64,000 bases of DNA, taken from an uncultured Polyangiaceae bacterium. Lineage in GTDB: Bacteria > Myxococcota_A > Polyangia > Polyangiales > Polyangiaceae. Location of the stretch: contig CAZFES010000001.1 of assembly GCA_964517335.1 (NCBI GenBank), forward strand, positions 7,127 through 71,126. The letters are read 5' to 3'. Positions within the stretch are counted from its first letter, which is position 1; every line of letters starts with the position of its first letter. Positions 1 to 64,000 of the stretch are shown in pieces. The notes below the pieces were generated by a model. That model was not told the DNA's origin, did no database searches, and was given only the letters and a program-made list of their open reading frames with translations. The position numbers and the translations under genes are program-made.

Positions 1-421
1 TGCAGGGCGCATGGCGGATCACCTGCTCGGCGACGCTGCCCACCAGCGCGCGAGAGATCGCGCTGCGGCCGTGGGTGCCCACCACGACGAGGTCGCTGCC
101 GCGCGCGGCCGCTTCGCGCGCGATCGCCACCGAGGCGCTGGTGTGCTCGAGCAGCACACGATCGTGGTCGACCCCGGCGAGCTCCTCCCGCGCGATCGCG
201 TCGAGGCGCTCCCGCGCCTGGCGCATGCTGGCGCCGCGGCTCTCGGGGCTGACCCACATCACCGTGGGAAGCACTTCGGTGGTCATGGCGAGCGGTGGAT
301 GCACGTGGACCAGCGTGACGTGGCCCGACGACGCCCGCGCCCACGCCGCCGCGGTGCGGACCGCGACCAACGCCGAGGCGGAAAAGTCCGTCGCCACCAG
401 GATGCGCTGCAGCGACACCAT
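1..421 (-). CDS. Universal stress protein (UspA family); C-terminus runs off the left edge
   Basis: Not in the ORF track because there is no stop in the window. Manual translation from ATG 421..419 gives MVSLQRILVATDFSASALVAV...VVVGTHGRSAISRALVGSVAEQVIRHAPC. It has the Usp N-terminal ILVATDFS strand and the C-terminal G-x-HGRS...GSVAE-V-RHAPC motif. Third codon positions are strongly G/C. Confidence 0.8.
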   Translation of the reverse strand, partial: MVSLQRILVATDFSASALVAVRTAAAWARASSGHVTLVHVHPPLAMTTEVLPTVMWVSPESRGASMRQARERLDAIAREELAGVDHDRVLLEHTSASVAIAREAAARGSDLVVVGTHGRSAISRALVGSVAEQVIRHAPC

Positions 422-468
422 GCACCGGATCCGTGCAAACGGCAGGCCAGCACACGCTCCCGCACGCG

Positions 469-1763
469 TCAGAGCGCGCGCATGCGCGACCACAGCCGGG
501 CGGCGCCTTCGGCGGCCTCGGCCCTGAGCGCGGCGCCGTCGAGCCGCACCGGACGGCGGTCGCGCACCACGATCTCACCGCCCACGATGACGTCGCGCAC
601 GTGGCGCGCCGACAGGCCGAACGCCAGGTGCCAGGGCAGGTTGCCCGGGTGCACCGGAGCGGGGGCGTCGTAGTCGAGGACGATGGCGTCCCCCGGACAG
701 CCGGCGTCGAGCCAACCGAAGCCGCGGCGCGGCGCGAGACCGAAGCTGTGCGACATCAGCCGCCAGCTGCCTGCGAGCCAGCGCCACACCGTCTCGGCGG
801 CGCCCGCGGGATCGCTGTCGCGCAGCTTGAAGAACGCCGCGTGCGCTTCACCGAACAGATCGCCGTTGATGCCGTCGGTGCCGAGGGCGATGCGCTCGAG
901 GGCGTGGCCGCCGAAGTAGCCGACGTGGTTGTTCATGTTGGAGCGCGGCTGATGCGTCAGCCACACCCCGGGGCTCGCGCCGACCCGCGCCAGCTCCTCG
1001 GCGCCCAGGTGCACGCCGTGCGCGATCACCGCCTTGCCCGCGAGCACCCCGGCATCGGCGAGCCGCGCCGTGACGTCGCGCGCGCCGCGGCGGCGGGCGT
1101 CGGCCTGGTCGTGCGCATCCTCGGCAACATGGATGTGCAGCGCGGTGTCGTGCGCCTGAGCCAGCTCGGCCAGGCGTGCGAGCTGCGCGTCGCTGAGGGT
1201 GAAGGGCGCATGACCGCCCACCATGACGCCGATCCGCGCGTGGCGCGTTCCCGCGAGCGCGCGCCGGTTCTCCTCCAGGCCGGCGGCGAAGCCCTCCTCG
1301 CCGTGTCGGTTGGTGGCCTCGTAGCACACCACCGCCCGCCCGCCGGCGGCCACCACGCCGGCGGCGATGCGATCCAGACTGCCGGCGATGGCGCTCGGCG
1401 AGGCGTGGTGATCGATCATCCCGGTCACGCCCGAGCGCAGCGCGTCCATGGTGCCCACCCGCGCGCTCAGCTCGACGAGATCGCCGTCGAGCGCGCGATC
1501 GAGGCGCCACCAAATCCGCTCGAGCGTCTCGACGAAGCTCCGCGGCGGCGCGCTGGGCCCCGGCATCCCGCGGGCGAGCGCCGAGTACAGGTGGTGGTGC
1601 GCGATCACCAGCCCGGGCAACACCAGGCAGCCGCCGGCATCGAGGACCTCGGCGCCGTCGATGGCAGCCGGAGCGACGACACCGCCGTCGAACACCAGCG
1701 CGCCCTCGCGCCGTTCGACCGGGTCGCCGTGGAAGACCTCGCCGCCTCGAATCTCGAGCGCCA

Positions 1764-1764
<1 letters not shown>
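469..1764 (-). CDS. ssnA: SsnA-type amidohydrolase (putative aminohydrolase, chlorohydrolase/deaminase superfamily)
   Basis: Real start is MALEIRGGEVF (ATG 1764..1762) inside the 945-aa track ORF. Motifs as I remember them from E. coli SsnA: VIAHHHLYSALARGM, IWWRLDRALD, IDHHASP, HIHVAED, HQPRSNMNNHVGY, ALGTDGINGDLF..AFFKLRD. The start overlaps the upstream stop (ATGA). Confidence 0.85.
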
Positions 1765-4412
<2,648 letters not shown>

Positions 4413-4476
4413 GCGTCCTGACCATAACACGCACGTGATGAACGCAACCCGCCAGAGGCGGTGGTAAAAGAGGCCG

Positions 4477-6446
<1,970 letters not shown>

Positions 6447-6474
<28 letters not shown>

Positions 6475-6941
6475 ATCATGTTTACCAGCCCGCGCCCGGT
6501 CGCCGGAAAGCGCAGCCGGGTGAACACGCGCTCCACGCACGACACCACGGCCTCGTCGGTGATGCGGTCGTCATCCTTCCGCCCCGCCGGCGCGCGGCCC
6601 TTGGCGGCGTTGGCGCCGACCACCGTGCCGTCCTCGCCGATGGCCAGGTGCATCTCGATGGTGCCCCGGAGCCCGGGATCGCGCGCCAGCCCAGCGGCAT
6701 AGCACTCGCCGACCTCGGCGTAGTTGGCGCGCACGATCTCGCGGATCCGCTCGCGGCTGAACGGCCCTGCCGGCGCCTCGGCGGCCGGCGGATCGGCCGG
6801 CGCCTCGGCAGCCGGCGTCGCCGCGGTCGCCGGGACCGCTGCGGCCGGCGCTGGAGCGGGCGGCGTCGATGCCGGCGGCCGCTCGGTCGATGCCGTGGCA
6901 CAGGCGGAGAGCAGAAGCGCGAGCGAGGCGCGCGCGATCAC
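6447..6941 (-). CDS. Lipoprotein with Pro/Ala-rich linker and AgmX/PglI-type (TonB-C-like) C-terminal domain
   Basis: GTG 6941..6939 gives (M)IARASLALLLSAC, a lipobox. The C-terminus reads IREIVRANYAEVGECYAAGLARDPGLRGTIEMHLAIGEDGTVV...VVSCVERVFTRLRFPATGRGLVNMIYPV, which is the myxobacterial AgmX/PglI pattern. The start overlaps the upstream stop (GTGA). The 3' end overlaps the convergent 4477..6474 gene by 28 nt. Confidence 0.7.
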
Positions 6942-8137
6942 GAGCGCCGCCTCGTGCGGCGGCAGCACCAGGCGAGCCCCGCAAGGGCCCAGAGCCAGCC
7001 GGCGTCCGGCGCGCGACGCGCGGGCGGACGCACGGCGCAGCCCGAGTTGCGCTCCGGCGGCGTCGTGAACTGGTTCCCTTGCGGCTTGCTCGTGTCGACG
7101 GCGCACACCGCGCCGAAGGTCGGATCTTCGATGCAACGGTAGTCGACCGGACAGCTCGCCTCCTCGGTACACGCCCGCGTGCAGTAGCGGTTGCCGGCGT
7201 CGTCGAGGCACTTGCCCGAGGGACAGTCGTCGTCGTCGTCGCACGGATCGCCGATCGGCATCGAGTGCTCGGGGTCGACCGTCGAGCCGGCGGTCCATGC
7301 GGGCGCCTGGTACACGCCGATCCCCGAGGCGTAGACGACCGTATCTTTGAGCCACTGGCCGTGCGACACGGTGTACGCGTAAATCGACACGCCGCAGTCG
7401 GCCTGGCCGCGCGAGGTCACGCCGAACACGCGGTCTTGATCGTCGAGGGCGGGACCACCGGAGTCGCCCTGGCACACGCCGCCCTCGCCGATCCACTCGC
7501 TGCTCCTCACGTGGCCGCCGAAGATCTCGTGGTCTTCGCAGTCGCTGCTCACGCACTCCACGGCGATGCCGTCGCGCCGCCGCCGGGTGCCGGAGTCGTC
7601 GCCTTGGCCGTTGACGGCGCCGAAGCCCACCGCCGAGTAGATCTCGCCCGCCACCACCGGCGCATCGTCGAGCCGCGGGATGTACGGCGCCACGCCTTGC
7701 ACCGACTCCTTCAGGATCAAGATGGCGATGTCGTTGCCGCAGAAGTCGTCGACGTTGCTCTCTTGGTCAGGCAACGTCACGACCTCCTGCACCAGGTACT
7801 CGCCGGCGTCCTCGACGCTCACCATGTCGGCAGTGCTCACGAAGAAGCTCGACGCCGGGCGCGGCACCAAGAAGCCGGTCGTGCCGCACACCACCGACGA
7901 GCCGTCGCCGGTGGTCGGCGACACGCAGTGGCGCGCGGTCAACACCACGTTGGGCGCGATCAGCGAGCCCGTGCACAGCGAGCCCGACGCCTGCACGATC
8001 CCGACCACGGCCTTGGAGGTGGTGTCCTCCACGCCGCCGCTGATGGGCTGCGCGGTGCGCGCGAAGGACGCGACCTCATCCTGCTCGGCAGGCGCGCAGC
8101 CCAGCAGGCACAGCAGCGCGAGCGCGGCGCGCTTCAC
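6938..8137 (-). CDS. Secreted trypsin-like serine protease (S1 family) with Cys-rich module and MYXO-CTERM-like sorting tail
   Basis: GTG 8137..8135 gives (M)KRAALALLCLLGCAP. The catalytic triad contexts are LTARHC (His), NDIAIL (Asp) and CQGDSGGP (Ser). The C-terminus has a Cys-rich DPCDDDDDCPSGKC..C..C segment, then GCAV...WLWALAGLAWCCRRTRRRS (Gly-Cys, hydrophobic helix, Arg cluster). Confidence 0.8.
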   Translation of the reverse strand: MKRAALALLCLLGCAPAEQDEVASFARTAQPISGGVEDTTSKAVVGIVQASGSLCTGSLIAPNVVLTARHCVSPTTGDGSSVVCGTTGFLVPRPASSFFVSTADMVSVEDAGEYLVQEVVTLPDQESNVDDFCGNDIAILILKESVQGVAPYIPRLDDAPVVAGEIYSAVGFGAVNGQGDDSGTRRRRDGIAVECVSSDCEDHEIFGGHVRSSEWIGEGGVCQGDSGGPALDDQDRVFGVTSRGQADCGVSIYAYTVSHGQWLKDTVVYASGIGVYQAPAWTAGSTVDPEHSMPIGDPCDDDDDCPSGKCLDDAGNRYCTRACTEEASCPVDYRCIEDPTFGAVCAVDTSKPQGNQFTTPPERNSGCAVRPPARRAPDAGWLWALAGLAWCCRRTRRRS

Positions 8138-8541
8138 GCCTCGCCTCGCTCGCGGGTGATGTCGCCCGCGCGTCCGCGCGCCTCGGCCGCCTCGAAGTAG
8201 ATCTCGACGGCGTAGCCATCGGGATCGCGGCAGCTGAACGTGTAGTAGTCGCCGTAGTCCTCGGGACCATGGGTGATCGGCGCGTCGGCCTTGCGCACCG
8301 CCTCGAGCCAGGCGTCGACCTCGTCGCGCGACGCCACGCGGAAGCCGAAGTGAAAGCGCCGGTGGATCAACGGCTTGCCCTTCACCAGCGCGAGATCGGC
8401 GTCGCCGCAGGACAGGAACACGAAGTCGCCTTCCCGCCACGATCGCTCCATCCCGAACAGGCTCTCGTAGAACCCCGCCGAGCGCTCGACGTCGCTCACC
8501 ACCAGGCTGAGGTGATTCAGCGTCCGCATCTTCATGGTCAT
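8134..8541 (-). CDS. VOC / glyoxalase-bleomycin resistance-dioxygenase family protein
   Basis: Sequence MTMKMRTLNHLSLVVSDVERSAGFYESLFGM...HFGFRV...DPDGYAVEIY is a typical VOC beta-alpha-beta-beta-beta module. Start could be 8541, 8535 or 8529. The stop overlaps the protease start (GTGA). Confidence 0.75.
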   Translation of the reverse strand: MTMKMRTLNHLSLVVSDVERSAGFYESLFGMERSWREGDFVFLSCGDADLALVKGKPLIHRRFHFGFRVASRDEVDAWLEAVRKADAPITHGPEDYGDYYTFSCRDPDGYAVEIYFEAAEARGRAGDITRERGEA

Positions 8542-8697
8542 CTCCGAAGCGAGTGTCCCGTCTCCATCAATCGCGTAAGAAACCGCTCGCCCGTGATCGG
8601 GGCGAGGGCGAGCGATTTCTCGCCTTGGGATGGGACGGAGCCGGGACGGATGACATTGATTTTGTGTGGCGTCTCTTCGAGACACCACACTAGCAGA

Positions 8698-10020
8698 TCA
8701 GCCGGCTACGGTCGCCAGACCCGCGGCGCTCAGATCGCCGAGCAGCCCGTGCCACATGTGGCGGGGATTTCGCTCCACCTCGGCGATCTTCTCGCGCATG
8801 CGCGCCAGCACGGCCGGGCGCCCCTCGTCGTACACGTCTCCCTGCAGCAGCTTCAACAGATCGAGCCGGTACGCCGGGTCGTTGATGAACTGCGTGAACA
8901 GCACGCTCAAGCGATAGTACAGGCAGATGAAGTCGTACCAGTTGCGCACGCCGCGCTGCGTGGTGGCCTCGAAACGCGACAGCCGCGACCGCGTGAGCGG
9001 CCCTGCCGCGAGCGCCGCGACGACGTCCGCGCTGGCGAGCTTGGCGCTGTTGAGCGCAATGCTCACGCCCGAGGAGAAGATCGGATCGACGAACCGCGCC
9101 GCATCGCCGAGCAGCACCCAGCGGTCGCCGGCGAAGGCCGTCATGGCGTAGCTGTAGTCCGCCTCCTCGGTCAGCGGCCGGATCCGCTCGGCGCCGCGCA
9201 TGCCGGCGGCCACGCGCGGCACGGCGGCCAGGCACGCCCCGAAGAAGCGCTCTCGCGAGCGACCGGCGGCCTTGAACTGCGCGCGCTGGGTGACGACCCC
9301 GAAGCTGGTCACGTCGGCCGAGATGGGGATCTGCCAGATCCACGAGCCCTGCTGCGGCAGGAAGTGGATGTGGATGTGATCGGGATCCGGCATCGTGTTG
9401 CGATCGAAGCCGCGGTACCAGCTGTGGATGGCGTACTGGTCGAAGGCCGGATCGCGCCGTCGCATGCGCAGCTGGCGGCCGAGCAGCGTGCGGCGGCCGC
9501 TCGCGTCGGCCACCATGCGCACGCGAATGGCCTCGCCGCCCGTCACGATGCGCGGATCGCCGCCGGAGAAGTCGACGCGCCCGACGCGCACGCCTTGGCG
9601 CACCTCCGCCCCGAGCCGCGCCGCGTGCTCGAGCAGGGCGTGATCGAAGCGCGCCCGGTCGACGTGCCAGGTGTAGTTCTGCTCGACGCCGGGCTGCGCG
9701 CGCTCGTCGAACCGCACCGCCGCGTGGCAGTCGGGATCGAGCCCTTCCCAGCCGACGTGATGGTGGCGCGCCAGCGCTCCGGCGCGCGACCAGCTCGCGC
9801 CGTACTTTCGGACGAAGCCGAGCCCCTCCATCGTCTCGAGGAAGCCGAGATCGCGAAACACCCGCGTCGCCGCCGGCACCAGCGATTCGCCGACGTGGGG
9901 GCGCGGGAAGGTGGCCGCTTCGAGCACCACGCAGCGCACGCCCGCCTGCGCGAGGTAACCGGCCATTGCGCTGCCCGCGGGCCCGCCGCCGATGATGCCT
10001 ACCTCGTAGTCGCTGGCCAC
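8698..10020 (-). CDS. Flavin-dependent halogenase-family FAD monooxygenase (small, about 440 aa)
   Basis: GTG 10020..10018 gives (M)ASDYEVGIIGGGPAGS, a GxGxxG FAD motif. It also has FPRPHVGESLVP, a WxWxIP motif (GSWIWQIPIS) and FVDPIFSSGVSIAL. Only the C-terminal 440 aa of the 614-aa track ORF are used. Confidence 0.75.
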   Translation of the reverse strand: MASDYEVGIIGGGPAGSAMAGYLAQAGVRCVVLEAATFPRPHVGESLVPAATRVFRDLGFLETMEGLGFVRKYGASWSRAGALARHHHVGWEGLDPDCHAAVRFDERAQPGVEQNYTWHVDRARFDHALLEHAARLGAEVRQGVRVGRVDFSGGDPRIVTGGEAIRVRMVADASGRRTLLGRQLRMRRRDPAFDQYAIHSWYRGFDRNTMPDPDHIHIHFLPQQGSWIWQIPISADVTSFGVVTQRAQFKAAGRSRERFFGACLAAVPRVAAGMRGAERIRPLTEEADYSYAMTAFAGDRWVLLGDAARFVDPIFSSGVSIALNSAKLASADVVAALAAGPLTRSRLSRFEATTQRGVRNWYDFICLYYRLSVLFTQFINDPAYRLDLLKLLQGDVYDEGRPAVLARMREKIAEVERNPRHMWHGLLGDLSAAGLATVAG

Positions 10021-10092
10021 GCTGCACAGATACACCACAATCCGCCGACAACGCGATTCCCGAGCGCGGCGGAGCGTGCTGTGATCCGGCCG

Positions 10093-10518
10093 ATGGCGCT
10101 CGAAGAAGCGGAGCCGCAGTCGCAGGGATACGAGTTTTCCGCGCTGGAGAACCAGAAGTTCACGCGGCTGGCGGGGGCGATGCAGCTCGTGGCGTTGCTC
10201 GAGATGGCCGGCGCCCTGCTCGCGGTGTACCTGGCAGCGCCGGCGGCCTGGCATGCGCTGGCGGCGCGGCGTCCGCTGGCGACGCTGCTCCCGATCGCCA
10301 GCGTGCTGGTGCCGCTGTTGGTCGGCGGCTGGACGTTTCGGGCCGGAGCGCACCTGCGGTTGATCGTGCGCACCCAGGGGGACGACATCCGGCACCTCAT
10401 GGACGCCGTCGGGCAGCTCACCAAGCTGTATCTCCTGCAGCTGTGGCTGTTCGTGGTGGCGCTGGGGTTCATCGCCTTCTCGGTGATCGCCCACAACGCC
10501 TTCGTCCGCCTGTACTGA
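10093..10518 (+). CDS. Small integral membrane protein, unknown function
   Basis: ATG at 10093 gives MALEEAEPQSQGYEFSALENQKF... followed by three hydrophobic helices. Third codon positions are G/C-rich. It is the 3' tail of the spurious 749-aa track ORF. Confidence 0.55.
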   Translation: MALEEAEPQSQGYEFSALENQKFTRLAGAMQLVALLEMAGALLAVYLAAPAAWHALAARRPLATLLPIASVLVPLLVGGWTFRAGAHLRLIVRTQGDDIRHLMDAVGQLTKLYLLQLWLFVVALGFIAFSVIAHNAFVRLY

Positions 10519-10575
10519 GCCGGGCCATTTTCTCTGGGGCACGTCATTTGGGGGATTGACGCGCCGCCGGTCGAT

Positions 10576-10597
10576 AATCAGAATAGGGATTCTGATT
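10576..10597. promoter_or_regulatory. Candidate TetR operator: perfect inverted repeat AATCAGAAT-aggg-ATTCTGATT
   Basis: A 9-bp perfect inverted repeat with a 4-bp spacer sits in a locally AT-rich island. It lies 18 bp upstream of the TetR start at 10615, in the only sizeable non-coding gap of this cassette. Confidence 0.6.
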
Positions 10598-10614
10598 CTG
10601 GTCTTGACCTAGAC

Positions 10615-11307
10615 ATGGGCGCGAAAACACACCTGCAGCTCGAATGGGTGCGGCCGCCGCAACAGGCGCGCAGCCAGCAGACGCTCGAGCGCCTGCTCGA
10701 CGCCGCCGAGGCCATCATCGGCGCCGAGGGGATCGACAACGCCACCGTCGCGCAGATCGCCCAGCGCGCCGGCTCGTCGGTGGGTGCGTTCTACACGCGC
10801 TTCGCGGACAAGGAGGCGTTGCTCCGCTGCGTGCTCGAGCGCTTCCACGAGCAAGCGCTCGCCACCGCCGAGGCCGTGCTCGAGCCCACGCGCTGGCTGG
10901 GCATGCCGGCGCGCGACGCGCTCGAGCACATGATGCTGTTCATGCTGCGCATCCTGCAGGAGCGCCGCGGCATCATCCAGGCGCTCACCGTGCGCGCCGC
11001 CGCCGATCCGCAGATGTCGGCGCTCGCGCAACGCCTGTCCGATCACATCGTCCGGCACATGCGCGCGTTGATCGCGCACAACGCCTATGCGGTGTCACAT
11101 CCCGATCCGGACACCGCCGTGCAGGTGGCGGTGTGGCTCGTGCTCAGCGCCATGGAAGCGCGCGTGCTCTACGGAAGCGACCACCCCGCACGGCTGTCGG
11201 ACCAGACGGTCGCCGCGGAGATCGCCGACATGGTGGTCCGCTACGTCGGCATCGACGAAACCAACGCCGCGGCGACCAGCGCGCCGCGCGCCGTTGGCAC
11301 ACAGTGA
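10615..11307 (+). CDS. TetR/AcrR family transcriptional regulator
   Basis: The N-terminal HTH reads ARSQQTLERLLDAAEAIIGAEGIDNATVAQIAQRAGSSVGAFYTRFADKEALL. The C-terminal ligand domain is all-helical. Confidence 0.85.
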   Translation: MGAKTHLQLEWVRPPQQARSQQTLERLLDAAEAIIGAEGIDNATVAQIAQRAGSSVGAFYTRFADKEALLRCVLERFHEQALATAEAVLEPTRWLGMPARDALEHMMLFMLRILQERRGIIQALTVRAAADPQMSALAQRLSDHIVRHMRALIAHNAYAVSHPDPDTAVQVAVWLVLSAMEARVLYGSDHPARLSDQTVAAEIADMVVRYVGIDETNAAATSAPRAVGTQ

Positions 11308-11325
11308 GAACAGTGAGGAGGCAGC

Positions 11326-12369
11326 ATGGGGTTCGCAGGCTTCGGTAAGACCGAGATCCGCTACGACATGTTCGACATCGTCGCGAATGCCGCTGAGGCC
11401 AAACGCTTGGCGAAGTGCGAGCGCATCTATCACCGCGGACAGCAGATGGCCTGGGATGGCAAGGACGTCCTCGCGATGCTGCTCGCCGAGCACGGCGGGA
11501 TCCGCATCGCCGAGGAAAAGAAAGAAGCGCTGAAGCGCGTCTTCGCCATCATCATGTGGGGCGAGCTCGCCGCCTGGAAGATCTCGGCCCAGCTGGCCGA
11601 CGAGCTGGTGCCACTCGAAGCGAAGATGGCCGCCACCAGCCAGGCGTTCGACGAGGCGCGGCACTTCTACGTGATGCACGACTACCTGACCGAGCTCGGC
11701 TACCACCCCGAGCGAATGGATCGCGCACCGCAGGCGCTGCTCGACCTGGTGCTCGACACCGACAACATGGCCTACAAGATCCTCGGCATGCAGCTCATGA
11801 TCGAGACCATCGCGCTCACGTTGTTCCAGACGGTGCGCGAGCTCGAGATCGAGCCTGTGCTGACCGAGTTGATGAAGTACTACGAGCGCGACGAGGCGCG
11901 TCATGTCGGCCTCGGCATGCAGTACCTCCCGAGCCTGATGATGCGCATGAACAAGCGCGAGGTCAGCGCGCTCATCACCTATCAGGTCCGATTGTTGGTG
12001 TGGGCGCTGTGGGAGATGAAGGTGCTCGAGAAGGACTTCGCCATCCTGGGGATCGACCAGCGCGAGATCCTCGAACGCGGCCGCAAGAAGCAGCTGGCCG
12101 CGCTGCACGAGGCGTTCGGCGCGCTCGGCGTGGAGTGGCAAGAGGACCGCAACTACGCCGCCTCGACCCTCAAAGCCATCACCGAGTTCATGTTCCCCAC
12201 CGACGACACCAGGGGCAGCCGCTTCAAGCAGTTCAACGCCGCCTGGGACGCCTTCTGGAACAAAGAAGAGATCCACACCGACGCCGAGTTCGACGTCCAC
12301 CGCGGCCACCAGATCAAGACCGCCATGTTCGGCTGGATCGGCGGCGAGCAGCGCGACGCCGCCGAGTGA
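11326..12369 (+). CDS. Ferritin-like di-iron carboxylate protein (putative oxygenase/desaturase-like)
   Basis: GAGGAGG lies 5 nt upstream of the ATG. Two E...ExxH pairs are present: WGELAAW...FDEARHF and MIETIAL...ERDEARHVG. The gene starts 19 nt after the TetR stop. Confidence 0.7.
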   Translation: MGFAGFGKTEIRYDMFDIVANAAEAKRLAKCERIYHRGQQMAWDGKDVLAMLLAEHGGIRIAEEKKEALKRVFAIIMWGELAAWKISAQLADELVPLEAKMAATSQAFDEARHFYVMHDYLTELGYHPERMDRAPQALLDLVLDTDNMAYKILGMQLMIETIALTLFQTVRELEIEPVLTELMKYYERDEARHVGLGMQYLPSLMMRMNKREVSALITYQVRLLVWALWEMKVLEKDFAILGIDQREILERGRKKQLAALHEAFGALGVEWQEDRNYAASTLKAITEFMFPTDDTRGSRFKQFNAAWDAFWNKEEIHTDAEFDVHRGHQIKTAMFGWIGGEQRDAAE

Positions 12370-12373
12370 ACGG

Positions 12374-12838
12374 TCACTGCGAGGTGTCGAACGTACGCAC
12401 CGCCGCGTCCACGTCGGCGGCGTGTGCCGTCATCAGCTCCTTGGTGCCGCCCGCTTCGAGCAAGAAGATGCGCGCATCGGTCACGAACAGCGTGACATAG
12501 TACAGGTGCGGCTTGCCCGACTCCTCGTCGTGGCCGAAGCGCAGCTGCGTGCCGGCGACGCCGTCGGCGCTCTTCACCTTGACCGTCTCGAGCAGCGCGT
12601 AGCCCCCGCGATCGCGCATGCGGTTCTGGATCGCCTTGAGCCAGAAGCTCTCTTCGCCCTTGGGATCGTGGTCGATGGCCCGCAGCCCGATGACGAGCCC
12701 GTCGGCGGTCGTGGCCCGGTAGTCGTAGTCGTCCCAGTCGTTCTCGATCTCGACGAAGCCCGACGGCGTGTCGATCTGGTATCGCCCGCAGCCGGAGGCC
12801 GCGCACAGCACCGCGCAAAACAACAGTACTCGCTTCAT
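12374..12838 (-). CDS. Lipoprotein, unknown function (last gene of the vWA operon)
   Basis: MKRVLLFCAVLCAASGCG carries a lipobox. The start is 7 nt downstream of the DUF4349 stop, with GAGG overlapping that stop. Confidence 0.7.
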   Translation of the reverse strand: MKRVLLFCAVLCAASGCGRYQIDTPSGFVEIENDWDDYDYRATTADGLVIGLRAIDHDPKGEESFWLKAIQNRMRDRGGYALLETVKVKSADGVAGTQLRFGHDEESGKPHLYYVTLFVTDARIFLLEAGGTKELMTAHAADVDAAVRTFDTSQ

Positions 12839-12845
12839 CGTCGCC

Positions 12846-13676
12846 TCACAGGTTCATCAGGTTGGTCAGACCGAGGTTCTCCAGCCAGGAGAACGGCAGG
12901 CGCACGTTCGAGTCGACCTTGTCAGTCGCCTTGGGCTCGAGCGTCACCGTGATGGTGGAATACGCGATCAGCTCTCGCATCAGCTTCAACTTGCCTTCGA
13001 GGCTCTCGATCTCCTGGGTCACGCGCGCCATCTCTTGCTCGACGGCCAGCGCCTCTTTCACGTCCTTCGCCTCGACGAGCAGCGCCTCGAGCCGGTCGCG
13101 CAGCGCGCGGGCGTTCTTGAGCCGAACCTGCAGGTCGTAGAAGCGTTCGGTGACGTCCTCCACCGTCTCTTCGCGATGCAGCACGTCGCCGAGCTTGGTG
13201 ATGGCGCCGAGGGCGTCGCGGAAGCTGCCCGAGGGCACGCGCACCGTGATGTCGCGATCGCCGCGTCGCACCAGGTAGCCGTTGCGCTCCTCGGCGAGCT
13301 TCTGGACCGCGTCGATCACCTGCGTCGCTTCGAACACCGCCAGGTTGTAGTGCGCGGTGTAGATGAGCAGCGGATGGGCCCGCGCCTGCGCGCCCTCACC
13401 GCTCGTGCCGGTCACGTCGGGCCGCGCCGGGGGCGCCGGAGGCGGCGCGGGTGGCTCGGCGACCTCGGCGGCCGCGACATCGCCCGCCTGGGCATAGCGC
13501 GCCGGGGGCGCCCCGGGCGCCATCTCGGACTGCATGTCGTAGTCGCTCGGATCTTCGGTGGGTGTCGCCCCCGCGTCCATGGCGGCTTGCGGCGCAAAGC
13601 CACCACATCCGAACAGCGCCAGCACACCCAAGAGCTGCAGGCAGAGCCACCAGCGCGTCACCCCTGATGTCTTCAT
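12846..13676 (-). CDS. DUF4349-like lipoprotein (Pro-rich linker plus coiled-coil C-terminal domain)
   Basis: MKTSGVTRWWLCLQLLGVLALFGCGG carries a lipobox. The C-terminal region (LIYTAHYNLAVFEATQVIDAVQKLAEERNGYL...RLKNARALRDRLEALL...ITVTLEP) matches the DUF4349 pattern as I remember it. Confidence 0.65.
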   Translation of the reverse strand: MKTSGVTRWWLCLQLLGVLALFGCGGFAPQAAMDAGATPTEDPSDYDMQSEMAPGAPPARYAQAGDVAAAEVAEPPAPPPAPPARPDVTGTSGEGAQARAHPLLIYTAHYNLAVFEATQVIDAVQKLAEERNGYLVRRGDRDITVRVPSGSFRDALGAITKLGDVLHREETVEDVTERFYDLQVRLKNARALRDRLEALLVEAKDVKEALAVEQEMARVTQEIESLEGKLKLMRELIAYSTITVTLEPKATDKVDSNVRLPFSWLENLGLTNLMNL

Positions 13677-13705
13677 GTCGTGGCAACGCCTACCACGCGC
13701 CGAGC

Positions 13706-16700
13706 TTACAGGGGAAGCCGCGTCGATTGCGCCGGCAGCTCGGTTTGCTGCACGGTCACGGCGAAGCGCTTGCCGTCCCAGGTGATGTCGTGGCGATCCA
13801 GGCGCAACGGCTCCTTGCGCGGCACCGACCTGAGGCGCGCCACGAGCGCCGCCCGGTCGCGCTCCGCGCGCGACAGCAGCGTGGCCGCGAGGCCCACGGC
13901 GGCGGCGTCGGTCGGCTCGCCGAGCGCCGTTTCGGCATCGTCGACCGTCGTGGTCAGCGCCACGTCGCTCGTCAGATCCGGCCAGGTCAGGATGACCAGC
14001 GTGCCCTCACCCTGGAACAGCTGCAGCTCCTTGAGCTTGCGCTGCAGCGCTTCGGCGCTCGTGCCTTCGGGCGGTGACGCGAGCAGCCGCGCCACCCGCG
14101 CCGCCGACCACAGACGCGCCCAGCGCCGCGGATCGTCCGGCCCCGGACGGCCCTGCGCGCTGGCGACCTGTTTATCGATGCGCAGCGCCTCGTCCACGCG
14201 CCCTGCGCCCGCGGCGGCCGTGGCCATCCGCAACCAGGCGAGCGCGTCGCCCTGCGCCTCCGCGAGCGTCCGGAACTGGCGGTACGCCGGCTCGAACCAG
14301 CCCCGCGCCAGGTAGATGTCGCCGAGCAGCTGGCGCGAGCCGGCGCTGTGGGCATCGAACTCCACGATCTCGGAGTAGGTGCGCACCGCTTCTTCGTCCA
14401 ACCCCGCCCGCGCCAGCACGTCGCCGAGCTGCCGCACCACACGCACCGTCATCAAACCGCGGTCGCGCAGCCGTCGGCCCAGGGCGAGCGCTTCGTCGAG
14501 CCGGCTCGACGATGTCAGCATCTCCACCAGACGAATGATGCCGTTGGGGTCGTCGGGCGCGCGGGCCATGATCTCGCGCAGCGCGTCGATGCGCGCGTCG
14601 ATCTCCTCTATCTCGCTGAGCCGCCGATCGACGTCGCGCCAATCGATGCCCTTGCCGAAGAGCACTTCCTCCACGGCCGCCACCATGCGCTCGTCCACCA
14701 CGCGGCGCAGGATCAGCTTGGCGACGTACTGCTGGACGTCGCGACGCTGATCGAACACGCGCAACAACGCGCGGGCACCGGCCTCGCTGTCGATGTGACG
14801 CTGCAACAGGTCGAGCAGCGTCTGCTCGGCGCGCCAATCGTTGATCTCGCAGGCGCGTTGCGCGGCGGCGTAGCGCTCGATGAGCGCCTCGGCGCTCTCT
14901 GCCGTCGCGAGGCGCTTCTGCCAGATCAGCGCGCGCTGCGCCAGCGGGCGTCCCGCCACGGCGCTGCAGGTCCCCAGCGCGGCTTGGCTCCGCTCGCGAT
15001 CGCTGCCCTCGAGGAGCCCGGTCATGGACCAGGTGTTGGCGCGCGAGGGGTCGGCGCCCAAGCTGTCGTCCCTTCCCCAGCCGCCGCCCATGGGACCGCT
15101 GGCAGGGGGAATGTCCTCACCGGCCGCCGGCGTTTCGCTGCCGGCGCGATGGGGCGCGTCGATGGCGGGCTTGGCGTTGTCGTCGTACTCCTTGCTGTCG
15201 TAGTCGCCAGGCTCGGCGGGCGTCGCGCCGACCTCGTCCTCGGAGCAGCCGAGCGCGCTCGATGCCGGCGGCTCCGGCCCCACGGCCTTGCGCAAGCGCC
15301 ACTCGGAGTCGGCGTCGCGCGCGGTCAGCTTCACGCCGCGCAGCGGGCTCCGCCGCCGCGGGATCCCCATGTTGGCGTACGCCGCTTCGCTCTCGAGCGC
15401 CAAGATGCTGGTGAACGGCGTCATCAGGCCGTAGTCGATGCCCAGCGCGGTGATGCGCCCGCTGTCGGGCGACGCGCTCGGCGCGACGGTTCCATCGGGC
15501 GCGGCCTGCGTCACCGATGCGCCCAGCAGGCGCCGAACGTGCGCTGCCGCCCACAGCTTGGGCACGAAGGCGTTCAGCGCCGGCGCGCCCTTGCTGACCT
15601 CGAGCTCGCGCTCGATCACGGTGTCGCCCAGTCGCCCGCGCATGACGACCTTCTCGGGCAGGTCGTGGTGCGTGCGGGCCAGCACCACGACCTCGTCGCC
15701 GCGCACCAGCTTGCCGCTGACGTTGGACATCGGCTCGTCGAGACCCGCGCCGAGATCGATCTCGAGCTCGGTGAGCGTCGGCACCTTGAACGCGGCGGCC
15801 AGCTGCAACGCCGTGGCGGTGGCGAACGCCGCGTCGTGCAGCGCGTGGTTCTTTCCGCCTCCGGCGCGCGCCAGCTCCGACAGCAGCGACGTGTCGGCGT
15901 CGGGGCCCACCGCGACGGTGAACAGCCGCGCGCGAGAGCCGCCGATGGCGCGGCGCAAGCGCTCGATCAGCGCTTCACCGGTCTGCTCCCCGGAGGTCGC
16001 CACGCCGTCGCCCACGTACACCACCGCCGGCTGGGCCGCCTCGTGCACCAGGCCGAGCGCCACATCGAACAGCGCCGCCAGATCGGTGGCGCCGCCGGCT
16101 GCATGCCCCGACAGCGCGGCGAGGGCGCGCGCGATGTGCTCGTCGTCGGCCGGCGCCAGGCCCTCCTTCGGGTGAAGCACCCGGGGCGCCACGTCGAGCG
16201 CCACCAGCGCGAAGCGATCCTCGGCGGACAACGCCCGCAGGATGGATTCGGCAACCGTGGCGGAGAGCCGCCGCGTCGTGTCGTCCGCGCCGGCGGACGT
16301 GTCCACCACCAGCACGACGTCGGCGCGCGGCTGCGCGACGGCGTCCCAGTCGACGTCGGGCACGTAGCGCGCCATCACGTAGTCGGCCGCGTCACCTCCG
16401 CTGTCGAAGCGCGACACCCGGACGCCGCGCGAGCGCTCGGGCAGCTTCGCCTCGAGCTGAAAGTCGACGCGAGGCGTGTACCCCGAGCGGCGCATGGTGA
16501 CGCGCGCGCCGCCGTCTTCGATGCGCGCCTCGGCAAGCGTGGCGATCTCCATGGTCTTGCCTTCGCTGCCGAGGTCGACGCTCAACGAGAACTCGCCGAT
16601 CCGCACCGCCGAGCGACTCGCCATCGGATAGATGTAGGTGAGCTCGCCCGAGCCGGTGGGCAACAGCTCGAGGTATCGCAGCACCACGCGCCGGGTCTGC

Positions 16701-17710
16701 GACGGCAGGATGGGATAGATCCTGGCGCGATAGGTCTGACTGTCGATCCACTCGAGGATCGCCGGCGCATGGCCGGCGCTCTTGGCGCCGGTGTACTTGG
16801 CGGCGGCATCGCGCCGCTCGACGAGCTCGCCCTCGACCAGCACACCGTTGGTCTCGACGGCGAAGCTGGTGACGATGGCGCCGGGCGGTACGGCAAACCA
16901 GTACCAACCCTCCACTGGCCGCGGCGCGGGGTTGAAGAACGTCTGATCGACCTCGGTCTCGGCCAGTCCGTCGCGGATCACCGCGCGCACCGACTGGCTG
17001 TTGAGCTGCAGGCGCTCGGCCGGCGTGCCGCCGGGGCTGGCGGCGTCGACCGCCAAGATCTCGCCGTTGCCCGAAGCCACGGCGGACGCGCTGGCGCCGA
17101 AGTCGGCCATGCCGCCGGTCCAGTCGTCCCAGAATGCCAGCGGCTCGACCTTCGGCACGCCGTCGGCGCCGATCTGCGCGAGCTCGCCGGCGTGGACCTC
17201 CACGCGCCCGGCGGTGCCCGTCACCACGGCCATGCCGCGCGCGACGTACACCGTCGTCGCGGCGTCGCTGCGCTTCAGGCTCAGTCCCGCATCCTCGGCG
17301 GTGACGCCGACCTCGCCGGCGCGATGCACCAGACCGCTCCGGCCGCCCGCCGGCGCATCCAGCCAGTACTCGCCGCGCTGCAAGCTCAACGTTCGAGCCC
17401 CGAGCGCGACCTCGGTGCCGCCCCGCAGAAACGCCGACGAGCCGTCGGGCAACCGCAGCAACGCGCGCGCGCCATCCGCGGCGGTCACCGTCGATCCGGC
17501 GCGCAGCGCCTGCGGTCCGTGAACGCGCTGGCTGTGCTCGCCCATCACCACCCGAACGTCGCCCGCCGCCAGCTCGATGCGCGCTTCGATGGCGCCGGCC
17601 TCGACGGGCGGCGGACGGCGCTTCAGCTCGTAGGCCACGATGACGCTCACCAGCGCCACTCCCAGCGCCACCAAGGCGAGCCCGGACACCCGACGTGTGC
17701 GGCGGCTCAT
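13706..17710 (-). CDS. Giant membrane-anchored FecR-like / VIT / vWA / TPR protein (paralogue 1, 1334 aa)
   Basis: Basic tail plus TM helix (MSRRTRRVSGLALVALGVALVSVIV). FecR-like segment (ARALLRLPDGSSAFLRGGTEV...TVYVARGMAVV). VIT-like segment (SVRAVIRDGLAETEVDQTFFNP..EGWYWFAVPPGAIVTSFAV). vWA segment (VVLVVDTSAGADD...GGATDL...VYVGDGVATSG). The C-terminal approx 350 aa are TPR-like helices plus an unassigned terminal domain. ATGA overlap with the upstream paralogue. Confidence 0.8.
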   Translation of the reverse strand: MSRRTRRVSGLALVALGVALVSVIVAYELKRRPPPVEAGAIEARIELAAGDVRVVMGEHSQRVHGPQALRAGSTVTAADGARALLRLPDGSSAFLRGGTEVALGARTLSLQRGEYWLDAPAGGRSGLVHRAGEVGVTAEDAGLSLKRSDAATTVYVARGMAVVTGTAGRVEVHAGELAQIGADGVPKVEPLAFWDDWTGGMADFGASASAVASGNGEILAVDAASPGGTPAERLQLNSQSVRAVIRDGLAETEVDQTFFNPAPRPVEGWYWFAVPPGAIVTSFAVETNGVLVEGELVERRDAAAKYTGAKSAGHAPAILEWIDSQTYRARIYPILPSQTRRVVLRYLELLPTGSGELTYIYPMASRSAVRIGEFSLSVDLGSEGKTMEIATLAEARIEDGGARVTMRRSGYTPRVDFQLEAKLPERSRGVRVSRFDSGGDAADYVMARYVPDVDWDAVAQPRADVVLVVDTSAGADDTTRRLSATVAESILRALSAEDRFALVALDVAPRVLHPKEGLAPADDEHIARALAALSGHAAGGATDLAALFDVALGLVHEAAQPAVVYVGDGVATSGEQTGEALIERLRRAIGGSRARLFTVAVGPDADTSLLSELARAGGGKNHALHDAAFATATALQLAAAFKVPTLTELEIDLGAGLDEPMSNVSGKLVRGDEVVVLARTHHDLPEKVVMRGRLGDTVIERELEVSKGAPALNAFVPKLWAAAHVRRLLGASVTQAAPDGTVAPSASPDSGRITALGIDYGLMTPFTSILALESEAAYANMGIPRRRSPLRGVKLTARDADSEWRLRKAVGPEPPASSALGCSEDEVGATPAEPGDYDSKEYDDNAKPAIDAPHRAGSETPAAGEDIPPASGPMGGGWGRDDSLGADPSRANTWSMTGLLEGSDRERSQAALGTCSAVAGRPLAQRALIWQKRLATAESAEALIERYAAAQRACEINDWRAEQTLLDLLQRHIDSEAGARALLRVFDQRRDVQQYVAKLILRRVVDERMVAAVEEVLFGKGIDWRDVDRRLSEIEEIDARIDALREIMARAPDDPNGIIRLVEMLTSSSRLDEALALGRRLRDRGLMTVRVVRQLGDVLARAGLDEEAVRTYSEIVEFDAHSAGSRQLLGDIYLARGWFEPAYRQFRTLAEAQGDALAWLRMATAAAGAGRVDEALRIDKQVASAQGRPGPDDPRRWARLWSAARVARLLASPPEGTSAEALQRKLKELQLFQGEGTLVILTWPDLTSDVALTTTVDDAETALGEPTDAAAVGLAATLLSRAERDRAALVARLRSVPRKEPLRLDRHDITWDGKRFAVTVQQTELPAQSTRLPL

Positions 17711-20700
17711 TGCAACACCACCCTGGTCTGGCCGGGCGACAGCTCGTGCTCGGACCGCGTCACCTCGAAGGCCTCGCCGCTCCAGGCGATGTCGTGACGC
17801 ACGAGCCGCAGGGGATCGGCGCGCTTGGGACTGCGCAGCCGCGCCACCAGCGTGACCTTGCCGGCCTCGGCAGGCGACAGCATCGCGGCACAGAGGCCGG
17901 CGGGCGCGGCGTCGATCTGCTCGCCCGCGGCGACGGCGCGCTCCTCGATCTCCGCGACCATCGCCACGTCACTGGACAGGTCGTTCCACGTCACCACCAC
18001 CAGCCGCGCCGCCCCCGTCGCGAACAGCCCCAGCTCCTTGAGCCGCCGTTCCAGACTGGCGCGCGCCGGCGCGCGCTCGCCTTCGGGCGGATCGAACAGC
18101 AGCTGCCCGATGCGCGCCGCCGACATCAGCCGCGCCCAGCGCCGCGGGTCCTTGGGACCGGGACGGCCCTCTGCGACCGCCACCCGGCGCTCGAGACGCA
18201 GGGCCTCGTCGATCCGTCCCGCGCCGGCCGCGGCGTTCGCCAGCCGCAGCCAGGCCAGCGCGTCACCGGACGTCTCCGCCGCCGTCTTGAACTGGCGGTA
18301 CGCGGGCTCGAACCAGCCGTGGGACAGGTAGATGTCGCCGAGCAACAGCCGCGACGCCAAGCTGTTCGCGTCGAACTCGACGATCTCGGAGTAAGTACGC
18401 ACCGCCTCTTGCTCGTGCCCGCCGCGCGCGAGCACGTCGCCGAGCTGTCGCGCAATGGAGACGGTCAACAGCCCGCGGTCGCGCAAGCGCCGGCCGAGCG
18501 CCAGCGCCTCGTCGCTCCGCCCCGCCCGCGCGAGCATCTCGACCAGGCGGATCTGTCCTTGCGGATCGTCCGGCGCGCGGGCCATCGCCTCGCGCAAGCG
18601 CGCGATGCGCGCGTCGACGTCCTCGATCTCGCTGAGCTCGATGTCGATCAGGTTCCAGTCGATGCTGCGTCCGAACAGCACGCCCTGGATCGCCGCGACG
18701 ACACGCTCGTCGACGGTTCGCCGCAGGATGAGACGCGCGACCCACTGCTGCACGTCGGGCCGCGCGGCGAAGTGTCCGAGGACGATGCGCGCGCCGGCTT
18801 CGCTGTCCACGTGCGCCTGCAGCAGCCGTAGCAGCTCGCGCTCGGCGGCCCAGTCGGACAGCTCGCACGACAACCGCGCGCTCTCGTAGCGCGCGACGAG
18901 CTCGTGGGGCGTCGTGGCGGTCCGCAGCCGCTGCGCCCACAGCGCGAGCCGCTGCGCCAGCGGACGTCGCGCCAAATCGCTGCAGGTGGCCACCGGCGGC
19001 AACGCCTTCTGCTCGGCCTTGCCGGCGTCCTGATCGTGCTCCTGCTCCTCGGCGCCTTCGAACGCATCCACGGGGCGCGGGTCATTCGCTGCGCCGGGCC
19101 GGCCGGTAGCGAGCCGGGTCGCGGCGGCGCGTTGCAGCGGCGCGGGCTTTTTCTGCTTGTCGAGCGCGCCGGGCGGCGCCGGCATGTCGCCGGCGGAGGG
19201 GTCGGCGGGCTTCGACGGCTCGGCCGCCACCGCCGGTGCCTCGGGCGCGGCCATGTTTCCCTCCTCGTCGCGAACCGGGGTCGCCTCGGCCACATCGCCG
19301 GGGACCGGTTCGGTTCGCTGTCGTTCCGGCGGCGGGGCCGGCGCCACGGCCGCCACCTCGTCCTGAGCCGGCGCCTCGCCGCGCGAGCACCCCCACGCGA
19401 CCTCGGTCAGGGGCGCATGCCGCATCGCCAGCTCATGCTCGGAACGGTCGTCGAGCGCGCCCAGGCGCACACCGCGCAGCGGCGAGTGGCGGCGCGGGAT
19501 CCCCATGCGCGAATAGGCCTCCTCGCTCTCGAGCGCGAGCACGCTGGTGTACGGGGTCACCAGCCCGTACTCGATGCCGAGCGCCACCACCCGCCCGCGC
19601 TCGGCGTCGGGGCCGGCGGCGCCGCCGAGCAAGCGTCGCACGTACGACGATGCCCACATGCGCGGCACGAACGCGCTGAGCACGCTGTCGTCGAGATGGA
19701 CCTCCACCTCGCGCTCGAAGGCCTCACCGCCGAGCCGGCCACGCACGACGGCCTTCTTCGGCAAGTCGTCGTGTGTCCGCGCCAGCACGACCACGTCCGA
19801 GCCGCGCGCCACCTTGCCGCTGACGTTGGACAGCGGCTCGTCGAGCCCCGCGCCCAGATCCAGCTCGAAGTCGGTGATGGTCGGCACCTTGACCGCGGCC
19901 ATCAGCTCCAGCGCTTGCGCGCTCGCGCGGCCGGGCGTGTACACGTGATGGCTGCTTCCGCCGCCGGCGCGCGCGAGCTCGTCGAGCAACAGCTGGTCGC
20001 TGTTCGCCCCGACGCCTACCGTGAACAAACGCGCGCGCGAGGTGCTCAGCGCGCGCCGCATGCGCTCGATGAGTTGCTCGCCGGTGAGCTCGCCCGAGGT
20101 CGCCACGCCGTCGCCGACGTAGATGACCGCAGGCTGCGCCGCGCCGTGCAAGCGGCCGAGCGCTGCGTCGAACATCGCCGCGAGGTCGGTGGCGCCGCCG
20201 GCGCTGTGGTCGGACAGCGCTTCGAGGGCCTCGGCGATCTCGGCGTCGCTCGCGCTGGCGAGCGCCTCCTTCGGGTGCAGCACGGTGGCGGCCACGTCGA
20301 GCGACACCAGCGCAAAGGCATCGTCCTCCGACAGCGCCCGCAGGATCGCTTCGGCCACGCCATGCTTGAGCTGACGGCTCGCCTCGTCGCTGTCGGCCGA
20401 GGTATCCACCACCACCACGACTTCGGCCTTGGGCGTGGCGGTGGCGGCCCAGTCCACGTCGGGCGTGTAGCGCGCCATCACGTAGTCGGCGGCATCGCCT
20501 CCGGTTCGAAAGCGCGCCACCGTCAGCGGCCGGCGCGGCTCCTTGAGCGTGGCCTCGAGCTGGAAGTCCACGCGCGGCGTGAATCCGGAGCGGCGCATGG
20601 TCACGTAGCGGCCGCCTTCGATGCGCGCCTCGTCGAGCGTGGCGACATCCATCTTCTGCGCCGCGGCTTCGCCGAGATCGGCGCTCAACGAAAACTCGCC

Positions 20701-21813
20701 GATCCGGGCGCCGCTCTGCCCCATCGGATAGACGTAGCTGAGCTTGCCGTCGACCATCGGGCGGAGCTCGAGATAGCGCATGACCACCCGGCGCGTGCCG
20801 GCGGCGGGGACGGGATAGATGCGCGCCCGAAAGCTCTTGCCGTCGACCCACTCGAGGATGGCGGGCGCGTGTCCGCTGCTCTTGGCGACGCCGTACTGCT
20901 TGGCGGCTTCGCGTCGCTCGATGACCTCGCCCTCGACGAGCACGCCGTCGGTCTCCACGGCAAAGCCCGTCACGCTGGCGCCGTCGGGGACCGCGAACCA
21001 ATACCAACCCTCGACGTCGCGCGCGCCTGGATTGAAGAAGGTCTGGTCCACCTCGGTCTCGCTCAGGCCCTCGCGCAGCACCGCGCGCACGCTCTGCTGC
21101 TTGATCTGGAGCGGCTGCGCCGGCGTGCCGGGGGGCGCGCCCACGTCCACGCCGTAGATGGTGCCGGCGCCGGCACCCAGCGAGATGGCCGCGCCGTCCG
21201 CCATGCCGCCGGTCCAGTCGTCCCAGAAGGCCACCGCCGACACCTCGGCCTTGCCGTCGGCGATGCGGGCCTGCTCGCCGGCGTTCACCTCGACGCGGCC
21301 GGCGTCGGTCGACACCACCGCCATGCCGCGCGCGACGTAGACGGTGGCGCCGCCGTCGGTGATCGCGATGGAGAGCCCGGCCTCGGCGGCGGTGACGCGC
21401 GCGGGCCCGGCGCGGTGCACGAGGCCCTTTCGCTCGAGGACGGGCGCGTCGAGCCAGTACTCGCCGCGCTCGACGACGACCTCGTCCTCGCCGACCACGA
21501 GCTTGCTGCCGCCTCGCAGGAACGCGCCCGACCCGTCGGGCAGCCGCACCAGCGCGCGGGCTCCCGCGTCCGTCTCGATGGCCGCACCGGCGCGCAGCGC
21601 CGTGCCGCTCGTCGCCTGTTCTTGCTGTCCCTGCTGCGTCACGACCACGCCGCCGGCGGCGAGCTCGAGACGCGCGGCGATGGCGCGGCTCTCCACCGGC
21701 GGCGGCTTGCGCCACAGCGCCGTGACCACGATGGCGCCGATCAGCGCGACCGCCGCCACCACCAACATCGCCTGGGGCCAACGACCCCCCAATCCCCGTC
21801 TTGCCACGCTCAC
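17707..21813 (-). CDS. Giant membrane-anchored FecR-like / VIT / vWA / TPR protein (paralogue 2, 1368 aa)
   Basis: Collinear with 13706..17710 over its whole length, with the same domain order and many identical blocks (e.g. FWDDWTGGMAD, HAPAILEW, GGDAADYVMARY, GWFEPAYRQF). GTG start at 21813; alternatives are 21807 and 21768. Confidence 0.8.
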   Translation of the reverse strand: MSVARRGLGGRWPQAMLVVAAVALIGAIVVTALWRKPPPVESRAIAARLELAAGGVVVTQQGQQEQATSGTALRAGAAIETDAGARALVRLPDGSGAFLRGGSKLVVGEDEVVVERGEYWLDAPVLERKGLVHRAGPARVTAAEAGLSIAITDGGATVYVARGMAVVSTDAGRVEVNAGEQARIADGKAEVSAVAFWDDWTGGMADGAAISLGAGAGTIYGVDVGAPPGTPAQPLQIKQQSVRAVLREGLSETEVDQTFFNPGARDVEGWYWFAVPDGASVTGFAVETDGVLVEGEVIERREAAKQYGVAKSSGHAPAILEWVDGKSFRARIYPVPAAGTRRVVMRYLELRPMVDGKLSYVYPMGQSGARIGEFSLSADLGEAAAQKMDVATLDEARIEGGRYVTMRRSGFTPRVDFQLEATLKEPRRPLTVARFRTGGDAADYVMARYTPDVDWAATATPKAEVVVVVDTSADSDEASRQLKHGVAEAILRALSEDDAFALVSLDVAATVLHPKEALASASDAEIAEALEALSDHSAGGATDLAAMFDAALGRLHGAAQPAVIYVGDGVATSGELTGEQLIERMRRALSTSRARLFTVGVGANSDQLLLDELARAGGGSSHHVYTPGRASAQALELMAAVKVPTITDFELDLGAGLDEPLSNVSGKVARGSDVVVLARTHDDLPKKAVVRGRLGGEAFEREVEVHLDDSVLSAFVPRMWASSYVRRLLGGAAGPDAERGRVVALGIEYGLVTPYTSVLALESEEAYSRMGIPRRHSPLRGVRLGALDDRSEHELAMRHAPLTEVAWGCSRGEAPAQDEVAAVAPAPPPERQRTEPVPGDVAEATPVRDEEGNMAAPEAPAVAAEPSKPADPSAGDMPAPPGALDKQKKPAPLQRAAATRLATGRPGAANDPRPVDAFEGAEEQEHDQDAGKAEQKALPPVATCSDLARRPLAQRLALWAQRLRTATTPHELVARYESARLSCELSDWAAERELLRLLQAHVDSEAGARIVLGHFAARPDVQQWVARLILRRTVDERVVAAIQGVLFGRSIDWNLIDIELSEIEDVDARIARLREAMARAPDDPQGQIRLVEMLARAGRSDEALALGRRLRDRGLLTVSIARQLGDVLARGGHEQEAVRTYSEIVEFDANSLASRLLLGDIYLSHGWFEPAYRQFKTAAETSGDALAWLRLANAAAGAGRIDEALRLERRVAVAEGRPGPKDPRRWARLMSAARIGQLLFDPPEGERAPARASLERRLKELGLFATGAARLVVVTWNDLSSDVAMVAEIEERAVAAGEQIDAAPAGLCAAMLSPAEAGKVTLVARLRSPKRADPLRLVRHDIAWSGEAFEVTRSEHELSPGQTRVVLQ

Positions 21814-21957
21814 ACCCTACTCCATCGTCAGAGCGCCGAAACCGGCGCAATCATCAGACGACCGGGCGCGCCTCGGGTTGTCACCGTTTCATCACGATTG
21901 TCGCCGATGCGGCCGCGCGACGATGACACGCGGGGTGGGGACCCACGCGCCGCGGGC

Positions 21958-23463
21958 TCAGAACGCGAGGTCTGCCGCCTCGCTCTCGTTGCGGCGGACC
22001 TGCGCGCGACCCTTGCGCGTAGCTTGCGGCGGAACGGTGGCGGGCTGCCCGGGCGCCGCAAAGGGCGCATCGGCGGGCGGCGGCTCGGCGAAGCCGGTCG
22101 ACGCGCCCTCGATGGCGGCGATCTGCCGGTCGAAATCATCCTCGAGCTCCGCCTGACGGAGCGGGGCCGCCTTCGGCGCGACGTCGCGGCGCTTGCTCAC
22201 CAGCTCGTCGCGGGCCTTGTCGAGCTTCGCGCGCGCGGCGCGCGCGTCACCGGACGAGAACAGCGAGTTGGCTTCGCGCAACGTCGCCGTGGTCCGGGCG
22301 CGGCTGAGACGTCCGACCACCAGCGGATCGAGCGGCGACACCTTGGTGGCGTCGTGGGTGAGCGTCGCATGCAGTTGCCCGCCGCAGCTGCCTTGGCTTC
22401 CGGTGACCAGATCGTCGAACGTCATGCGCACGTCGGCCACCGCGCGGCCGCCGTCGGAGCCCCGCGGCACGCGTACCTTCACGAGCAGCGTCTTCTGCTC
22501 GGCAGCGGTGAACGAGCCCATCGGCACGACGAGGCTCTGGCCCTCGCGGCGGAAGGAGCGGTCGAACACCTCGAGCAGCTCGACACCGGGGGCGAGATCC
22601 ACGCGCACGTTGGTGTTGGTCGCGACGGTGCGGACCAGCGACTGCAGCTCCTGCTCGAAGATCGTCGGCAGCCCGCCCGCGTTCTCCACGAAGTAGTGCC
22701 GGCCGTTCGAATCGAGTGCGATGGTCGACATGATGCGCTCGTTGTAGTCGACGTCGACGCCGATGGAGCTGATGGAGCAGCCCATGTCGCGCGCGCGCTC
22801 GGCGATGCGCCGGAAGCCGTCGAGATCGCGGACGCCGGCGGTGGCCTGGCCATCGCTCAGCACCAGCATGCGCTGGATCATGCCGTCGCGGCCGCGCAGC
22901 GCGTCCATGCCGGCTTCGATGCCGCAGGAGATGCAGGTGTCGCCGTTGGGCGTGATGGACTCGAGCTGGCGGGCGACCTCGTCGCGCGCGCTGGCCGAGA
23001 TCAGCGTCGGCGACACCAGCGTGTCGGCGCGCGTGTTGTACGCGATCACGCTGACCATGTCGCCGTCGCGCAGGCGGCTGACCATGCCGCGCGCGGCGTC
23101 GACGGCGTTGCGCAGGCGCTTGCCGCTCATCGAGCCCGAGCGATCGATGACGATGGCCAGGTTCACCGGCGCCGCCCGGGTGGCCGTCGCGTCCGCGGGC
23201 GCGTCGATGTCGAGGTACAGGTAGGTCTCGCTGTCCTGGCTGGCCGCGAGCGAGGCGTGACCGAGCCGGCCTTCGACCTTCAGCGTGGTGCCGTCGACGA
23301 ACTTCCAGGCGTCGAGGGCGACCTCGGGCGTGGTGATGTTGGCCTCGGTGGCCGCGGCTTCGAGGCGGTCGCGGAAGCCACCGGGCGGCGTCACCGACCA
23401 CACGGTCACGCTCGTGAGGGTCATCGCTGCCGCTGCGAGCCATCCGACGGTCTTGATTCTCAT
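21958..23463 (-). CDS. Secreted/anchored vWA domain protein with canonical MIDAS (BatA/BatB-like)
   Basis: AGGAG lies 9 nt upstream of ATG 23463. N-terminal hydrophobic segment. MIDAS residues: VIDRSGSMSG ... GDTCI ... LSDGQAT. The C-terminal tail is helical and low-complexity. Confidence 0.8.
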   Translation of the reverse strand: MRIKTVGWLAAAAMTLTSVTVWSVTPPGGFRDRLEAAATEANITTPEVALDAWKFVDGTTLKVEGRLGHASLAASQDSETYLYLDIDAPADATATRAAPVNLAIVIDRSGSMSGKRLRNAVDAARGMVSRLRDGDMVSVIAYNTRADTLVSPTLISASARDEVARQLESITPNGDTCISCGIEAGMDALRGRDGMIQRMLVLSDGQATAGVRDLDGFRRIAERARDMGCSISSIGVDVDYNERIMSTIALDSNGRHYFVENAGGLPTIFEQELQSLVRTVATNTNVRVDLAPGVELLEVFDRSFRREGQSLVVPMGSFTAAEQKTLLVKVRVPRGSDGGRAVADVRMTFDDLVTGSQGSCGGQLHATLTHDATKVSPLDPLVVGRLSRARTTATLREANSLFSSGDARAARAKLDKARDELVSKRRDVAPKAAPLRQAELEDDFDRQIAAIEGASTGFAEPPPADAPFAAPGQPATVPPQATRKGRAQVRRNESEAADLAF

Positions 23464-23683
23464 TACCCTGTCTCCTACCCAGCGCGGCCACCGAGGTGGC
23501 TCTTCATCAACGATTCCGGCGTATTTGCCCGCGGCCGAGGGCTGCGGGCGGGTGGTCCGAAGGAGACAACGCGCCGCCGCGCGTCATCTTTCACCCTGTG
23601 TGCACGCGTCTGGGACGACCGTGACCGCGAATCGATCTCCCGCCCCCCCGCGCCGGGCGGCGGAACCGTGCTCCGGCGGGCCG

Positions 23684-25060
23684 CTACGCGAGCGGCAGGG
23701 TGAGCGCCACGCACAGGCCACCCCCTTCGCGGCAGCGCGCTTCGATGGTGCCGTCGTGCGCCGCGACGATCCGCCGGCACAGCGCCAGGCCCAGGCCGAC
23801 GCCGCCGGTGCCGCGCTCGCGGCTCCGGTCGCTGCGGAAGAACGGCTCGAACAGCATCGGCAGATCGTCGGGATCGACGCCGATGCCGCGGTCGCTCACG
23901 CTCACCGCGACGCAACCGTCGTCGGCGCGGAGCGCGACCTCGAGCTCGATGGGGCCGCCGTCGGCATACTTGACGGCGTTGTCGAGCAGGTTGTCGAGCA
24001 CGCGCCGCACCAGCTTCGAATCCACGTCCACCGGCGGCAGATCGGGCTCTATCCGCACCACCAGGCGGTCGCCGTCGTGCAAGCGGACGAATCGCTGCTC
24101 GGCTTCGCCGACGATGTCCTCCATCGACGTCGGCGCGCGCTGCAACGGCAGCGTGCCGTCGGTGTTGGCCGTGAGGTCGAGACGCGCGGTGAGCAGCACT
24201 TGCTCGACGAGCTGTTCGAGCTCGGCGAGATCGCCGCCGATGCCTCGCAGGCGCTCGCGGGTGGCGCCGGGGTCGTCCTCGTCCTCCGCGAGCTCGAGCG
24301 CGATGCGAATGCGCGCCAGCGGCGTGCGCAGCTCGTGGGACACGTTGGCGAGCAGCTCCTTTTCGTTGTTGACCATGCGCTCGAGGCGCGCCGCCATCTC
24401 GTCGAAGGCGCGCGCGAGCACGCCGAGCTCGTCGCGCCGCATGGCATCGACGCCGCTGCGCGCCGCCAGATCGCCCTCGCCGAGCGCGCGGGCCGCGCGG
24501 GTGATCCGCTCGACCGGACGCGCGATGCCGCGCGCCATCGACAGCGACACCAGCGCGAGCACCAGCAGCACCACCGCCGGGATGATGAGCCAGGCCCAGG
24601 CGCTGCCCCACTGCCACTGGTAGGCGCCCACCACATAGGCGCGGCCGTTGTCGAGCGGCACCGCGAAGCGCTGGCGCCGGCCGTAGCCCCGCATGTACGC
24701 CTTCTCCGGGACCGCCTCGAGCGGCGCGACCTCTCCCCCGTAGTCGGCGAGGCGCTCGCCGGCGGCGTTGTAGACGGCCACGTCGACCTCGAAGATGGCC
24801 GCCAGGCGCTCGACCTTGGCGTCGAGGGCAGCCGGATCGTCGAGCAGCCCCGACAGCTCCTGATCGAGGTACCGCGCCAGCCGCTGGTGGATCATCGTGA
24901 CCGGCGCCGGCATGCCGCTCCACAGCAGCTTGTTGGCGATGCCGACGCCCGCAGCGACGGCCACCAGCAGGATGATGCCGTGCAGATAGACGCGCCAGAA
25001 CACGCGCCGGCCGTGACGGTGGCGACCGCGCCGCTCTCGGCAGCGACGGCCGCGATGCAT
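23684..25060 (-). CDS. Sensor histidine kinase (2 TM, HAMP, HisKA, HATPase_c)
   Basis: Start MHRGRRCRE (ATG 25060) shares 1 nt with the response-regulator stop (TGATG). H-box NVSHELRTPLARI. N, G1 and G2 boxes: DNLLDNAVKY, DRGIGV, GTGGVGLGLA. Confidence 0.85.
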   Translation of the reverse strand: MHRGRRCRERRGRHRHGRRVFWRVYLHGIILLVAVAAGVGIANKLLWSGMPAPVTMIHQRLARYLDQELSGLLDDPAALDAKVERLAAIFEVDVAVYNAAGERLADYGGEVAPLEAVPEKAYMRGYGRRQRFAVPLDNGRAYVVGAYQWQWGSAWAWLIIPAVVLLVLALVSLSMARGIARPVERITRAARALGEGDLAARSGVDAMRRDELGVLARAFDEMAARLERMVNNEKELLANVSHELRTPLARIRIALELAEDEDDPGATRERLRGIGGDLAELEQLVEQVLLTARLDLTANTDGTLPLQRAPTSMEDIVGEAEQRFVRLHDGDRLVVRIEPDLPPVDVDSKLVRRVLDNLLDNAVKYADGGPIELEVALRADDGCVAVSVSDRGIGVDPDDLPMLFEPFFRSDRSRERGTGGVGLGLALCRRIVAAHDGTIEARCREGGGLCVALTLPLA

Positions 25061-25764
25061 CAGCCGCCCTCCAGCGCGTACTGATAGCCCACCCCGCGCA
25101 CCGTCTTGATGCGCTTCGGTTTGCGCGAGTCGTCGCCCAGCTTCTGGCGCAGCCGCGAGATGTGCACGTCCACCGAGCGGTCGAACGCCTCTTCGGCGTT
25201 CCCGCGCGCCAGCTCCATCAGCTGCTCGCGGCTGAGCACCCGCCCGGCGCGCTCGACGAGCGCATACAACAACGAGAACTCGTAGCTCGTGAGCGCCAGC
25301 TCCTCGTCGCGCAGGATCGCCGTGCGCGCGCCCGGATCGAGCGTGAGATCGCCGACGGTGAGCGTCCGCACCGAGGGGCCCACCTGGCCGCGGGCACGCC
25401 GCACCAGCGCGCGCAGTCGCGCCAGCAGCTCGCGCGGCGAGAACGGCTTGGCGAGGTAGTCGTCGGCGCCGATCTCGAGGCCGAGCACGCGGTCGGCTTC
25501 CTCCCCGCGCGCGGTGATCATGATGATCGGCACGTCGGACTGGTCGCGCAGGCGCTGGCACAAACTGATGCCGTCGATGCCGGGGAGCATCACGTCGAGC
25601 AGCACGCAATCGAAGCGATGCCGTCGCGCCTCCGCCAGACCGTCGTCGCCCCGCGCCGCCACCGTCACGACGCAGCCGTGCCGCTCGAGGTACTCGCGGG
25701 TCAGCGACGCCAGGCGCGCGTCGTCTTCCACCAGCAAGACCTGAACCATCGGCTCGGCGGTCAT
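25060..25764 (-). CDS. OmpR/PhoB-family response regulator
   Basis: Receiver domain (VLLVEDD...LLDVMLPGIDG...ITARG...DDYLAKPF) followed by a winged helix (LTSYEFSLLYAL...IKTVRGVGYQY). Start is 25764 or 25749. Confidence 0.85.
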   Translation of the reverse strand: MTAEPMVQVLLVEDDARLASLTREYLERHGCVVTVAARGDDGLAEARRHRFDCVLLDVMLPGIDGISLCQRLRDQSDVPIIMITARGEEADRVLGLEIGADDYLAKPFSPRELLARLRALVRRARGQVGPSVRTLTVGDLTLDPGARTAILRDEELALTSYEFSLLYALVERAGRVLSREQLMELARGNAEEAFDRSVDVHISRLRQKLGDDSRKPKRIKTVRGVGYQYALEGG

Positions 25765-25883
25765 GCCCTGTAGTCTTCCATGCCGGAGGTCGTTCCGGGC
25801 GTCGATTCGTGGCCTCGATGAGGGCAGCGGCGGCATGCGCTCCCTACTCTGCGTCGCCGCCCTGGTGCGCGTGTGTCGCGATC

Positions 25884-25899
25884 GTGAAGTTCTGTGAAG
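25884..25899. promoter_or_regulatory. Direct repeat GTGAAG-ttct-GTGAAG (10-bp period), a possible OmpR-family binding site
   Basis: Two exact hexamers one helical turn apart, about 120-135 nt upstream of the response-regulator start, in the 136-bp gap after the citrate-synthase-like gene. This tandem geometry is typical for winged-helix regulators. No consensus is known for this regulator. Confidence 0.25.
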
Positions 25900-25900
25900 C

Positions 25901-27019
25901 CTACGCGGCCGGCCGCGCGCCGACGTAGCGCGCCGCGGGGCGGATCAGCCGCCCGGTGCGGCGCTGTTCGGCGATGTGGGCGCACCAACCGGCCACGCGC
26001 CCCACCGCAAAGGTGGCGGTGAACATGCTGCGCGGCACCCCGAGCGCTTCGAGCAGCACCGCCGTGTAGAACTCGACGTTGGCGCGAATGGGGCGATTCG
26101 GCTTGCGCGCCGCCAGCTGGCGTTCGGCCTCGCGCTCGACAGCGCGCGCCAGCGCCACGCGACCGCTCGCGGGATCGAGCGTGCGCACGGCCGCCTCGAG
26201 CAGCTCGGCGCGCGGATCCCGCGCGCGGTAGACGCGGTGGCCCATGCCCATGATGCGCTCGCCCGCCGCGAGCGCCTGCGCGATCCAACCCGCGGCCGCG
26301 CCGGGATTGCCGATGGCGTCGAGCATGTCGAGCACCGGCCCGGGCGCGCCGCCGTGCAGCCGGCCCTTCAGCGCGCCGATGCCCGCCACCACCGCCGACA
26401 CGGTGTCGGACTCGGTCGAGGCGACGACCCTGGCCGCGAAGGTCGACGCGTTCATGCCGTGCTCGCACACCGTCGCCAGATAGGTGTCCATGGCGCGCGC
26501 CTCGACGCGCCGCGGGATACTGCCGCGCAGCATGCGTAGGTAGTCGCTGGCATGGCTGCGCCGCGGGTGAGGCTCGAGCGGCGGCTGGCCCGCCGCGCGA
26601 CGCGCCCAGGCGGCCGCGAACACGGCCGTCGCGCCGGTCAGGCTGACGGCATCCCAGGGGACGTCGGCGATCCCTTCGCTGGCGCTGTCGAGCGCGACGT
26701 GCGCGAGCGCCGCGCGCAGCCCATCCATCGCGTCATCGGCGTCGAGGGCGCTGCCGAGCTCGCCCATGAGCGCCCAGGCGCGGCGGCGCGCCAGGCCCAG
26801 GGCGGCCGACACGCGCGCCACCCGGACCCGCCCTTCGGCGCCGGACGGCAGCACGCCGTCCCACAACAGACAGCAGGCGCTGTCGAAGCCGAGCGCCGCC
26901 ACCTGTTCCACCGGGTGGCCGCCGATAAGCAGGCGGCCGTGGACGCCATCCACTTCGCTGAGACGGGTGTCCGCCACCACGATGCCCTCGAGACCGCTGT
27001 TGCTCATGCGCTGCAACAT
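25901..27019 (-). CDS. Citrate synthase-family protein (short, about 372 aa, CitA-like)
   Basis: Motifs: GLEGIVVADTRLS, LKGRLHGGAPG (first catalytic His context), MGMGHRVYRARDPR (second His), RPIRANVEFYTAV (Glu where canonical enzymes have NVDFY), GRVAGWCAHIAEQ. Confidence 0.8.
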   Translation of the reverse strand: MLQRMSNSGLEGIVVADTRLSEVDGVHGRLLIGGHPVEQVAALGFDSACCLLWDGVLPSGAEGRVRVARVSAALGLARRRAWALMGELGSALDADDAMDGLRAALAHVALDSASEGIADVPWDAVSLTGATAVFAAAWARRAAGQPPLEPHPRRSHASDYLRMLRGSIPRRVEARAMDTYLATVCEHGMNASTFAARVVASTESDTVSAVVAGIGALKGRLHGGAPGPVLDMLDAIGNPGAAAGWIAQALAAGERIMGMGHRVYRARDPRAELLEAAVRTLDPASGRVALARAVEREAERQLAARKPNRPIRANVEFYTAVLLEALGVPRSMFTATFAVGRVAGWCAHIAEQRRTGRLIRPAARYVGARPAA

Positions 27020-27036
27020 GGGCCCGCCGTGCTATG

Positions 27037-27062
27037 TTGATCAACATTGATTCATGAATCAA
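27037..27062. promoter_or_regulatory. Palindromic operator candidate: TTGATCAA-ca-TTGATTCATGAATCAA
   Basis: A perfect 16-bp palindrome TTGATTCATGAATCAA (27047..27062) is centred on the ATG of the HTH-fused gene. It is preceded by the 8-bp palindrome TTGATCAA (27037..27044). Both lie in the 34-bp divergent intergenic region and are strongly AT-rich for this DNA. Confidence 0.55.
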
Positions 27063-28307
27063 CGTCAGGCAATCGACGATCCAACCATCGCCGCCGAATG
27101 GCTGTCGGCAGGCGAGGCGGCGCGCGTCCTCGGGGTGAAGCGCGAGACGCTGTACGCCTATGCCAGCCGCGGAAAGATCGCCACGCAGCCCGGCGAGGGA
27201 CGCCGCCAGCGCTATCGCCGGGCCGACGTCGTCCGGCTGGTGGCGTTGCGGGACGCGCGCGCCGGGCACGGCGCAGTGGCGGCCGGCGCGCTGCGCTGGG
27301 GCGAGCCGGTGCTCGACTCGGCGGTCACCGAGATCCGCCCCGAGGGCCACCGCTACCGCGGACAGCCGGCGCTCGCGCTGGCGCAGACGCATTCCTTCGA
27401 GGCGGTGGCGGAGCTGTTGTGGGGCGGCGACGGGCGCCGCCCGTGGCCCGCGGCCAGCCTGCCGCTCGCGCCGGGGCGGCTGGCGTCGCTCCTGTCGCAC
27501 GATGCGCGCCCTGTGGATGCCATCGCGATGGGGCTGCCGGCGATGGCGACCTGGGATCCCATGCGCCTGCACGCGGGCGAGGACGCCACGCTGCGCGTCG
27601 CGCGCCTGCTCATCCGGCGCATGATCGCCTGCGCCGCCCTGCCCTGCGGCGCCGAGCTGGCGAAGCAGTCGCTGCGCGAACCGGGCGCCGCGCGCGCGCT
27701 GGTCGTCGCGCTCGGCGCCCAGCCGACGCCCGACGCCGCAGCGGCGGTGGAGCGCGCGCTCATCCTGTGCGCCGATCACGAGCTCAACCCGTCGAGCTTC
27801 GCCGCGCGGGTTGCGGCCTCCGCCGGATCCGACGTGTATGCCTGCGTCGGCGCGGCGCTCGCGACGCTGGTGGGTCCGCACCACGGTGGCATGCCCGAGC
27901 GCGTCGAAGCGCTGCTCGCGGAGATCGGACGCCCGGAGCGCGCCGCCCGCGTCGTCGCCGAACGCCTCCGCCGCGGCGACGAGGTGCCGGGCTTCGGCCA
28001 CACCCTCTACCCTCGGGGCGACCCGCGTACAGCGCCCTTGCTCGAGGCGGCCCGCCGCCTGGCGCCGCGCAGCCGCGTCGTGCGCAGCGTCGATGCGCTC
28101 GTGGATGCCATGCAGCTCGCGGGCGCGCCGCGGCCCACGCTCGACGTGGGGCTGGTGGCGCTGTCGGGCGCGCTGCAGCTCGGGCCCGGCGCCCCGGTGA
28201 CGGTCTTCGCCATCGGCCGCACCGCCGGCTGGATCGCGCACGTGCTCGAGCAGCGCCAGGCGGGGTTCTTGCTTCGTCCGCGTGCGCGCTACGTCGGCGT
28301 CGTGTGA
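27054..28307 (+). CDS. Helix-turn-helix (MerR/excisionase-type) domain fused to a citrate synthase-family domain
   Basis: N-terminus: WLSAGEAARVLGVKRETLYAYASRGKI...YRRADVVRL, an HTH_17-like motif. The citrate-synthase fold follows: LILCADHELNPSSFAARV, LVGPHHGGMPE, VPGFGHTLYPRGDPR, PTLDVGLVAL, GRTAGWIAHVLEQ. Confidence 0.8.
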   Translation: MNQRQAIDDPTIAAEWLSAGEAARVLGVKRETLYAYASRGKIATQPGEGRRQRYRRADVVRLVALRDARAGHGAVAAGALRWGEPVLDSAVTEIRPEGHRYRGQPALALAQTHSFEAVAELLWGGDGRRPWPAASLPLAPGRLASLLSHDARPVDAIAMGLPAMATWDPMRLHAGEDATLRVARLLIRRMIACAALPCGAELAKQSLREPGAARALVVALGAQPTPDAAAAVERALILCADHELNPSSFAARVAASAGSDVYACVGAALATLVGPHHGGMPERVEALLAEIGRPERAARVVAERLRRGDEVPGFGHTLYPRGDPRTAPLLEAARRLAPRSRVVRSVDALVDAMQLAGAPRPTLDVGLVALSGALQLGPGAPVTVFAIGRTAGWIAHVLEQRQAGFLLRPRARYVGVV

Positions 28308-28319
28308 TGATGAGGTGCC

Positions 28320-29258
28320 ATGGCCTACCGGGATGAGCTCACCGCGCTGCGCGCCGAGCTCGACAAAGCGCGCGACGTCATCGACGAGCTCGAGGCGCGC
28401 GTCACGCCCCGGCTGGTGGAGGAGCTGCCGCGCGAGGTGGCGGAGTCGCTCACGTGGATCCGCCAGCAGGCGCTCGTCGCACCCGACACGGCCGACGGGC
28501 TGCGCAAGCACCTCGACATGTTCCGCGAGTATCGCGCCCTCCTCGACGACGTGATCGCACGCGCGCCGGAGCTCGAGCAGTCGCTGAACCACCTGCCGCG
28601 CGCCTTCCCCGAGCGCGTCAAACCCTCCCATCGCTATTTCTTTCCCGACATCTACGATCCGCACATCAGCCACGCGCGCAGCCACATCCACCGCTACTTG
28701 CAACAGCGCGATCCGGAGGTGAGGCTGCGCGACGCGCGCGCCCGATACTTCGACGCACACGCCGACCCGTATCTGGTCGACGCAATGTTCCACGTCGAAA
28801 GAGCGCCCCTTCGGCTCATCGTCATCGCCGTCGGGCCGCCCGATCAGATGCTGCGCCAGCTCTGCTACAGCCTGTTCATGCGCACCCGGCGCAGCATGCC
28901 GACGATGAAGCTCACCAATCAAAGCGCGCTCGACGCGCTGGCGGTGTTGTTCCGGCTACGGCGCGACACCAAGATCGGCGACGCGCGCGTGGACGACGCC
29001 ATCGTCATCGACGCCGATGCCGAAGCGGCCGAGCGCGTCCTCACCAACGACGTCCGCGAAGCGTTGATCCGCTACCATCGCTCCTGCCCGCGGGCCACGC
29101 TGCTCATCGAAGATGGCCTGGCGCGCGCCGAATGGATCGCCACGGTGGTCGCGCCCGAGGAGGACGTGACGCCGGCCATCGATCTGTTGCTGGCGGTCCG
29201 CCGCGTTCCGCCGCTGTCGCTGCTCAAAAAGAGAGCGACGCGTCGAGCGTCGGGCTGA
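28320..29258 (+). CDS. Hypothetical protein (N-terminal coiled coil), probably co-transcribed with the HTH-citrate-synthase-like gene
   Basis: GAGG lies 4-5 nt upstream of the ATG, which is 12 nt after the upstream stop. Third codon positions are G/C-rich. No domain recognised. Confidence 0.55.
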   Translation: MAYRDELTALRAELDKARDVIDELEARVTPRLVEELPREVAESLTWIRQQALVAPDTADGLRKHLDMFREYRALLDDVIARAPELEQSLNHLPRAFPERVKPSHRYFFPDIYDPHISHARSHIHRYLQQRDPEVRLRDARARYFDAHADPYLVDAMFHVERAPLRLIVIAVGPPDQMLRQLCYSLFMRTRRSMPTMKLTNQSALDALAVLFRLRRDTKIGDARVDDAIVIDADAEAAERVLTNDVREALIRYHRSCPRATLLIEDGLARAEWIATVVAPEEDVTPAIDLLLAVRRVPPLSLLKKRATRRASG

Positions 29259-29577
29259 CGTCGAGCCTGGCATCGAGGTGGGGCCGCGCCGTGCCGGTGC
29301 GCAGGGCATCGGCCAGATCGGGATGATCGCGCTCGAGCGTATCGGCGTCGACAGCCTCGGAGACGATGCGCCCGTCGCGGGTGGCCACCGCGTACCGCGG
29401 CTCGCCTGCGCCGTCCGACGCCAGCACGACCAGCGCGCGGTCGTGCGTCTGCAGCGTCCCGATCACGGTGCCTTCGGCGGCGGGGGGCACGGCCGGCGCC
29501 TCGTCGCTGCTCGACGACCCTACACAGCCCCATGCACACGCGCCGATGGCCCACACGATGCCCAGTCCTCGCAGCAT
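29224..29577 (-). CDS. Small lipoprotein, unknown function
   Basis: ATG 29577 gives MLRGLGIVWAIGACAWGCVGSSSS (lipobox-like). It is the C-terminal 117 aa of the 260-aa track ORF. It overlaps the 3' end of the convergent 28320..29258 gene by 35 nt. Confidence 0.5.
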   Translation of the reverse strand: MLRGLGIVWAIGACAWGCVGSSSSDEAPAVPPAAEGTVIGTLQTHDRALVVLASDGAGEPRYAVATRDGRIVSEAVDADTLERDHPDLADALRTGTARPHLDARLDVSPTLDASLSF

Positions 29578-29641
29578 GCGCGCAGTATAGACCCAACCGG
29601 CCGCGCTTGCAGCCCTGGGCCCACGCCCGCATGTTGTCCCG

Positions 29642-30241
29642 ATGAAGCGATTCGCCCCCGCCGCCGCGCGCAACCGCGATCCCATCCTCGAGGTGCTGCG
29701 GCGCGTGCTGCCTTCCGAGGGCAAGGTGCTCGAGATCGCGAGCGGCACCGGCGAGCACGCCATGCACTTCGCCGCCGCGCTGCCCGCGCTGACCTGGCAA
29801 CCGAGCGACATCAGCGCCGAGGCCATCGACAGCATCGAGGCGCATCGCGCCGACGGCCCGCGCAACGTCCTGCCGGCGGTGGTGCTCGACGTGCGCGACG
29901 CCGACTGGGGCGAGGCGGCGCGGGATCTGTCCGCGATGCTGTGCATCAACATGATCCACATCGCGCCCTGGAGCTGTGGCGAAGCGTTGCTGCGGGGCGC
30001 TGGCATTCACCTGCCCGCCGGCGCGCCGCTCTTGCTCTATGGACCGTACCGCTTTCACGGCCGCTTCACCGCGCCGAGCAACGAGACCTTCGACGCCTCG
30101 TTGCGGCATCGCGATCCGTCGTGGGGCGTGCGCGACGTCGACGACATCACCCGCGCCGCCGAGCCGCACGGCCTCGCGCACGAGGAGACGGTGGCCATGC
30201 CCGCCAACAACCACGTGCTGGTGTTTCGCCGCGTTCAGTGA
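29642..30241 (+). CDS. DUF938-family SAM-dependent methyltransferase-like protein
   Basis: AARNRDPILEVLRRVLPSEGKVLEIASGTGEHAMHFAAALPALTWQPSD matches the DUF938 N-terminal signature as I recall it, including the Rossmann LEIASGTG motif. Confidence 0.7.
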   Translation: MKRFAPAAARNRDPILEVLRRVLPSEGKVLEIASGTGEHAMHFAAALPALTWQPSDISAEAIDSIEAHRADGPRNVLPAVVLDVRDADWGEAARDLSAMLCINMIHIAPWSCGEALLRGAGIHLPAGAPLLLYGPYRFHGRFTAPSNETFDASLRHRDPSWGVRDVDDITRAAEPHGLAHEETVAMPANNHVLVFRRVQ

Positions 30242-31608
30242 ATACAGCGTTGCTTGCACGGCCGCAGCAGGTTGCGCTGGAAGCGGCGCATGCCGGCGAG
30301 CGGCGGCTCGCCGAGCGGCCACGGATCGCGGCACATGTCCTCGACGACGATGCGCTCGCCGCGCACCACCAGCGTGGCCGGGAGCGGCTCGTCGTGGATC
30401 GCGCACCACTCTTGCCGCGCGCGATACAACGCTTCGGGACCCCACAGGCGGGCACGCGCACGCTCCGCCACGCCCGGCGCCGCGCGGCCCGGAGCGAACT
30501 GGACGTCATCCAGACGCACGTACGGATCGACCCACACCGGTATGAACAGATGGTTGTGGCAGCCCGCGTCGATGCGCAGGTTGCTGAGCATGGCGCCACT
30601 GCGATGAAACTGCAGACCCAGATACGGCGTGAGCGCGTTGAGCCAGAACAGCGCGGCCGCGAGCAGCGGCAGGCTGCGCCGGCCCGCGTCGTCCCAGGCG
30701 CCGCGACCGCGAAACAAGCCGCCGGAAAAGCGCGTGGTCACCACCTCGACCATCAGCGCGAGGGCCAGCCACAGCACGATCTCCTTGATGCGCCAGTCCG
30801 GATCGCTCGACCAGCGCCCCGCAAAGGTGGTCAGCTGAATGCACAGCCCGGGCACGCCGCCGGCGATCAGGATGTGCCAGCGCCGGCGCCGCAGCGTCCG
30901 CCACAGCGCCCGCAGCTCGTCCCGGCTGAACAGCGTCAGCCAGCCCGACATCATGGTGAAGGCGAACCCCGGCGCAAAGATCATCGTGAGCGGGATGTGG
31001 AACAGGCACGCCAGCGTCACGCCGAGCGCCGGCCGCCGCCACAGGAGCAGCGGTAGCCCGAGCTCGCACGCCACGAACAGGATCGGCCACAATCGCGCGT
31101 CGAACGAGGCGGTGACGGGCGCCGGCAGCCAGCCCACCCCGTCGGCCAGCACGCCGAGACCCGCATTGGCGCAGCTCACGGCGGGGTCGAAGAAGTCGTG
31201 GTTGAGCTTGTGCAACGCCGCCACCGCGTACACGCTGAGCGTCAACACGCGCACCGCCCCGAGCAGCGAGCGCATGCCGTCGCGCATCGCAAACGCCCCG
31301 CAGGCCGCCAGCGCACACGCCAAGAGATACCCCGACTGCGTCAGCTGATCTTGCAACAACAAGATCGGCAGCAGCAGCCCCATCGCGCAGGCGACCCAGC
31401 CGGCGAAGCATCCGTTGATCGACAGCAGCACCACTCCGAGCCAGTGCAGCGCCGCCGGGCCGAGCCACGACGGCTCCATCGCGTCCGGCAGCGTCAGCCG
31501 CAACGCGCTGGCGACGGCGTAGCCCCGCGCATACACGCGGTAGCCGAGGTCGTCCGAGGGCGCGCGGAGCCACCACGGGAGTCGCGGCTGAAACGCCTCG
31601 TCTTCCAT
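30235..31608 (-). CDS. Polytopic membrane protein, possibly HTTM / vitamin-K-dependent gamma-carboxylase-like
   Basis: About 8 hydrophobic helices. AALHKLNHDFFDP resembles the HTTM Lys-containing helix. The C-terminal approx 130 aa are soluble and contain 5 Cys. I prefer start MEDEAFQ (31608) over 31650, which would overlap the divergent neighbour. Confidence 0.5.
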   Translation of the reverse strand: MEDEAFQPRLPWWLRAPSDDLGYRVYARGYAVASALRLTLPDAMEPSWLGPAALHWLGVVLLSINGCFAGWVACAMGLLLPILLLQDQLTQSGYLLACALAACGAFAMRDGMRSLLGAVRVLTLSVYAVAALHKLNHDFFDPAVSCANAGLGVLADGVGWLPAPVTASFDARLWPILFVACELGLPLLLWRRPALGVTLACLFHIPLTMIFAPGFAFTMMSGWLTLFSRDELRALWRTLRRRRWHILIAGGVPGLCIQLTTFAGRWSSDPDWRIKEIVLWLALALMVEVVTTRFSGGLFRGRGAWDDAGRRSLPLLAAALFWLNALTPYLGLQFHRSGAMLSNLRIDAGCHNHLFIPVWVDPYVRLDDVQFAPGRAAPGVAERARARLWGPEALYRARQEWCAIHDEPLPATLVVRGERIVVEDMCRDPWPLGEPPLAGMRRFQRNLLRPCKQRCIH

Positions 31609-31633
31609 CGAGAACTCGTCGAGGATCCAACCC

Positions 31634-33178
31634 GTGAGCCGCGCGCACAAGGCCTATCGCCAGGCGATGGCCATCTGGAGTGGGTGGATCGCCGTGCACC
31701 TGGCGGCACTGTTCACCATGGCGCTGCTGCTCGAGCCGGGCATGGACGCGTCGCGCAGCGCCGCCGAGCGCGCGGCCTACATCGCCGGCCATCCGTGGCG
31801 CTGGCGGCTGGGCTGGGTGCCCTGGCAGCTCAGCGCGCTGATCGACATCGCCATGTCCATCGCGCTGTGCCGCTGGCTGGCGGCGCGCGGCGGGCGGGCT
31901 GTGGGCTGGGCCTACGCGGGGCTCGCCCTGACGGCCCTCGCCGTGGTGCCCGACCAGTGGGGCGAATGGCGGATGATCACCGATCAGCTCGCCGCGGCCA
32001 CGGCCGGCGACCTGGCGGCCTACGTCGCCATCGAGCGCTGGACGCTGTTGCTGACCGGCACCTACGGATCGAGCGGCTACTTGCTGATGATCGGCGCATG
32101 GATGCTCGCGCTGGCGGGCGCGCGGCCGGGCGAGGCCGCCACCGGGGTGATGGCCAAGCTGGGGATCGCCGCGATGGTGCCGTTCATCGCCTCGGCGCTG
32201 GTCATCACGCGCGCGGTGCAGACGCCTGCGCTCGAGGGCATGCAGCTGCTCGTCGCCCTCAACGGGATCGCGTTCGCGGTGCTCATGCTGTGGTCGCTGT
32301 CGGTCGCGGTGGTGATGGGACGCATCCATCGCGGCGATCACCCCGCGAGCGACGCCGCGCTCCAGCGCGGTCGCTGGCCGCGGCGCGGATGGTTCGCGCC
32401 GCTGCTCGACGCGCTGTTCGAGCCGGGGCTGCGCGATGTGCTGCGGCCGCTGCCCTTCGTGGAGCTGCGGAGCGACATCCGCGACGTCGTCTACCTCAAC
32501 TGGATGGTCCCCTGCGAGCGCGTCGAGCGCCTGTTGCCTGCGCCCCTGGCGCTGCGCCGCTTCGGCGACCGCACGCCGCTGTCGATCCTCAGCTACCGGC
32601 ACGGCGGATTCGGACCGGCGTTGTCGGGTCCGTTGCGCAAGCGCTTGCCGTCGCCGCTCCAGAGCAACTGGCGGCTGTACCTCGAGGGTCAGGACGCCAT
32701 CTACTTCGTCAAGACCGTGCTGAGCTCCGCGGTGCACGTGATCGGCAGCCGCTGGCTCGCCGACGGGCTGCCGGCCCATCTCCCGCTTCGATTCGAGCAC
32801 CGGCGCGAAGGCCGGCGCATCGAGACGCACATCGTGCCCGGAGACAGCAACGCTCCCGATCTGCAGGTCGCCGTCGTCGAGCAAGACCAGTGGACGTTGC
32901 CGCCACAATTCGCCGAGCGCTTCGCCGATCGCGAGGCGGCCATCGCCTACCTGGTGCGCCAGAACGGCGCCGTGTCGTCGCAGCCGGCGCTCGGCGCCGT
33001 GATCGGCTCGGCCATCGACATCCCCATCGACGAGGCCAGTGTGCGGCCGGCCGCGGTGGACGGCGCGGTGCACAGCGCCTGGCTGGCCGAGCTCGTCGAA
33101 GGCTGTGAGGTGCTCGCTTTCGTGGTGCCGGAGGTGCCCTTCCGCGCGCTGGGCGAGCATGAAATGGCTGCGTCGTGA
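31634..33178 (+). CDS. Membrane-domain protein with C-terminal DUF2071-like domain
   Basis: The N-terminal approx 250 aa have 6-7 helices. The C-terminal half (VELRSDIRDVVYLNWMVPCERVERLLPAPL...LSILSYRH...NWRLYLEG) resembles DUF2071. GTG at 31634 or ATG at 31667. Confidence 0.6.
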   Translation: MSRAHKAYRQAMAIWSGWIAVHLAALFTMALLLEPGMDASRSAAERAAYIAGHPWRWRLGWVPWQLSALIDIAMSIALCRWLAARGGRAVGWAYAGLALTALAVVPDQWGEWRMITDQLAAATAGDLAAYVAIERWTLLLTGTYGSSGYLLMIGAWMLALAGARPGEAATGVMAKLGIAAMVPFIASALVITRAVQTPALEGMQLLVALNGIAFAVLMLWSLSVAVVMGRIHRGDHPASDAALQRGRWPRRGWFAPLLDALFEPGLRDVLRPLPFVELRSDIRDVVYLNWMVPCERVERLLPAPLALRRFGDRTPLSILSYRHGGFGPALSGPLRKRLPSPLQSNWRLYLEGQDAIYFVKTVLSSAVHVIGSRWLADGLPAHLPLRFEHRREGRRIETHIVPGDSNAPDLQVAVVEQDQWTLPPQFAERFADREAAIAYLVRQNGAVSSQPALGAVIGSAIDIPIDEASVRPAAVDGAVHSAWLAELVEGCEVLAFVVPEVPFRALGEHEMAAS

Positions 33179-33404
33179 TCCTGCGCCCGCGTCATCACAC
33201 ATCGGACGACCACGAGCGACACAGCACTACCCTCCTCCAAATCCGCGCCTCGCGAGCGACGCGGAGGTGGCACCGAGCGGATGGAGACTTTATCTTTCCA
33301 TCGTGGCTGGACGTCGCAGCGTCATTCTCCTGCTCTCGAACTACGCGTGCGACGTGGCACAACGCGGCGCCGAGCGGCTGTACTTCAACTGCAACGGGCT
33401 GGTG

Positions 33405-33841
33405 ATGACGGCGATCCTCGCCATCGGCTCGGTGATCGCGGTGCTGGCCGTCGTGGCGTTCTGGCTGCTGGTCTCGTACGGCGGCGACTCGGATCAGGGA
33501 TTGCTCGGCAGCTTGCTCGGGCTGTCCATGGCGGTGTGGTCGGGTCACCTGGCCCTCAGCCGTTACCGCCGCCACGGCCGCTTCGAGATCGACGCCGAGC
33601 AAGGCGTGCTGCGCCGCTTCCGCGCCGGGCGCATGACCAGCGAGTTTCATCTGTCGCAGATCACCCGCGTGTGGCTGGCCATCGACGCCACCGACGGGCT
33701 CAGCCTGAGCGGCCCACCGTCGTGGCTGCAGGTGTTGCTCGACACCGGTGAAGTGTTCCGTCTCGCCAAGGGCTCGCAGAAGGAGCTCGAGCCGGTGTGC
33801 GAAGCGATGCGTGGCCTCGGCCTCGCGCCCACCGCGCTCGG

Positions 33842-33848
<7 letters not shown>
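33405..33848 (+). CDS. Small membrane protein, unknown function
   Basis: ATG 33405 gives MTAILAIGSVIAVLAVVAFWLLV, followed by a second helix and a soluble tail. It is preceded by a 226-bp lower-GC non-coding region. Confidence 0.5.
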
Positions 33849-35602
<1,754 letters not shown>

Positions 35603-35603
35603 G

Positions 35604-37520
35604 TCAGCTCCGCGGGCGCTTGCGCCGCCGGCGCTTGGGCCCGCTGACCATGTAGCGCGGCAGCGCGCCCTTGCCCGTCGCGGGCGGCACCAGCTTGCCG
35701 ATGAGATCCGCGCGCCCGGCCTTCTTCAACGCCTCGCGCGCGTCGTCGTGGTGGGCGGGGTCCCAATACAACAGCAGCGCCTTCTGGAGGCGCTTTTCGC
35801 GGAGCGTCTTGGCGCTGTACACGGGTTTGCGCGTGAACGGGTCGAGGCCCGTGTAGTACATCGACGTGGCCATGGCCATCGGGGTGGGGATGAAGTCCTG
35901 CACCTGACGGGGACGCATCTGGCGCGCCGCGAGCCACTGCGCCAGCGCCACCATGTCCTTCAGCGTCGAGCCGGGGTGGCCGGAGATGAAGTACGGCACC
36001 AGGTGCTGCTCCTTGCCGGCGTCCTGGCTCGCGCACTGGAACTGCTCGACGAATCGCTCGTAGCTACCGATGGCGGGCTTCTTCATCTTGTCGAGCACCT
36101 CGGGGTCGTTGTGCTCGGGCGCGACGCTGAGCTGTCCGCCGGTGTGATGATGCGCCAGCTCGCGGATGAACGCGGGCGATCGCTCCGCCAGGTCGTAGCG
36201 GATCCCCGAGGCGATGTAGGTGTGCTCGATGCCGTCTTCTTTGCGCACGCGCTTCATCAGCCGGATGAGCGGCTCGTGATCGGTGACGAGGTTGTCGCAA
36301 ATCTTCGGGTGTACACACGACAGCAGGCGGCAGGCGCGCTCGATGTCGGGTGACTTGCAGCGCATCTGGTACATGTTGGCCGTCGGCCCGCCGAGGTCGC
36401 TGATGGTCCCGCGGAAGCCGTCCATGCGGCGCAGCGCGCGGATCTCGCGCAGCACGCTGCTCTCCGAGCGCGATTGGATGATGCGCCCCTCGTGCTCGGT
36501 GATGGAGCAGAAGGTGCAGCCGCCGAAGCAGCCGCGCATCGTCACCACCGAGTGCTTCACCGTCTCGTACGCCGGGATGGGCTCGCGGTAGCTGTGGTGC
36601 GGCACCCGCGCGAACGGCAGATCGTACAGCGCATCCATCTCCTCGGTGTCGAGCGGAAGCGCCGGCGGGTTGTAGTACACCGCCTCGACGCCGTGCGGCT
36701 GGATCAGGGGTCGCGCATTGCCCGGGTTGGTCTCGACCTGAAAAGCGCGCGACATCTCGCTGAACGCCTCGCGGCTCTGACACACTTGCTCGTAGCTCGG
36801 CAACACCACCGGCTTGCCGTCCGGCACGTACCGCGAACGCTCGACGCGCTCCCAGCTACCCTTGGGCATCACGAAGGCGGTGCCGCGGATGTCGCGCAAC
36901 GCTTCGAGCGGCTCGCCGTCGCGCACGCGGCGCGCGATCTCCCAGGCGGGTCGCTCACCCATCCCGAACACCAGCAGATCGGCTTTGCTGTCGAGCAGGA
37001 TGGAGCGCCGGACGTTGTCGGACCAGTAGTCGTAGTGCGCGATGCGGCGGAGCGACGCCTCGATGCCGCCGATCACGATGGGCAACCCCGGGAAGGCCTG
37101 CCGGCACAGGTTGGCGTACACGATGGTGGCCCGGTTCGGCCGGCAGTTGCTGCGGCCGCCAGGCGAGTACTGGTCCTCGTTGCGCACCTTTTTTTGCGCC
37201 GTCAGCTTGTTGAGCATCGAGTCGAGGTTGCCGGCGCTGATCCCCACGTAGAGGCGCGGGCGGCCGAGCCGGAGGATGTCGCCCGTGTGCGTCCACGCGG
37301 GCTGCGCAATCATCCCGACGCGGAAGCCGCGCGCCTCGAGAAAGCGCCCGATGAGCGCGGGTCCGAACGCCGGGTGATCCACGTAGGCGTCGCCGCTGAT
37401 GATCAACACGTCGAGCGCGTCCCAGCCGCGCGCCTGCATCTCGGCGCGCGAGGTCGGCAAGAAGCGCCGCAGATCGACGGCGGGCGCGTGCCGGTTGCGA
37501 CGGAGCGACACCACGGACAT
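35604..37520 (-). CDS. ygiQ: YgiQ-family radical SAM protein (UPF0313)
   Basis: N-terminus FLPTSRAEMQARGWDALDVLIISGDAYVDHPAFG. Radical-SAM cluster motif RGCFGGCTFCSI. Basic C-terminal tail. The stop is 1 nt before the uup ATG. Confidence 0.85.
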   Translation of the reverse strand: MSVVSLRRNRHAPAVDLRRFLPTSRAEMQARGWDALDVLIISGDAYVDHPAFGPALIGRFLEARGFRVGMIAQPAWTHTGDILRLGRPRLYVGISAGNLDSMLNKLTAQKKVRNEDQYSPGGRSNCRPNRATIVYANLCRQAFPGLPIVIGGIEASLRRIAHYDYWSDNVRRSILLDSKADLLVFGMGERPAWEIARRVRDGEPLEALRDIRGTAFVMPKGSWERVERSRYVPDGKPVVLPSYEQVCQSREAFSEMSRAFQVETNPGNARPLIQPHGVEAVYYNPPALPLDTEEMDALYDLPFARVPHHSYREPIPAYETVKHSVVTMRGCFGGCTFCSITEHEGRIIQSRSESSVLREIRALRRMDGFRGTISDLGGPTANMYQMRCKSPDIERACRLLSCVHPKICDNLVTDHEPLIRLMKRVRKEDGIEHTYIASGIRYDLAERSPAFIRELAHHHTGGQLSVAPEHNDPEVLDKMKKPAIGSYERFVEQFQCASQDAGKEQHLVPYFISGHPGSTLKDMVALAQWLAARQMRPRQVQDFIPTPMAMATSMYYTGLDPFTRKPVYSAKTLREKRLQKALLLYWDPAHHDDAREALKKAGRADLIGKLVPPATGKGALPRYMVSGPKRRRRKRPRS

Positions 37521-37713
37521 GGGCCGACAAGGTAGCACTCCGGTGCGTCGGATTTCCGTCTGCGCGTCAGGCGTTACGCACCTGCCACGTCATTTCCAGC
37601 GCTTGCATGGGCATGCGGCTTGCTCGTGATCTGGAGGTCCACTTTTCAGGAGCGAAAACATGCACAAGAACTTGGCCCGTCGTATGTCCCATCGCTCAGT
37701 CTCAGGAGGTCGC

Positions 37714-38061
37714 ATGATCAACGCGAGAGGCTTCGTCGAGGAAGTTGTCGCCCGAACCGGCGCACAGGACCGCGAAGCGGTCGCCCGGACGGTCGCCGCC
37801 ACGCTCGCGGTGCTCGGCCGGCGGCTGCGGCCGGTGGACGCCCGCGCGGTCGCCGCGCGCCTCGACGCGAGCCTCGCGGCGCACCTGTTGGAAAGCGCAC
37901 ACGCCGACCTCGAGGCGGCGGAGGTGTTGCGGCGGCTGAGCCTGGCCGGGGACGCCGGGCGCATCGCCCGCGCGACCTGCCGGCTGCTCGCCGAATCGCT
38001 CGACGAGCAAGCGCGCGCGCAGCTGCGCATGCACGACCTGCGGCCGCTGTTGCAGGGATGA
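37714..38061 (+). CDS. DUF2267-like protein
   Basis: MINARGFVEEVVARTGAQDREAVARTVAATLAVLGRRL plus a second similar helix pair. GGAGG lies 4 nt upstream of 37714. An in-frame ATG at 37660 also has an AGGAG. Confidence 0.6.
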   Translation: MINARGFVEEVVARTGAQDREAVARTVAATLAVLGRRLRPVDARAVAARLDASLAAHLLESAHADLEAAEVLRRLSLAGDAGRIARATCRLLAESLDEQARAQLRMHDLRPLLQG

Positions 38062-38118
38062 CCCGCGGCAGGGCGGATCTCCCACCGCGGTGACGTGGGA
38101 TGTGCTAGCAGGCACCGC

Positions 38119-38823
38119 ATGTCGTCGTTGATCCTCATCGTCGAAGATGAACGCGATCTGCTGAGCACCCTGGATTACAACCTGCGGCGCGAGGGCTACC
38201 AGACACGCTGCGCCGAGACGGGGCGCCAGGCGATCGAGCTGGCCAACCAGCGGCCCCTTCCCGATCTGATCCTGCTCGACCTGATGCTGCCGGACATCAG
38301 CGGCACCGAAGTGTGCCGCACGCTGCGCAGCATCGACCAGCTCGGGCGCGTGCCGGTGGTGATGCTGACGGCCAAGACGGACGAGATCGACCGCGTCGTC
38401 GGCTTCGAGGTAGGCGCGGACGACTACGTGTCCAAGCCCTTCAGCGTTCGCGAGCTCGTGTTGCGCATCCGAGCCATCCTGCGCCGCACCCATCCGCCCG
38501 AAGCGCCCAGCGAGTCGCTGCAGCTCGGCAAGCTGCGCCTCGACGCATCCGCCCACCGCTGTTTCGTCGACGACGAAGAGATCGCGCTCACCGCGCTCGA
38601 GTTCAAGCTGCTGTGGACGCTGATGCAACGCCGCGGCCGCGTGCAGACCCGCGACGTGCTCCTCACCGACGTGTGGGGCGTGTCGACGGTCGTCACCACG
38701 CGCACCGTCGACACCCACGTCAAGCGCCTGCGCCAGAAAATCGGCCCGGCGGGGGAGTACCTCGAGACGCTGCGCGGCGTCGGGTATCGCTTTCGGAGCG
38801 AGCCGGTCGAGGACGTGGCTTGA
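38119..38823 (+). CDS. phoB: PhoB/OmpR-family response regulator
   Basis: Receiver domain (ILIVEDERDL...LLDLMLPDISG...LTAKTDE..DDYVSKPF) followed by a winged helix (LTALEFKLLWTL...RGVGYRF). The phoB assignment rests on the partner kinase and the phosphatase-rich neighbourhood. Confidence 0.7.
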   Translation: MSSLILIVEDERDLLSTLDYNLRREGYQTRCAETGRQAIELANQRPLPDLILLDLMLPDISGTEVCRTLRSIDQLGRVPVVMLTAKTDEIDRVVGFEVGADDYVSKPFSVRELVLRIRAILRRTHPPEAPSESLQLGKLRLDASAHRCFVDDEEIALTALEFKLLWTLMQRRGRVQTRDVLLTDVWGVSTVVTTRTVDTHVKRLRQKIGPAGEYLETLRGVGYRFRSEPVEDVA

Positions 38824-40148
38824 GTGAGGGACGGCGTATCCGCGTCTTCGCCGCGTCGTCGGCGCTGCTCATCGCGGCGGGATGGATCGCCACCAGCTCC
38901 TTCGAGCTCGCGCCGCGTCACGACGCCTCCTGGCTGATCGTCGCCGGCGCTGCGCTGCTGCTCGCAGGCGCTTCGTCGTGGTGGCTCGAGCGCGTGCTGG
39001 CGCATCCGCCGGATCCGCGCGCCGAGCGCTCATCGCGCCCGCCAGGGGCGCACGGCGAGGTCGTGCTCGACGAGCTGGCGGACGAGCGCGACCGACTCGA
39101 GACCATCCTCGAGCGCATGGACGACGCGGTCCTCGCCCTCGACCAGTCCGACCGCATCACCATGGCCAACGACGCGGCGTTCTCGCTGCTCGACTTCGAC
39201 GACGACGACGTCGATCGCCCGCTGCTCGACGCCGTGCCGGTCCCCCAGCTGCTCGAGCTGGCGCAGGCGTGCCAGCGGCGTCCGAACCGCAAGGCGTCCG
39301 CCGAGTTTCAGCTGCCCAAGCCGCCGCACTACCAGGTGCTCGCCAAGGCGGCGCCGCTCAAGCGCATGGGTGGCTGCGTGATCGTCATCCAAGACGTGAC
39401 CGACATGCGGCGGCTCGAGCGGATGCGCCGCGACTTCGTGGCCAACGTGTCACACGAGCTGCGCACGCCCGTCAGCGTGATCCGCGCCAACGCCGAGACG
39501 CTGCTGGATGGAGGCCTCGGCGACGAGACGCGCGCGCCCTCCTTCGTGGAAGCGATCCTGCGCAACTCCGAGCGCCTCAGCGATCTGATGCGCGACTTGC
39601 TGGATCTGTCGCGCATCGAGGCAGGCAAGCTCGAGATCGACATCAAGCCGCTGTCGGTCCACGACGCGGCCCACACCGTCGCAGACAGCGTCGCGCTGCG
39701 GGCCGCCGATCGCGGCGTGTCGATCCACAACGAGGTCGACCCCGCGGTGCAGGTGATGGCCGATCGCACCGCGCTCGTTCAGATCCTGCAGAACCTCGTC
39801 GACAACGCGGTCAAGTATGCGGTCCACGACGTGACGCTGCGCGCCGTCGACAGCGCCGAGCGCGTGCGGATCGAGGTGGAGGACGACGGGCCGGGCATCG
39901 CGCCGCAACATCGCCAGCGGGTCTTCGAGCGCTTCTATCGCGTCGACGCCGGCCGCTCCCGCGAGCTCGGCGGCACCGGCCTGGGGCTGGCGATCGTGAA
40001 GCATGCCAGCGAACAGATGCGCGGCAGCGTCGGCGTGCGCCCGGGCCCGGCACGGGGCTCCATCTTCTGGGTGGAGCTTCCCGGCGTGCCGCCCGCCGAA
40101 GCGGCGCGGTCCGATCAGCGACCCCGGCGCGTCCAGAAGCCCGCGTAG
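38820..40148 (+). CDS. phoR: PhoR-like sensor histidine kinase (2 TM, PAS, HisKA, HATPase_c)
   Basis: TTG start at 38820 overlaps the regulator stop (TTGA). PAS segment LETILERMDDAVLALDQSDRITMAN. The H-box RRDFVANVSHELRTPVSVI is PhoR-like. Also DNAVKY, DDGPGI and GGTGLGLAIV boxes. Confidence 0.75.
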   Translation: MSEGRRIRVFAASSALLIAAGWIATSSFELAPRHDASWLIVAGAALLLAGASSWWLERVLAHPPDPRAERSSRPPGAHGEVVLDELADERDRLETILERMDDAVLALDQSDRITMANDAAFSLLDFDDDDVDRPLLDAVPVPQLLELAQACQRRPNRKASAEFQLPKPPHYQVLAKAAPLKRMGGCVIVIQDVTDMRRLERMRRDFVANVSHELRTPVSVIRANAETLLDGGLGDETRAPSFVEAILRNSERLSDLMRDLLDLSRIEAGKLEIDIKPLSVHDAAHTVADSVALRAADRGVSIHNEVDPAVQVMADRTALVQILQNLVDNAVKYAVHDVTLRAVDSAERVRIEVEDDGPGIAPQHRQRVFERFYRVDAGRSRELGGTGLGLAIVKHASEQMRGSVGVRPGPARGSIFWVELPGVPPAEAARSDQRPRRVQKPA

Positions 40149-41203
40149 CGCGGCGGCTGGCCGGGCCCGGCGTAGTCCACCCAGTAGGTCCATTGCTCGC
40201 GCACGTCGAGGTGCACGAAGTGCGAGTTGGGGTAATAGCCCACCCCGACGCCGTCGAGACTCTTCAGATAGTCGCGCAGCACCTCGTTGGGCACGCCGAC
40301 CACGATGAAGTCGATGGCCTTGCCGTGACGGTGGCGCGAGCCGCGCGAGGTGTCGCCGAGGCGGTAGCCGCTGACGACCTTGATCTCGCGCCCGCCGAAG
40401 GTGTTGCTGACCTGGGTCACCAGCTGGATCAGCCGCGGATCGATCTCGATGGTCTCGCCGTCGCTGGTAGCGAGCACGCGCTTGAACGCGTCACGGGCGA
40501 CTTTGCGCGGGTTGCCCTTCTTGGTGAGCGTCACGCCGGACCAGCTGCGTCCCTTGCGGCCGACGAAGGTCACCCGGTCCTTGTGCGCCGGCTTGCGGGC
40601 GTAGGCGCGCCAGCTCTTGTTCGACGAATCGCCGGCGGGCTCTTCTTCTGCGGGCGGTCCGCGGTCGAGCCATTGGCGGCTGCGCGACCCGTCGGGATCG
40701 TCTGCGGCGGGAATGAGCAGCTGCTGCCCGGGAATGATCGGCGCCTTCTTGCTGATCTCGTTGGCCCGCTCGATCGCCGCGACGCTCACGTTGTAGCGCT
40801 TGGCGATCATGCCGAGGTGCTGACCCTTGTAGACGGTGTGCCAGCGCACGCCGTCCCTGCCCGGCCGCGTGTCGGCGCGCTGCTTTCGCTTGCGATCGCC
40901 CCTTTTCTTGCCCGCCTGTCCATCGCGCCAGGCATCGCAGGCATCGCGCGTGGCGCTGCCGTCTTCGTCCGACCGAGGCGGAATGCACAAGCGCTGCCCG
41001 GGACGAATCGGCTCGCGCTTGTCGAGCCGGTTGGCGGCGCGCAGCGCGTCGACGGTGACGTTGTAGCGCTTGGCGATCTTGCCCAGCGTCTGCTTGGCGT
41101 AGACGAGGTGTGTCTTCGGCTTGGCAGCCGCCATCGACGGCGCCCACAGCAAGGCCACGGACAAGGCCAAGGCTAACAGGCGGGCGGTGGCTCGTCGTCG
41201 CAT
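40115..41203 (-). CDS. Secreted 2x LysM plus peptidase M15/YcbK(DUF882)-like cell-wall protein
   Basis: Signal peptide. Two LysM repeats (YAKQTLGKIAKRYNVTVDALRAANRL...GQRLCIP and YKGQHLGMIAKRYNVSVAAIERANEI..GQQLLIP). The C-terminal SGYR...SRHRHGKAIDF...HFVHLDV motif is a Zn D,D-peptidase-like H-D-H arrangement. Confidence 0.75.
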   Translation of the reverse strand: MRRRATARLLALALSVALLWAPSMAAAKPKTHLVYAKQTLGKIAKRYNVTVDALRAANRLDKREPIRPGQRLCIPPRSDEDGSATRDACDAWRDGQAGKKRGDRKRKQRADTRPGRDGVRWHTVYKGQHLGMIAKRYNVSVAAIERANEISKKAPIIPGQQLLIPAADDPDGSRSRQWLDRGPPAEEEPAGDSSNKSWRAYARKPAHKDRVTFVGRKGRSWSGVTLTKKGNPRKVARDAFKRVLATSDGETIEIDPRLIQLVTQVSNTFGGREIKVVSGYRLGDTSRGSRHRHGKAIDFIVVGVPNEVLRDYLKSLDGVGVGYYPNSHFVHLDVREQWTYWVDYAGPGQPPRYAGFWTRRGR

Positions 41204-41205
41204 CG

Positions 41206-42891
41206 CTAGCGCTCGGCGTGGATGTCGGTGGCGATCCCAGGCAGCGGCTTCCCGCCCATGTGCGCCGGGATCGGGATGTCCAGCAAGCGCGCCACGGTGG
41301 GCGCGACGCGCAGCTGCGACAGCTCCTCGTCATGCTTGGCCTGGGGCACGCCCGGTCCCCACACCACCACCGGCACGAAGCGGTCGGCCTTCCAGGGCGT
41401 GCCGTGGGTAGTGCCGGCGCCGCGCGGGCGCCCCTCGTCGTTGACCCAACCGTCGGCGTTGAGGACGTAGAGGTCGCCCGGCGTATCGTCGGCGATGCTC
41501 AGACCGACGGCGCGCTCGATGCGATCGGCGCTCTGCCGCAAACGGCCGGCCGCGCGCGCGTCGAACACGCGGTGGATGCCCGGGTGCTTCTCGAGCGCGT
41601 CGCTGACGGCCTTCACCAAGGCATCTCGCGTGTCGCCGGCGGCGCCGGAGAACACGATGAAGGGGCGGACGTAGCCGACCACCAGGCTGTCGTCGCCGGC
41701 GGCGGCCTTGGCGGCGCGCTTGGCGGTCTCGACGATCTCCTCCTCGTAGAGGCGCCCGCCGCCATGCGGGTTCTGCGGCGGCAGCGGCATCACGCCGTGG
41801 TCGGAGGTGATCAGCACCGCGATCTCGCCGCGGTCCTTCTCCAGCGCGTCGAACAGCGCCCCGAGCGCGAGATCGACGCGGATCAAGTGGTCGAGGTACT
41901 CCCAGGAGTCCGGTCCGAAGCTGTGGCCCGTGTAGTCGGTGCCCGACACCGACAGCGCCAGCAGGTCGACGACCTCGTCGCGGCCCATGGCGAGCTGATC
42001 GGCGCATAGCTTGGCGAGCTCGACGGTGTACTCGCTGAGCTGCGGGAACAGCCGCAGCATGCCGTGAGGATCCGGCGTCTTGTTCGGGTCGTAAGGAAAG
42101 GTGCTGCCGAGCTTCATGTAGTCGCCGCCTTCGCCCTCGCCGGCGTCCGGTCCGGCGGCGCGCGCGAGCAGCGCAGGGTCACGCGGTGTCCACGGGACCA
42201 TGATCGACGAGATGGGATGCGCCTCCATCCACCCGCCCAGCCACGACGGCAGCGCTTGGCTGTAGAAGGTCGAGGTGGTGAAGCCGGGAATGGCGTGGTC
42301 GTACCAGACGGCCAGATCGGCCTGCTTGCCGCCGAGCAGGATGGCCGCGCGATCCTTGCCGGACACCGACACCACCAGCGACTTGTCGCCGGTGTGGCGC
42401 TCGAGCTCGTCTCCGAGCGCCGGCACGCGCAGCACGATGGGCGCCGCAGTACGTCCGGGATGGCCGATGACCTCGTGCTCCCCGTCGCTGATGAAGGGGA
42501 CCTCCTTGCCGGTCTTGGCGTCGTAGATGCTGTTCGACGTCACGCCGTTCTGCCAGGGCGGCGCGCCGGTGATGATGGCCGCGTGGCCGGGCGCCGTGCT
42601 GGTGTTGGCGTAGTCGAAGCCGACGTTGGCGAAATAGCTGCCGCGCGCGACGCCTCGGCGAAACGCGCCATTCTCGGGCAGGAAGGGCAGATACTTTGCC
42701 AGGGTCGCGCTGCCGAGCTGATCGATGACCACCAGCACCACCAGCTTGGCCCGCCGGCTGGGGGTGGCCGCGACGGCGGCGGGCGCGGGCGCGGCCGGGG
42801 TGGTCGCCAGCGGCGGAACGGGCGGCGGCCCGCCCGCGCTCGGACAGCACCCCGACAGCGCGCACAGCAGAGCGACGAAACCTCTCCTCAT
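41206..42891 (-). CDS. Alkaline phosphatase-superfamily lipoprotein (nucleotide pyrophosphatase/phosphodiesterase-like)
   Basis: MRRGFVALLCALSGCC carries a lipobox. Motifs: VVIDQLG, NTSTAPGHAAIITG (nucleophile Thr context), SDHG. The stop is 2 nt before the LysM gene start. Confidence 0.8.
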   Translation of the reverse strand: MRRGFVALLCALSGCCPSAGGPPPVPPLATTPAAPAPAAVAATPSRRAKLVVLVVIDQLGSATLAKYLPFLPENGAFRRGVARGSYFANVGFDYANTSTAPGHAAIITGAPPWQNGVTSNSIYDAKTGKEVPFISDGEHEVIGHPGRTAAPIVLRVPALGDELERHTGDKSLVVSVSGKDRAAILLGGKQADLAVWYDHAIPGFTTSTFYSQALPSWLGGWMEAHPISSIMVPWTPRDPALLARAAGPDAGEGEGGDYMKLGSTFPYDPNKTPDPHGMLRLFPQLSEYTVELAKLCADQLAMGRDEVVDLLALSVSGTDYTGHSFGPDSWEYLDHLIRVDLALGALFDALEKDRGEIAVLITSDHGVMPLPPQNPHGGGRLYEEEIVETAKRAAKAAAGDDSLVVGYVRPFIVFSGAAGDTRDALVKAVSDALEKHPGIHRVFDARAAGRLRQSADRIERAVGLSIADDTPGDLYVLNADGWVNDEGRPRGAGTTHGTPWKADRFVPVVVWGPGVPQAKHDEELSQLRVAPTVARLLDIPIPAHMGGKPLPGIATDIHAER

Positions 42892-42927
42892 GACGGGCCG
42901 TACCTTAGCGACGCAGCCGCGCGCCGA

Positions 42928-46890
<3,963 letters not shown>

Positions 46891-46958
46891 GGGATCCGAC
46901 CCTCTATCTCAAGATGGGCTCCGGCACACCCGTGAAGCGCCATCGACCCCCCGCGCCG

Positions 46959-48119
<1,161 letters not shown>

Positions 48120-48177
48120 GCGCCGCGTAAGGTAACACGCGGCACGGCGCAGGCGCGGTCGCTAACGAAACTTCACA

Positions 48178-48483
48178 TCAGCCCGCGATGCGCATCGGCT
48201 CGACGAAACGGAGCTCGGCGTGCTTCACCACGATGCGGGCCTGGCTGCCCAGCTTGGTGAGCGAGCCGTAGCCGACGTCGAGGTGCAGCTCGCTGCCGTC
48301 GCGCTTGCGGATCACGATCTCGCCGGGGATCAGCGCGCTGAGCGCGTCCTCCTCGTCGGCGCGGAGCGTGAAGCGCCCCACGACATCCTCGACCTCGACC
48401 TCTCGAGCCCGCGTATCCAGGATCGCGGCCTCCGGCGTGCGGATGACGACACGTAGATCCTTGTGGCTGTCGAAAATCTCCAT
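48178..48483 (-). CDS. Orphan F-ATPase epsilon-subunit-like beta-sandwich protein (101 aa, no C-terminal helical hairpin)
   Basis: GGAGG lies about 10 nt upstream of ATG 48483. LRVVIRTPEAAILDTRAREVEVEDVVGRFTLRADEEDALSALIPGEIVIRKRDGSELHLDVGYGSLTKLGSQARIVVKHAE follows the epsilon N-terminal-domain pattern (IVTPE...V.....G.F..L..H.P....L..G.......V.GG...V....V.V.A..AE). No other atp genes are nearby. Confidence 0.5.
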   Translation of the reverse strand: MEIFDSHKDLRVVIRTPEAAILDTRAREVEVEDVVGRFTLRADEEDALSALIPGEIVIRKRDGSELHLDVGYGSLTKLGSQARIVVKHAELRFVEPMRIAG

Positions 48484-48780
48484 GATGTTTCCTGCCTCCG
48501 CGCCGGTGGTGGTTTCGAGGGCTGTGGCCCGGTACCCGAGGTAACAAGAAGCGGGCCAGTCCGGACCGTGCCTCGACGTGTGGCGGCGGTGCCTGCTCGG
48601 ATCAGACGTGCGAGAGGGGCGATTCGTTCCAGCGATCCGCGATTTTTCGCTTTTCCCAGCCGGCGCCGCGGCGGAGCGCGCCGCAAGGGCTGCAGGCGCG
48701 GCGCACCCTGTGCGCACGATCCCCACCGCGCCGGCGTGAACGCGTTGACACGGCGTGTAGACGGACCGACACACTCGGGC

Positions 48781-50451
48781 ATGCACAGAGACGCGGACAT
48801 TGTCGAGGCCGTCGCGCCGCGCCCGATCGCCGACGTCGCCGCCGATCTCGGCGTGAGCGCCGACGAGATCCACCCGTACGGCCGCGACAAGGCGAAGATC
48901 GATCTGTCGGTGCTGACGCGGCCGCGCCAGCGCAGCGCGCCCAGCAAGCTCGTGCTGGTATCGGCCATCACGCCCACCCGCGCCGGCGAGGGCAAGACCA
49001 CCACCACCATCGGGCTCGGACAAGCCTTCGCCAAGCTCGGCGAATCGGTGTGCATCGCGCTGCGCGAGCCATCGCTCGGCCCGTGCATGGGCATGAAGGG
49101 CGGCGCGACCGGCGGCGGCCGCAGCCAGATCATCCCCACGGAGAGCATCAACCTGCACTTCACGGGAGATCTCCACGCCGTCACCACCGCGCACAACCTG
49201 CTCGCCGCCGCGCTCGACAACCGCATCCACTTCGACGACGCCTTGCGCATCGATCCGCGGCGGGTGATGTGGCGGCGCGTGATCGACATGAACGATCGCA
49301 CGCTGCGCGACGTCGTCATCGGCCTCGGCGGCGTCAACCAGGGCGTGCCGCGGGAGACGGGGTTCGACATCACGGCTGCGAGCGAGGTGATGGCGATCTT
49401 GTGCCTCGCCTCCGGCCTCGACGACCTGCGCGAGCGCCTCGATCGCACGCTGGTCGCGTTCAACTTCGACAAGCAGCCGGTCACGGCGCGAGACATCGGC
49501 GTCACCGGCGCCATGGTCGCGCTGTTGAAGGACGCGCTGATGCCCAACCTGGTGCAGACGCTGGAGGGCACCCCCGCCATCGTCCACGGCGGCCCGTTCG
49601 CCAACATCGCGCATGGCTGCAACAGCGTCATCGCCACCCGCATGGCGCTCCACCTGTCGGACTGGGCGATCACCGAAGCCGGCTTCGGCTTCGACCTCGG
49701 CGCCGAGAAGTTCTTCGACATCAAGTGCGTCAGCGCCGGCCTCGATCCGCGCGCGGTGGTGTTGGTCGCCACCGTGCGCGCGCTCAAGCTCCACGGCGGC
49801 GCCAAGTACGCCGATCTCGCCAAGCCGGATCCGGACGCCGTCGACCGCGGCATGGCCAACCTCGGCAAGCACGTCGAGAACATCCGCCACTTCATCGACA
49901 CCCCGATCGTCTGCATCAACCGCTTCGCCAGCGACAGCGACGAAGAGATCGCGCGCATCCAGGCCTACTGCGACTCGCGGCACGTCCCGGCGGCCGTCAG
50001 CGATCACTTCGCCCGCGGCGGCGACGGCGCCATCGACGTGGCCAAGCTGGTGATCGCGCACGGCAGCGGCAACCACCCGCGCTTCCGCCCGCTCTACGAC
50101 TGGAAGGCGGGCGTGGTCGACAAGATCGAGACCATCGCCAAGAAGATCTACGGCGCCGCCGATGTCGTCTTCACGGCGCAGGCCAAGCGCGCCCTGCGCG
50201 AGGTGCAGCGGCTCGGCTTCAGCGAGCTGCCGGTGTGCATCGCCAAGACCCAGAGCTCGCTGTCGGACGACCCGTCGAAGATCGGCCGCCCGCTCGACTT
50301 CGAGCTCACGGTGCGCGATCTCCACATCAACGCCGGGGCGGGCTTCATCGTCGCGCTGACCGGCGACATCATGCGCATGCCGGGATTGCCGCAGCGACCG
50401 AACGCCGAGCAGATCGACGTGCGCGACGGCAAGATCATCGGCCTGCGCTGA
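48781..50451 (+). CDS. fhs: Formate--tetrahydrofolate ligase
   Basis: Start is MHRDADIVEA (ATG 48781) within the longer track ORF. Motifs: ITPTRAGEGKTTTTIGL, EPSLGPCMGMKGGATGGG, HGGPFANIAHGCNS, CIAKTQSSLSDDP. Confidence 0.9.
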   Translation: MHRDADIVEAVAPRPIADVAADLGVSADEIHPYGRDKAKIDLSVLTRPRQRSAPSKLVLVSAITPTRAGEGKTTTTIGLGQAFAKLGESVCIALREPSLGPCMGMKGGATGGGRSQIIPTESINLHFTGDLHAVTTAHNLLAAALDNRIHFDDALRIDPRRVMWRRVIDMNDRTLRDVVIGLGGVNQGVPRETGFDITAASEVMAILCLASGLDDLRERLDRTLVAFNFDKQPVTARDIGVTGAMVALLKDALMPNLVQTLEGTPAIVHGGPFANIAHGCNSVIATRMALHLSDWAITEAGFGFDLGAEKFFDIKCVSAGLDPRAVVLVATVRALKLHGGAKYADLAKPDPDAVDRGMANLGKHVENIRHFIDTPIVCINRFASDSDEEIARIQAYCDSRHVPAAVSDHFARGGDGAIDVAKLVIAHGSGNHPRFRPLYDWKAGVVDKIETIAKKIYGAADVVFTAQAKRALREVQRLGFSELPVCIAKTQSSLSDDPSKIGRPLDFELTVRDLHINAGAGFIVALTGDIMRMPGLPQRPNAEQIDVRDGKIIGLR

Positions 50452-50467
50452 GCCGCGGTCTCAGCGC
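50445..50467. terminator. Hairpin GCGCTGAG-ccgcggt-CTCAGCGC shared by convergent fhs and FKBP genes
   Basis: 8-bp perfect stem with a 7-nt loop. Each arm contains one of the two stop codons (TGA 50449..50451 on the + strand, TGA 50463..50461 on the - strand). There is no U-tract, so its function as a terminator is uncertain. Confidence 0.3.
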
Positions 50468-51402
50468 ACGATCTTGATCAGCTCGACGTCGAACACCAGG
50501 TCGCCGGAGGGGGCGCCCGGCCGCGTGGGCTTGTCGCCGTAGGCCAGGTCGGCCGGGATCCAGAAGCGGAACTTGTCGCCCTCGACCATCAGCTGCACGC
50601 CTTCGGTCCAGCCCTTGATGACGCCGTTGAGCGGAAACGTCGCCGGCCGCCCGCGCGTGACCGAGCTGTCGAACATGTTCCCGTCCTTGGTCCAGCCCGA
50701 ATAGTGGACGCGCACGCGGCTCTCGGCGGTCGGCTTGGTGGTGCCCGTGCCCTTGGTCAACACCCGGTACACCAGACCACTCGCGGTCTTCTTCGCATCG
50801 GCCGGCGGCTTGTTCAGATCTTCGGGCGTGTCCGGCGGCTTCGGCCCCTCGATGATCTCGAGTAGCTCGACGTCGAAGGTGAGATCGCCCGCCGGCGCGC
50901 CCATGCGCGGCGACTGGCCGTACGCCAGAGCCGCCGGAATCCACAGCCGGCGCTTCTCGCCGACCTTCATCAGCTGGAGTCCTTCGGTCCAGCCCTTGAT
51001 GACGCCGTTGACGGCGAACTCGGCGGGTTGACCGCGCGTGACCGAGCTGTCGAACATCTTGCCGTCGGTCGTCCAGCCCGTGTAGTGCACCTTCACCTTG
51101 TCGCTGGTGGTGGGGCTCTTGTCGCCCGATCCCGCGGTGAGCACCTTGCTCTGCAAGCCGCTCGGCGTCTTTTCGGCATCCGCGGGCGCCTTGGCGACGT
51201 CCTCGGGCGGCGGGATCTCCTTCTGCGAGGCGGTGGTGGGCCCGGGCCGCGCGGTGGCGGGCTGGGTGGGCGGCGAGGCGGCGCCGGCCGTGGTGGTCGT
51301 GACCGTCGTATCCGGCTTGGGCGTGTCCGGCGCGTCACAGGCCCAGACACTCAGCGCCAACGCGCCCCAGAGCGCCACGGTTCGCTTCATCATGCGGCGC
51401 AT
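50461..51402 (-). CDS. Lipoprotein with two tandem FKBP-type peptidyl-prolyl isomerase domains
   Basis: Signal/lipobox region ALALSVWAC. Two copies of V.VHY[ST]GWT.DG.MFDSSVTRG.PA.F..NGVIKGWTEG.QLM.....W.IPA.LAYG....GAP.GDL.FDVEL. The start is 10 nt after the recQ stop. Confidence 0.85.
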   Translation of the reverse strand: MRRMMKRTVALWGALALSVWACDAPDTPKPDTTVTTTTAGAASPPTQPATARPGPTTASQKEIPPPEDVAKAPADAEKTPSGLQSKVLTAGSGDKSPTTSDKVKVHYTGWTTDGKMFDSSVTRGQPAEFAVNGVIKGWTEGLQLMKVGEKRRLWIPAALAYGQSPRMGAPAGDLTFDVELLEIIEGPKPPDTPEDLNKPPADAKKTASGLVYRVLTKGTGTTKPTAESRVRVHYSGWTKDGNMFDSSVTRGRPATFPLNGVIKGWTEGVQLMVEGDKFRFWIPADLAYGDKPTRPGAPSGDLVFDVELIKIVR

Positions 51403-51412
51403 CTTGGTTCAA

Positions 51413-53278
<1,866 letters not shown>

Positions 53279-53404
53279 GGCGGGGGCGGAGTCTAGTCGC
53301 TTGGGCTGCCGGCGCGCATCGAGTTGCTTCCAGATCGTGGCTTGCACACTCTTTGTATCGTCACGAGCCGGGCGTCACTGGTCACCACACGGAGAAATAG
53401 ATCG

Positions 53405-53448
53405 AAAAAAAGTGTTCGGCCGCGCGCCCCGCCTGCGACGAACGACAC
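53405..53448 (-). terminator. Possible intrinsic terminator after yciB (imperfect GC-rich hairpin followed by U7)
   Basis: The minus-strand RNA reads ...GUGUCGUUCG-(loop)-CGAACAC-UUUUUUU. The T7/A7 run (53405..53411) is exceptional in this GC-rich DNA and lies about 60 nt after the yciB stop. The stem is bulged and weak. Confidence 0.3.
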
Positions 53449-53470
53449 CGAGGATCGGCGCACCCACCCC

Positions 53471-54046
53471 TCACGGGGGCTTCACGGCGTGGCGCTTGAG
53501 CATGGCGCTCTGCGACAGCAGAAACAGCAGCGTGAGCACCGGGATCCCCAGGAACTTGAACCACACCCACAGGTGCTCGGCGTCGGGCGTGACGCCGCGC
53601 CACACCAGCTCGTTGATGCCGGCCAGCGCCAACGAAAACAGCCCGAAGCGCAACGACAGCGTGCGCCAGCCCGGATCGTCGAGCTCGAGCGCCGTGCCGA
53701 GCAGCGGCTTCATCCACGCGCGGCCGGCCGCCACGCCGCCGAGCAGCACCGCGCCCGTCAGCCCGGCCACGATGGTCGGCTTGACGTAGATGAAGCGCGG
53801 ATCGCGCAGCCACATCGTCATGCCGCCGAACACCAGCACGATGGCGGCGGTAATCACCGGCATCGCGCGCAGGCGGCGCTCGCGGCGGTAGCCGACGGCC
53901 AGCGCGATAGGCGCCGCGATCATGAACGCGCCCGTCGCCCAGTAGATGTCGCCGAGCTTGTAAGCGGCGAAGAACAACAGCAGCGGCCCGAAGTCGAGCC
54001 ACATCGGGTTGCCCGCATTTTCATCCGGCTGTCGGGGCTCGGCCAT
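53471..54046 (-). CDS. yciB: Intracellular septation protein A (YciB/IspZ family inner-membrane protein)
   Basis: MWLDFGPLLLFFAAYKLG...VLVFGGMTMWLRDPRFIYVKPTIV...WVWFKFLGIPVLTLLF follows the YciB pattern. Start is 54046 (MAEPRQ) or an internal Met. Confidence 0.75.
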   Translation of the reverse strand: MAEPRQPDENAGNPMWLDFGPLLLFFAAYKLGDIYWATGAFMIAAPIALAVGYRRERRLRAMPVITAAIVLVFGGMTMWLRDPRFIYVKPTIVAGLTGAVLLGGVAAGRAWMKPLLGTALELDDPGWRTLSLRFGLFSLALAGINELVWRGVTPDAEHLWVWFKFLGIPVLTLLFLLSQSAMLKRHAVKPP

Positions 54047-54140
54047 GTGACAGCGCGTAGCACAACCCGCCACCCTCGGGCGTCGACTTTGCTGCCTTTT
54101 GTGAAGCGCGCGCTGCGTCTTGTGCCTGCCTGATTGGGTA

Positions 54141-57020
54141 ATGCCGGCCCGAGACGGCCGCTGCTATGCTGGCTCCGGAGCGGAACAGGACGTGCTGGCC
54201 AAGGTACTGGGGATCCGTCCCGAAGAGCGTCGCGACACCTATGTGGCGTTCGGCACGCTGGTCGCGATCCTGTGCGCGCACTCCATGCTCGAGACGGCGC
54301 GCGACGCACTGTTTCTCGCCAAGCTGCCGCCCGAGCAGCTGCCGCTGGCCTACATCGCCATCGCGCTGTGCGCGCTCGTCGCGAGCAAAGCCAACCAGGC
54401 TGCGACGGCGCGCTTTTCGCGCCGCAAGCTGTTGAGCATCTCGCTGGCGCTCGGCGGCGTGGTGACGCTGATCTTCTACCAGCTCACGGAGGGACGCGGC
54501 GCCATCACGCTCGGCGCGCTGTACGTGTGGACCGGGCTGCTCGCCACCGTGGTGGTCGTGCAGTTCTGGCTGCAGCTCGGCGACGTGCTGAGCGTCACCC
54601 AGGCCAAGCGCGTCTTCTCGATCATCGGCGCCGGCGGGCTGGTGGGCGCCACACTGGGGTCGGGCGCGGCGAGCGCGCTGCTGTCGTACGTGGACGCGCG
54701 CGTGCTGCTGTTGATCAGCGGCTCGATGTTCGTTGTCGCGGCGGTGATGCCCCTCGGCTTCAGCCGTGCCAACACCGAGGAGGCGCCGCGGCGGCGCGCA
54801 CGGGTCGTGCCCCCGACCCAACAGACGGCGCTCAAGGAGATCGCCGGCGACGCCTATCTCAAGCGCCTGTTCTTGATGGTGCTGGTGGGCGCGTTGATGG
54901 TGACCGGCGTCGACTACGTGTTCAAGGCGCGCGTGGTGGCGGCGGCCGATCTCTATGGCTGGGACCTGGGCATCTTCTTCGGCCGATTCTACGCCGTCAT
55001 CAACGCCATCTCGCTGGTGGTGCAGCTCGTGCTCGCGCCCCGCCTCATGCGGCTGGTCGGCGTGAACCGCGCGCTGCTGTTGATGCCCGGGCTCCTGTTG
55101 CTCGGCTCCCTCGGCTTTGCGCTGACCATCGCGCTGGCGCCGGTGCTGATCCTCAAAGGCACCGACGGCGTGCTGCGCCACTCGGTCCATCGCACCGCCA
55201 GCGAGATCTTGTTCCTGCCCCTGCAGCGCCGCGTGCGCGAGCGCTTCAAGGGCTTCGCCGAGGCCGTCGGGCAGCGCGGCGGCCAGGCGCTGGCCTCGCT
55301 CATCATCCTGGGTGTGACCGCCCTCACCTCCGACGCCCGGCTCATTTCGGCGGGGCTCGTGCTGCTCGCCGGCGCGTGGGTCGTCACCATGATCGGCCTG
55401 CAGCCGCATTACCTGGAGCTGTTTCGCAAGCAGCTTCGCGCCGGCGCGCTCGACACCGAGGTCGACGTACCCGACCTCGATCTCGCTTCGTTCGAGACGT
55501 TGGTGAGCGCGTTGAGCAGCGAGGACGACGACGAGGTGCTCGCGGCGCTCGACATGTTCGAGCAGTACGGCAAGACGGGCCTGGTCCCGGCGCTCATCCT
55601 GTACCACCCGTCGCGCGCCGTGGTGATGCGCGCCTTCGACATCTTCGCGCAGCACGGTCGCAGCGACGTGACGCGGCTCGCCGCACGCCTGTTGAAGCAC
55701 GACGACGTCGAGATTCGCGCTGCGGCGCTGCGCACGCTGGCCGCCATCGCGCCGGACGAGGCGCTGTTGCGCAAGCACCTCGAGGACGCCAGCCCGCCGG
55801 TACGGCTGACTGCCCTGGTGGCGCTGGTCGGCGGCGGCTTCGTCGACGACGGCGAGGCGACCACGACCATCCGCGAGATGATCGGCGGCCACTGCCAGCA
55901 CACCCGGCTGGCGCTGGCGCGCGCCCTGCGCCACTTGCCCGCGGCGCGCTTCGACTGGGTCGCCGAAGAGCTGGCCAGGAGCGCCGGTCCCCACATCGCC
56001 GCCGAGATCGCGCGATCGGTCTCCGAAGCGCCCGACGAGCACCACGTGCCGATGTTGATCGGCATGCTGCAGCTGCGGGACGCGCGCCAGCACGCCCGCC
56101 GCGCGCTCCGTTTGATCGGCGAGCCGGCGCTCGAACAGCTCGCGGCGTCGCTCGCCGATCAGCAGCTGCCGCGCATGCTGAGGCGCCACTTGCCGCGCAC
56201 CATCAGCCGCTTCGAGAACCAGCGCGCCGCCGACATCCTGGTGGACGCGTTGGCCGACGAGCACGACGACCGCGTGGTGTTCAAGATCTTGCGCGGGCTC
56301 GGCCGCATGCGCGTGACCCATCCGAATATCAGCGTGGATCGGGACCGCATGCTGGCCATGACCGAGCACACGATGAAGGGTGCCATCACGCAGCTGCACT
56401 GGCGGCTCGCGGTGGGCCGCGTCATCGACATGAAGCAAGAGGTCATGACGCCGGCGGCCGAGATCCTGCTCGCCTACCTCGACGAGAAGTGGGCGCTGTC
56501 GCTGCAGCGCGTGTTCCGCTTGCTGCACATCATGGAGCCCACGCAGGAGTTCCGCATCATCTACGAAGGCCTCAAGAGCGAAGACGCCAAGAGCCGCGAC
56601 TCGAGCCGCGAGCTGCTCTCGCACGTGGTGCCGGATGCGTTGCGCGAAGGGATCTTGGCACTGGTGGACGACGCGCCGCCGGAACGACGGCTGGAGGCGG
56701 CCCGCGTCATCTACGATCCGCCCGGCCGACAGCTGCTCGGCCACGCGCTCGCCCGGCTCGCCAACGAAGGCGAGACGCACGAGAACCTGCGCGAGCTCGG
56801 TCTCATCTACGCGGACCATCTGCGCGACATGCTCGCCGACCGTTCCGAAGCGCTGCGATCCATCGTGGCCCACCACGTCCGCGAGCTGGGGATGGACGAG
56901 CTGATCGCCGAGGTGCGCGAGGCGGCCGGCCACTCCAGCGACGTGCTCGGCGAGGTCGCCGACCGAGCCTTGGGACTGTTCAGCATTCACCCCAACCCGG
57001 AGCTCAGCGGTGCAAGTTGA
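54141..57020 (+). CDS. TLC (ATP/ADP-translocase, Npt1/Npt2)-like polytopic transporter domain fused to a long C-terminal HEAT-repeat domain
   Basis: The N-terminal approx 430 aa have 11-12 helices and a TLC-like start (IRPEERRDTYVAFGTLVAILCAHSMLETARDALFLAKL). The C-terminal approx 520 aa are helical repeats (HDDVEIRAAALRTLAAIAP, DASPPVRLTALVALVGGG, etc.). Alternative GTG start at 54192. Confidence 0.7.
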   Translation: MPARDGRCYAGSGAEQDVLAKVLGIRPEERRDTYVAFGTLVAILCAHSMLETARDALFLAKLPPEQLPLAYIAIALCALVASKANQAATARFSRRKLLSISLALGGVVTLIFYQLTEGRGAITLGALYVWTGLLATVVVVQFWLQLGDVLSVTQAKRVFSIIGAGGLVGATLGSGAASALLSYVDARVLLLISGSMFVVAAVMPLGFSRANTEEAPRRRARVVPPTQQTALKEIAGDAYLKRLFLMVLVGALMVTGVDYVFKARVVAAADLYGWDLGIFFGRFYAVINAISLVVQLVLAPRLMRLVGVNRALLLMPGLLLLGSLGFALTIALAPVLILKGTDGVLRHSVHRTASEILFLPLQRRVRERFKGFAEAVGQRGGQALASLIILGVTALTSDARLISAGLVLLAGAWVVTMIGLQPHYLELFRKQLRAGALDTEVDVPDLDLASFETLVSALSSEDDDEVLAALDMFEQYGKTGLVPALILYHPSRAVVMRAFDIFAQHGRSDVTRLAARLLKHDDVEIRAAALRTLAAIAPDEALLRKHLEDASPPVRLTALVALVGGGFVDDGEATTTIREMIGGHCQHTRLALARALRHLPAARFDWVAEELARSAGPHIAAEIARSVSEAPDEHHVPMLIGMLQLRDARQHARRALRLIGEPALEQLAASLADQQLPRMLRRHLPRTISRFENQRAADILVDALADEHDDRVVFKILRGLGRMRVTHPNISVDRDRMLAMTEHTMKGAITQLHWRLAVGRVIDMKQEVMTPAAEILLAYLDEKWALSLQRVFRLLHIMEPTQEFRIIYEGLKSEDAKSRDSSRELLSHVVPDALREGILALVDDAPPERRLEAARVIYDPPGRQLLGHALARLANEGETHENLRELGLIYADHLRDMLADRSEALRSIVAHHVRELGMDELIAEVREAAGHSSDVLGEVADRALGLFSIHPNPELSGAS

Positions 57021-57969
57021 TCTCAGCGGTTATCGTCAGGACGACGCGCCGACCATCAATCCGGTACAGCGCGCGCTGATCATCAAGACCTTTCCCGGCT
57101 TCGCTGCCCTCGATGCCGCGGGTCTGGCGACGCTGGCCTCGATCACCCGAGAGCGCTCCTTCCGGGCCGGTACCGTGATCCACGAGCCCGGCGTGCCGGT
57201 GGTGGCGTTTCACCTCATCGTCGAGGGCGAGGTGCAGATGTATCGCAACGGCAAGGAGAGCAAGCGCTTCGGGCCGAAGAGCGCCATCGGCGGCCTGGCG
57301 TCGCTGACCCGCGATCCCGAAGGCGCCCACGCCGTCGCCGTGACCGACGTCTTCGCCCTCGAGATCGACTCCGACGACATGCAAGATGTGTTCGAAGATC
57401 ACTACGACGTGCTGCTCGGCGTGCTCAAGGCGATGTCGACCGGGCTGCGCCAGGCGCAGATCGCCGCCGGTGGCGGCGCGGCCATCAGCGGCCGCGCGAC
57501 GCCGCCTGCCGTCACGTCCCCCGGCGAGCTGTCGGTGGTCGAGAAGATGTTCTTCTTGCGCAAGACCTCCAACTTCTCCAAGGCGAGCATCGAAGCCTTG
57601 TCGGATCTCGCCGCCGGCGCCTACGAGAAGCGCTACCGCCCCGGCGACGTCATCTGGCGAGCAGGCGACGATGCGCACACCTCGGTTCAGGTGCTCGCCG
57701 GCACGGTGATCTGCCAGGCGCCCGACATGAAGCCGTTCGAGCTCGGCGTGGGCATGATCGTCGGCGGCCTCGACTCGATGGCTCGCCAGCCGCGCTGGTA
57801 CGACTGCGTCGCCAAAGACGACGTCCGTCTGTTGGTGATCGAGCGAACCCTCATGTTCGATGTGCTCGAGGACCACATCGAGATGGCGATGGCGCTGTTG
57901 CGCGCGCTCGCCACCGGCATGCAGGGCGTCCTCACACGCATGGCCGAACGACAAGATGCGGCCTCATGA
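57010..57969 (+). CDS. Protein with two tandem cyclic-nucleotide-binding (CAP effector)-like domains and no output domain
   Basis: GTG 57010 overlaps the upstream gene by 11 nt. There are two beta-barrel modules: RSFRAGTVIHEPG..VVAFHLIVEGEVQMY...FGPKSAIGGLASL and KRYRPGDVIWRAGD...VQVLAGTVI...LGVGMIVGGLDSM. Neither shows the canonical FGE...R[ST]A phosphate-binding cassette. Confidence 0.7.
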   Translation: MQVDLSGYRQDDAPTINPVQRALIIKTFPGFAALDAAGLATLASITRERSFRAGTVIHEPGVPVVAFHLIVEGEVQMYRNGKESKRFGPKSAIGGLASLTRDPEGAHAVAVTDVFALEIDSDDMQDVFEDHYDVLLGVLKAMSTGLRQAQIAAGGGAAISGRATPPAVTSPGELSVVEKMFFLRKTSNFSKASIEALSDLAAGAYEKRYRPGDVIWRAGDDAHTSVQVLAGTVICQAPDMKPFELGVGMIVGGLDSMARQPRWYDCVAKDDVRLLVIERTLMFDVLEDHIEMAMALLRALATGMQGVLTRMAERQDAAS

Positions 57970-60900
57970 ACGCTCCGCGAAGAAGCCGCAGAGGTCCAAG
58001 CGCAAGCAAGCCTCCGCACTGCGCCGCGCCATCGAGCTCGACCTCGGCTGGTTGCGCGGATACCCGACGTCCGGCGGCTGGTGCACCCTTCCCCCGCCCG
58101 GCGAAGATGCGGCGCCGCGCATCCTGACGCTGTCGGGCAGCCACCTCGCCGGCGCCACGCGCGCCGCGAAGCGCTCGTACCGCGAGCACCGCGACGCGCT
58201 CGAGGCGCTGACCGGCAACGCCGAGGCGTGGCTCAGGCGCACGCTGGCCTTGCTCGACGCCGTCAAGCCGCTGTCCCGCGGTGGCCGCGTCGACGACGGC
58301 GCGTTGCGCGCGCTGTTGCCGCATCATCGTGCCGGCACCGCGCGTGCGCTGGAGCGCGCGCTCGCCGGTCCCTTGGCGGGCGTCGCGCGCACGCTCGGAT
58401 GGATACACGTGTGGGAGCCCGCGCAGCTCAGCGCCGCGATGGCTTGGTTCGAGGCGCATCAGCCCGCGCTCGCCGCGCTGAAGCCACACGATCCGAACTG
58501 GTCGCACACGGCGCTGATGTGCGCGGCCCTCGGATTGCGCCACGGCGCGCGGGCCGATGTGTTGCTCGAGGTCCTCACCGCGCCGGGCGCATTCGATACG
58601 CCGCTGATGGGCGTCGCGACGCGCGATGTCGTCGTCGCCAAACGCAGCGGGCACGAAAAGGACTGGCCTGCGCGACCAAAGGCACCCTTTGGTGCACGGA
58701 TGCTGGCGCTGGTGGGCTGGATCCACCGCCAGCCCGACAAGGTGGCGCGGCGCGCGCTCGATCTGGTCGAGGCCACGCTTCCCGGCACCTCGCTCGAGAC
58801 ATGGCGCAGCTGGTGGAGCAAGCGCGACGCGCTCGTCGCCGAGGCCGAGCGCCTGTTGCGCGCCGCGCCGCAAGCGCCACCGCCCCGCAAGCGCATCGCG
58901 GCGATCGTCCACGCCCTCGACCAGCTCGAGAAGAAGATGCCGTCGCACGTGGACATCGATCCGATCGCGCAAGCCATCGAGGAGCTGGCGTCGGAGCCCG
59001 CGCTCGCCGAAGCGGTGCTGCCCGCGCTGCGCGTGACCCCGCGCGACGTCGAACGGCATCCGGTTCGGCTGCTCGTGCTGTGCATGTTCTGGTACGAGCA
59101 CCGCCACTGTGGACGTGACCACCGGGCCATCACGCGCTGGGCCCACGCCCTGCGGCGCTACCTCGAGCCGCAAGACGATCGCCGAGCGGCGTTGATGCCG
59201 CTGTCGCCGTACTGGCGCCAGTCGAGGGTTCCCAGCCAGCGCTATCACTTCGTGGTGGAGCGCGACCTCGCCGAGAGGCGCGACGCGCTGCCGCGCTTCT
59301 ACGAGGCGCTCGCCATCGCGCTGCGGCGCCATGGCGCCACAGCCTTCGCCAGGACTTACAGCGACGTCGGCGCAACGTCGGTGCTCGCCCACTTCGCTGC
59401 AGACGGCATCGCGCCCGAACGCGCCGTGGACATGGCCGACGCCGCCATCGCCACCAAGCTCTTCGCCGGCACGCGCTACCCCTGGCGCGGAGGGTTGCGG
59501 GCGGCGTTTGCGTTGTGCGAAGGCGACGCCGCGCGTTTCGGGCAGCTGTTGCGCGCGCTCTGGGAGCACGACCACCTCATGAACCGCGACGATGCCGATG
59601 CGCTCGGCATCGCGGCCGCGCTGAAGCAGCCCGGCGTCGCCGGACGCATCGCCGACATGGTGCTCGGCCGGGACGTCAAGCGCGTGGTGGCCATCGGCGG
59701 CCGCTTGCGTTTGCTGTCGGCCATCGGCGTGCCGGCCGTCGCGCCTCGACTCGATACGCGCGCCGGCCGAGCGCCGTGGATGCGGCGCTATCCGGCCGCG
59801 CTGGGCGATGCGCTGCGGCGCCTGTCGTCCGTCGACCCGCGCGCATCGCAGACGGCCGCCTCGCTGCTCGGCAAGGCCTTTTCCGATCCGGAGGCGCTGC
59901 TCTGCGAGCGGAACACCATCGCCTCGCGCCTGCGCGACCGCGACGATCCGCGGCTCGCCCAGCGCCTGCACAACCTCGAAGAGCGCCTGCGCACGCCGCC
60001 GGCGCTGACGCCACGCAGCGAGCGCCGCCACCTCGCCAAGCTCGAAGCGGCCATCGACCGCAAGATCATCGAGGACTGGGAGGCGCGGCTCGACGCGGCG
60101 GCGGCCGCCGCCATCGCGCCGCGCTGCTTCGGCCGGCCGGAGCTGCCGGCGTGGCTTCGCGAGCCGCCGGCGTCCGAGCTCCTGCCGGATCTGTTCCAGC
60201 TCGAGGCCAAGGCGCGCAAGCTCGCGCTGCGGCTCTTGGCGGTACGCGACGGACCGTACCCTTGGGACCTGCGCGACCATCCTGCCAATCAGCGCTTCCT
60301 GGCGCGCGTGGCGGCGCTGGGCATCGATCCGCGGCCGTGGGTCGAGGGCATCGGCATCGTCGCGATGCGCCGCCCCTCGGGCAGCGATCTGCTGCTGCAG
60401 CTCGAACGCGACCCGCTCGAGGTCCTGCGCATGGGCGCGCATTTCGGCACCTGCCTCAGCCCCGGCGCGTTCAACTTCTTCTCCGCCGTCAGCAATGCCG
60501 TCGACATCAACAAGCGCGTCCTCTACGCGCGCGACGAGGACGGCGGCGTCGTGGGCCGCTGTCTGCTGGCGCTGAGCGACGACGGGCGCATCCTGACGTT
60601 CCATCCCTACTGCCACGACGGTCAGGCCGAGTTCGCTACGATGGTGCGCGACTTTGCGCTGCGGCTCGCCGCCACCATGCGCACCGACCTCGTCTCCTAT
60701 GGCAACGTGTCGTGCTTGGTCGCGAGCGACTGGTACGACGACGGTTCGGTCGACGTGGCGGGGCGCTTCGCGTTGCGCGAAGAATCGGTGCTCGACGAGC
60801 TGGGCCAGCGCGCCGGGCAGCCGCTGCTCGATTTGCTGGAGCAGCAGCTCGCGCCGCTCGGGCTGAACGCGGTGACCTGGCCGCTGGTGGTCGCGCTGCC

Positions 60901-61348
60901 GCTTCCCGCCGATCGCCGCGAGCTGTTCGAGACCTGGCTCGCAGCCATGAGCGCGGACGTGGCGCTCGACACCAAGGCGCGCGCTGCCGAGCGCGCGTGG
61001 AATGCCGGCTCGCGCGCCGCGGTGCGGCGTTTCCTCCATCGCGCGGTTCTGCCCGATCTGGAGCGACAGGTCGCCGCGCGCCGGTCCGTCTACACGCCGC
61101 TGCTCGACATCCTCACCGAGCTCGGCATGCCCGGCCTCACGCTGAGGCTGTTGCGCCTCTCCCGACAGCGCGGTGTCCGGCGCTTCGCCGACGAGCCGGA
61201 GCTGTTGCGCCTCGAAGCCGCAGCGCGCGCGCACGAAGCGCTGCACCGTCGCAAGCTGGCGCTGGGGCTGTATCGCGTGCTCGCCAGACGCAGCAGCGGC
61301 GTCGTGCGGCAGCGCACCGAAGCGCGCATCGCAGCCCTCGGCGCTTGA
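57956..61348 (+). CDS. Large hypothetical protein (1130 aa, mostly alpha-helical, no recognised domain)
   Basis: ATG 57956 (MRPHERSAKKPQRSKRKQ) overlaps the upstream gene by 14 nt. Third codon positions are consistently G/C over 3.4 kb. A distinctive block reads GAHFGTCLSPGAFNFFSAVSNAVDINKRVLYARDEDGGVVGRCLLALSDDGRILTFHPYCHDG. Confidence 0.7.
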   Translation: MRPHERSAKKPQRSKRKQASALRRAIELDLGWLRGYPTSGGWCTLPPPGEDAAPRILTLSGSHLAGATRAAKRSYREHRDALEALTGNAEAWLRRTLALLDAVKPLSRGGRVDDGALRALLPHHRAGTARALERALAGPLAGVARTLGWIHVWEPAQLSAAMAWFEAHQPALAALKPHDPNWSHTALMCAALGLRHGARADVLLEVLTAPGAFDTPLMGVATRDVVVAKRSGHEKDWPARPKAPFGARMLALVGWIHRQPDKVARRALDLVEATLPGTSLETWRSWWSKRDALVAEAERLLRAAPQAPPPRKRIAAIVHALDQLEKKMPSHVDIDPIAQAIEELASEPALAEAVLPALRVTPRDVERHPVRLLVLCMFWYEHRHCGRDHRAITRWAHALRRYLEPQDDRRAALMPLSPYWRQSRVPSQRYHFVVERDLAERRDALPRFYEALAIALRRHGATAFARTYSDVGATSVLAHFAADGIAPERAVDMADAAIATKLFAGTRYPWRGGLRAAFALCEGDAARFGQLLRALWEHDHLMNRDDADALGIAAALKQPGVAGRIADMVLGRDVKRVVAIGGRLRLLSAIGVPAVAPRLDTRAGRAPWMRRYPAALGDALRRLSSVDPRASQTAASLLGKAFSDPEALLCERNTIASRLRDRDDPRLAQRLHNLEERLRTPPALTPRSERRHLAKLEAAIDRKIIEDWEARLDAAAAAAIAPRCFGRPELPAWLREPPASELLPDLFQLEAKARKLALRLLAVRDGPYPWDLRDHPANQRFLARVAALGIDPRPWVEGIGIVAMRRPSGSDLLLQLERDPLEVLRMGAHFGTCLSPGAFNFFSAVSNAVDINKRVLYARDEDGGVVGRCLLALSDDGRILTFHPYCHDGQAEFATMVRDFALRLAATMRTDLVSYGNVSCLVASDWYDDGSVDVAGRFALREESVLDELGQRAGQPLLDLLEQQLAPLGLNAVTWPLVVALPLPADRRELFETWLAAMSADVALDTKARAAERAWNAGSRAAVRRFLHRAVLPDLERQVAARRSVYTPLLDILTELGMPGLTLRLLRLSRQRGVRRFADEPELLRLEAAARAHEALHRRKLALGLYRVLARRSSGVVRQRTEARIAALGA

Positions 61349-61452
61349 GGCGAAGTGCCGCCCAGCAACGCCGCTGCCGCCCCGAGCTCGATCATCGAAG
61401 CAAAATGCCTCGGAGCATGCGCCTCGCGATCGACTACGCTGGAAGCGACCCA

Positions 61453-61860
61453 ATGACGATATCATCCGCCGCCGATGGTTCCGGCACCGGGACGCGCGCG
61501 AGGCGCATCCTGGTCGTCGACGACAACCGTGATGCTGCCGAGAGCATGAGCGAGCTGCTCGAGCTGCTCGGTGCCGAAGCCCACGTCGCCTACGACGGCG
61601 AGGGCGCGCTGTCGGAGGTCGAGCGCCACGCGCCGGACGTCGTGCTGCTCGACATCGGCCTGCCCGACATCGACGGTTACGAGGTGGCGCGCCGCATCCG
61701 CGCGCGGCCCGATCCGGTGTCGCCGCTCTTGGTCGCCGTCACCGGCTGGGGCCACGAGGACGATCGACGGCGCGCGCGCGAAGCCGGCTTCGATCATCAT
61801 CTGGTCAAGCCCGCGGACGTCGAGAGGCTCGAAGCGTTGCTGAGCTCGCTGGAAGCATGA
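61453..61860 (+). CDS. Stand-alone CheY-like receiver domain protein
   Basis: [14 protein letters not shown]...[17 protein letters not shown]...LVAVTGWG...GFDHHLVKP has the acidic pocket, phospho-Asp, Thr and Lys all present. In-frame alternative start at 61405. Confidence 0.8.
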
Positions 61861-61863
61861 CGC

Positions 61864-62739
61864 TCACACCAAGAAGTCGACCGCGCCGCGCTGCACCTCG
61901 ATGCTGAGCTGGTGCTCGCGCCAATGCCCGACGCGATCGTCGATGTGGACCGGGCCGCTGTAGTGCAACGCAACGCACTGCGCGCGCCGCACCGGCAGTG
62001 ACAGCGTGGCCGGCCGCCCCGCCAGACGTCCGCGCAGGTAGTGCTCGATGCGCGGGCGGTCCCGCTCGCGGGCGATCACCACGTCGAGCCAGCCGTCGCA
62101 GGGATCCGCCTGTGGCGACAGCACCATGTTGGGTCCGATGGAGGGCGTGTTGAGCACCTCCACCAGCACCAGATCGTCGGACACCACCTCGCCGTCGAGC
62201 ACCAGCGTCATCGGACGCGCCGGCAGCCGCGCCAGCGTCTCGCAGTAGATCGCCAGCGCCCGCCGGATCTCGGCCTCGGACAGCGGCGCCTCGCCGTGCA
62301 GCGCTTCGTGCTCGTCGGTCGCCGCGATCGCAGCCGCGACCACGCCACCCCCGACGCTCTCGAGAAACGCCTGGACGGCGCCGGAGCCGCGCGCGACGCC
62401 GAAGTCGAACGCCACCCGGCGGTCGGGACGCCACGCGGCGATCTTGTCCATGCCGGCGCCCTCGATGCCCAGACAGCGCGCCACGTTGTTTGCCGTGCCC
62501 ATGGCCAGCACCGCGATGGGGATGCCGCTGCCCGACAACGCCCGCGCCACGGCTTGCACCGTGCCGTCGCCGCCCGCCACCACCGCGAAGTCGATGCCGG
62601 CGTCGAGAGCATCGGCGAAGCCGTGCTCGGGCTCGAGCTCGAGCGCGAGGCGGAGCCCCGCAGCGGACAGCGCCGCGCGCACCTCGCCGATCGGGACGCC
62701 TTGCCCCGACGAGGGGTTGAAGATCAACGCGACGCGCAC
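61864..62739 (-). CDS. Diacylglycerol-kinase-family lipid kinase (YegS/BmrU-like)
   Basis: GTG 62739 gives (M)[13 protein letters not shown]. Motifs: [23 protein letters not shown]. It is the C-terminal 291 aa of the 582-aa track ORF. Confidence 0.75.
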
Positions 62740-62796
62740 GCCACACGCCGGTGCAACCAACGGGCCACTGGCCGCCAAGTTGCATCGCTGTCGCGC

Positions 62797-63606
62797 ATGC
62801 ACATTCTCGTCTGCAACGACGATGGGATCTACAGCCCGGGCATCGCCGCGCTCGCGCGCGTGGCGGCCGAGTTCGGGCGCGTGCGGGTCGTCGCGCCCGA
62901 CGCGGAGCAATCGTCGATGGGCCATGCCGTCACCGCGTCGCGACCGCTGTCCTATCGCCCGCTCGATCTCGACGGCATCGAGGCATACCGCGTCAATGGG
63001 ACGCCGGCGGACTGCGTCGCCCTCGGCTGTTACCACTGGGAACAGGTCGATGTGGTGCTGTCCGGGATCAACCTGGGGCTGAATCTCGGCCACTCCATCT
63101 GGCACTCGGGCACGCTGGCGGCCGCCAAGCAAGCCACGCTGCTCGGCCGGCGCGGCATCGCGCTGTCGGCCCCTGCGACGGAGCAGGCCGACTACGAACG
63201 CTACACGCCGTGGCTGCGCTCGGCGCTCGGCGTGCTGCTGCCGCTGTCGACGCTGCCGCTGGTCAACGTGAACTTCCCGCGCGAGCCGCGGGGCCTGATG
63301 TGGACCCGCGTGTCGGTGCGTCACTACGACGGGCATGTGGTGCCCACCCGCGATCCGATGGACCGCCCGCTCTACTGGTTCACCACCCGACCCCTCGAGG
63401 ACGCTGACGAAGGCACCGACCGCTGGGCCGTGGAGCGCGACTGGGCGTCCATCACACCGCTGCGAATCGATCTCACCGACGAGCAGCAGTATCAGCGCAT
63501 GCACCGGGACCATCCGCTCGACGAAGACACCGCGGCGGCGAGCTCGCCGTTCGGTCCGATCCCCGAAGCGGCGCGCTCGGTGCGCGAAGACGAAGCGATG
63601 AAGTGA
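62797..63606 (+). CDS. surE: 5'/3'-nucleotidase SurE
   Basis: MHILVCNDDGIYSPGIAALA...VVAPDAEQSSMGHAVT...VNGTPADCV...VLSGINLGLNLG...SGTLAAA are the canonical SurE motifs. It is the C-terminal 269 aa of the 521-aa track ORF. Confidence 0.9.
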   Translation: MHILVCNDDGIYSPGIAALARVAAEFGRVRVVAPDAEQSSMGHAVTASRPLSYRPLDLDGIEAYRVNGTPADCVALGCYHWEQVDVVLSGINLGLNLGHSIWHSGTLAAAKQATLLGRRGIALSAPATEQADYERYTPWLRSALGVLLPLSTLPLVNVNFPREPRGLMWTRVSVRHYDGHVVPTRDPMDRPLYWFTTRPLEDADEGTDRWAVERDWASITPLRIDLTDEQQYQRMHRDHPLDEDTAAASSPFGPIPEAARSVREDEAMK

Positions 63607-64000
63607 CGACACCTACATCGGCGCGCCCGCACGGTCTGAAAAATACCGTGGTGGTGGTAGCCGCGCTGTCCTGGATCGCGCGCGCACCGGCGCCGGAAGC
63701 GGCGTTTCGCGCAGATACCGCCCGCCGTGCTGGGAACGGCGCTTGCACCAACGAGCGATCGACTCGGGGCGCGGCACTGGGAGGTGCGTCGCGTGACAGC
63801 AGCGAATGCCGGCGGATCGGGTGTGTCCGCATGGAACAGCCAAGCTTCGGTGGCGGAGATCGTCCCCGCGCCGGCGGCGCTCCCGCGTCCGAGCGCGCCG
63901 CGCAAGAAGCTCGCCGATGGCGGCCCACGGCTTCGCAGACCCCGGCAGACCGAGCTGCCGCCTTCCCGCCCGCCGAGCGATCGCGCCGAGCGCACCGAAA

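Follow-up and report, generated by a model that had tools for sequence, protein, structure and literature searches.

The five genes at 12374-23463 on the minus strand of the window, by which we mean the whole 64-kb stretch of DNA analyzed here, are real genes encoding envelope proteins, and, judged by their distribution across related loci, they are three separately distributed modules of common, unstudied myxobacterial families rather than a conserved five-part machine. Envelope modules of these kinds are common in Polyangiaceae and related Myxococcota. With moderate confidence, we favor the explanation that the locus is a lineage-specific juxtaposition of three separable envelope modules, in which two very large paralogues, called giants A and B here and related to the heavy chain of the animal inter-alpha-trypsin inhibitor (ITIH), would function as ATP-independent periplasmic tethers or scaffolds. 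A literature search returned no account of the family, in keeping with the original prediction that the system is uncharacterized.

The gene calls are secure. Both the coordinates of the five tightly packed, same-strand genes and all four predicted spacings were reproduced, the latter being, from gene 1 to gene 5, 144 nt, a 4-nt ATGA overlap, 29 nt, and 7 nt (Table 1). GC3 lies between 0.88 and 0.92 in all five genes, as is typical of real genes in a window with a GC content of 70%. The GTG start of giant A is preceded by a GGAG motif 8 nt before, and the NCBI model of this protein (P0013) starts 15 codons later; giant B is identical to P0001. None of the five proteins matched the PADLOC anti-phage defence models, including those for vWA conflict systems, at E<=0.001.

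Table 1. Features of the locus and of giant B, with the evidence for each
Feature	Coordinates	Strand	Length or evidence
OmpR-family response regulator	25060..25836	-	Response_reg 7.5e-32, Trans_reg_C 1.7e-27
Sensor histidine kinase	23684..25063	-	Pfam HAMP/HisKA/HATPase; two TM segments (hydropathy)
vWA501 (gene 1)	21958-23463	-	501 aa; Pfam VWA
Giant A (gene 2)	17707-21813	-	1368 aa, GTG start; Pfam VIT, VWA_3
Giant B (gene 3)	13706-17710	-	1334 aa; Pfam VIT, VWA_3
Giant B signal-anchor, residues 6-31	17618..17695	-	Hydropathy scan, alignment
Giant B FecR-like domain, residues 38-195	17126..17599	-	PF04773 21.1 bits; AF2 all-beta
Giant B ITIH-type module, residues 234-774	15389..17011	-	phmmer, Foldseek
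Giant B spacer, residues 823-914	14969..15244	-	Alignment
Giant B TPR-like superhelix, residues 917-1228	14027..14962	-	AF2, Foldseek, phmmer
Giant B C-terminal beta-sandwich, residues 1236-1333	13712..14005	-	AF2, pLDDT above 95
DUF4349 lipoprotein (gene 4)	12846-13676	-	276 aa; PF14257
Small lipoprotein (gene 5)	12374-12838	-	154 aa; lipobox ASGC

The modular character of the locus emerges when it is set beside 80 genome loci, 80 metagenome loci, and several exact-match contigs. A 500-aa vWA gene lies directly upstream of a giant gene in 25 of the 69 genome loci with enough flank, and a giant follows such a gene in 7 of 55 metagenome loci; the giant gene is frequently solitary, and most 500-aa vWA-family genes have no neighboring giant. 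Where the two are adjacent, the gaps between them range from 23 to 371 nt (144 nt in the window), which is long for an operon. In the orthologous neighborhood, ordered RR-HK-vWA-...-AurF-TetR, there are no giants (L091, L151), one (L036, L095), or two (the window, L089), and the lipoprotein pair is present or absent independently of them, such that L036 has the vWA gene and a giant with no pair and L091 has the vWA gene and the pair with no giant. The pair itself is fixed, with the DUF4349 gene always directly upstream of the 154-aa gene (L028, L085-L089, L091, L095). In L085/86 and L087/88 there is neither a vWA gene nor a giant gene near the pair, and only one of the 80 genome loci has it within 10 kb of a giant. 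Most likely, the lipoprotein pair is a neighbor rather than a subunit, although the 29-nt and 7-nt spacings would allow it to be cotranscribed with giant B and make a functional link possible in this lineage.

The giants belong to a family of more than 779 proteins overall (779 at E<=1e-10 among 8000 candidates scored) found at 201 genome loci. Of these loci, 80 were examined; nearly all carry Myxococcota labels, for the most part Polyangia, with cultured Sorangium, Polyangium, and a Nannocystaceae isolate among them. The family is large and, on these labels, appears confined to Myxococcota, mainly Polyangia. Its C-terminal domain matches 98 clusters (50% identity) at E<=1e-30, solely as the C-terminal part of proteins of 1270-1630 aa or within gene fragments. 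Giant B shares 60% identity and the same architecture with giant A and is a diverged tandem paralogue of it, whereas giant A is orthologous to the single giants found behind a vWA gene in other genomes, with 69% identity to the one giant of L030 and 68% to that of L090. The split between A and B is common to the window and L089.

Each giant was originally described as a combination of FecR, VIT, vWA, and TPR domains. The VIT (1.7e-23 and 1.7e-24) and VWA_3 (7.5e-14 and 9.1e-11) assignments are strongly upheld by Pfam, as is the DUF4349 assignment discussed below, whereas the FecR model PF04773 scores 13.6 and 21.1 bits against a 24-bit cut-off, giant B giving the higher score, and all TPR models fall under their Pfam cut-offs in the window proteins. 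Across the wider family, PF04773 and TPR_19 are each matched in 17 of 20 relatives (best 1.4e-9 and 7e-10, respectively), and these matches, with which the structure models agree, uphold the TPR call and favor the FecR one. The resulting layout, as in giant A, is a TM anchor, a FecR-like domain, a VIT-vWA module, a spacer (residues ~810-943), a TPR superhelix, and a beta-sandwich.

Hydropathy identifies one N-terminal hydrophobic segment per giant, with 4-5 basic residues in front. In giant B this sole hydrophobic segment follows MSRRTRR and precedes a conserved RxPPP; it starts at residue 6 in giant B and residue 11 in giant A, after short, unconserved N-termini, and it contains no His or Asp in either protein. 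A distant family member in L038 carries a lipoprotein signal in place of the signal-anchor, and three cysteines are invariant in the family. The giants are thus predicted, from charge and hydropathy only, to be periplasmic, and the single segment behind basic residues, the lipoprotein signal in L038, the invariant cysteines, and the lipoprotein neighbors all point in this direction. Behind the anchor, the FecR-like domain is modeled by AF2 as about 15 strands (block-averaged pLDDT about 74-94) and in giant B ends in an invariant FWDDWTGG; a profile search of PDB sequences with this domain gave no match.

The central module consists of VIT, a beta domain, vWA, and a C-terminal wrap. It matches ITIH4 (9c4f_I) over residues 234-774, about 540 in all, at 2.7e-14 by phmmer, and, in a Foldseek search with an AF2 model of pLDDT 86.6, ITIH1 (6fpy) at 3.3e-31 over 591 columns with a TM-score of 0.63. 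Thus, the giants belong to the ITIH-type VIT-vWA superfamily, with VIT followed by vWA and the ITIH fold. Their MIDAS is degenerate, reading DTSAG in giant B (D470, with T542 and D568) and DTSAD in giant A; none of the 20 aligned family members retains the second MIDAS Ser, the T and D being conserved, and this loss makes metal-dependent ligand binding by the giants uncertain. The spacer of giant B, of low complexity, rich in Ala, Pro, Gly, and Glu and unconserved, lies between the invariant G821-C822 and C915, and in the 18 relatives in which both flanking motifs were found by pattern it measures 91-178 aa (median about 148). AF2 modeled the C-terminal 445 aa as a helical repeat solenoid (pLDDT 93.7), with low pLDDT in the first 16 residues of the fragment. 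The superhelix has 18 helices and an invariant YSEIVEFD motif, and it resembles consensus TPR and OGT TPR proteins by Foldseek (about 1e-5) and designed PPR/TPR proteins by phmmer (down to 5.8e-20); a beta-sandwich of about 100 aa completes the protein.

The giants share with ITIH1-4 and other eukaryotic VIT-vWA proteins, such as PARP4, a contiguous VIT, beta domain, vWA, and C-terminal wrap, and with the ITIH proteins an extracytoplasmic setting without an ATPase. They differ from ITIH in their membrane anchor, in the FecR-like domain in front and the spacer, TPR superhelix, and beta-sandwich behind, in the missing second MIDAS Ser, and in lacking the DPHF processing/ester site, which is absent from all five proteins; no thioester motif (CxEQ) was found, and the structural alignment shows only about 16% sequence identity. 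Among NCBIfam models, the best match is TIGR03788 ("marine proteobacterial sortase target"), which has a bacterial VIT-vWA core and, like TIGR04477 and TIGR02921, describes sortase- or exosortase-sorted VIT-vWA proteins. Against its cut-off of 551.65 bits the giants score 149.6 and 151.3 bits, and they differ from it in their N-terminal anchor, added FecR-like and TPR domains, and taxonomic range, with no LPXTG or other C-terminal sorting signal found in either giant. Like the FecR/PupR-type anti-sigma factors, the giants have one TM segment followed by a PF04773-like beta domain just outside the inner membrane, but they lack the cytoplasmic anti-sigma domain, the ECF sigma factor, and the TonB-dependent transducer partner. 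Identification of the giants as anti-sigma factors of this type was considered and ruled out, there being no sigma factor among the scanned flanking genes and no cytoplasmic domain. A further comparison is offered by TM-tethered vWA "force transducers," which adjoin tolQ/tolR-like motors and carry an SHLS/His motif or an Asp in the TM helix (PMC12204202). The proteins here resemble them in layout, having a periplasmic vWA domain together with a TM helix and a proline-rich segment, but the scanned window genes include no such motor genes, the TM segment has no His or Asp, and the vWA domain is set inside an ITIH-like module.

The protein heading the set was predicted to be a vWA protein with a canonical MIDAS, and this is borne out in vWA501 by the Pfam VWA match (1.2e-19) and the intact DRSGS, GDT, and SDG motifs. 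The vWA domain is followed by a beta-sandwich, a helical hairpin, a Pro/Ala linker, and a conserved C-terminal tail, RxGKxQVRxN..A.[DE][LFM][AG][FL] in the family alignment, which also reveals a conserved N-terminal hydrophobic segment (TSxTVWSLTP) and a GDTCISC motif. The closest solved relative is ArnB (8s05, 3.9e-11), and vWA501 shares with ArnB-type proteins (8s05, 5a8j) a vWA domain followed by a beta-sandwich. It differs from ArnB, an archaeal regulator that acts in the cytoplasm with an FHA protein as its partner, in its membrane anchor, its periplasmic location, and the conserved tail. Because the tail is kept with or without an adjacent giant, its partner need not be a giant.

The two lipoproteins at the end of the set were also correctly anticipated. 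The larger matches PF14257 at 4.4e-40 (137.7 bits against a gathering score of 27.7) over positions 3-163 of the 213-position model, leaving the model's C-terminal TM part uncovered, and it has a lipobox (LFGC, Cys24) and a coiled coil. The smaller has its lipobox Cys at residue 17 and no family match in Pfam, NCBIfam, or PDB, yet at least 589 homologs were found, with 56-88% identity among the 120 matches listed, and on this evidence it represents a highly conserved family.

The surroundings of the five genes largely follow the original prediction. Pfam domains confirm an OmpR/HK pair immediately upstream on the same strand, with a 220-nt gap between the kinase gene and the vWA501 gene and a regulator ortholog (76% identity) in the same position in L036. 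The RR/HK-vWA adjacency is seen in the window, L036, L091, and L103 and is restricted to the lineage to which the window belongs. As predicted, MoxR, DUF58, and sigma factor genes are absent from the 30 flanking window genes by Pfam scan, and the MoxR-type Walker A motif G.PG.[GA]K[ST] is absent from all six frames of the 64-kb window. Among 1173 proteins called in 160 related loci, MoxR-type P-loop matches amount to three FtsH genes and one MoxR-like gene, the latter in L038, 6 kb upstream of the giant and part of a different gene set. No DUF58 look-alike was seen among the recurring neighbor families inspected, no ECF sigma factor or TonB-dependent transducer among these families or the scanned window genes, and no sigma factor recurrently beside a giant in the 80 genome loci; the scanned window genes also include no tolQ/tolR/exbB-like genes and no secretion-system genes nearby. 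Trypsin-like protease genes occur in the wider surroundings, at 6938-8440 in the window and also in L085-L089.

In the original interpretation, the five proteins form one dedicated envelope-spanning sensing or adhesion machine made from a single operon. The envelope location of every product, the architecture, the missing MoxR, DUF58, and sigma factor genes, and the upstream pair all stand, and the shared strand, the 4-nt overlap, the 29-nt and 7-nt gaps, and the recurrence of the five-gene order in L089, and with one giant in L095, would suit such a machine. The locus comparison instead yields three independent modules: the lipoprotein pair occurs apart from vWA and giant genes, L036 and L091 each lack a different part, and in L028 both modules lie within 10 kb but have two unrelated genes between them, one of which is on the opposite strand. 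We therefore regard a single five-part machine as unlikely. Distinctly unlikely as well is FecR-type transmembrane signaling, in which the FecR-like domain would sense an outer-membrane or periplasmic cue and relay it to a sigma factor or the neighboring kinase. PF04773 matches across the giant family and four related loci have the OmpR/HK pair alongside, but the FecR-like domain loses its value as a pointer to signaling because the roughly 5-10 unconserved residues before the TM segment are too few to hold an anti-sigma domain or any other output domain in the cytoplasm. Moreover, neither an ECF sigma factor nor a TonB-dependent transducer was found in the genes covered, the distant L038 member is lipid-anchored with no membrane-spanning helix, and the neighbor of the kinase gene is the vWA gene, not the giant, an arrangement kept in L091 and L103, which have no giant.

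Absence of MoxR had been presented as a defining oddity of the locus, which invites the idea of a Bat-like, MoxR-dependent vWA system with its ATPase and DUF58 genes located elsewhere. Bat (Bacteroides aerotolerance)/MoxR-vWA systems likewise place vWA and TPR domains in membrane-associated proteins, and the pairing loosely recalls BatA-E as generally known, but the giants fuse vWA and TPR with VIT and FecR-like domains, and their ITIH-type, periplasmic vWA modules would be out of reach of a cytoplasmic AAA+ chaperone. To our knowledge, the ITIH-type extracytoplasmic vWA class has no ATPase partner; the Bat operon is thus the wrong yardstick, the absence of MoxR and DUF58 is to be expected, and the locus is not a defective Bat locus. 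With no MoxR or DUF58 among the 30 scanned flanking genes and, in the 160 related loci, a single MoxR-like gene that belongs to a different gene set, we consider this explanation extremely unlikely. The homology of the VIT-vWA module to ITIH4 and ITIH1 suggests by analogy a periplasmic protease trap or inhibitor, like ITIH4 and bacterial alpha-2-macroglobulins, that would shield the envelope of a protease-secreting bacterium, with the membrane tether and long exposed spacer acting as bait and protease genes in the wider neighborhood. This seems very unlikely given the missing thioester and DPHF sites, a spacer of unconserved sequence, and protease genes that are neither adjacent nor consistently present. 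MIDAS-bearing vWA domains are classic adhesion modules, and the giants could instead be cell-surface adhesins exported past the outer membrane for attachment to prey or substrate. The nearest curated bacterial model, TIGR03788, describes a sortase-target surface protein, and PMC12204202 cites a gliding-motility protein of Myxococcus that has a vWA fold. However, the score of about 150 bits is far under the cut-off, the N-terminal segment is a conserved anchor that lacks a signal-peptidase site, and neither a C-terminal sorting signal nor nearby secretion-system genes were found, leaving export as adhesins decidedly improbable.

Our preferred explanation, three juxtaposed envelope modules, can be sketched as follows. 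The first is the ~500-aa periplasmic vWA protein with its intact metal-ion site, probably held in the inner membrane by the conserved N-terminal segment; the second, the two tandem ~1350-aa paralogues, each with an N-terminal signal-anchor as its predicted inner-membrane tether; and the third, the fixed pair of DUF4349 and conserved 154-aa lipoproteins. As ATP-free periplasmic tethers or scaffolds, the giants may offer two protein-binding sites, a membrane-proximal ITIH-like head and a distal TPR/beta-sandwich end, joined by a flexible spacer of 90-180 residues that would be long enough to cross the periplasm. Where it is co-encoded, the 500-aa vWA protein may be a binding partner through its MIDAS, its conserved acidic C-terminal tail, or both, and the vWA-led genes in this lineage are probably under the control of the adjacent OmpR/HK pair.

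More speculatively, and with a low probability, the giants, with or without the 500-aa vWA protein, may constitute an unrecognized ATP-independent, periplasm-spanning structure in Polyangia, a bacterial counterpart of ITIH-mediated matrix stabilization. If so, the membrane-anchored ITIH-like head and the distal TPR/beta-sandwich end would together link the inner membrane with partners in the peptidoglycan or outer membrane, and the invariant Gly-Cys that ends the ITIH-like module could be a place of processing or cross-linking. Giant copy number, which varies from 0 to 2 per locus, would then tune the properties of the envelope.

Five consecutive minus-strand genes were recovered from the window (GC ~70%) by ORF listing with a GC3 filter, with spacings from gene 1 to gene 5 of 144 nt, a 4-nt overlap, 29 nt and 7 nt. 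Their coordinates and tight packing agree with the original prediction, as does the two-component pair immediately upstream on the same strand. A TetR regulator gene also lies downstream and, like the gene for an AurF-like protein, is convergent to the five genes. A scan of 12000-26200 found no promoters or terminators above chance level. Elsewhere in the window we observed a divergent pair of citrate-synthase-family genes, a 1326-aa multidomain protein gene adjoined by a phosphodiesterase/sulfatase-like gene and a LysM-peptidase M15 gene, and two long, high-GC3 ORFs without a Pfam match at E<=0.001.

Coordinates of the five genes, their flanking genes, selected motifs and other features of the window
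Feature	Position	Strand	Description
OmpR-type regulator	25060-25836	-	upstream, beside kinase
HAMP/HisKA/HATPase kinase	23684-25063	-	immediately upstream of gene 1
Gene 1 (vWA501)	21958-23463	-	501 aa
vWA501 N-terminal hydrophobic segment	23380-23463		TSxTVWSLTP
vWA501 C-terminal tail	21958-22035		RxGKxQVRxN..A.[DE][LFM][AG][FL]
Giant A	17707-21813	-	1368 aa
Giant B	13706-17710	-	1334 aa
Giant B Gly-Cys	15245-15250		G821-C822
Gene 4 (DUF4349)	12846-13676	-	276 aa
Gene 5 (lipoprotein)	12374-12838	-	154 aa
AurF-like di-iron protein	11326-12369	convergent	downstream
Citrate-synthase-family pair	25901-28307	divergent	27054-28307 member fused to N-terminal MerR/HTH_17 DNA-binding domain
Multidomain protein	42928-46908		1326 aa; Cys-rich DUF4215 repeats, amidohydrolase, thrombospondin type 3 repeat, lamin-tail domain
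ORF without Pfam match	57839-61348		1169 aa
ORF without Pfam match	4575-6474		633 aa

Pfam searches upheld the predicted VWA domain of gene 1 (1.2e-19), the VIT (~1e-24) and VWA_3 domains of both giants and the DUF4349 domain of gene 4 (4.4e-40). The predicted FecR domain scored 13.6 and 21.1 bits in the window giants, under the Pfam cut-off of 24 bits, and all TPR models in the window proteins were likewise under threshold. Because 17 of 20 giant relatives match PF04773 (FecR; best 1.4e-9) and the same number match TPR_19 (best 7e-10), both hold as profile-based assignments at the level of the giant family. Gene 5 had no match in Pfam, NCBIfam or PDB, and neither it nor the DUF4349 protein had a meaningful PDB match. 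The metal-ion site (MIDAS) of the vWA domain is canonical in gene 1 (DRSGS, GDT, SDG); in the giants it reads DTSAG and DTSAD, Thr and Asp are retained, and the second MIDAS serine is absent from all 20 aligned relatives. Each giant has a single hydrophobic segment, which is N-terminal and sits after several basic residues and before a conserved RxPPP; a distant family member in locus L038 carries a lipoprotein signal in its place. Given these N-terminal hydrophobic segments and the lipoboxes present in genes 4 and 5, all five products are predicted to be envelope proteins, as had been proposed, and most likely face the periplasm.

The original interpretation is borne out only in part: the further proposal that the five genes encode one envelope-spanning sensing or adhesion machine is not supported by comparison with orthologous loci, which were identified by their flanks (OmpR-type regulator and kinase, RR-HK, upstream; AurF and TetR downstream). 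Locus L089 has the same order as the window, vWA-giant-giant-DUF4349-lipoprotein-AurF-TetR, and L095 differs from it in having a single giant. L036 reads RR-HK-vWA-one giant-AurF-TetR and lacks the DUF4349/lipoprotein pair; L091 reads HK-vWA-DUF4349-lipoprotein and lacks the giant; L151 and L103 show vWA-AurF and HK-vWA, respectively. Thus, giant copy number varies from 0 to 2 between orthologous loci, and presence of the lipoprotein pair varies independently. Giant A, which is 69% and 68% identical to the giants of loci L030 and L090, is on sequence grounds the ortholog of the single giants found after a vWA gene, and giant B is a diverged tandem copy, the A/B split being common to L089. The steadiest element in the window's lineage is RR-HK-vWA. 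Control of the vWA-led genes by the neighbouring two-component system is probable for this lineage alone.

The DUF4349 and lipoprotein genes are best regarded as a separate, adjoining module; the 29-nt gap in the window would permit their co-transcription with giant B. In every examined context the DUF4349 gene immediately precedes the 154-aa lipoprotein gene; in L085/86 and L087/88 the pair has neither a vWA nor a giant gene near it, and of the 80 genome loci only 1 has it within 10 kb of a giant. The 154-aa family comprises at least 589 proteins, and identity is 56-88% for the 120 that were listed. Some (P0142, P0154, P0158, P0209, P0221) carry the NCBI name "serine/threonine protein kinase". 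As the protein is 150 aa in length and lacks a kinase domain, this name seems to be a mis-annotation that has propagated. At L085/L086:329-8541, a reverse transcriptase gene and two genes for large WGR-domain proteins adjoin the pair, closely followed in L086 by a gene for a WGR-domain DNA ligase; this set could be a retroelement-linked system.

A 500-aa vWA homolog lies directly upstream of the giant, on the same strand, in 25 of the 69 genome loci with enough upstream sequence (gaps of 23-371 nt). Of the 55 metagenomic loci retrieved with vWA501, just 7 have a giant downstream of the 500-aa vWA gene. Elsewhere, the 500-aa vWA gene is preceded by genes for redox membrane proteins, often a cNMP-binding/4Fe-4S membrane protein and a cytochrome-c/FAD oxidoreductase fusion (L005, L031, L034, L039, L041, L044 and many metagenome loci, including L146, L149, L156-L158, L163 and L164), and in genome loci these are sometimes preceded in turn by a kinase-multihaem protein gene. 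This arrangement could reflect a functional link or merely inherited gene order. Both ends of the vWA501 family are conserved with or without an adjacent giant gene: the N-terminal hydrophobic segment strikingly so, and the C-terminal tail, which follows a Pro/Ala linker, with an invariant acidic position. This conservation hints at self-association or auto-inhibition via the MIDAS. That the tail is kept in members without an adjacent giant weakens the idea of a giant-specific docking peptide; vWA501 is a plausible partner of the giant where the two are co-encoded, and its partner may instead be something else, or vWA501 itself. Where the 500-aa vWA gene is missing, some giant loci have, directly downstream on the same strand, a gene whose 400-430-aa product has several TM helices at its N-terminus and a long coiled coil (neighbour family F14 in L011, L013, L018, L048, L076 and L083; F18 in L015, L074, L079 and L082), which may be an alternative partner. 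The recurrence of RimK, AstE and DUF2179 upstream of giants, and of rimP-nusA-infB and a 2-hydroxyacid dehydrogenase downstream, was judged to reflect inherited chromosomal position, not functional linkage.

The giants belong to a large, Myxococcota-restricted family with hundreds of members, including proteins of cultured Sorangium and Polyangium. Scoring of 8000 candidates gave 779 proteins at E<=1e-10, almost all of the best 120 matches being full length, and 201 loci were confirmed in species-representative genomes. Nearly all of the 80 loci examined among these are labelled Myxococcota, mostly Polyangia, and they take in Sorangium, Polyangium fumosum, Byssovorax and a Nannocystaceae isolate. 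Strains with a single giant include Polyangium fumosum DSM 14668 and Sorangium So ce1014 and So ce1128 (loci L081, L071 and L069). Members share a fixed, unusual architecture of anchor, FecR-like domain, ITIH-like module, spacer, TPR superhelix and beta-sandwich, and the TPR/beta-sandwich region is confined to the C-terminal end of 1270-1630-aa proteins and to gene fragments. The family is abundant in Polyangia and receives generic domain names only from automatic annotation, and our literature search on the giant architecture, DUF4349 and bacterial VIT-vWA proteins found no study of it. Animal VIT-vWA proteins are well studied: ITIH heavy chains stabilise the extracellular matrix and ITIH4 inhibits proteases. 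To our knowledge, bacterial VIT-vWA proteins are almost unstudied.

Both halves of giant B were modelled with AF2. The model of residues 36-800 (70 aligned sequences; pLDDT 86.6) has an N-terminal domain that is all beta and, after it, a single module made up of VIT, beta, vWA and wrap parts. This module resembles ITIH1 (6fpy; Foldseek E 3.3e-31, 591 columns, TM-score 0.63), and phmmer independently found ITIH4 (2.7e-14, residues 234-774). The FecR-like domain profile matched no solved structure by sequence, and because ITIH dominated the whole-model Foldseek matches, the FecR fold was not confirmed by structure comparison. Residues 890-1334 (AF2, pLDDT 93.7) form an 18-helix TPR-like superhelix, matching consensus-TPR and OGT-TPR structures, and then a beta-sandwich of ~100 aa. 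The halves are separated by a non-conserved, Ala/Pro/Gly/Glu-rich spacer of 91-178 aa (18 relatives with both flanking motifs locatable), bracketed by an invariant Gly-Cys and two more invariant cysteines (C915 and C954 in giant B). The Gly-Cys (C809 in giant A; 20 of 20 aligned relatives) follows a hydrophobic residue at the exact end of the ITIH-like module, before the disordered spacer, and could be a disulfide, processing or cross-link site. Its loose likeness to a lipobox raised the idea of a relic of gene fusion, which found little support: no hydrophobic stretch precedes it, and the C-terminal domain was seen solely in long proteins or apparent fragments. The giants are of the known VIT-vWA (ITIH-like) kind, in a new domain architecture.

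The cluster differs from several known systems. Unlike Bat/MoxR systems, it has no MoxR or DUF58 gene among the 30 flanking window genes, and a search of all six window frames gave no MoxR-type P-loop; for the 1173 proteins called in 160 related loci, the only other P-loop matches came from three FtsH genes and a single MoxR-like gene that is unrelated. The latter (GVPGTAKS), grouped with genes for 988-aa and 798-aa proteins at L038:3-6448, lies ~6 kb upstream of the distant lipid-anchored giant, in a gene set different in kind and seen at a single locus. The predicted absence of MoxR and DUF58 therefore holds for the genes scanned, and it is no anomaly, as a cytoplasmic ATPase could not reach a periplasmic vWA domain. 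In contrast to FecR-type anti-sigma factors, the giants have no cytoplasmic domain, and neither an ECF sigma factor, in line with the original prediction, nor a transducer was found among the window genes scanned. Membership of TIGR03788 is excluded by scores of ~150 bits against a 551-bit cut-off and by the absent sorting signal, and a known defence system by the lack of any match to PADLOC models. The cluster likewise differs from TolQ/R-coupled vWA force transducers (PMC12204202): motor genes are absent, and the TM helix contains neither His nor Asp.

The most likely mechanism is that the giants act as ATP-independent periplasmic tethers or scaffolds. An inner-membrane anchor with a membrane-proximal FecR-like plus ITIH-like head would form the base, the flexible spacer would be long enough to cross the periplasm, and the distal TPR superhelix and beta-sandwich would offer a second protein-binding site.

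The window cluster does not amount to a new class of machine, and its "operon" should not be handled as a five-subunit complex, which spares follow-up effort; the giants are an uncharacterised family-level envelope component, for both halves of which confident structure models are on hand. A role as envelope tether or scaffold, if borne out, would make the family a new cell-envelope element of these large-genome social bacteria and a bacterial model for ITIH-type modules.

Follow-up and report, generated by a model that had tools for sequence, protein, structure and literature searches.

Judged from sequence comparison and structure prediction, one member of a widespread protein family that bears the name citrate synthase is most likely a DNA-binding switch that controls an adjacent minor citrate synthase gene. 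The window, by which we mean the entire 64,000-nucleotide stretch of DNA analysed here, contains two citrate-synthase-fold genes arranged head-to-head. As described in the original prediction, the pair is divergent and the start codons are separated by 34 bp (27020-27053); both open reading frames match PF00285. One gene encodes a helix-turn-helix (HTH) domain fused to a citrate synthase body, and this fusion is probably a local one-component regulator that uses the body as a metabolite sensor and controls both citA and itself. Our reading is built on the observed architecture and fold of the protein, on the conservation and genomic uniqueness of its operator, and on the covariation of operator and recognition helix. 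The earlier suggestion of an enzyme-fold transcription factor or metabolite-sensing regulator is well supported, because the operator accompanies the gene across phyla and covaries with the recognition helix. Our literature search found no paper that reads this widespread family as a regulator, nor any account of an HTH-citrate synthase regulator or of sensing by a citrate synthase fold. Overall, the features originally listed were confirmed in part, and the interpretation placed on them is partly supported.

The stand-alone gene encodes a CitA-type citrate synthase

The minus strand gene (25901-27019) encodes a citA-type (PRK12350) minor citrate synthase of 372 amino acids. The protein matches PF00285 with 328 bits over profile positions 1-357 (cut-off 27) and NF009005 ("citrate synthase 2", PRK12350) with 369.9 bits (cut-off 332), and its best solved relatives are Bacillus subtilis CitA (2c6x, E 1e-70) and Mycobacterium tuberculosis CitA. 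The reported histidine contexts, LHGGA/GHRVY and HHGGM/GHTLY, are seen in the respective proteins of the pair. Catalytic residues of the stand-alone copy are His222 (26354-26356), His261 (26237-26239) and Glu316 (26072-26074), all on the minus strand. The sequence NVEFY at the last of these had been called atypical, but glutamate is the norm in this clade: it occupies the position in all 36 CitA partners of our conservation table, which covers 77 fusions and 36 partners, and in the solved CitA proteins of B. subtilis (2c6x, NVEFY) and M. tuberculosis (8gmf/6wgy, NVEFW), whose subfamily motif NVEF(Y/W) the stand-alone copy shares. In addition, Arg265 lies four residues after the second catalytic histidine (His2+4), where the partners have arginine or lysine (36/36). 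In all likelihood the stand-alone copy is a true minor citrate synthase and not a non-enzyme. Among 80 related loci, 35 carry a CitA homologue that is transcribed away from the fusion.

The original prediction had pointed to a housekeeping gltA elsewhere in the genome as informative, and had named normal catalytic triads in a genome lacking any other citrate synthase as the case against it. The genome does encode a canonical type II GltA, located on a different contig, and because of it the possibility that both genes of the pair are simply the housekeeping enzymes was ruled out. With this GltA present, the fusion is not needed for the TCA cycle.

The fusion joins a winged HTH to a complete citrate synthase fold

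The plus strand gene (27054-28307) encodes the HTH-citrate synthase fusion, a putative regulator of 417 amino acids defined by Pfam and NCBIfam profiles, an AlphaFold2 model and Foldseek. Residues 16-62 (27099-27239, plus strand) correspond to a MerR-superfamily winged HTH, matching HTH_17 (PF12728) with 40 bits (cut-off 27) and MerR_1 (PF13411) with 25.4 bits (cut-off 21.6); the match to PF00376, at 19.7 bits, is under the cut-off of 28.2. The N-terminal MerR/excisionase-type HTH proposed for this copy is thus borne out. The nearest solved sequences are SoxR (2zhg, E 7.6e-4), BldC (6amk/6ama) and MerR (5crl), and the AlphaFold2 model shows two helices and a beta wing with pLDDT >90. A long helix (residues 56-79) follows, then a linker (72-85) that is conserved but modelled at low confidence. 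Residues 32-40, TLYAYASRG, form the recognition helix, and of these L33, Y34, S38 and R39 are invariant across phyla.

The citrate-synthase-fold body, a putative sensor, spans residues 82-410 (27297-28283, plus strand) and matches PF00285 with 211 bits over profile positions 3-357 (cut-off 27), whereas its 156.3 bits against NF009005 are under the cut-off of 332. The AlphaFold2 model of the fusion (pLDDT 90.8, pTM 0.80) has a complete citrate/2-methylcitrate synthase fold according to Foldseek, with TM scores to the target of 0.72-0.82. Alignment places H277 (27882-27884), H316 (27999-28001) and D364 (28143-28145), all on the plus strand, opposite H219, H258 and D312 of the Thermus enzyme 1iom. 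The sequence LDVGL had been singled out at the catalytic aspartate, and the flanking residues do indeed differ, but the acid itself is retained, because it is the TLDVG aspartate that lies opposite Asp312, the catalytic residue of 1iom. With an intact triad in the fusion and a glutamate usual for its clade in the stand-alone copy, the premise of atypical active sites proved largely wrong.

Given that the full His/His/Asp triad is kept, the fusion in the window may still be an enzyme. One alternative is that it is a bifunctional trigger enzyme, a working citrate or 2-methylcitrate synthase that would bind or release DNA as it opens and closes around oxaloacetate and acyl-CoA in its catalytic cycle, comparable to PutA or BirA, and for which catalysis would be essential. 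We consider this rather unlikely, although the triad and all oxaloacetate-binding arginines are intact in 63 of 77 relatives as well, and the fold is complete and nearest to PrpC and citrate synthase structures. In favor of the local regulator, the oxaloacetate/citrate-binding residues Arg325, Arg389, Arg408 and His242 are invariant (76/76), even in members lacking both catalytic histidines. Against a trigger enzyme, approximately 14 of the 77 family members are without one or more triad residues (LLE and QHT types) and nevertheless retain the HTH, the operator and the binding arginines, which argues that catalysis is dispensable for the common function of the family. Furthermore, the fusion has Pro320 instead of lysine or arginine at His2+4, as do 66 of 77 members with proline there, and we take this position to be that of pig Arg324, which binds the CoA phosphate. 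A related possibility, to which we give similarly modest weight, is that a still-active fusion is a flux sensor, in which turnover on oxaloacetate and acyl-CoA would directly set operator occupancy. The cell would then gauge how much carbon enters the TCA cycle and switch its back-up citrate synthase to match, with the translationally coupled downstream gene (ORF3) as an added partner in this myxobacterial lineage.

A conserved putative operator overlaps the fusion start codon

A predicted operator, GTTGATCAACATTGATTCATGAATCAACGT, is located at 27036-27065 (no strand assigned) on the combined evidence of a motif derived by EM over 77 loci, a PWM scan and helix covariation. It overlaps the fusion start codon, its other edge lies 17 nt from that of citA, and it contains the palindrome TTGATCAA (27037-27044) and a 16-bp palindrome, TTGATTCATGAATCAA (27047-27062), that is centred on the fusion ATG (27054). 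The core shared across phyla is ATCAA-N2-TTGAT-N6/7-ATCAA, and the operator measures approximately 26-30 bp across loci. No other site of the locus scores higher with the PWM, and the operator adjoins the fusion start, either immediately upstream or over it, in 73 of 76 loci, with a median score of 23.1 versus 6.7 elsewhere. Loci bearing the operator are found in Myxococcota, Alpha- and Betaproteobacteria, Binatota, Bradymonadia and others, and the operator is retained where the divergent neighbor is not citA, such as a CoA-transferase III gene, an operon of SDR, TRAP and aldehyde dehydrogenase genes, TctC, LysE and others.

Scanning the genome of the window with the PWM gave 27.0 for the window site, 17.4 for the next site and a maximum of 15.3 in shuffled sequence, and a strict but spacing-tolerant operator pattern occurs once in the 7.87-Mb genome. 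A single genomic site would fit a dedicated local regulator. When a gapless matrix derived only from 20 non-myxobacterial sites was used, the window site ranked third in the genome and not first, because its spacing is N6 and not N7. A promoter and terminator scan of 26850-27250 found no sigma-70-like promoter and no terminator.

The operator covaries with the recognition helix. Where the half-sites are TCGAT/ATCGA, position 35 of the helix is threonine (10/10 loci), and where they are TTGAT it is alanine, valine or serine (42/43 loci), such that a change from Ala35 to threonine accompanies the change from TTGAT to TCGAT. This pairing recurs in at least 3-4 independent lineages, and on a tree built from the citrate synthase domain alone Thr35 requires at least 4 changes. 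The fusion bodies form one clade in which support for monophyly is weak (0.56). Sampling detected the family in 18% of Myxococcota and 10% of Alphaproteobacteria.

Fusion bodies evolve approximately 1.6 times faster than their CitA partners, and the pairwise distances of the two are correlated (r = 0.86); we count this co-inheritance in favor of the local regulator. This correlation, along with the co-inheritance of the genes and the dimeric-type citrate synthase folds of both proteins, could also be explained if the fusion and the neighboring CitA assembled into mixed dimers whose activity or regulation is changed, in which the HTH would be secondary. However, simple co-inheritance also predicts correlated distances, and many loci, among them those of Burkholderia and Pusillimonas, carry the fusion and its operator with no citA next to them; we regard a heteromeric enzyme as very improbable. 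Least credible of all, to the point that we rejected it, is an HTH acting as an excisionase-type recombination directionality factor within a mobile element, for although HTH_17 is an excisionase-type Pfam family and TIGR01764 ("excise") gives a weak match, that match (23.4 bits) is under the cut-off of 28.8, no integrase is found among the called neighbors, GC content shows no shift along the region, and the gene pair and its site occupy stable chromosomal contexts across phyla.

Proposed model for regulation of citA

In the local regulator that we favor, the N-terminal winged HTH would bind the predicted operator at 27036-27065 and sensing would fall to the complete citrate synthase fold at the C-terminus. 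Because citrate synthases form obligate dimers, the fusion would offer two HTHs to the TTGAT-N6-ATCAA inverted repeat, assuming a suitable geometry; the additional ATCAA/TTGATCAA half-site further upstream may serve to bring in a second dimer. Since the operator lies over the fusion start codon and 17 nt from that of citA, occupancy should control both divergent genes. Under this model the fusion would regulate its own gene as well as that of the minor enzyme CitA, either as a repressor or as a MerR-like activator. The most likely signal would be a di- or tricarboxylate that occupies the former oxaloacetate/citrate site, perhaps in combination with an acyl-CoA.

Thousands of family entries are named "citrate synthase" or "citrate/2-methylcitrate synthase" in databases, and these entries probably lead metabolic reconstructions to count too many TCA enzymes. 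If the local regulator reading is correct, this is a widespread regulator family that senses through a whole Krebs-cycle enzyme fold, that has a near-invariant predicted operator and a specificity code (Ala35/Thr35 versus T/C in the half-site), and that could provide a scaffold for biosensors of acids resembling oxaloacetate or citrate.

Parallels with known systems

In B. subtilis, the gene for the minor citrate synthase CitA is paired with the divergent gene citR, encoding a LysR-type regulator. Similar to citA-citR, the window has a gene for a CitA-clade (NVEFY) enzyme back-to-back with a gene for a dedicated, in this case putative, regulator, except that the latter consists of a MerR-type HTH and a second citrate synthase fold and is not a LysR protein. 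MocR, GabR and PdxR combine a winged HTH with a fold-type-I aminotransferase domain, and PutA and BirA are trigger enzymes that couple catalysis to repression. All of these share with the fusion, as proposed here, a DNA-binding domain on a whole metabolite-sensing enzyme fold and local action on genes that are divergent or adjacent. In HTH class and in enzyme fold they differ from it. A conserved site at its own gene that covaries with the recognition helix, the pattern by which an enzyme-sensor regulator can be recognized, is present for the fusion in its predicted operator.

Like SoxR, MerR and BldC, the fusion combines a winged HTH with a long helix behind it and, as predicted here, with an operator built from short half-sites, some inverted and some direct. 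In MerR proteins a C-terminal coiled-coil mediates dimerisation, and they act within promoter spacers of 19-20 bp, where they activate by distorting the DNA. Their effector domains are small, whereas that of the fusion is a 330-residue enzyme fold.

Two published gene pairs resemble that of the window. Caulobacter crescentus has adjoining citrate synthase paralogues, CitB and CitC (CCNA_03757/03758), besides the housekeeping GltA-like CitA, and CitB complements an Escherichia coli gltA mutant and CitC does not (Berge et al. 2020, eLife, PMC7083601). That difference would fit an enzyme and regulator pair of the kind proposed for the window, and a regulatory role could explain why a citrate synthase paralogue fails to complement gltA. 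Neither version of Berge et al. 2020 (PMC7083601) mentions an HTH in CitC, and a profile search with alphaproteobacterial fusion members returned no Caulobacter entry among the best 120. In Streptomyces coelicolor, SCO5831/SCO5832 (citA3/citA4) are divergent "putative citrate synthases" that have a common intergenic region (PMC12323332), a layout that resembles the window pair, and published papers regard both as enzymes.

A third gene confined to a narrow lineage

ORF3 (28320-29258, plus strand) encodes 312 amino acids without a known domain and, as originally noted, starts 12 nt after the fusion stop codon. It had been described as a coiled-coil orphan. Helix is predicted for the first ~80 residues only, and at low confidence. 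The gene is not an orphan, as a profile of four members matches 357 cluster representatives (E<=0.001) of an uncharacterised family of ~300 amino acids. Neither Pfam nor NCBIfam gave a match, the AlphaFold2 model has a pLDDT of 66.8, and a fold search returned no meaningful match, the best being TtfA (6t84, TM 0.33/0.53, rmsd 7.7). ORF3 as a universal third component was rejected, since homologues are absent from the other 80 related loci and remoter family members are unlinked to any fusion gene. ORF3 is a companion restricted to a narrow lineage and outside the universal module. A homologue lies directly 3' of the fusion gene in four contexts (the window, L092, L087 and L089-91), and ORF3 is probably co-transcribed with the fusion.

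Organization of the gene pair

The window (~70% G+C, with relatives in the Myxococcota) contains two divergent citrate-synthase-fold genes with 34 bp between their start codons, as originally predicted: a stand-alone copy of 372 aa on the minus strand (25901-27019, PF00285 at 328 bits), referred to here as CitA, and a 417-aa fusion on the plus strand (27054-28307, PF00285 at 211 bits, residues 82-410), both taken from the ORF table. The MerR/excisionase-type HTH proposed for the N terminus of the fusion is recovered by Pfam (HTH_17 at 40 bits, residues 16-62; MerR_1 at 25.4 bits). On the most likely reading, the fusion belongs to a widespread family of transcription regulators based on the citrate-synthase fold and, in the window, controls a minor CitA-type citrate synthase. 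The feature is real and most of its anatomy matches the description, but the "atypical active sites" ascribed to the pair are beside the point. Downstream of citA, 64 nt after its stop and on the same strand, lie an OmpR-type response regulator (25060-25836) and a histidine kinase (whole span 23684-25836, minus strand) that could be co-transcribed with citA; this neighbor is not kept in the closest related locus, L087, where a vWA gene is found downstream of citA.

CitA and the housekeeping enzyme

The stand-alone copy scores above the NCBIfam NF009005 (PRK12350) cut-off (369.9 versus 332 bits), and among solved structures it is closest to B. subtilis CitA (2c6x, E 1e-70) and M. tuberculosis CitA. 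Its acid motif, NVEFY, had been regarded as atypical, a view contradicted by the same motif in B. subtilis CitA, NVEFW in M. tuberculosis CitA, and Glu at this position in 36/36 partner proteins taken from related loci. Judged by sequence, the stand-alone copy falls within the known CitA enzyme clade and is ordinary for it; NVEFY is the hallmark of that clade. A search for a housekeeping gltA elsewhere in the genome found a canonical type II GltA on another contig (G000:C374; NF004126 at 647 bits, cut-off 505; TIGR01798 at 560 bits, cut-off 485), and therefore the pair in the window is not the housekeeping enzyme.

Active site and structure model of the fusion

The original prediction read LDVGL in the fusion as a departure from the catalytic Asp. 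However, P-T-L-D-V-G aligns over P-N-V-D-F-Y of Thermus citrate synthase 1iom, and therefore Asp364 is the catalytic acid. Both catalytic-His contexts are retained as anticipated (His277 and His316), making the triad complete, as it is in 63/77 fusions. The oxaloacetate/citrate-binding residues Arg325, Arg389, Arg408 and His242 are invariant (76/76 fusions), and the carboxylate-binding residues are unchanged even in betaproteobacterial fusions that read L/L/E at the triad. Four residues after the second catalytic His, at a position that we take to be equivalent to the CoA phosphate ligand Arg324 of the pig enzyme, 66 of 77 fusions have Pro (Pro320 in the window), and 36/36 partner enzymes have Arg or Lys. 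A betaproteobacterial sub-clade (loci L026, L029, L042, L076, L021, L031 and L080) has lost both catalytic His and has Glu or Ala in place of the catalytic Asp. In these L/L/E-type fusions the HTH and every carboxylate-binding arginine are retained, and the operator is of the TCGAT type. Their genes adjoin SDR/TRAP or TctC genes, and the proteins have the appearance of true pseudoenzyme sensors.

In the AlphaFold2 model, which is of high confidence (pLDDT 90.8, pTM 0.80), helices 19-26 and 30-38 and strands 44-46 and 52-55 make up a winged HTH. It is followed by a long helix (56-79) and a complete citrate-synthase fold, nearest to PrpC and small citrate synthases (TM 0.72-0.82 to target). The N-terminal 80 residues are nearest in sequence to SoxR, BldC and MerR. 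Within the linker (residues 71-85; 27264-27308), G71, H72, V75, A76, A77, W82 and G83 are strongly conserved, yet residues 72-85 are poorly predicted in the monomer (pLDDT <50); the linker may need the dimer, DNA or the active-site cleft to become ordered.

A conserved candidate operator

An EM motif search of the 260 nt preceding the HTH at 77 loci converged on GATCAAT-c-TTGAT-N6/7-AATCAAT. In 73/76 loci the top-scoring site of the whole ~9-kb locus falls between -250 and +40 of the fusion start, with a median score of 23.1 versus 6.7 for the next-best site elsewhere in the locus (maximum 12.7). At the 35 divergent pairs the operator lies between the genes, with median distances of 61 nt to where the CitA body becomes conserved and 22 nt to the HTH, which it precedes. 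The candidate operator of the window, at 27036-27065, has the fusion ATG at the center of its 16-bp palindrome. In the 7.87-Mb assembly it scores 27.0 (next best 17.4, shuffled maximum 15.3), and the strict three-half-site pattern has a single match; therefore the regulon appears local. A promoter scan of 26850-27250 placed none.

The recognition helix varies with the half-site. L33, Y34, S38 and R39 are invariant across phyla, whereas position 35 is Thr in 10/10 loci with TCGAT/ATCGA half-sites and Ala, Val or Ser in 42/43 TTGAT loci; the lone exception, L080, has Thr35 and a mixed site, TTGAT with ATCGA. On a tree of the citrate-synthase domain alone, at least four changes are needed to account for Thr35, its lineages being Archangium, a Bradymonadia/"Rickettsiales" pair, a betaproteobacterial clade and L032. 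Direct base readout by the helix would predict this covariation, though with so few lineages it is not statistical proof. The conserved operator, as a predicted site, is the decisive evidence for a regulator, and the enzyme-fold regulator originally suggested stands as the most likely reading of the fusion.

As to mechanism, a citrate-synthase-type dimer would offer two HTHs to the TTGAT-N6-ATCAA repeat, and the extra ATCAA/TTGATCAA half-site may bring in a second dimer. Because the operator spans the translation start of the fusion and is separated by 17 nt from the citA start codon, its occupancy should influence both promoters. An oxaloacetate- or citrate-like ligand is suggested by the invariant carboxylate-binding residues, and also by the divergent neighbors at other loci, which include carboxylate, CoA-ester and tricarboxylate-transport genes. 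For the fusion, DNA binding, ligand, repression versus MerR-like activation, and any residual catalysis are what we infer.

The first residues of the fusion (MNQR.. or ..VDQRGF(D/V)NQP..) resemble conserved protein and are operator DNA read as codons, both at 27054-27083 and in the myxobacterial loci L005, L011, L013, L015, L017, L019 and L027. The start codon in these loci is either at the palindrome center (ATG or GTG) or immediately precedes the operator. This placement suggests mRNAs with very short leaders or none, and it makes gene-caller starts unreliable here.

Distribution and related systems

Scanning one genome per species gave 317 confirmed loci, and 80 of these were retained. In 35/80, spanning Myxococcota, several alphaproteobacterial lineages and Binatota, the gene divergently upstream of the fusion encodes a CitA homologue (43-61% identity). 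Elsewhere the divergent neighbor is a family III CoA-transferase (Burkholderia, Trinickia, Tritonibacter, Nioella), an SDR, TRAP transporter and aldehyde dehydrogenase operon (Pusillimonas, Azohydromonas), a TctC tricarboxylate receptor (Pigmentiphaga and one other), or a LysE, flavoprotein, Rieske oxygenase, cupin or methyltransferase gene. Such variety would be expected if the family consists of local regulators, but not if the fusion were an enzyme subunit. The fusion bodies group in one clade (support 0.56) and the partners in another (0.99); the pairwise distances of fusion and partner are correlated (r = 0.86) with the fusion evolving ~1.6 times faster, which fits co-inheritance with a more relaxed sensor.

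With a profile of the HTH-plus-linker region, the fusion was detected in 53/301 sampled Myxococcota genomes (38/209 genera; 3/23 in the window's own family) and 25/251 sampled Alphaproteobacteria, mostly as a single copy. The Burkholderia anthina genome behind L066 (G302) has a second, more divergent HTH-linker copy (C3:1115891-1116178, E 8e-21), and therefore some genomes hold two paralogous regulators of this family.

The closest functional analogue of the CitA-fusion pair is the citA-citR pair of B. subtilis. Our literature search found no description of an HTH-citrate-synthase regulator, making this a widespread putative citrate-synthase-fold regulator family without a description in the literature searched. 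Caulobacter CitC, which adjoins functional CitB and does not complement E. coli gltA (PMC7083601), is the closest candidate member with data. Streptomyces SCO5831/5832 are handled as plain citrate synthases in the literature searched.

ORF3

ORF3 (28320-29258, plus strand, 312 aa) begins 12 nt past the fusion stop, as predicted, but is not the orphan it was taken for. No domain was found in Pfam or NCBIfam, a word-based search gave two relatives only, and a full profile search gave 357 cluster representatives (144 at E<=1e-10), mostly of 290-320 aa. Its structure model is of low confidence (pLDDT 66.8), and a fold search with it gave no meaningful match. A homologue is the immediate downstream neighbor of a fusion gene in four contexts. 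Besides the window, these are L092 (fusion 87% identical); L087 (fusion 68% and ORF3 41% identical, 8-nt gap); and L089-91, where the fusion is only 35% identical, the genes overlap by 14 nt and the divergent neighbor is a methyltransferase, not citA. The other 80 loci lack it, and two more distant family members do not adjoin any fusion. We therefore treat ORF3 as a lineage-restricted companion of the fusion. A DUF938 methyltransferase-like gene (29642-30241, plus strand, in the window) is found 0.4-4.7 kb downstream of ORF3 in 4/4 fusion-ORF3 contexts (L087, L089 and L092 being the others), which may reflect conserved local synteny or a functional link.

Follow-up and report, generated by a model that had tools for sequence, protein, structure and literature searches.

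The question raised by this locus is whether four consecutive genes on one strand of a Polyangiaceae genome form a self-contained device, as an earlier note on this DNA had proposed, or whether only some of them belong to a conserved unit. The genes lie in a window of 64,000 nucleotides, which is the whole stretch of DNA that was analysed, and the run is bordered at both ends by genes of the opposite strand:

53471-54073, reverse strand: IspA, the upstream flank of the four-gene run.
54141..57020 (or from 54192), forward strand: g1, an NTT/TLC-family 12-TM MFS domain (about aa 1-430) followed by a cytoplasmic solenoid of HEAT repeats, about 500 aa long.
57010..57969, forward strand: g2, a soluble protein with two CAP-effector-type (cNMP-binding-like) domains and non-canonical phosphate-binding cassettes.
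57956..61348, forward strand: g3, a 1130-aa cytoplasmic protein of a large uncharacterised family.
61453..61860, forward strand: g4, a stand-alone receiver domain of 135 aa.
61864 to about 62785, reverse strand: a DAGK/YegS-like kinase, the downstream flank of the four-gene run.

The four forward-strand genes were supported by GC3 frame analysis, and the public gene calls available for this contig gave identical products for g2 (319 aa), g3 (1130 aa), and g4 (135 aa, start at 61453). As read from the sequence, the TGA stop of g1 (57018-57020) and the GTG start of g2 (57010) produce an 11-nt overlap, with GGAG located 7 nt 5' of this GTG, while the TGA stop of g2 (57967-57969) and the ATG of g3 (57956) produce an overlap of 14 nt. 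g3 ends at 61348, leaving a gap of 104 nt to the ATG of g4 at 61453, or 56 nt to the alternative ATG at 61405. The arrangement described earlier, with two overlaps and a gap of about 100 nt, thus matched the sequence, the GC3 analysis, and the public calls. For the start of g1, the ATG at 54141 is still possible because the 17 additional residues contain an R-[CR]-Y motif that is common to the window protein read from this ATG and two relatives, but the public call prefers the GTG at 54192, giving a protein of 942 aa. g3 and g4 may be co-transcribed with g1 and g2 in this genome.

Structural and profile analysis placed g1 in the NTT/TLC transporter family and showed its fusion to HEAT repeats, in agreement with its first description as a TLC-transporter-HEAT fusion. 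The AF2 model (pLDDT 87.8) contained 12 TM helices (residues 10-417) followed by a helical solenoid (431-930), and its best three Foldseek matches in the PDB were the NTT1 structures 9j3n, 9j3l, and 9j3m (E 2e-8 to 8e-8), with the next MFS structure at 2.6e-6. The NTT1 chains were also the sole membrane-protein matches of the g1-family profiles A3 and A4 among PDB sequences (E ~1e-13), and HEAT/alphaRep proteins were present among the g1 matches in the PDB. In Pfam, g1 matched MFS_1 (6.5e-12), HEAT_2 (PF13646, 2.6e-13), and HEAT (PF02985, 4e-3). The TLC domain (PF03219), expected within residues 1-430, was matched at residues 128-326 with 26.3 bits (E 4.2e-6), above the cut-off of 21 though weak, and MFS_1 scored higher; the score against TIGR00769 was just 19 bits, with a cut-off of 387. 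The g1 family comprised 1,419 homologs, and most of the 120 homologs listed carried a precomputed TLC match. Alignment of the family with NTT1 revealed the common motifs FW..EAK[RK], [DE]xx[FW]KS, E-x-x-x-[IL]-P-L, K-A-x-I-D, and GxxGG, and the invariant charged residues of the TM domain include E34, R37, D38, K139, D241, K245, R329, E338, and R349.

The canonical NTT/TLC proteins (Chlamydia Npt1/NTT1, Rickettsia Tlc1, and plastid AtNTT1; PDB 9j3j/9j3l/9j3n) have the same 12-TM MFS fold as g1, and in both structural and profile comparison each group is the closest match of the other. However, the identity between g1 and the NTT1 structures was 16-17%, and the canonical proteins lack both the HEAT tail and the cNBD partner, whereas g1 has both. 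The host of g1 is a free-living bacterium with a large genome, in contrast to the obligate intracellular hosts of canonical bacterial NTTs. As the earlier note had supposed, no functionally characterised HEAT-extended NTT was found in the literature. The charged TM residues K155, E245, E385, and K527 of AtNTT1 were reportedly found by Trentmann et al. in 2000 to be needed for ATP/ADP exchange. These residues were mapped onto g1 through a HMMER alignment to 9j3j, in which the numbering offset was inferred to be 84. By this mapping, E385 presumably corresponds to D241 of g1, which is invariant and keeps the charge, and E245 to G115, an invariant Gly, so that the acidic residue is lost; K527 would correspond to Q361, with the basic residue shifted to the adjoining R362, and K155 presumably falls outside the region aligned with g1. 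Since only one of the three aligned residues is conserved in charge, nucleotide transport by g1 is putative.

In g2, Pfam detected two cNMP_binding stretches (PF00027, 4e-23), and the matches among PDB sequences were CNB domains, including the tandem CNB of the PKA regulatory subunit. The sequence places g2 in the CAP-type fold family and does not support canonical cNMP binding. The canonical cassette G-E-x-A-L...P-R-[STA]-A was present in neither domain among 70 orthologs. In domain 1, the Glu position was occupied by Gly, Phe, or Leu and the Arg position was variable, while in domain 2 the Glu was replaced by Ala or Gly and the Arg was found in 58 of the 70 orthologs, followed by Trp in 50. 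Domain 2 thereby carries a strongly conserved G...P-R-W-[YF]-x-A, with Trp at the place where the canonical cassette has Ser/Thr/Ala after the Arg. Of the function suggested earlier, nucleotide or second-messenger uptake and sensing, the cNMP or second-messenger part is weakened: both cassettes are without the Glu, and that of domain 1 is also without the Arg. The ligand of g2 is unlikely to be canonically bound cAMP or cGMP, and g2 may sense no small molecule, as its phosphate-binding cassettes are degenerate.

g1 and g2 are strictly linked, and fused forms of the two exist. Among 80 species-representative g1 loci, 70 were informative, having at least 1.1 kb of DNA downstream of g1, and in all 70 of them tblastn located g2 directly 3' of g1 on the same strand. 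The pairs came from at least six phyla and were found in Myxococcota, Acidobacteriota, Gemmatimonadota, Binatia, Eisenbacteria/Krumholzibacteriia, Bdellovibrionales, and Fibrobacteres. The g2-homologous region started no more than 30 nt from the g1 stop in 56 of 74 loci, and a stop-start overlap was predicted in 60 of 67; the 11-nt overlap was identical in L003 and L084, two loci from close Polyangiaceae relatives. A single ORF of 1056 aa (L048:3964-7131) joins NTT-like, HEAT, and cNMP parts and represents a fused, Rosetta-stone paralog. The two Pfam stretches, the 11-nt overlap, and the 70/70 adjacency bore out the view that g2 is a tandem CAP-type protein of its own and is tightly coupled to g1.

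A system of this kind has been described before. Major, Embley & Williams 2017 (Genome Biol Evol, PMC5381601) reported an NTT-HEAT gene with a cNBD gene a few nucleotides downstream as well as fused NTT-HEAT-cNBD forms, and noted a duplicated cNBD in the fused forms of oomycetes and Bacilli. In their analysis, the NTT-HEAT proteins formed a monophyletic clade of their own, in which no member was characterised or had a known function, and were broadly spread, including in Deltaproteobacteria, Acidobacteria, Gemmatimonadetes, and Fibrobacteres. g1 and g2 have the same architecture with no essential difference, the HEAT fusion being present in g1 and the adjacent cNBD gene (PF00027) being g2, although the partner here is a separate protein with two cNBD-like domains. 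From the shared architecture and the overlapping taxa, we infer that g1 and g2 belong to this clade. With the operon and its fusions already on record in 2017, the locus is not the undescribed system it was first taken for; what our results add is how strict the linkage is (70/70), how frequently stop and start overlap, and that the cassettes are non-canonical. No function for the pair has been shown in the literature since 2017.

On balance, g1 and g2 probably constitute a two-gene regulated NTT-family transporter, with the soluble, non-canonical cNBD-like subunit docking on the HEAT tail. g1 would sit in the inner membrane as a transporter from the NTT branch (TLC, TC 2.A.12) of the MFS, and its C-terminus would reach into the cytoplasm as the solenoid of HEAT repeats, about 500 aa long. 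g2, with its two CAP-type beta-barrel domains, would be made in step with g1 through the overlapping stop and start codons, dock on this solenoid, and act as the regulatory, ligand-sensing subunit that adjusts transport in response to a signal from the cytoplasm. The transported substrate probably belongs to the nucleotides or other phosphorylated anions and need not be ATP/ADP. g3 and g4 would be neighbours acquired in this Polyangiaceae lineage and stand outside the system. A CAP-type beta-barrel is likewise tied to a membrane transport protein in the CNB-gated K+ channel MlotiK1, and the tandem CNB arrangement of the PKA R-subunit resembles g2. In contrast to both, g2 is a separate polypeptide whose cassettes lack the canonical residues, and it is paired with a carrier of the MFS instead of a channel; gating of this carrier is presumed.

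The degenerate cassettes could also mean that g2 is a pseudo-receptor, a constitutive structural or chaperone-like subunit of the same two-gene unit, and that transport is not ligand-gated. The family-wide loss of Glu and Arg in domain 1 is consistent with this, as are the missing Glu and the Trp substitution in domain 2, but the G...P-R-W-[YF]-x-A of domain 2, with its high Arg and Trp frequencies, fits a binding site that is altered and still maintained. CAP-type domains that bind ligands other than cNMPs are also known, for example in NtcA and CprK, and we regard a purely constitutive role as unlikely. Another account concerns g1, which might carry a non-nucleotide solute or be a transceptor, the HEAT/g2 assembly being the signalling output; the separate position of the NTT-HEAT clade, without a characterised member (PMC5381601), would be compatible with it. 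The low identity to the NTT1 structures and the higher Pfam score of MFS_1 point the same way, whereas the retained hallmark motifs and the NTT1s as best fold matches and sole PDB membrane proteins matched by the family profile argue against it. The presumably lost equivalent of E245 and shifted equivalent of K527 of AtNTT1 favour this account too, but every characterised NTT known to us carries nucleotides or NAD, and such a departure from the family seems quite unlikely.

Compared with a regulated g1-g2 transporter, the original four-gene device makes a broader claim, namely that all four genes co-evolved, with g1 importing a nucleotide or messenger, g2 sensing it, g3 acting as effector, and g4 providing a phosphorelay link. 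The common strand between opposite-strand flanks, the overlaps of 11 and 14 nt, and the fact that no terminator-like sites were found on the forward strand between the four genes in the window are in keeping with it, as is the recurrence of the g1-g2-g3 order in L003 and L084. However, this order was confined to these two and the present genome, g3 following g2 in one of the 80 species-representative g1 loci (L003; 1/70 informative) and in L084. Outside this genome, 84 loci of the g3 family were compared, 80 on metagenome contigs and four on the public contigs L001, L002, L083, and L084, and only L084 carried g1/g2; none of the 80 metagenomic loci did, and no conserved neighbour of the g3 family was found among the g3-family loci. 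In L083, whose RecQ/FKBP synteny marks it as a close relative, g3 is present but g1/g2 are absent. The g2-g3 coupling is not conserved, since the overlap seen here is replaced by gaps of 10 nt in L003 and 44 nt in L084. g4 was missing from L003 and L084 and from beside g1-g2 in the other 79 g1 loci. These synteny data largely refute the four-gene device, which we consider very improbable: g3 is a lineage-specific neighbour and not part of the conserved unit, and g4, which follows g3 in this genome only, is not a component of it either. The 14-nt overlap and the g1-g2-g3 order in three genomes leave a local functional link of g3 possible in this clade.

g3 had no match in Pfam, NCBIfam, or PADLOC, in line with its description as a protein without a recognisable domain, but it is not an orphan, since an exhaustive search recovered 1,542 cluster representatives of its family of about 1,100 aa at E<=1e-3. 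Its AF2 model (pLDDT 89.9) consists of a solenoid of helices, an alpha/beta core at about aa 800-930 that is highly conserved and has the secondary-structure order b-a-a-b-b-b-a-b, and a helical tail. Foldseek gave weak matches to GNAT acetyltransferases (NatD/Naa40, Eis, and SpeG; E 0.2-2, TM ~0.4) and to several phage 'PcfJ-like' proteins, which the predicted core may resemble in its secondary-structure order. In g3, unlike these proteins, the core lies within a helical protein about 1,100 aa long; no Pfam acetyltransferase matched at E<=10, and the Q/RxxGxG/A CoA-binding motif was not visible between beta4 and alpha3 of the core, where the sequence reads FHPYCHDxxxGF. The modelled resemblance to GNAT and PcfJ-like proteins may serve as a lead only.

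g4 proved to be the complete stand-alone receiver that had been described. It matched Response_reg (PF00072) at 6.5e-25, and all the key phosphorylation residues are intact in the translation of 61453-61860: the acidic pocket in VVDDN, the phospho-acceptor Asp in LLDIGLPD, the Thr in AVTG, and the Lys in LVKP.

Because the GC content of the window is about 70%, long spurious ORFs are common in it, and the real frames were picked out by the GC content of the third codon position (GC3, 0.86-0.96). The GC3 frame analysis and the Pfam domain calls, with which NCBIfam agreed, gave four genes on the plus strand (g1 to g4), flanked on each side by a gene on the minus strand:

53471-54073, minus strand: IspA, flanking the four genes on the g1 side
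54141 (or GTG 54192) to 57020, plus strand: g1, NTT/TLC-family transporter with a HEAT-repeat tail (GC3; Pfam MFS_1/TLC and HEAT)
57010-57969, plus strand: g2, tandem cNBD-like protein (GC3; Pfam two cNMP_binding domains)
57956-61348, plus strand: g3, 1130-aa protein (GC3; no Pfam domain)
61453 (or 61405) to 61860, plus strand: g4, stand-alone receiver (GC3; Pfam Response_reg)
61864 to ~62785, minus strand: DAGK/YegS-like kinase, flanking on the g4 side

The overlaps of 11 nt between g1 and g2 and of 14 nt between g2 and g3 were read from the junction sequences, and the gap between g3 and g4 was 104 nt, or 56 nt with the alternative start of g4. The same products were found in the public annotation of the 73-kb contig, with 319 aa for g2, 1130 aa for g3 and 135 aa for g4, and with g1 as a 942-aa product from GTG 54192. 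The overlapping genes and the domains proposed in the earlier note (TLC-type transporter with HEAT repeats, two CAP-type domains, none in g3, and a receiver) were borne out by these data. Promoter and terminator scans gave no signal above the shuffled expectation, and an Rfam scan of 53400-62200 found no riboswitch or leader hinting at a substrate. Two long opposite-strand ORFs at 61864-63612 (minus) and 62041-63606 (plus) overlapped almost fully; Pfam and GC3 point to two real genes there, the DAGK/YegS-like lipid kinase on the minus strand and SurE on the plus strand (~62800-63606), the rest being a high-GC shadow ORF.

The AF2 model of g1, built with 68 homologs (mean pLDDT 87.8), consisted of 6+6 TM helices (residues 10-417) with a disordered central loop (190-212), followed by a helical solenoid from residue 431 to about 930. 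In the Foldseek search against PDB, the top three matches were the NTT structures 9j3n (C. pneumoniae NTT1), 9j3l and 9j3m (both Arabidopsis AtNTT1), with E values from 2e-8 to 8e-8, and other MFS carriers ranked below them, from 2.6e-6. A phmmer search of PDB with the g1 sequence alone reached HEAT designs only, and the NTT1 chains came up once a family profile was used; among all membrane proteins of PDB, this profile matched only the two NTT1 sequences (E ~1e-13). The motifs FW..EAK[RK], [DE]xx[FW]KS, E-x-x-x-[IL]-P-L, K-A-x-I-D and G-x-x-G-G were common to the g1 family and NTT1. The Pfam, Foldseek and profile matches showed g1 to be a carrier of the NTT family whose HEAT solenoid is cytoplasmic, in line with its first reading from the sequence.

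The AtNTT1 residues E245, E385 and K527 are reported to be functionally important (Trentmann et al. 2000). With an offset of 84, all three aligned with residues of matching type in the 9j3j chain. Mapped to g1, E385 corresponded to the invariant D241, E245 was lost (G115), and K527 was shifted (Q361/R362). From these sites and the fold and profile matches, g1 is therefore a divergent-clade member of the NTT family, and, judged from its sequence, ATP/ADP cannot be assumed as its substrate. The loss of E245 and the shift of K527 would suit a carrier of a non-nucleotide substrate, or a transceptor; the shared motifs and the NTT1 matches would suit a nucleotide-type carrier, and we regard the former reading as quite improbable. 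Genes for an NPP-type phosphodiesterase/nucleotide pyrophosphatase (41206-42927, minus) and a calcineurin-like metallophosphoesterase (46959-48161, minus) lie 6-13 kb upstream of g1, a proximity that is probably coincidental because no linkage was seen in related loci.

Eighty loci encoding g1 relatives, one per species-representative genome, were searched with the window proteins. Of the loci with 1.1 kb or more of DNA downstream, all (70/70) had g2 directly 3' of g1 and on its strand, and the sole apparent exception to the pairing, L043, carried a frameshifted g1. Among the taxa with the pair were Polyangiaceae and other Myxococcota, Vicinamibacteria and other Acidobacteriota, Gemmatimonadota, Binatia, Eisenbacteria/Krumholzibacteriia, Bdellovibrionales and one Fibrobacteraceae MAG. 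In 56 of 74 loci, the region homologous to g2 began no more than 30 nt from the g1 stop; as the match itself starts only around residue 16 of g2, the g2 start codon must usually precede the g1 stop. When the best-fitting start was used, overlaps were present in 60 of 67 pairs, most commonly of 4, 8, 11 or 14 nt. Thus g2 was shown to be strictly linked to g1 and mostly translationally coupled to it, and some lineages carry the two as a fusion. A natural fusion at L048:3964-7131 carried HEAT_2 and cNMP_binding domains after an NTT-like N-terminus. Such a fused NTT-like, HEAT and single-cNBD paralog (~1,056-1,088 aa) was present in two Vicinamibacteria MAGs, L048 and L051 (~4027-7104), where the separate g1 and g2 genes follow 3 kb downstream of it, so that both versions coexist in one locus.

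Clustering of the flanking ORFs in the g1-g2 loci revealed no other conserved neighbour except a shorter second NTT-like paralog in about a dozen loci. The other neighbour clusters were generic signalling or housekeeping families (GAF/HK hybrid, Ser/Thr kinases, PPDK-like, Fpg, Omp85), none of them conserved. The paralog was very divergent (~25% identity; TLC match of 2e-8 in L017) and located 0.1-3 kb downstream of the cNBD gene, so that some lineages have a three-gene NTT-HEAT / cNBDx2 / NTT arrangement. Its positions were as follows:

L013:9006-11216: second NTT-like paralog
L017:13738-15858: second NTT-like paralog
L018:13959-14972: second NTT-like paralog
L024, L025, L029, L041, L046, L070 and L071: further loci with the paralog

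The two CAP-effector-type domains assigned to g2 by Pfam had sequence relatives in PDB among the CNB domains of PKG, PKA-R, MlotiK1 and CRP-family regulators. When 70 orthologs were aligned against the canonical cassette G-E-x-A-L...P-R-[STA]-A, domain 1 was without both the Glu and the Arg, and domain 2 had A/G in place of the Glu, kept the Arg in 58/70, and carried after it a conserved Trp (50/70) and then Tyr/Phe. Most orthologs shared this family-specific cassette of domain 2, G-[AG]-L-[ED]-A-L-A-x-x-P-R-W-[YF]-x-A (window 57757-57810), which may mark a new ligand specificity. Because both cassettes depart from the canonical pattern, canonical cAMP/cGMP binding by g2 is unlikely. The degenerate domain 1 would also fit a constitutive, non-sensing subunit; the P-R-W-[YF] cassette suggests a site that is maintained but different, and we consider a non-sensing g2 unlikely.

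We favour, as somewhat probable as a whole, a regulated transporter made of g1 and g2. In this two-gene model, g2 would bind the HEAT platform of g1 and would modulate transport in response to a cytoplasmic ligand other than canonical cAMP/cGMP, and the substrate would be a nucleotide or a phosphorylated anion related to it; how g2 docks and gates in particular, which we infer, is less certain than the model itself. NTT carriers have been treated as a hallmark of energy parasitism, and the strict conservation of an NTT-HEAT/cNBD pair among free-living bacteria (Myxococcota, Acidobacteriota, Gemmatimonadota and other phyla) would imply uncharacterised regulated transport of the nucleotide type.

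NTT-HEAT fusions have been described as a monophyletic, broadly distributed bacterial clade, in which a cNBD gene may directly follow the NTT-HEAT gene and NTT-HEAT-cNBD fusions exist, some with a duplicated cNBD, and none had been characterised as of 2017 (Major, Embley & Williams 2017, PMC5381601). Full-text literature searches found no later functional study of NTT-HEAT proteins, in agreement with the earlier remark that no functionally characterised HEAT-extended version was known from a free-living bacterium. The conserved g1-g2 core is a fresh example of this architecture, still uncharacterised. New beyond the 2017 description are the quantified linkage, the stop/start overlap as the rule, and the non-canonical binding sites of the partner, which speak against simple control by cAMP as suggested in the literature.

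The earlier note had read g1 to g4 as one undescribed device. Its genes and junctions are real, but the four-gene "undescribed system" is not, since the NTT-HEAT and cNBD architecture was already published in 2017 and the order was not conserved: g3 was 3' of g2 in only one of the 80 g1 loci, L003 (a Polyangiaceae MAG), and a receiver followed the pair in none. The g3-family protein P0125 (L084, another Polyangiaceae relative) lay in the context FKBP(-)/RecQ(-)/Sel1(-)/g1/g2/g3, and the next gene was an opposite-strand PDZ/Rce1-like gene, with no receiver. P0124 (L083) had the same FKBP/RecQ block and g3 without g1/g2, and the relatives P0002 and P0003 lay in unrelated contexts. Of 80 further metagenome loci of the g3 family (flanks up to 8 kb), none (0/80) had a relative of g1 or g2, and no recurrent ORF family was found beside g3. 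The g2-g3 junction also varied, from the 14-nt overlap in the window to gaps of 10 nt in L003 and 44 nt in L084. The g1-g2-g3 order thus amounts to local synteny, limited to a small number of related genomes; g3 is unrelated to g1/g2 by genomic context, and g4 is unique to the window genome. One system comprising all four genes is very improbable, and this false lead is removed.

The FKBP(-)/RecQ(-) block was syntenic upstream (window 50461-53347, L083:2142-5000, L084:1-2767); in L003, where only RecQ was checked, a match lay at 3082-4962. Between this block and g1/g3 lay IspA in the case of the window and genes with Sel1 repeats in L083 and L084, and the absence of the g1-g2 pair from L083 points to its insertion or deletion at that site. 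The PADLOC scan gave domain-level matches only (the cNMP domain of Pycsar effectors and a receiver), and a defence-system reading was rejected. Receivers also occur in other genes of the window, at 25444-25743 (minus) and 38062-38823 (plus), comprising a second receiver with 38% identity to g4 and a response regulator of the OmpR type; of the window ORFs that were scanned, none was recognised as a histidine kinase.

The g3 protein is not an orphan, as first supposed. Word-indexed searches with the single sequence or a profile gave 3-4 proteins, whereas HMMER, run exhaustively over 1.84 billion cluster representatives, gave 1,542 relatives at E<=1e-3 and 454 at E<=1e-30, mostly full-length (~1,100 aa). 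Members were present in the window, L001, L002, L003:13846-17280 and L083-L164. The AF2 model, for which 49 family members were used, was confident (pLDDT 89.9, pTM 0.79) and comprised a long helical solenoid (~15-800), an alpha/beta core (~800-930) and a helical, TPR-like tail. The core held nearly all invariant residues (M826, G827, F830, T832, C833, L834, S843, N847, D850, N852, K853, R868, Y885, W926 and D929), and its motif, MGxHFxTCLSPGxFNFFS..NAxDINKRVLYARD..G.VVGRCLL..FHPYCHD..DWYDDG, was almost invariant. Against PDB the model had no significant match, the best being GNAT acetyltransferases (E 0.2-2, TM ~0.42), and the matches in BFVD were weak, to GNAT and "PcfJ-like" proteins. No match to g3 was found in Pfam, NCBIfam or PADLOC, and the core was without a Pfam match even at E<=10, so the PcfJ-like kinship was kept as a lead only. 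That g1 and g2 form a ligand-gated MFS NTT-HEAT/pseudo-cNBD transporter with P-R-W-[YF] marking the sensor for a messenger or metabolite other than cAMP/cGMP, and that the translationally coupled g3, with a GNAT/PcfJ-like core, was recruited as an accessory in this Polyangiaceae clade, would be an unlikely combination; if true, it would mean regulated nucleotide exchange or uptake in free-living soil and predatory bacteria. The g3 family is large, uncurated and separate, with more than 1,500 clusters, a confident fold and no Pfam model, and is worth curating.

Elsewhere in the window, the formate-tetrahydrofolate ligase ORF at 48463-50451 (plus) has about 108 residues ahead of the Pfam FTHFS domain, and translation probably begins 3' of its first GTG.
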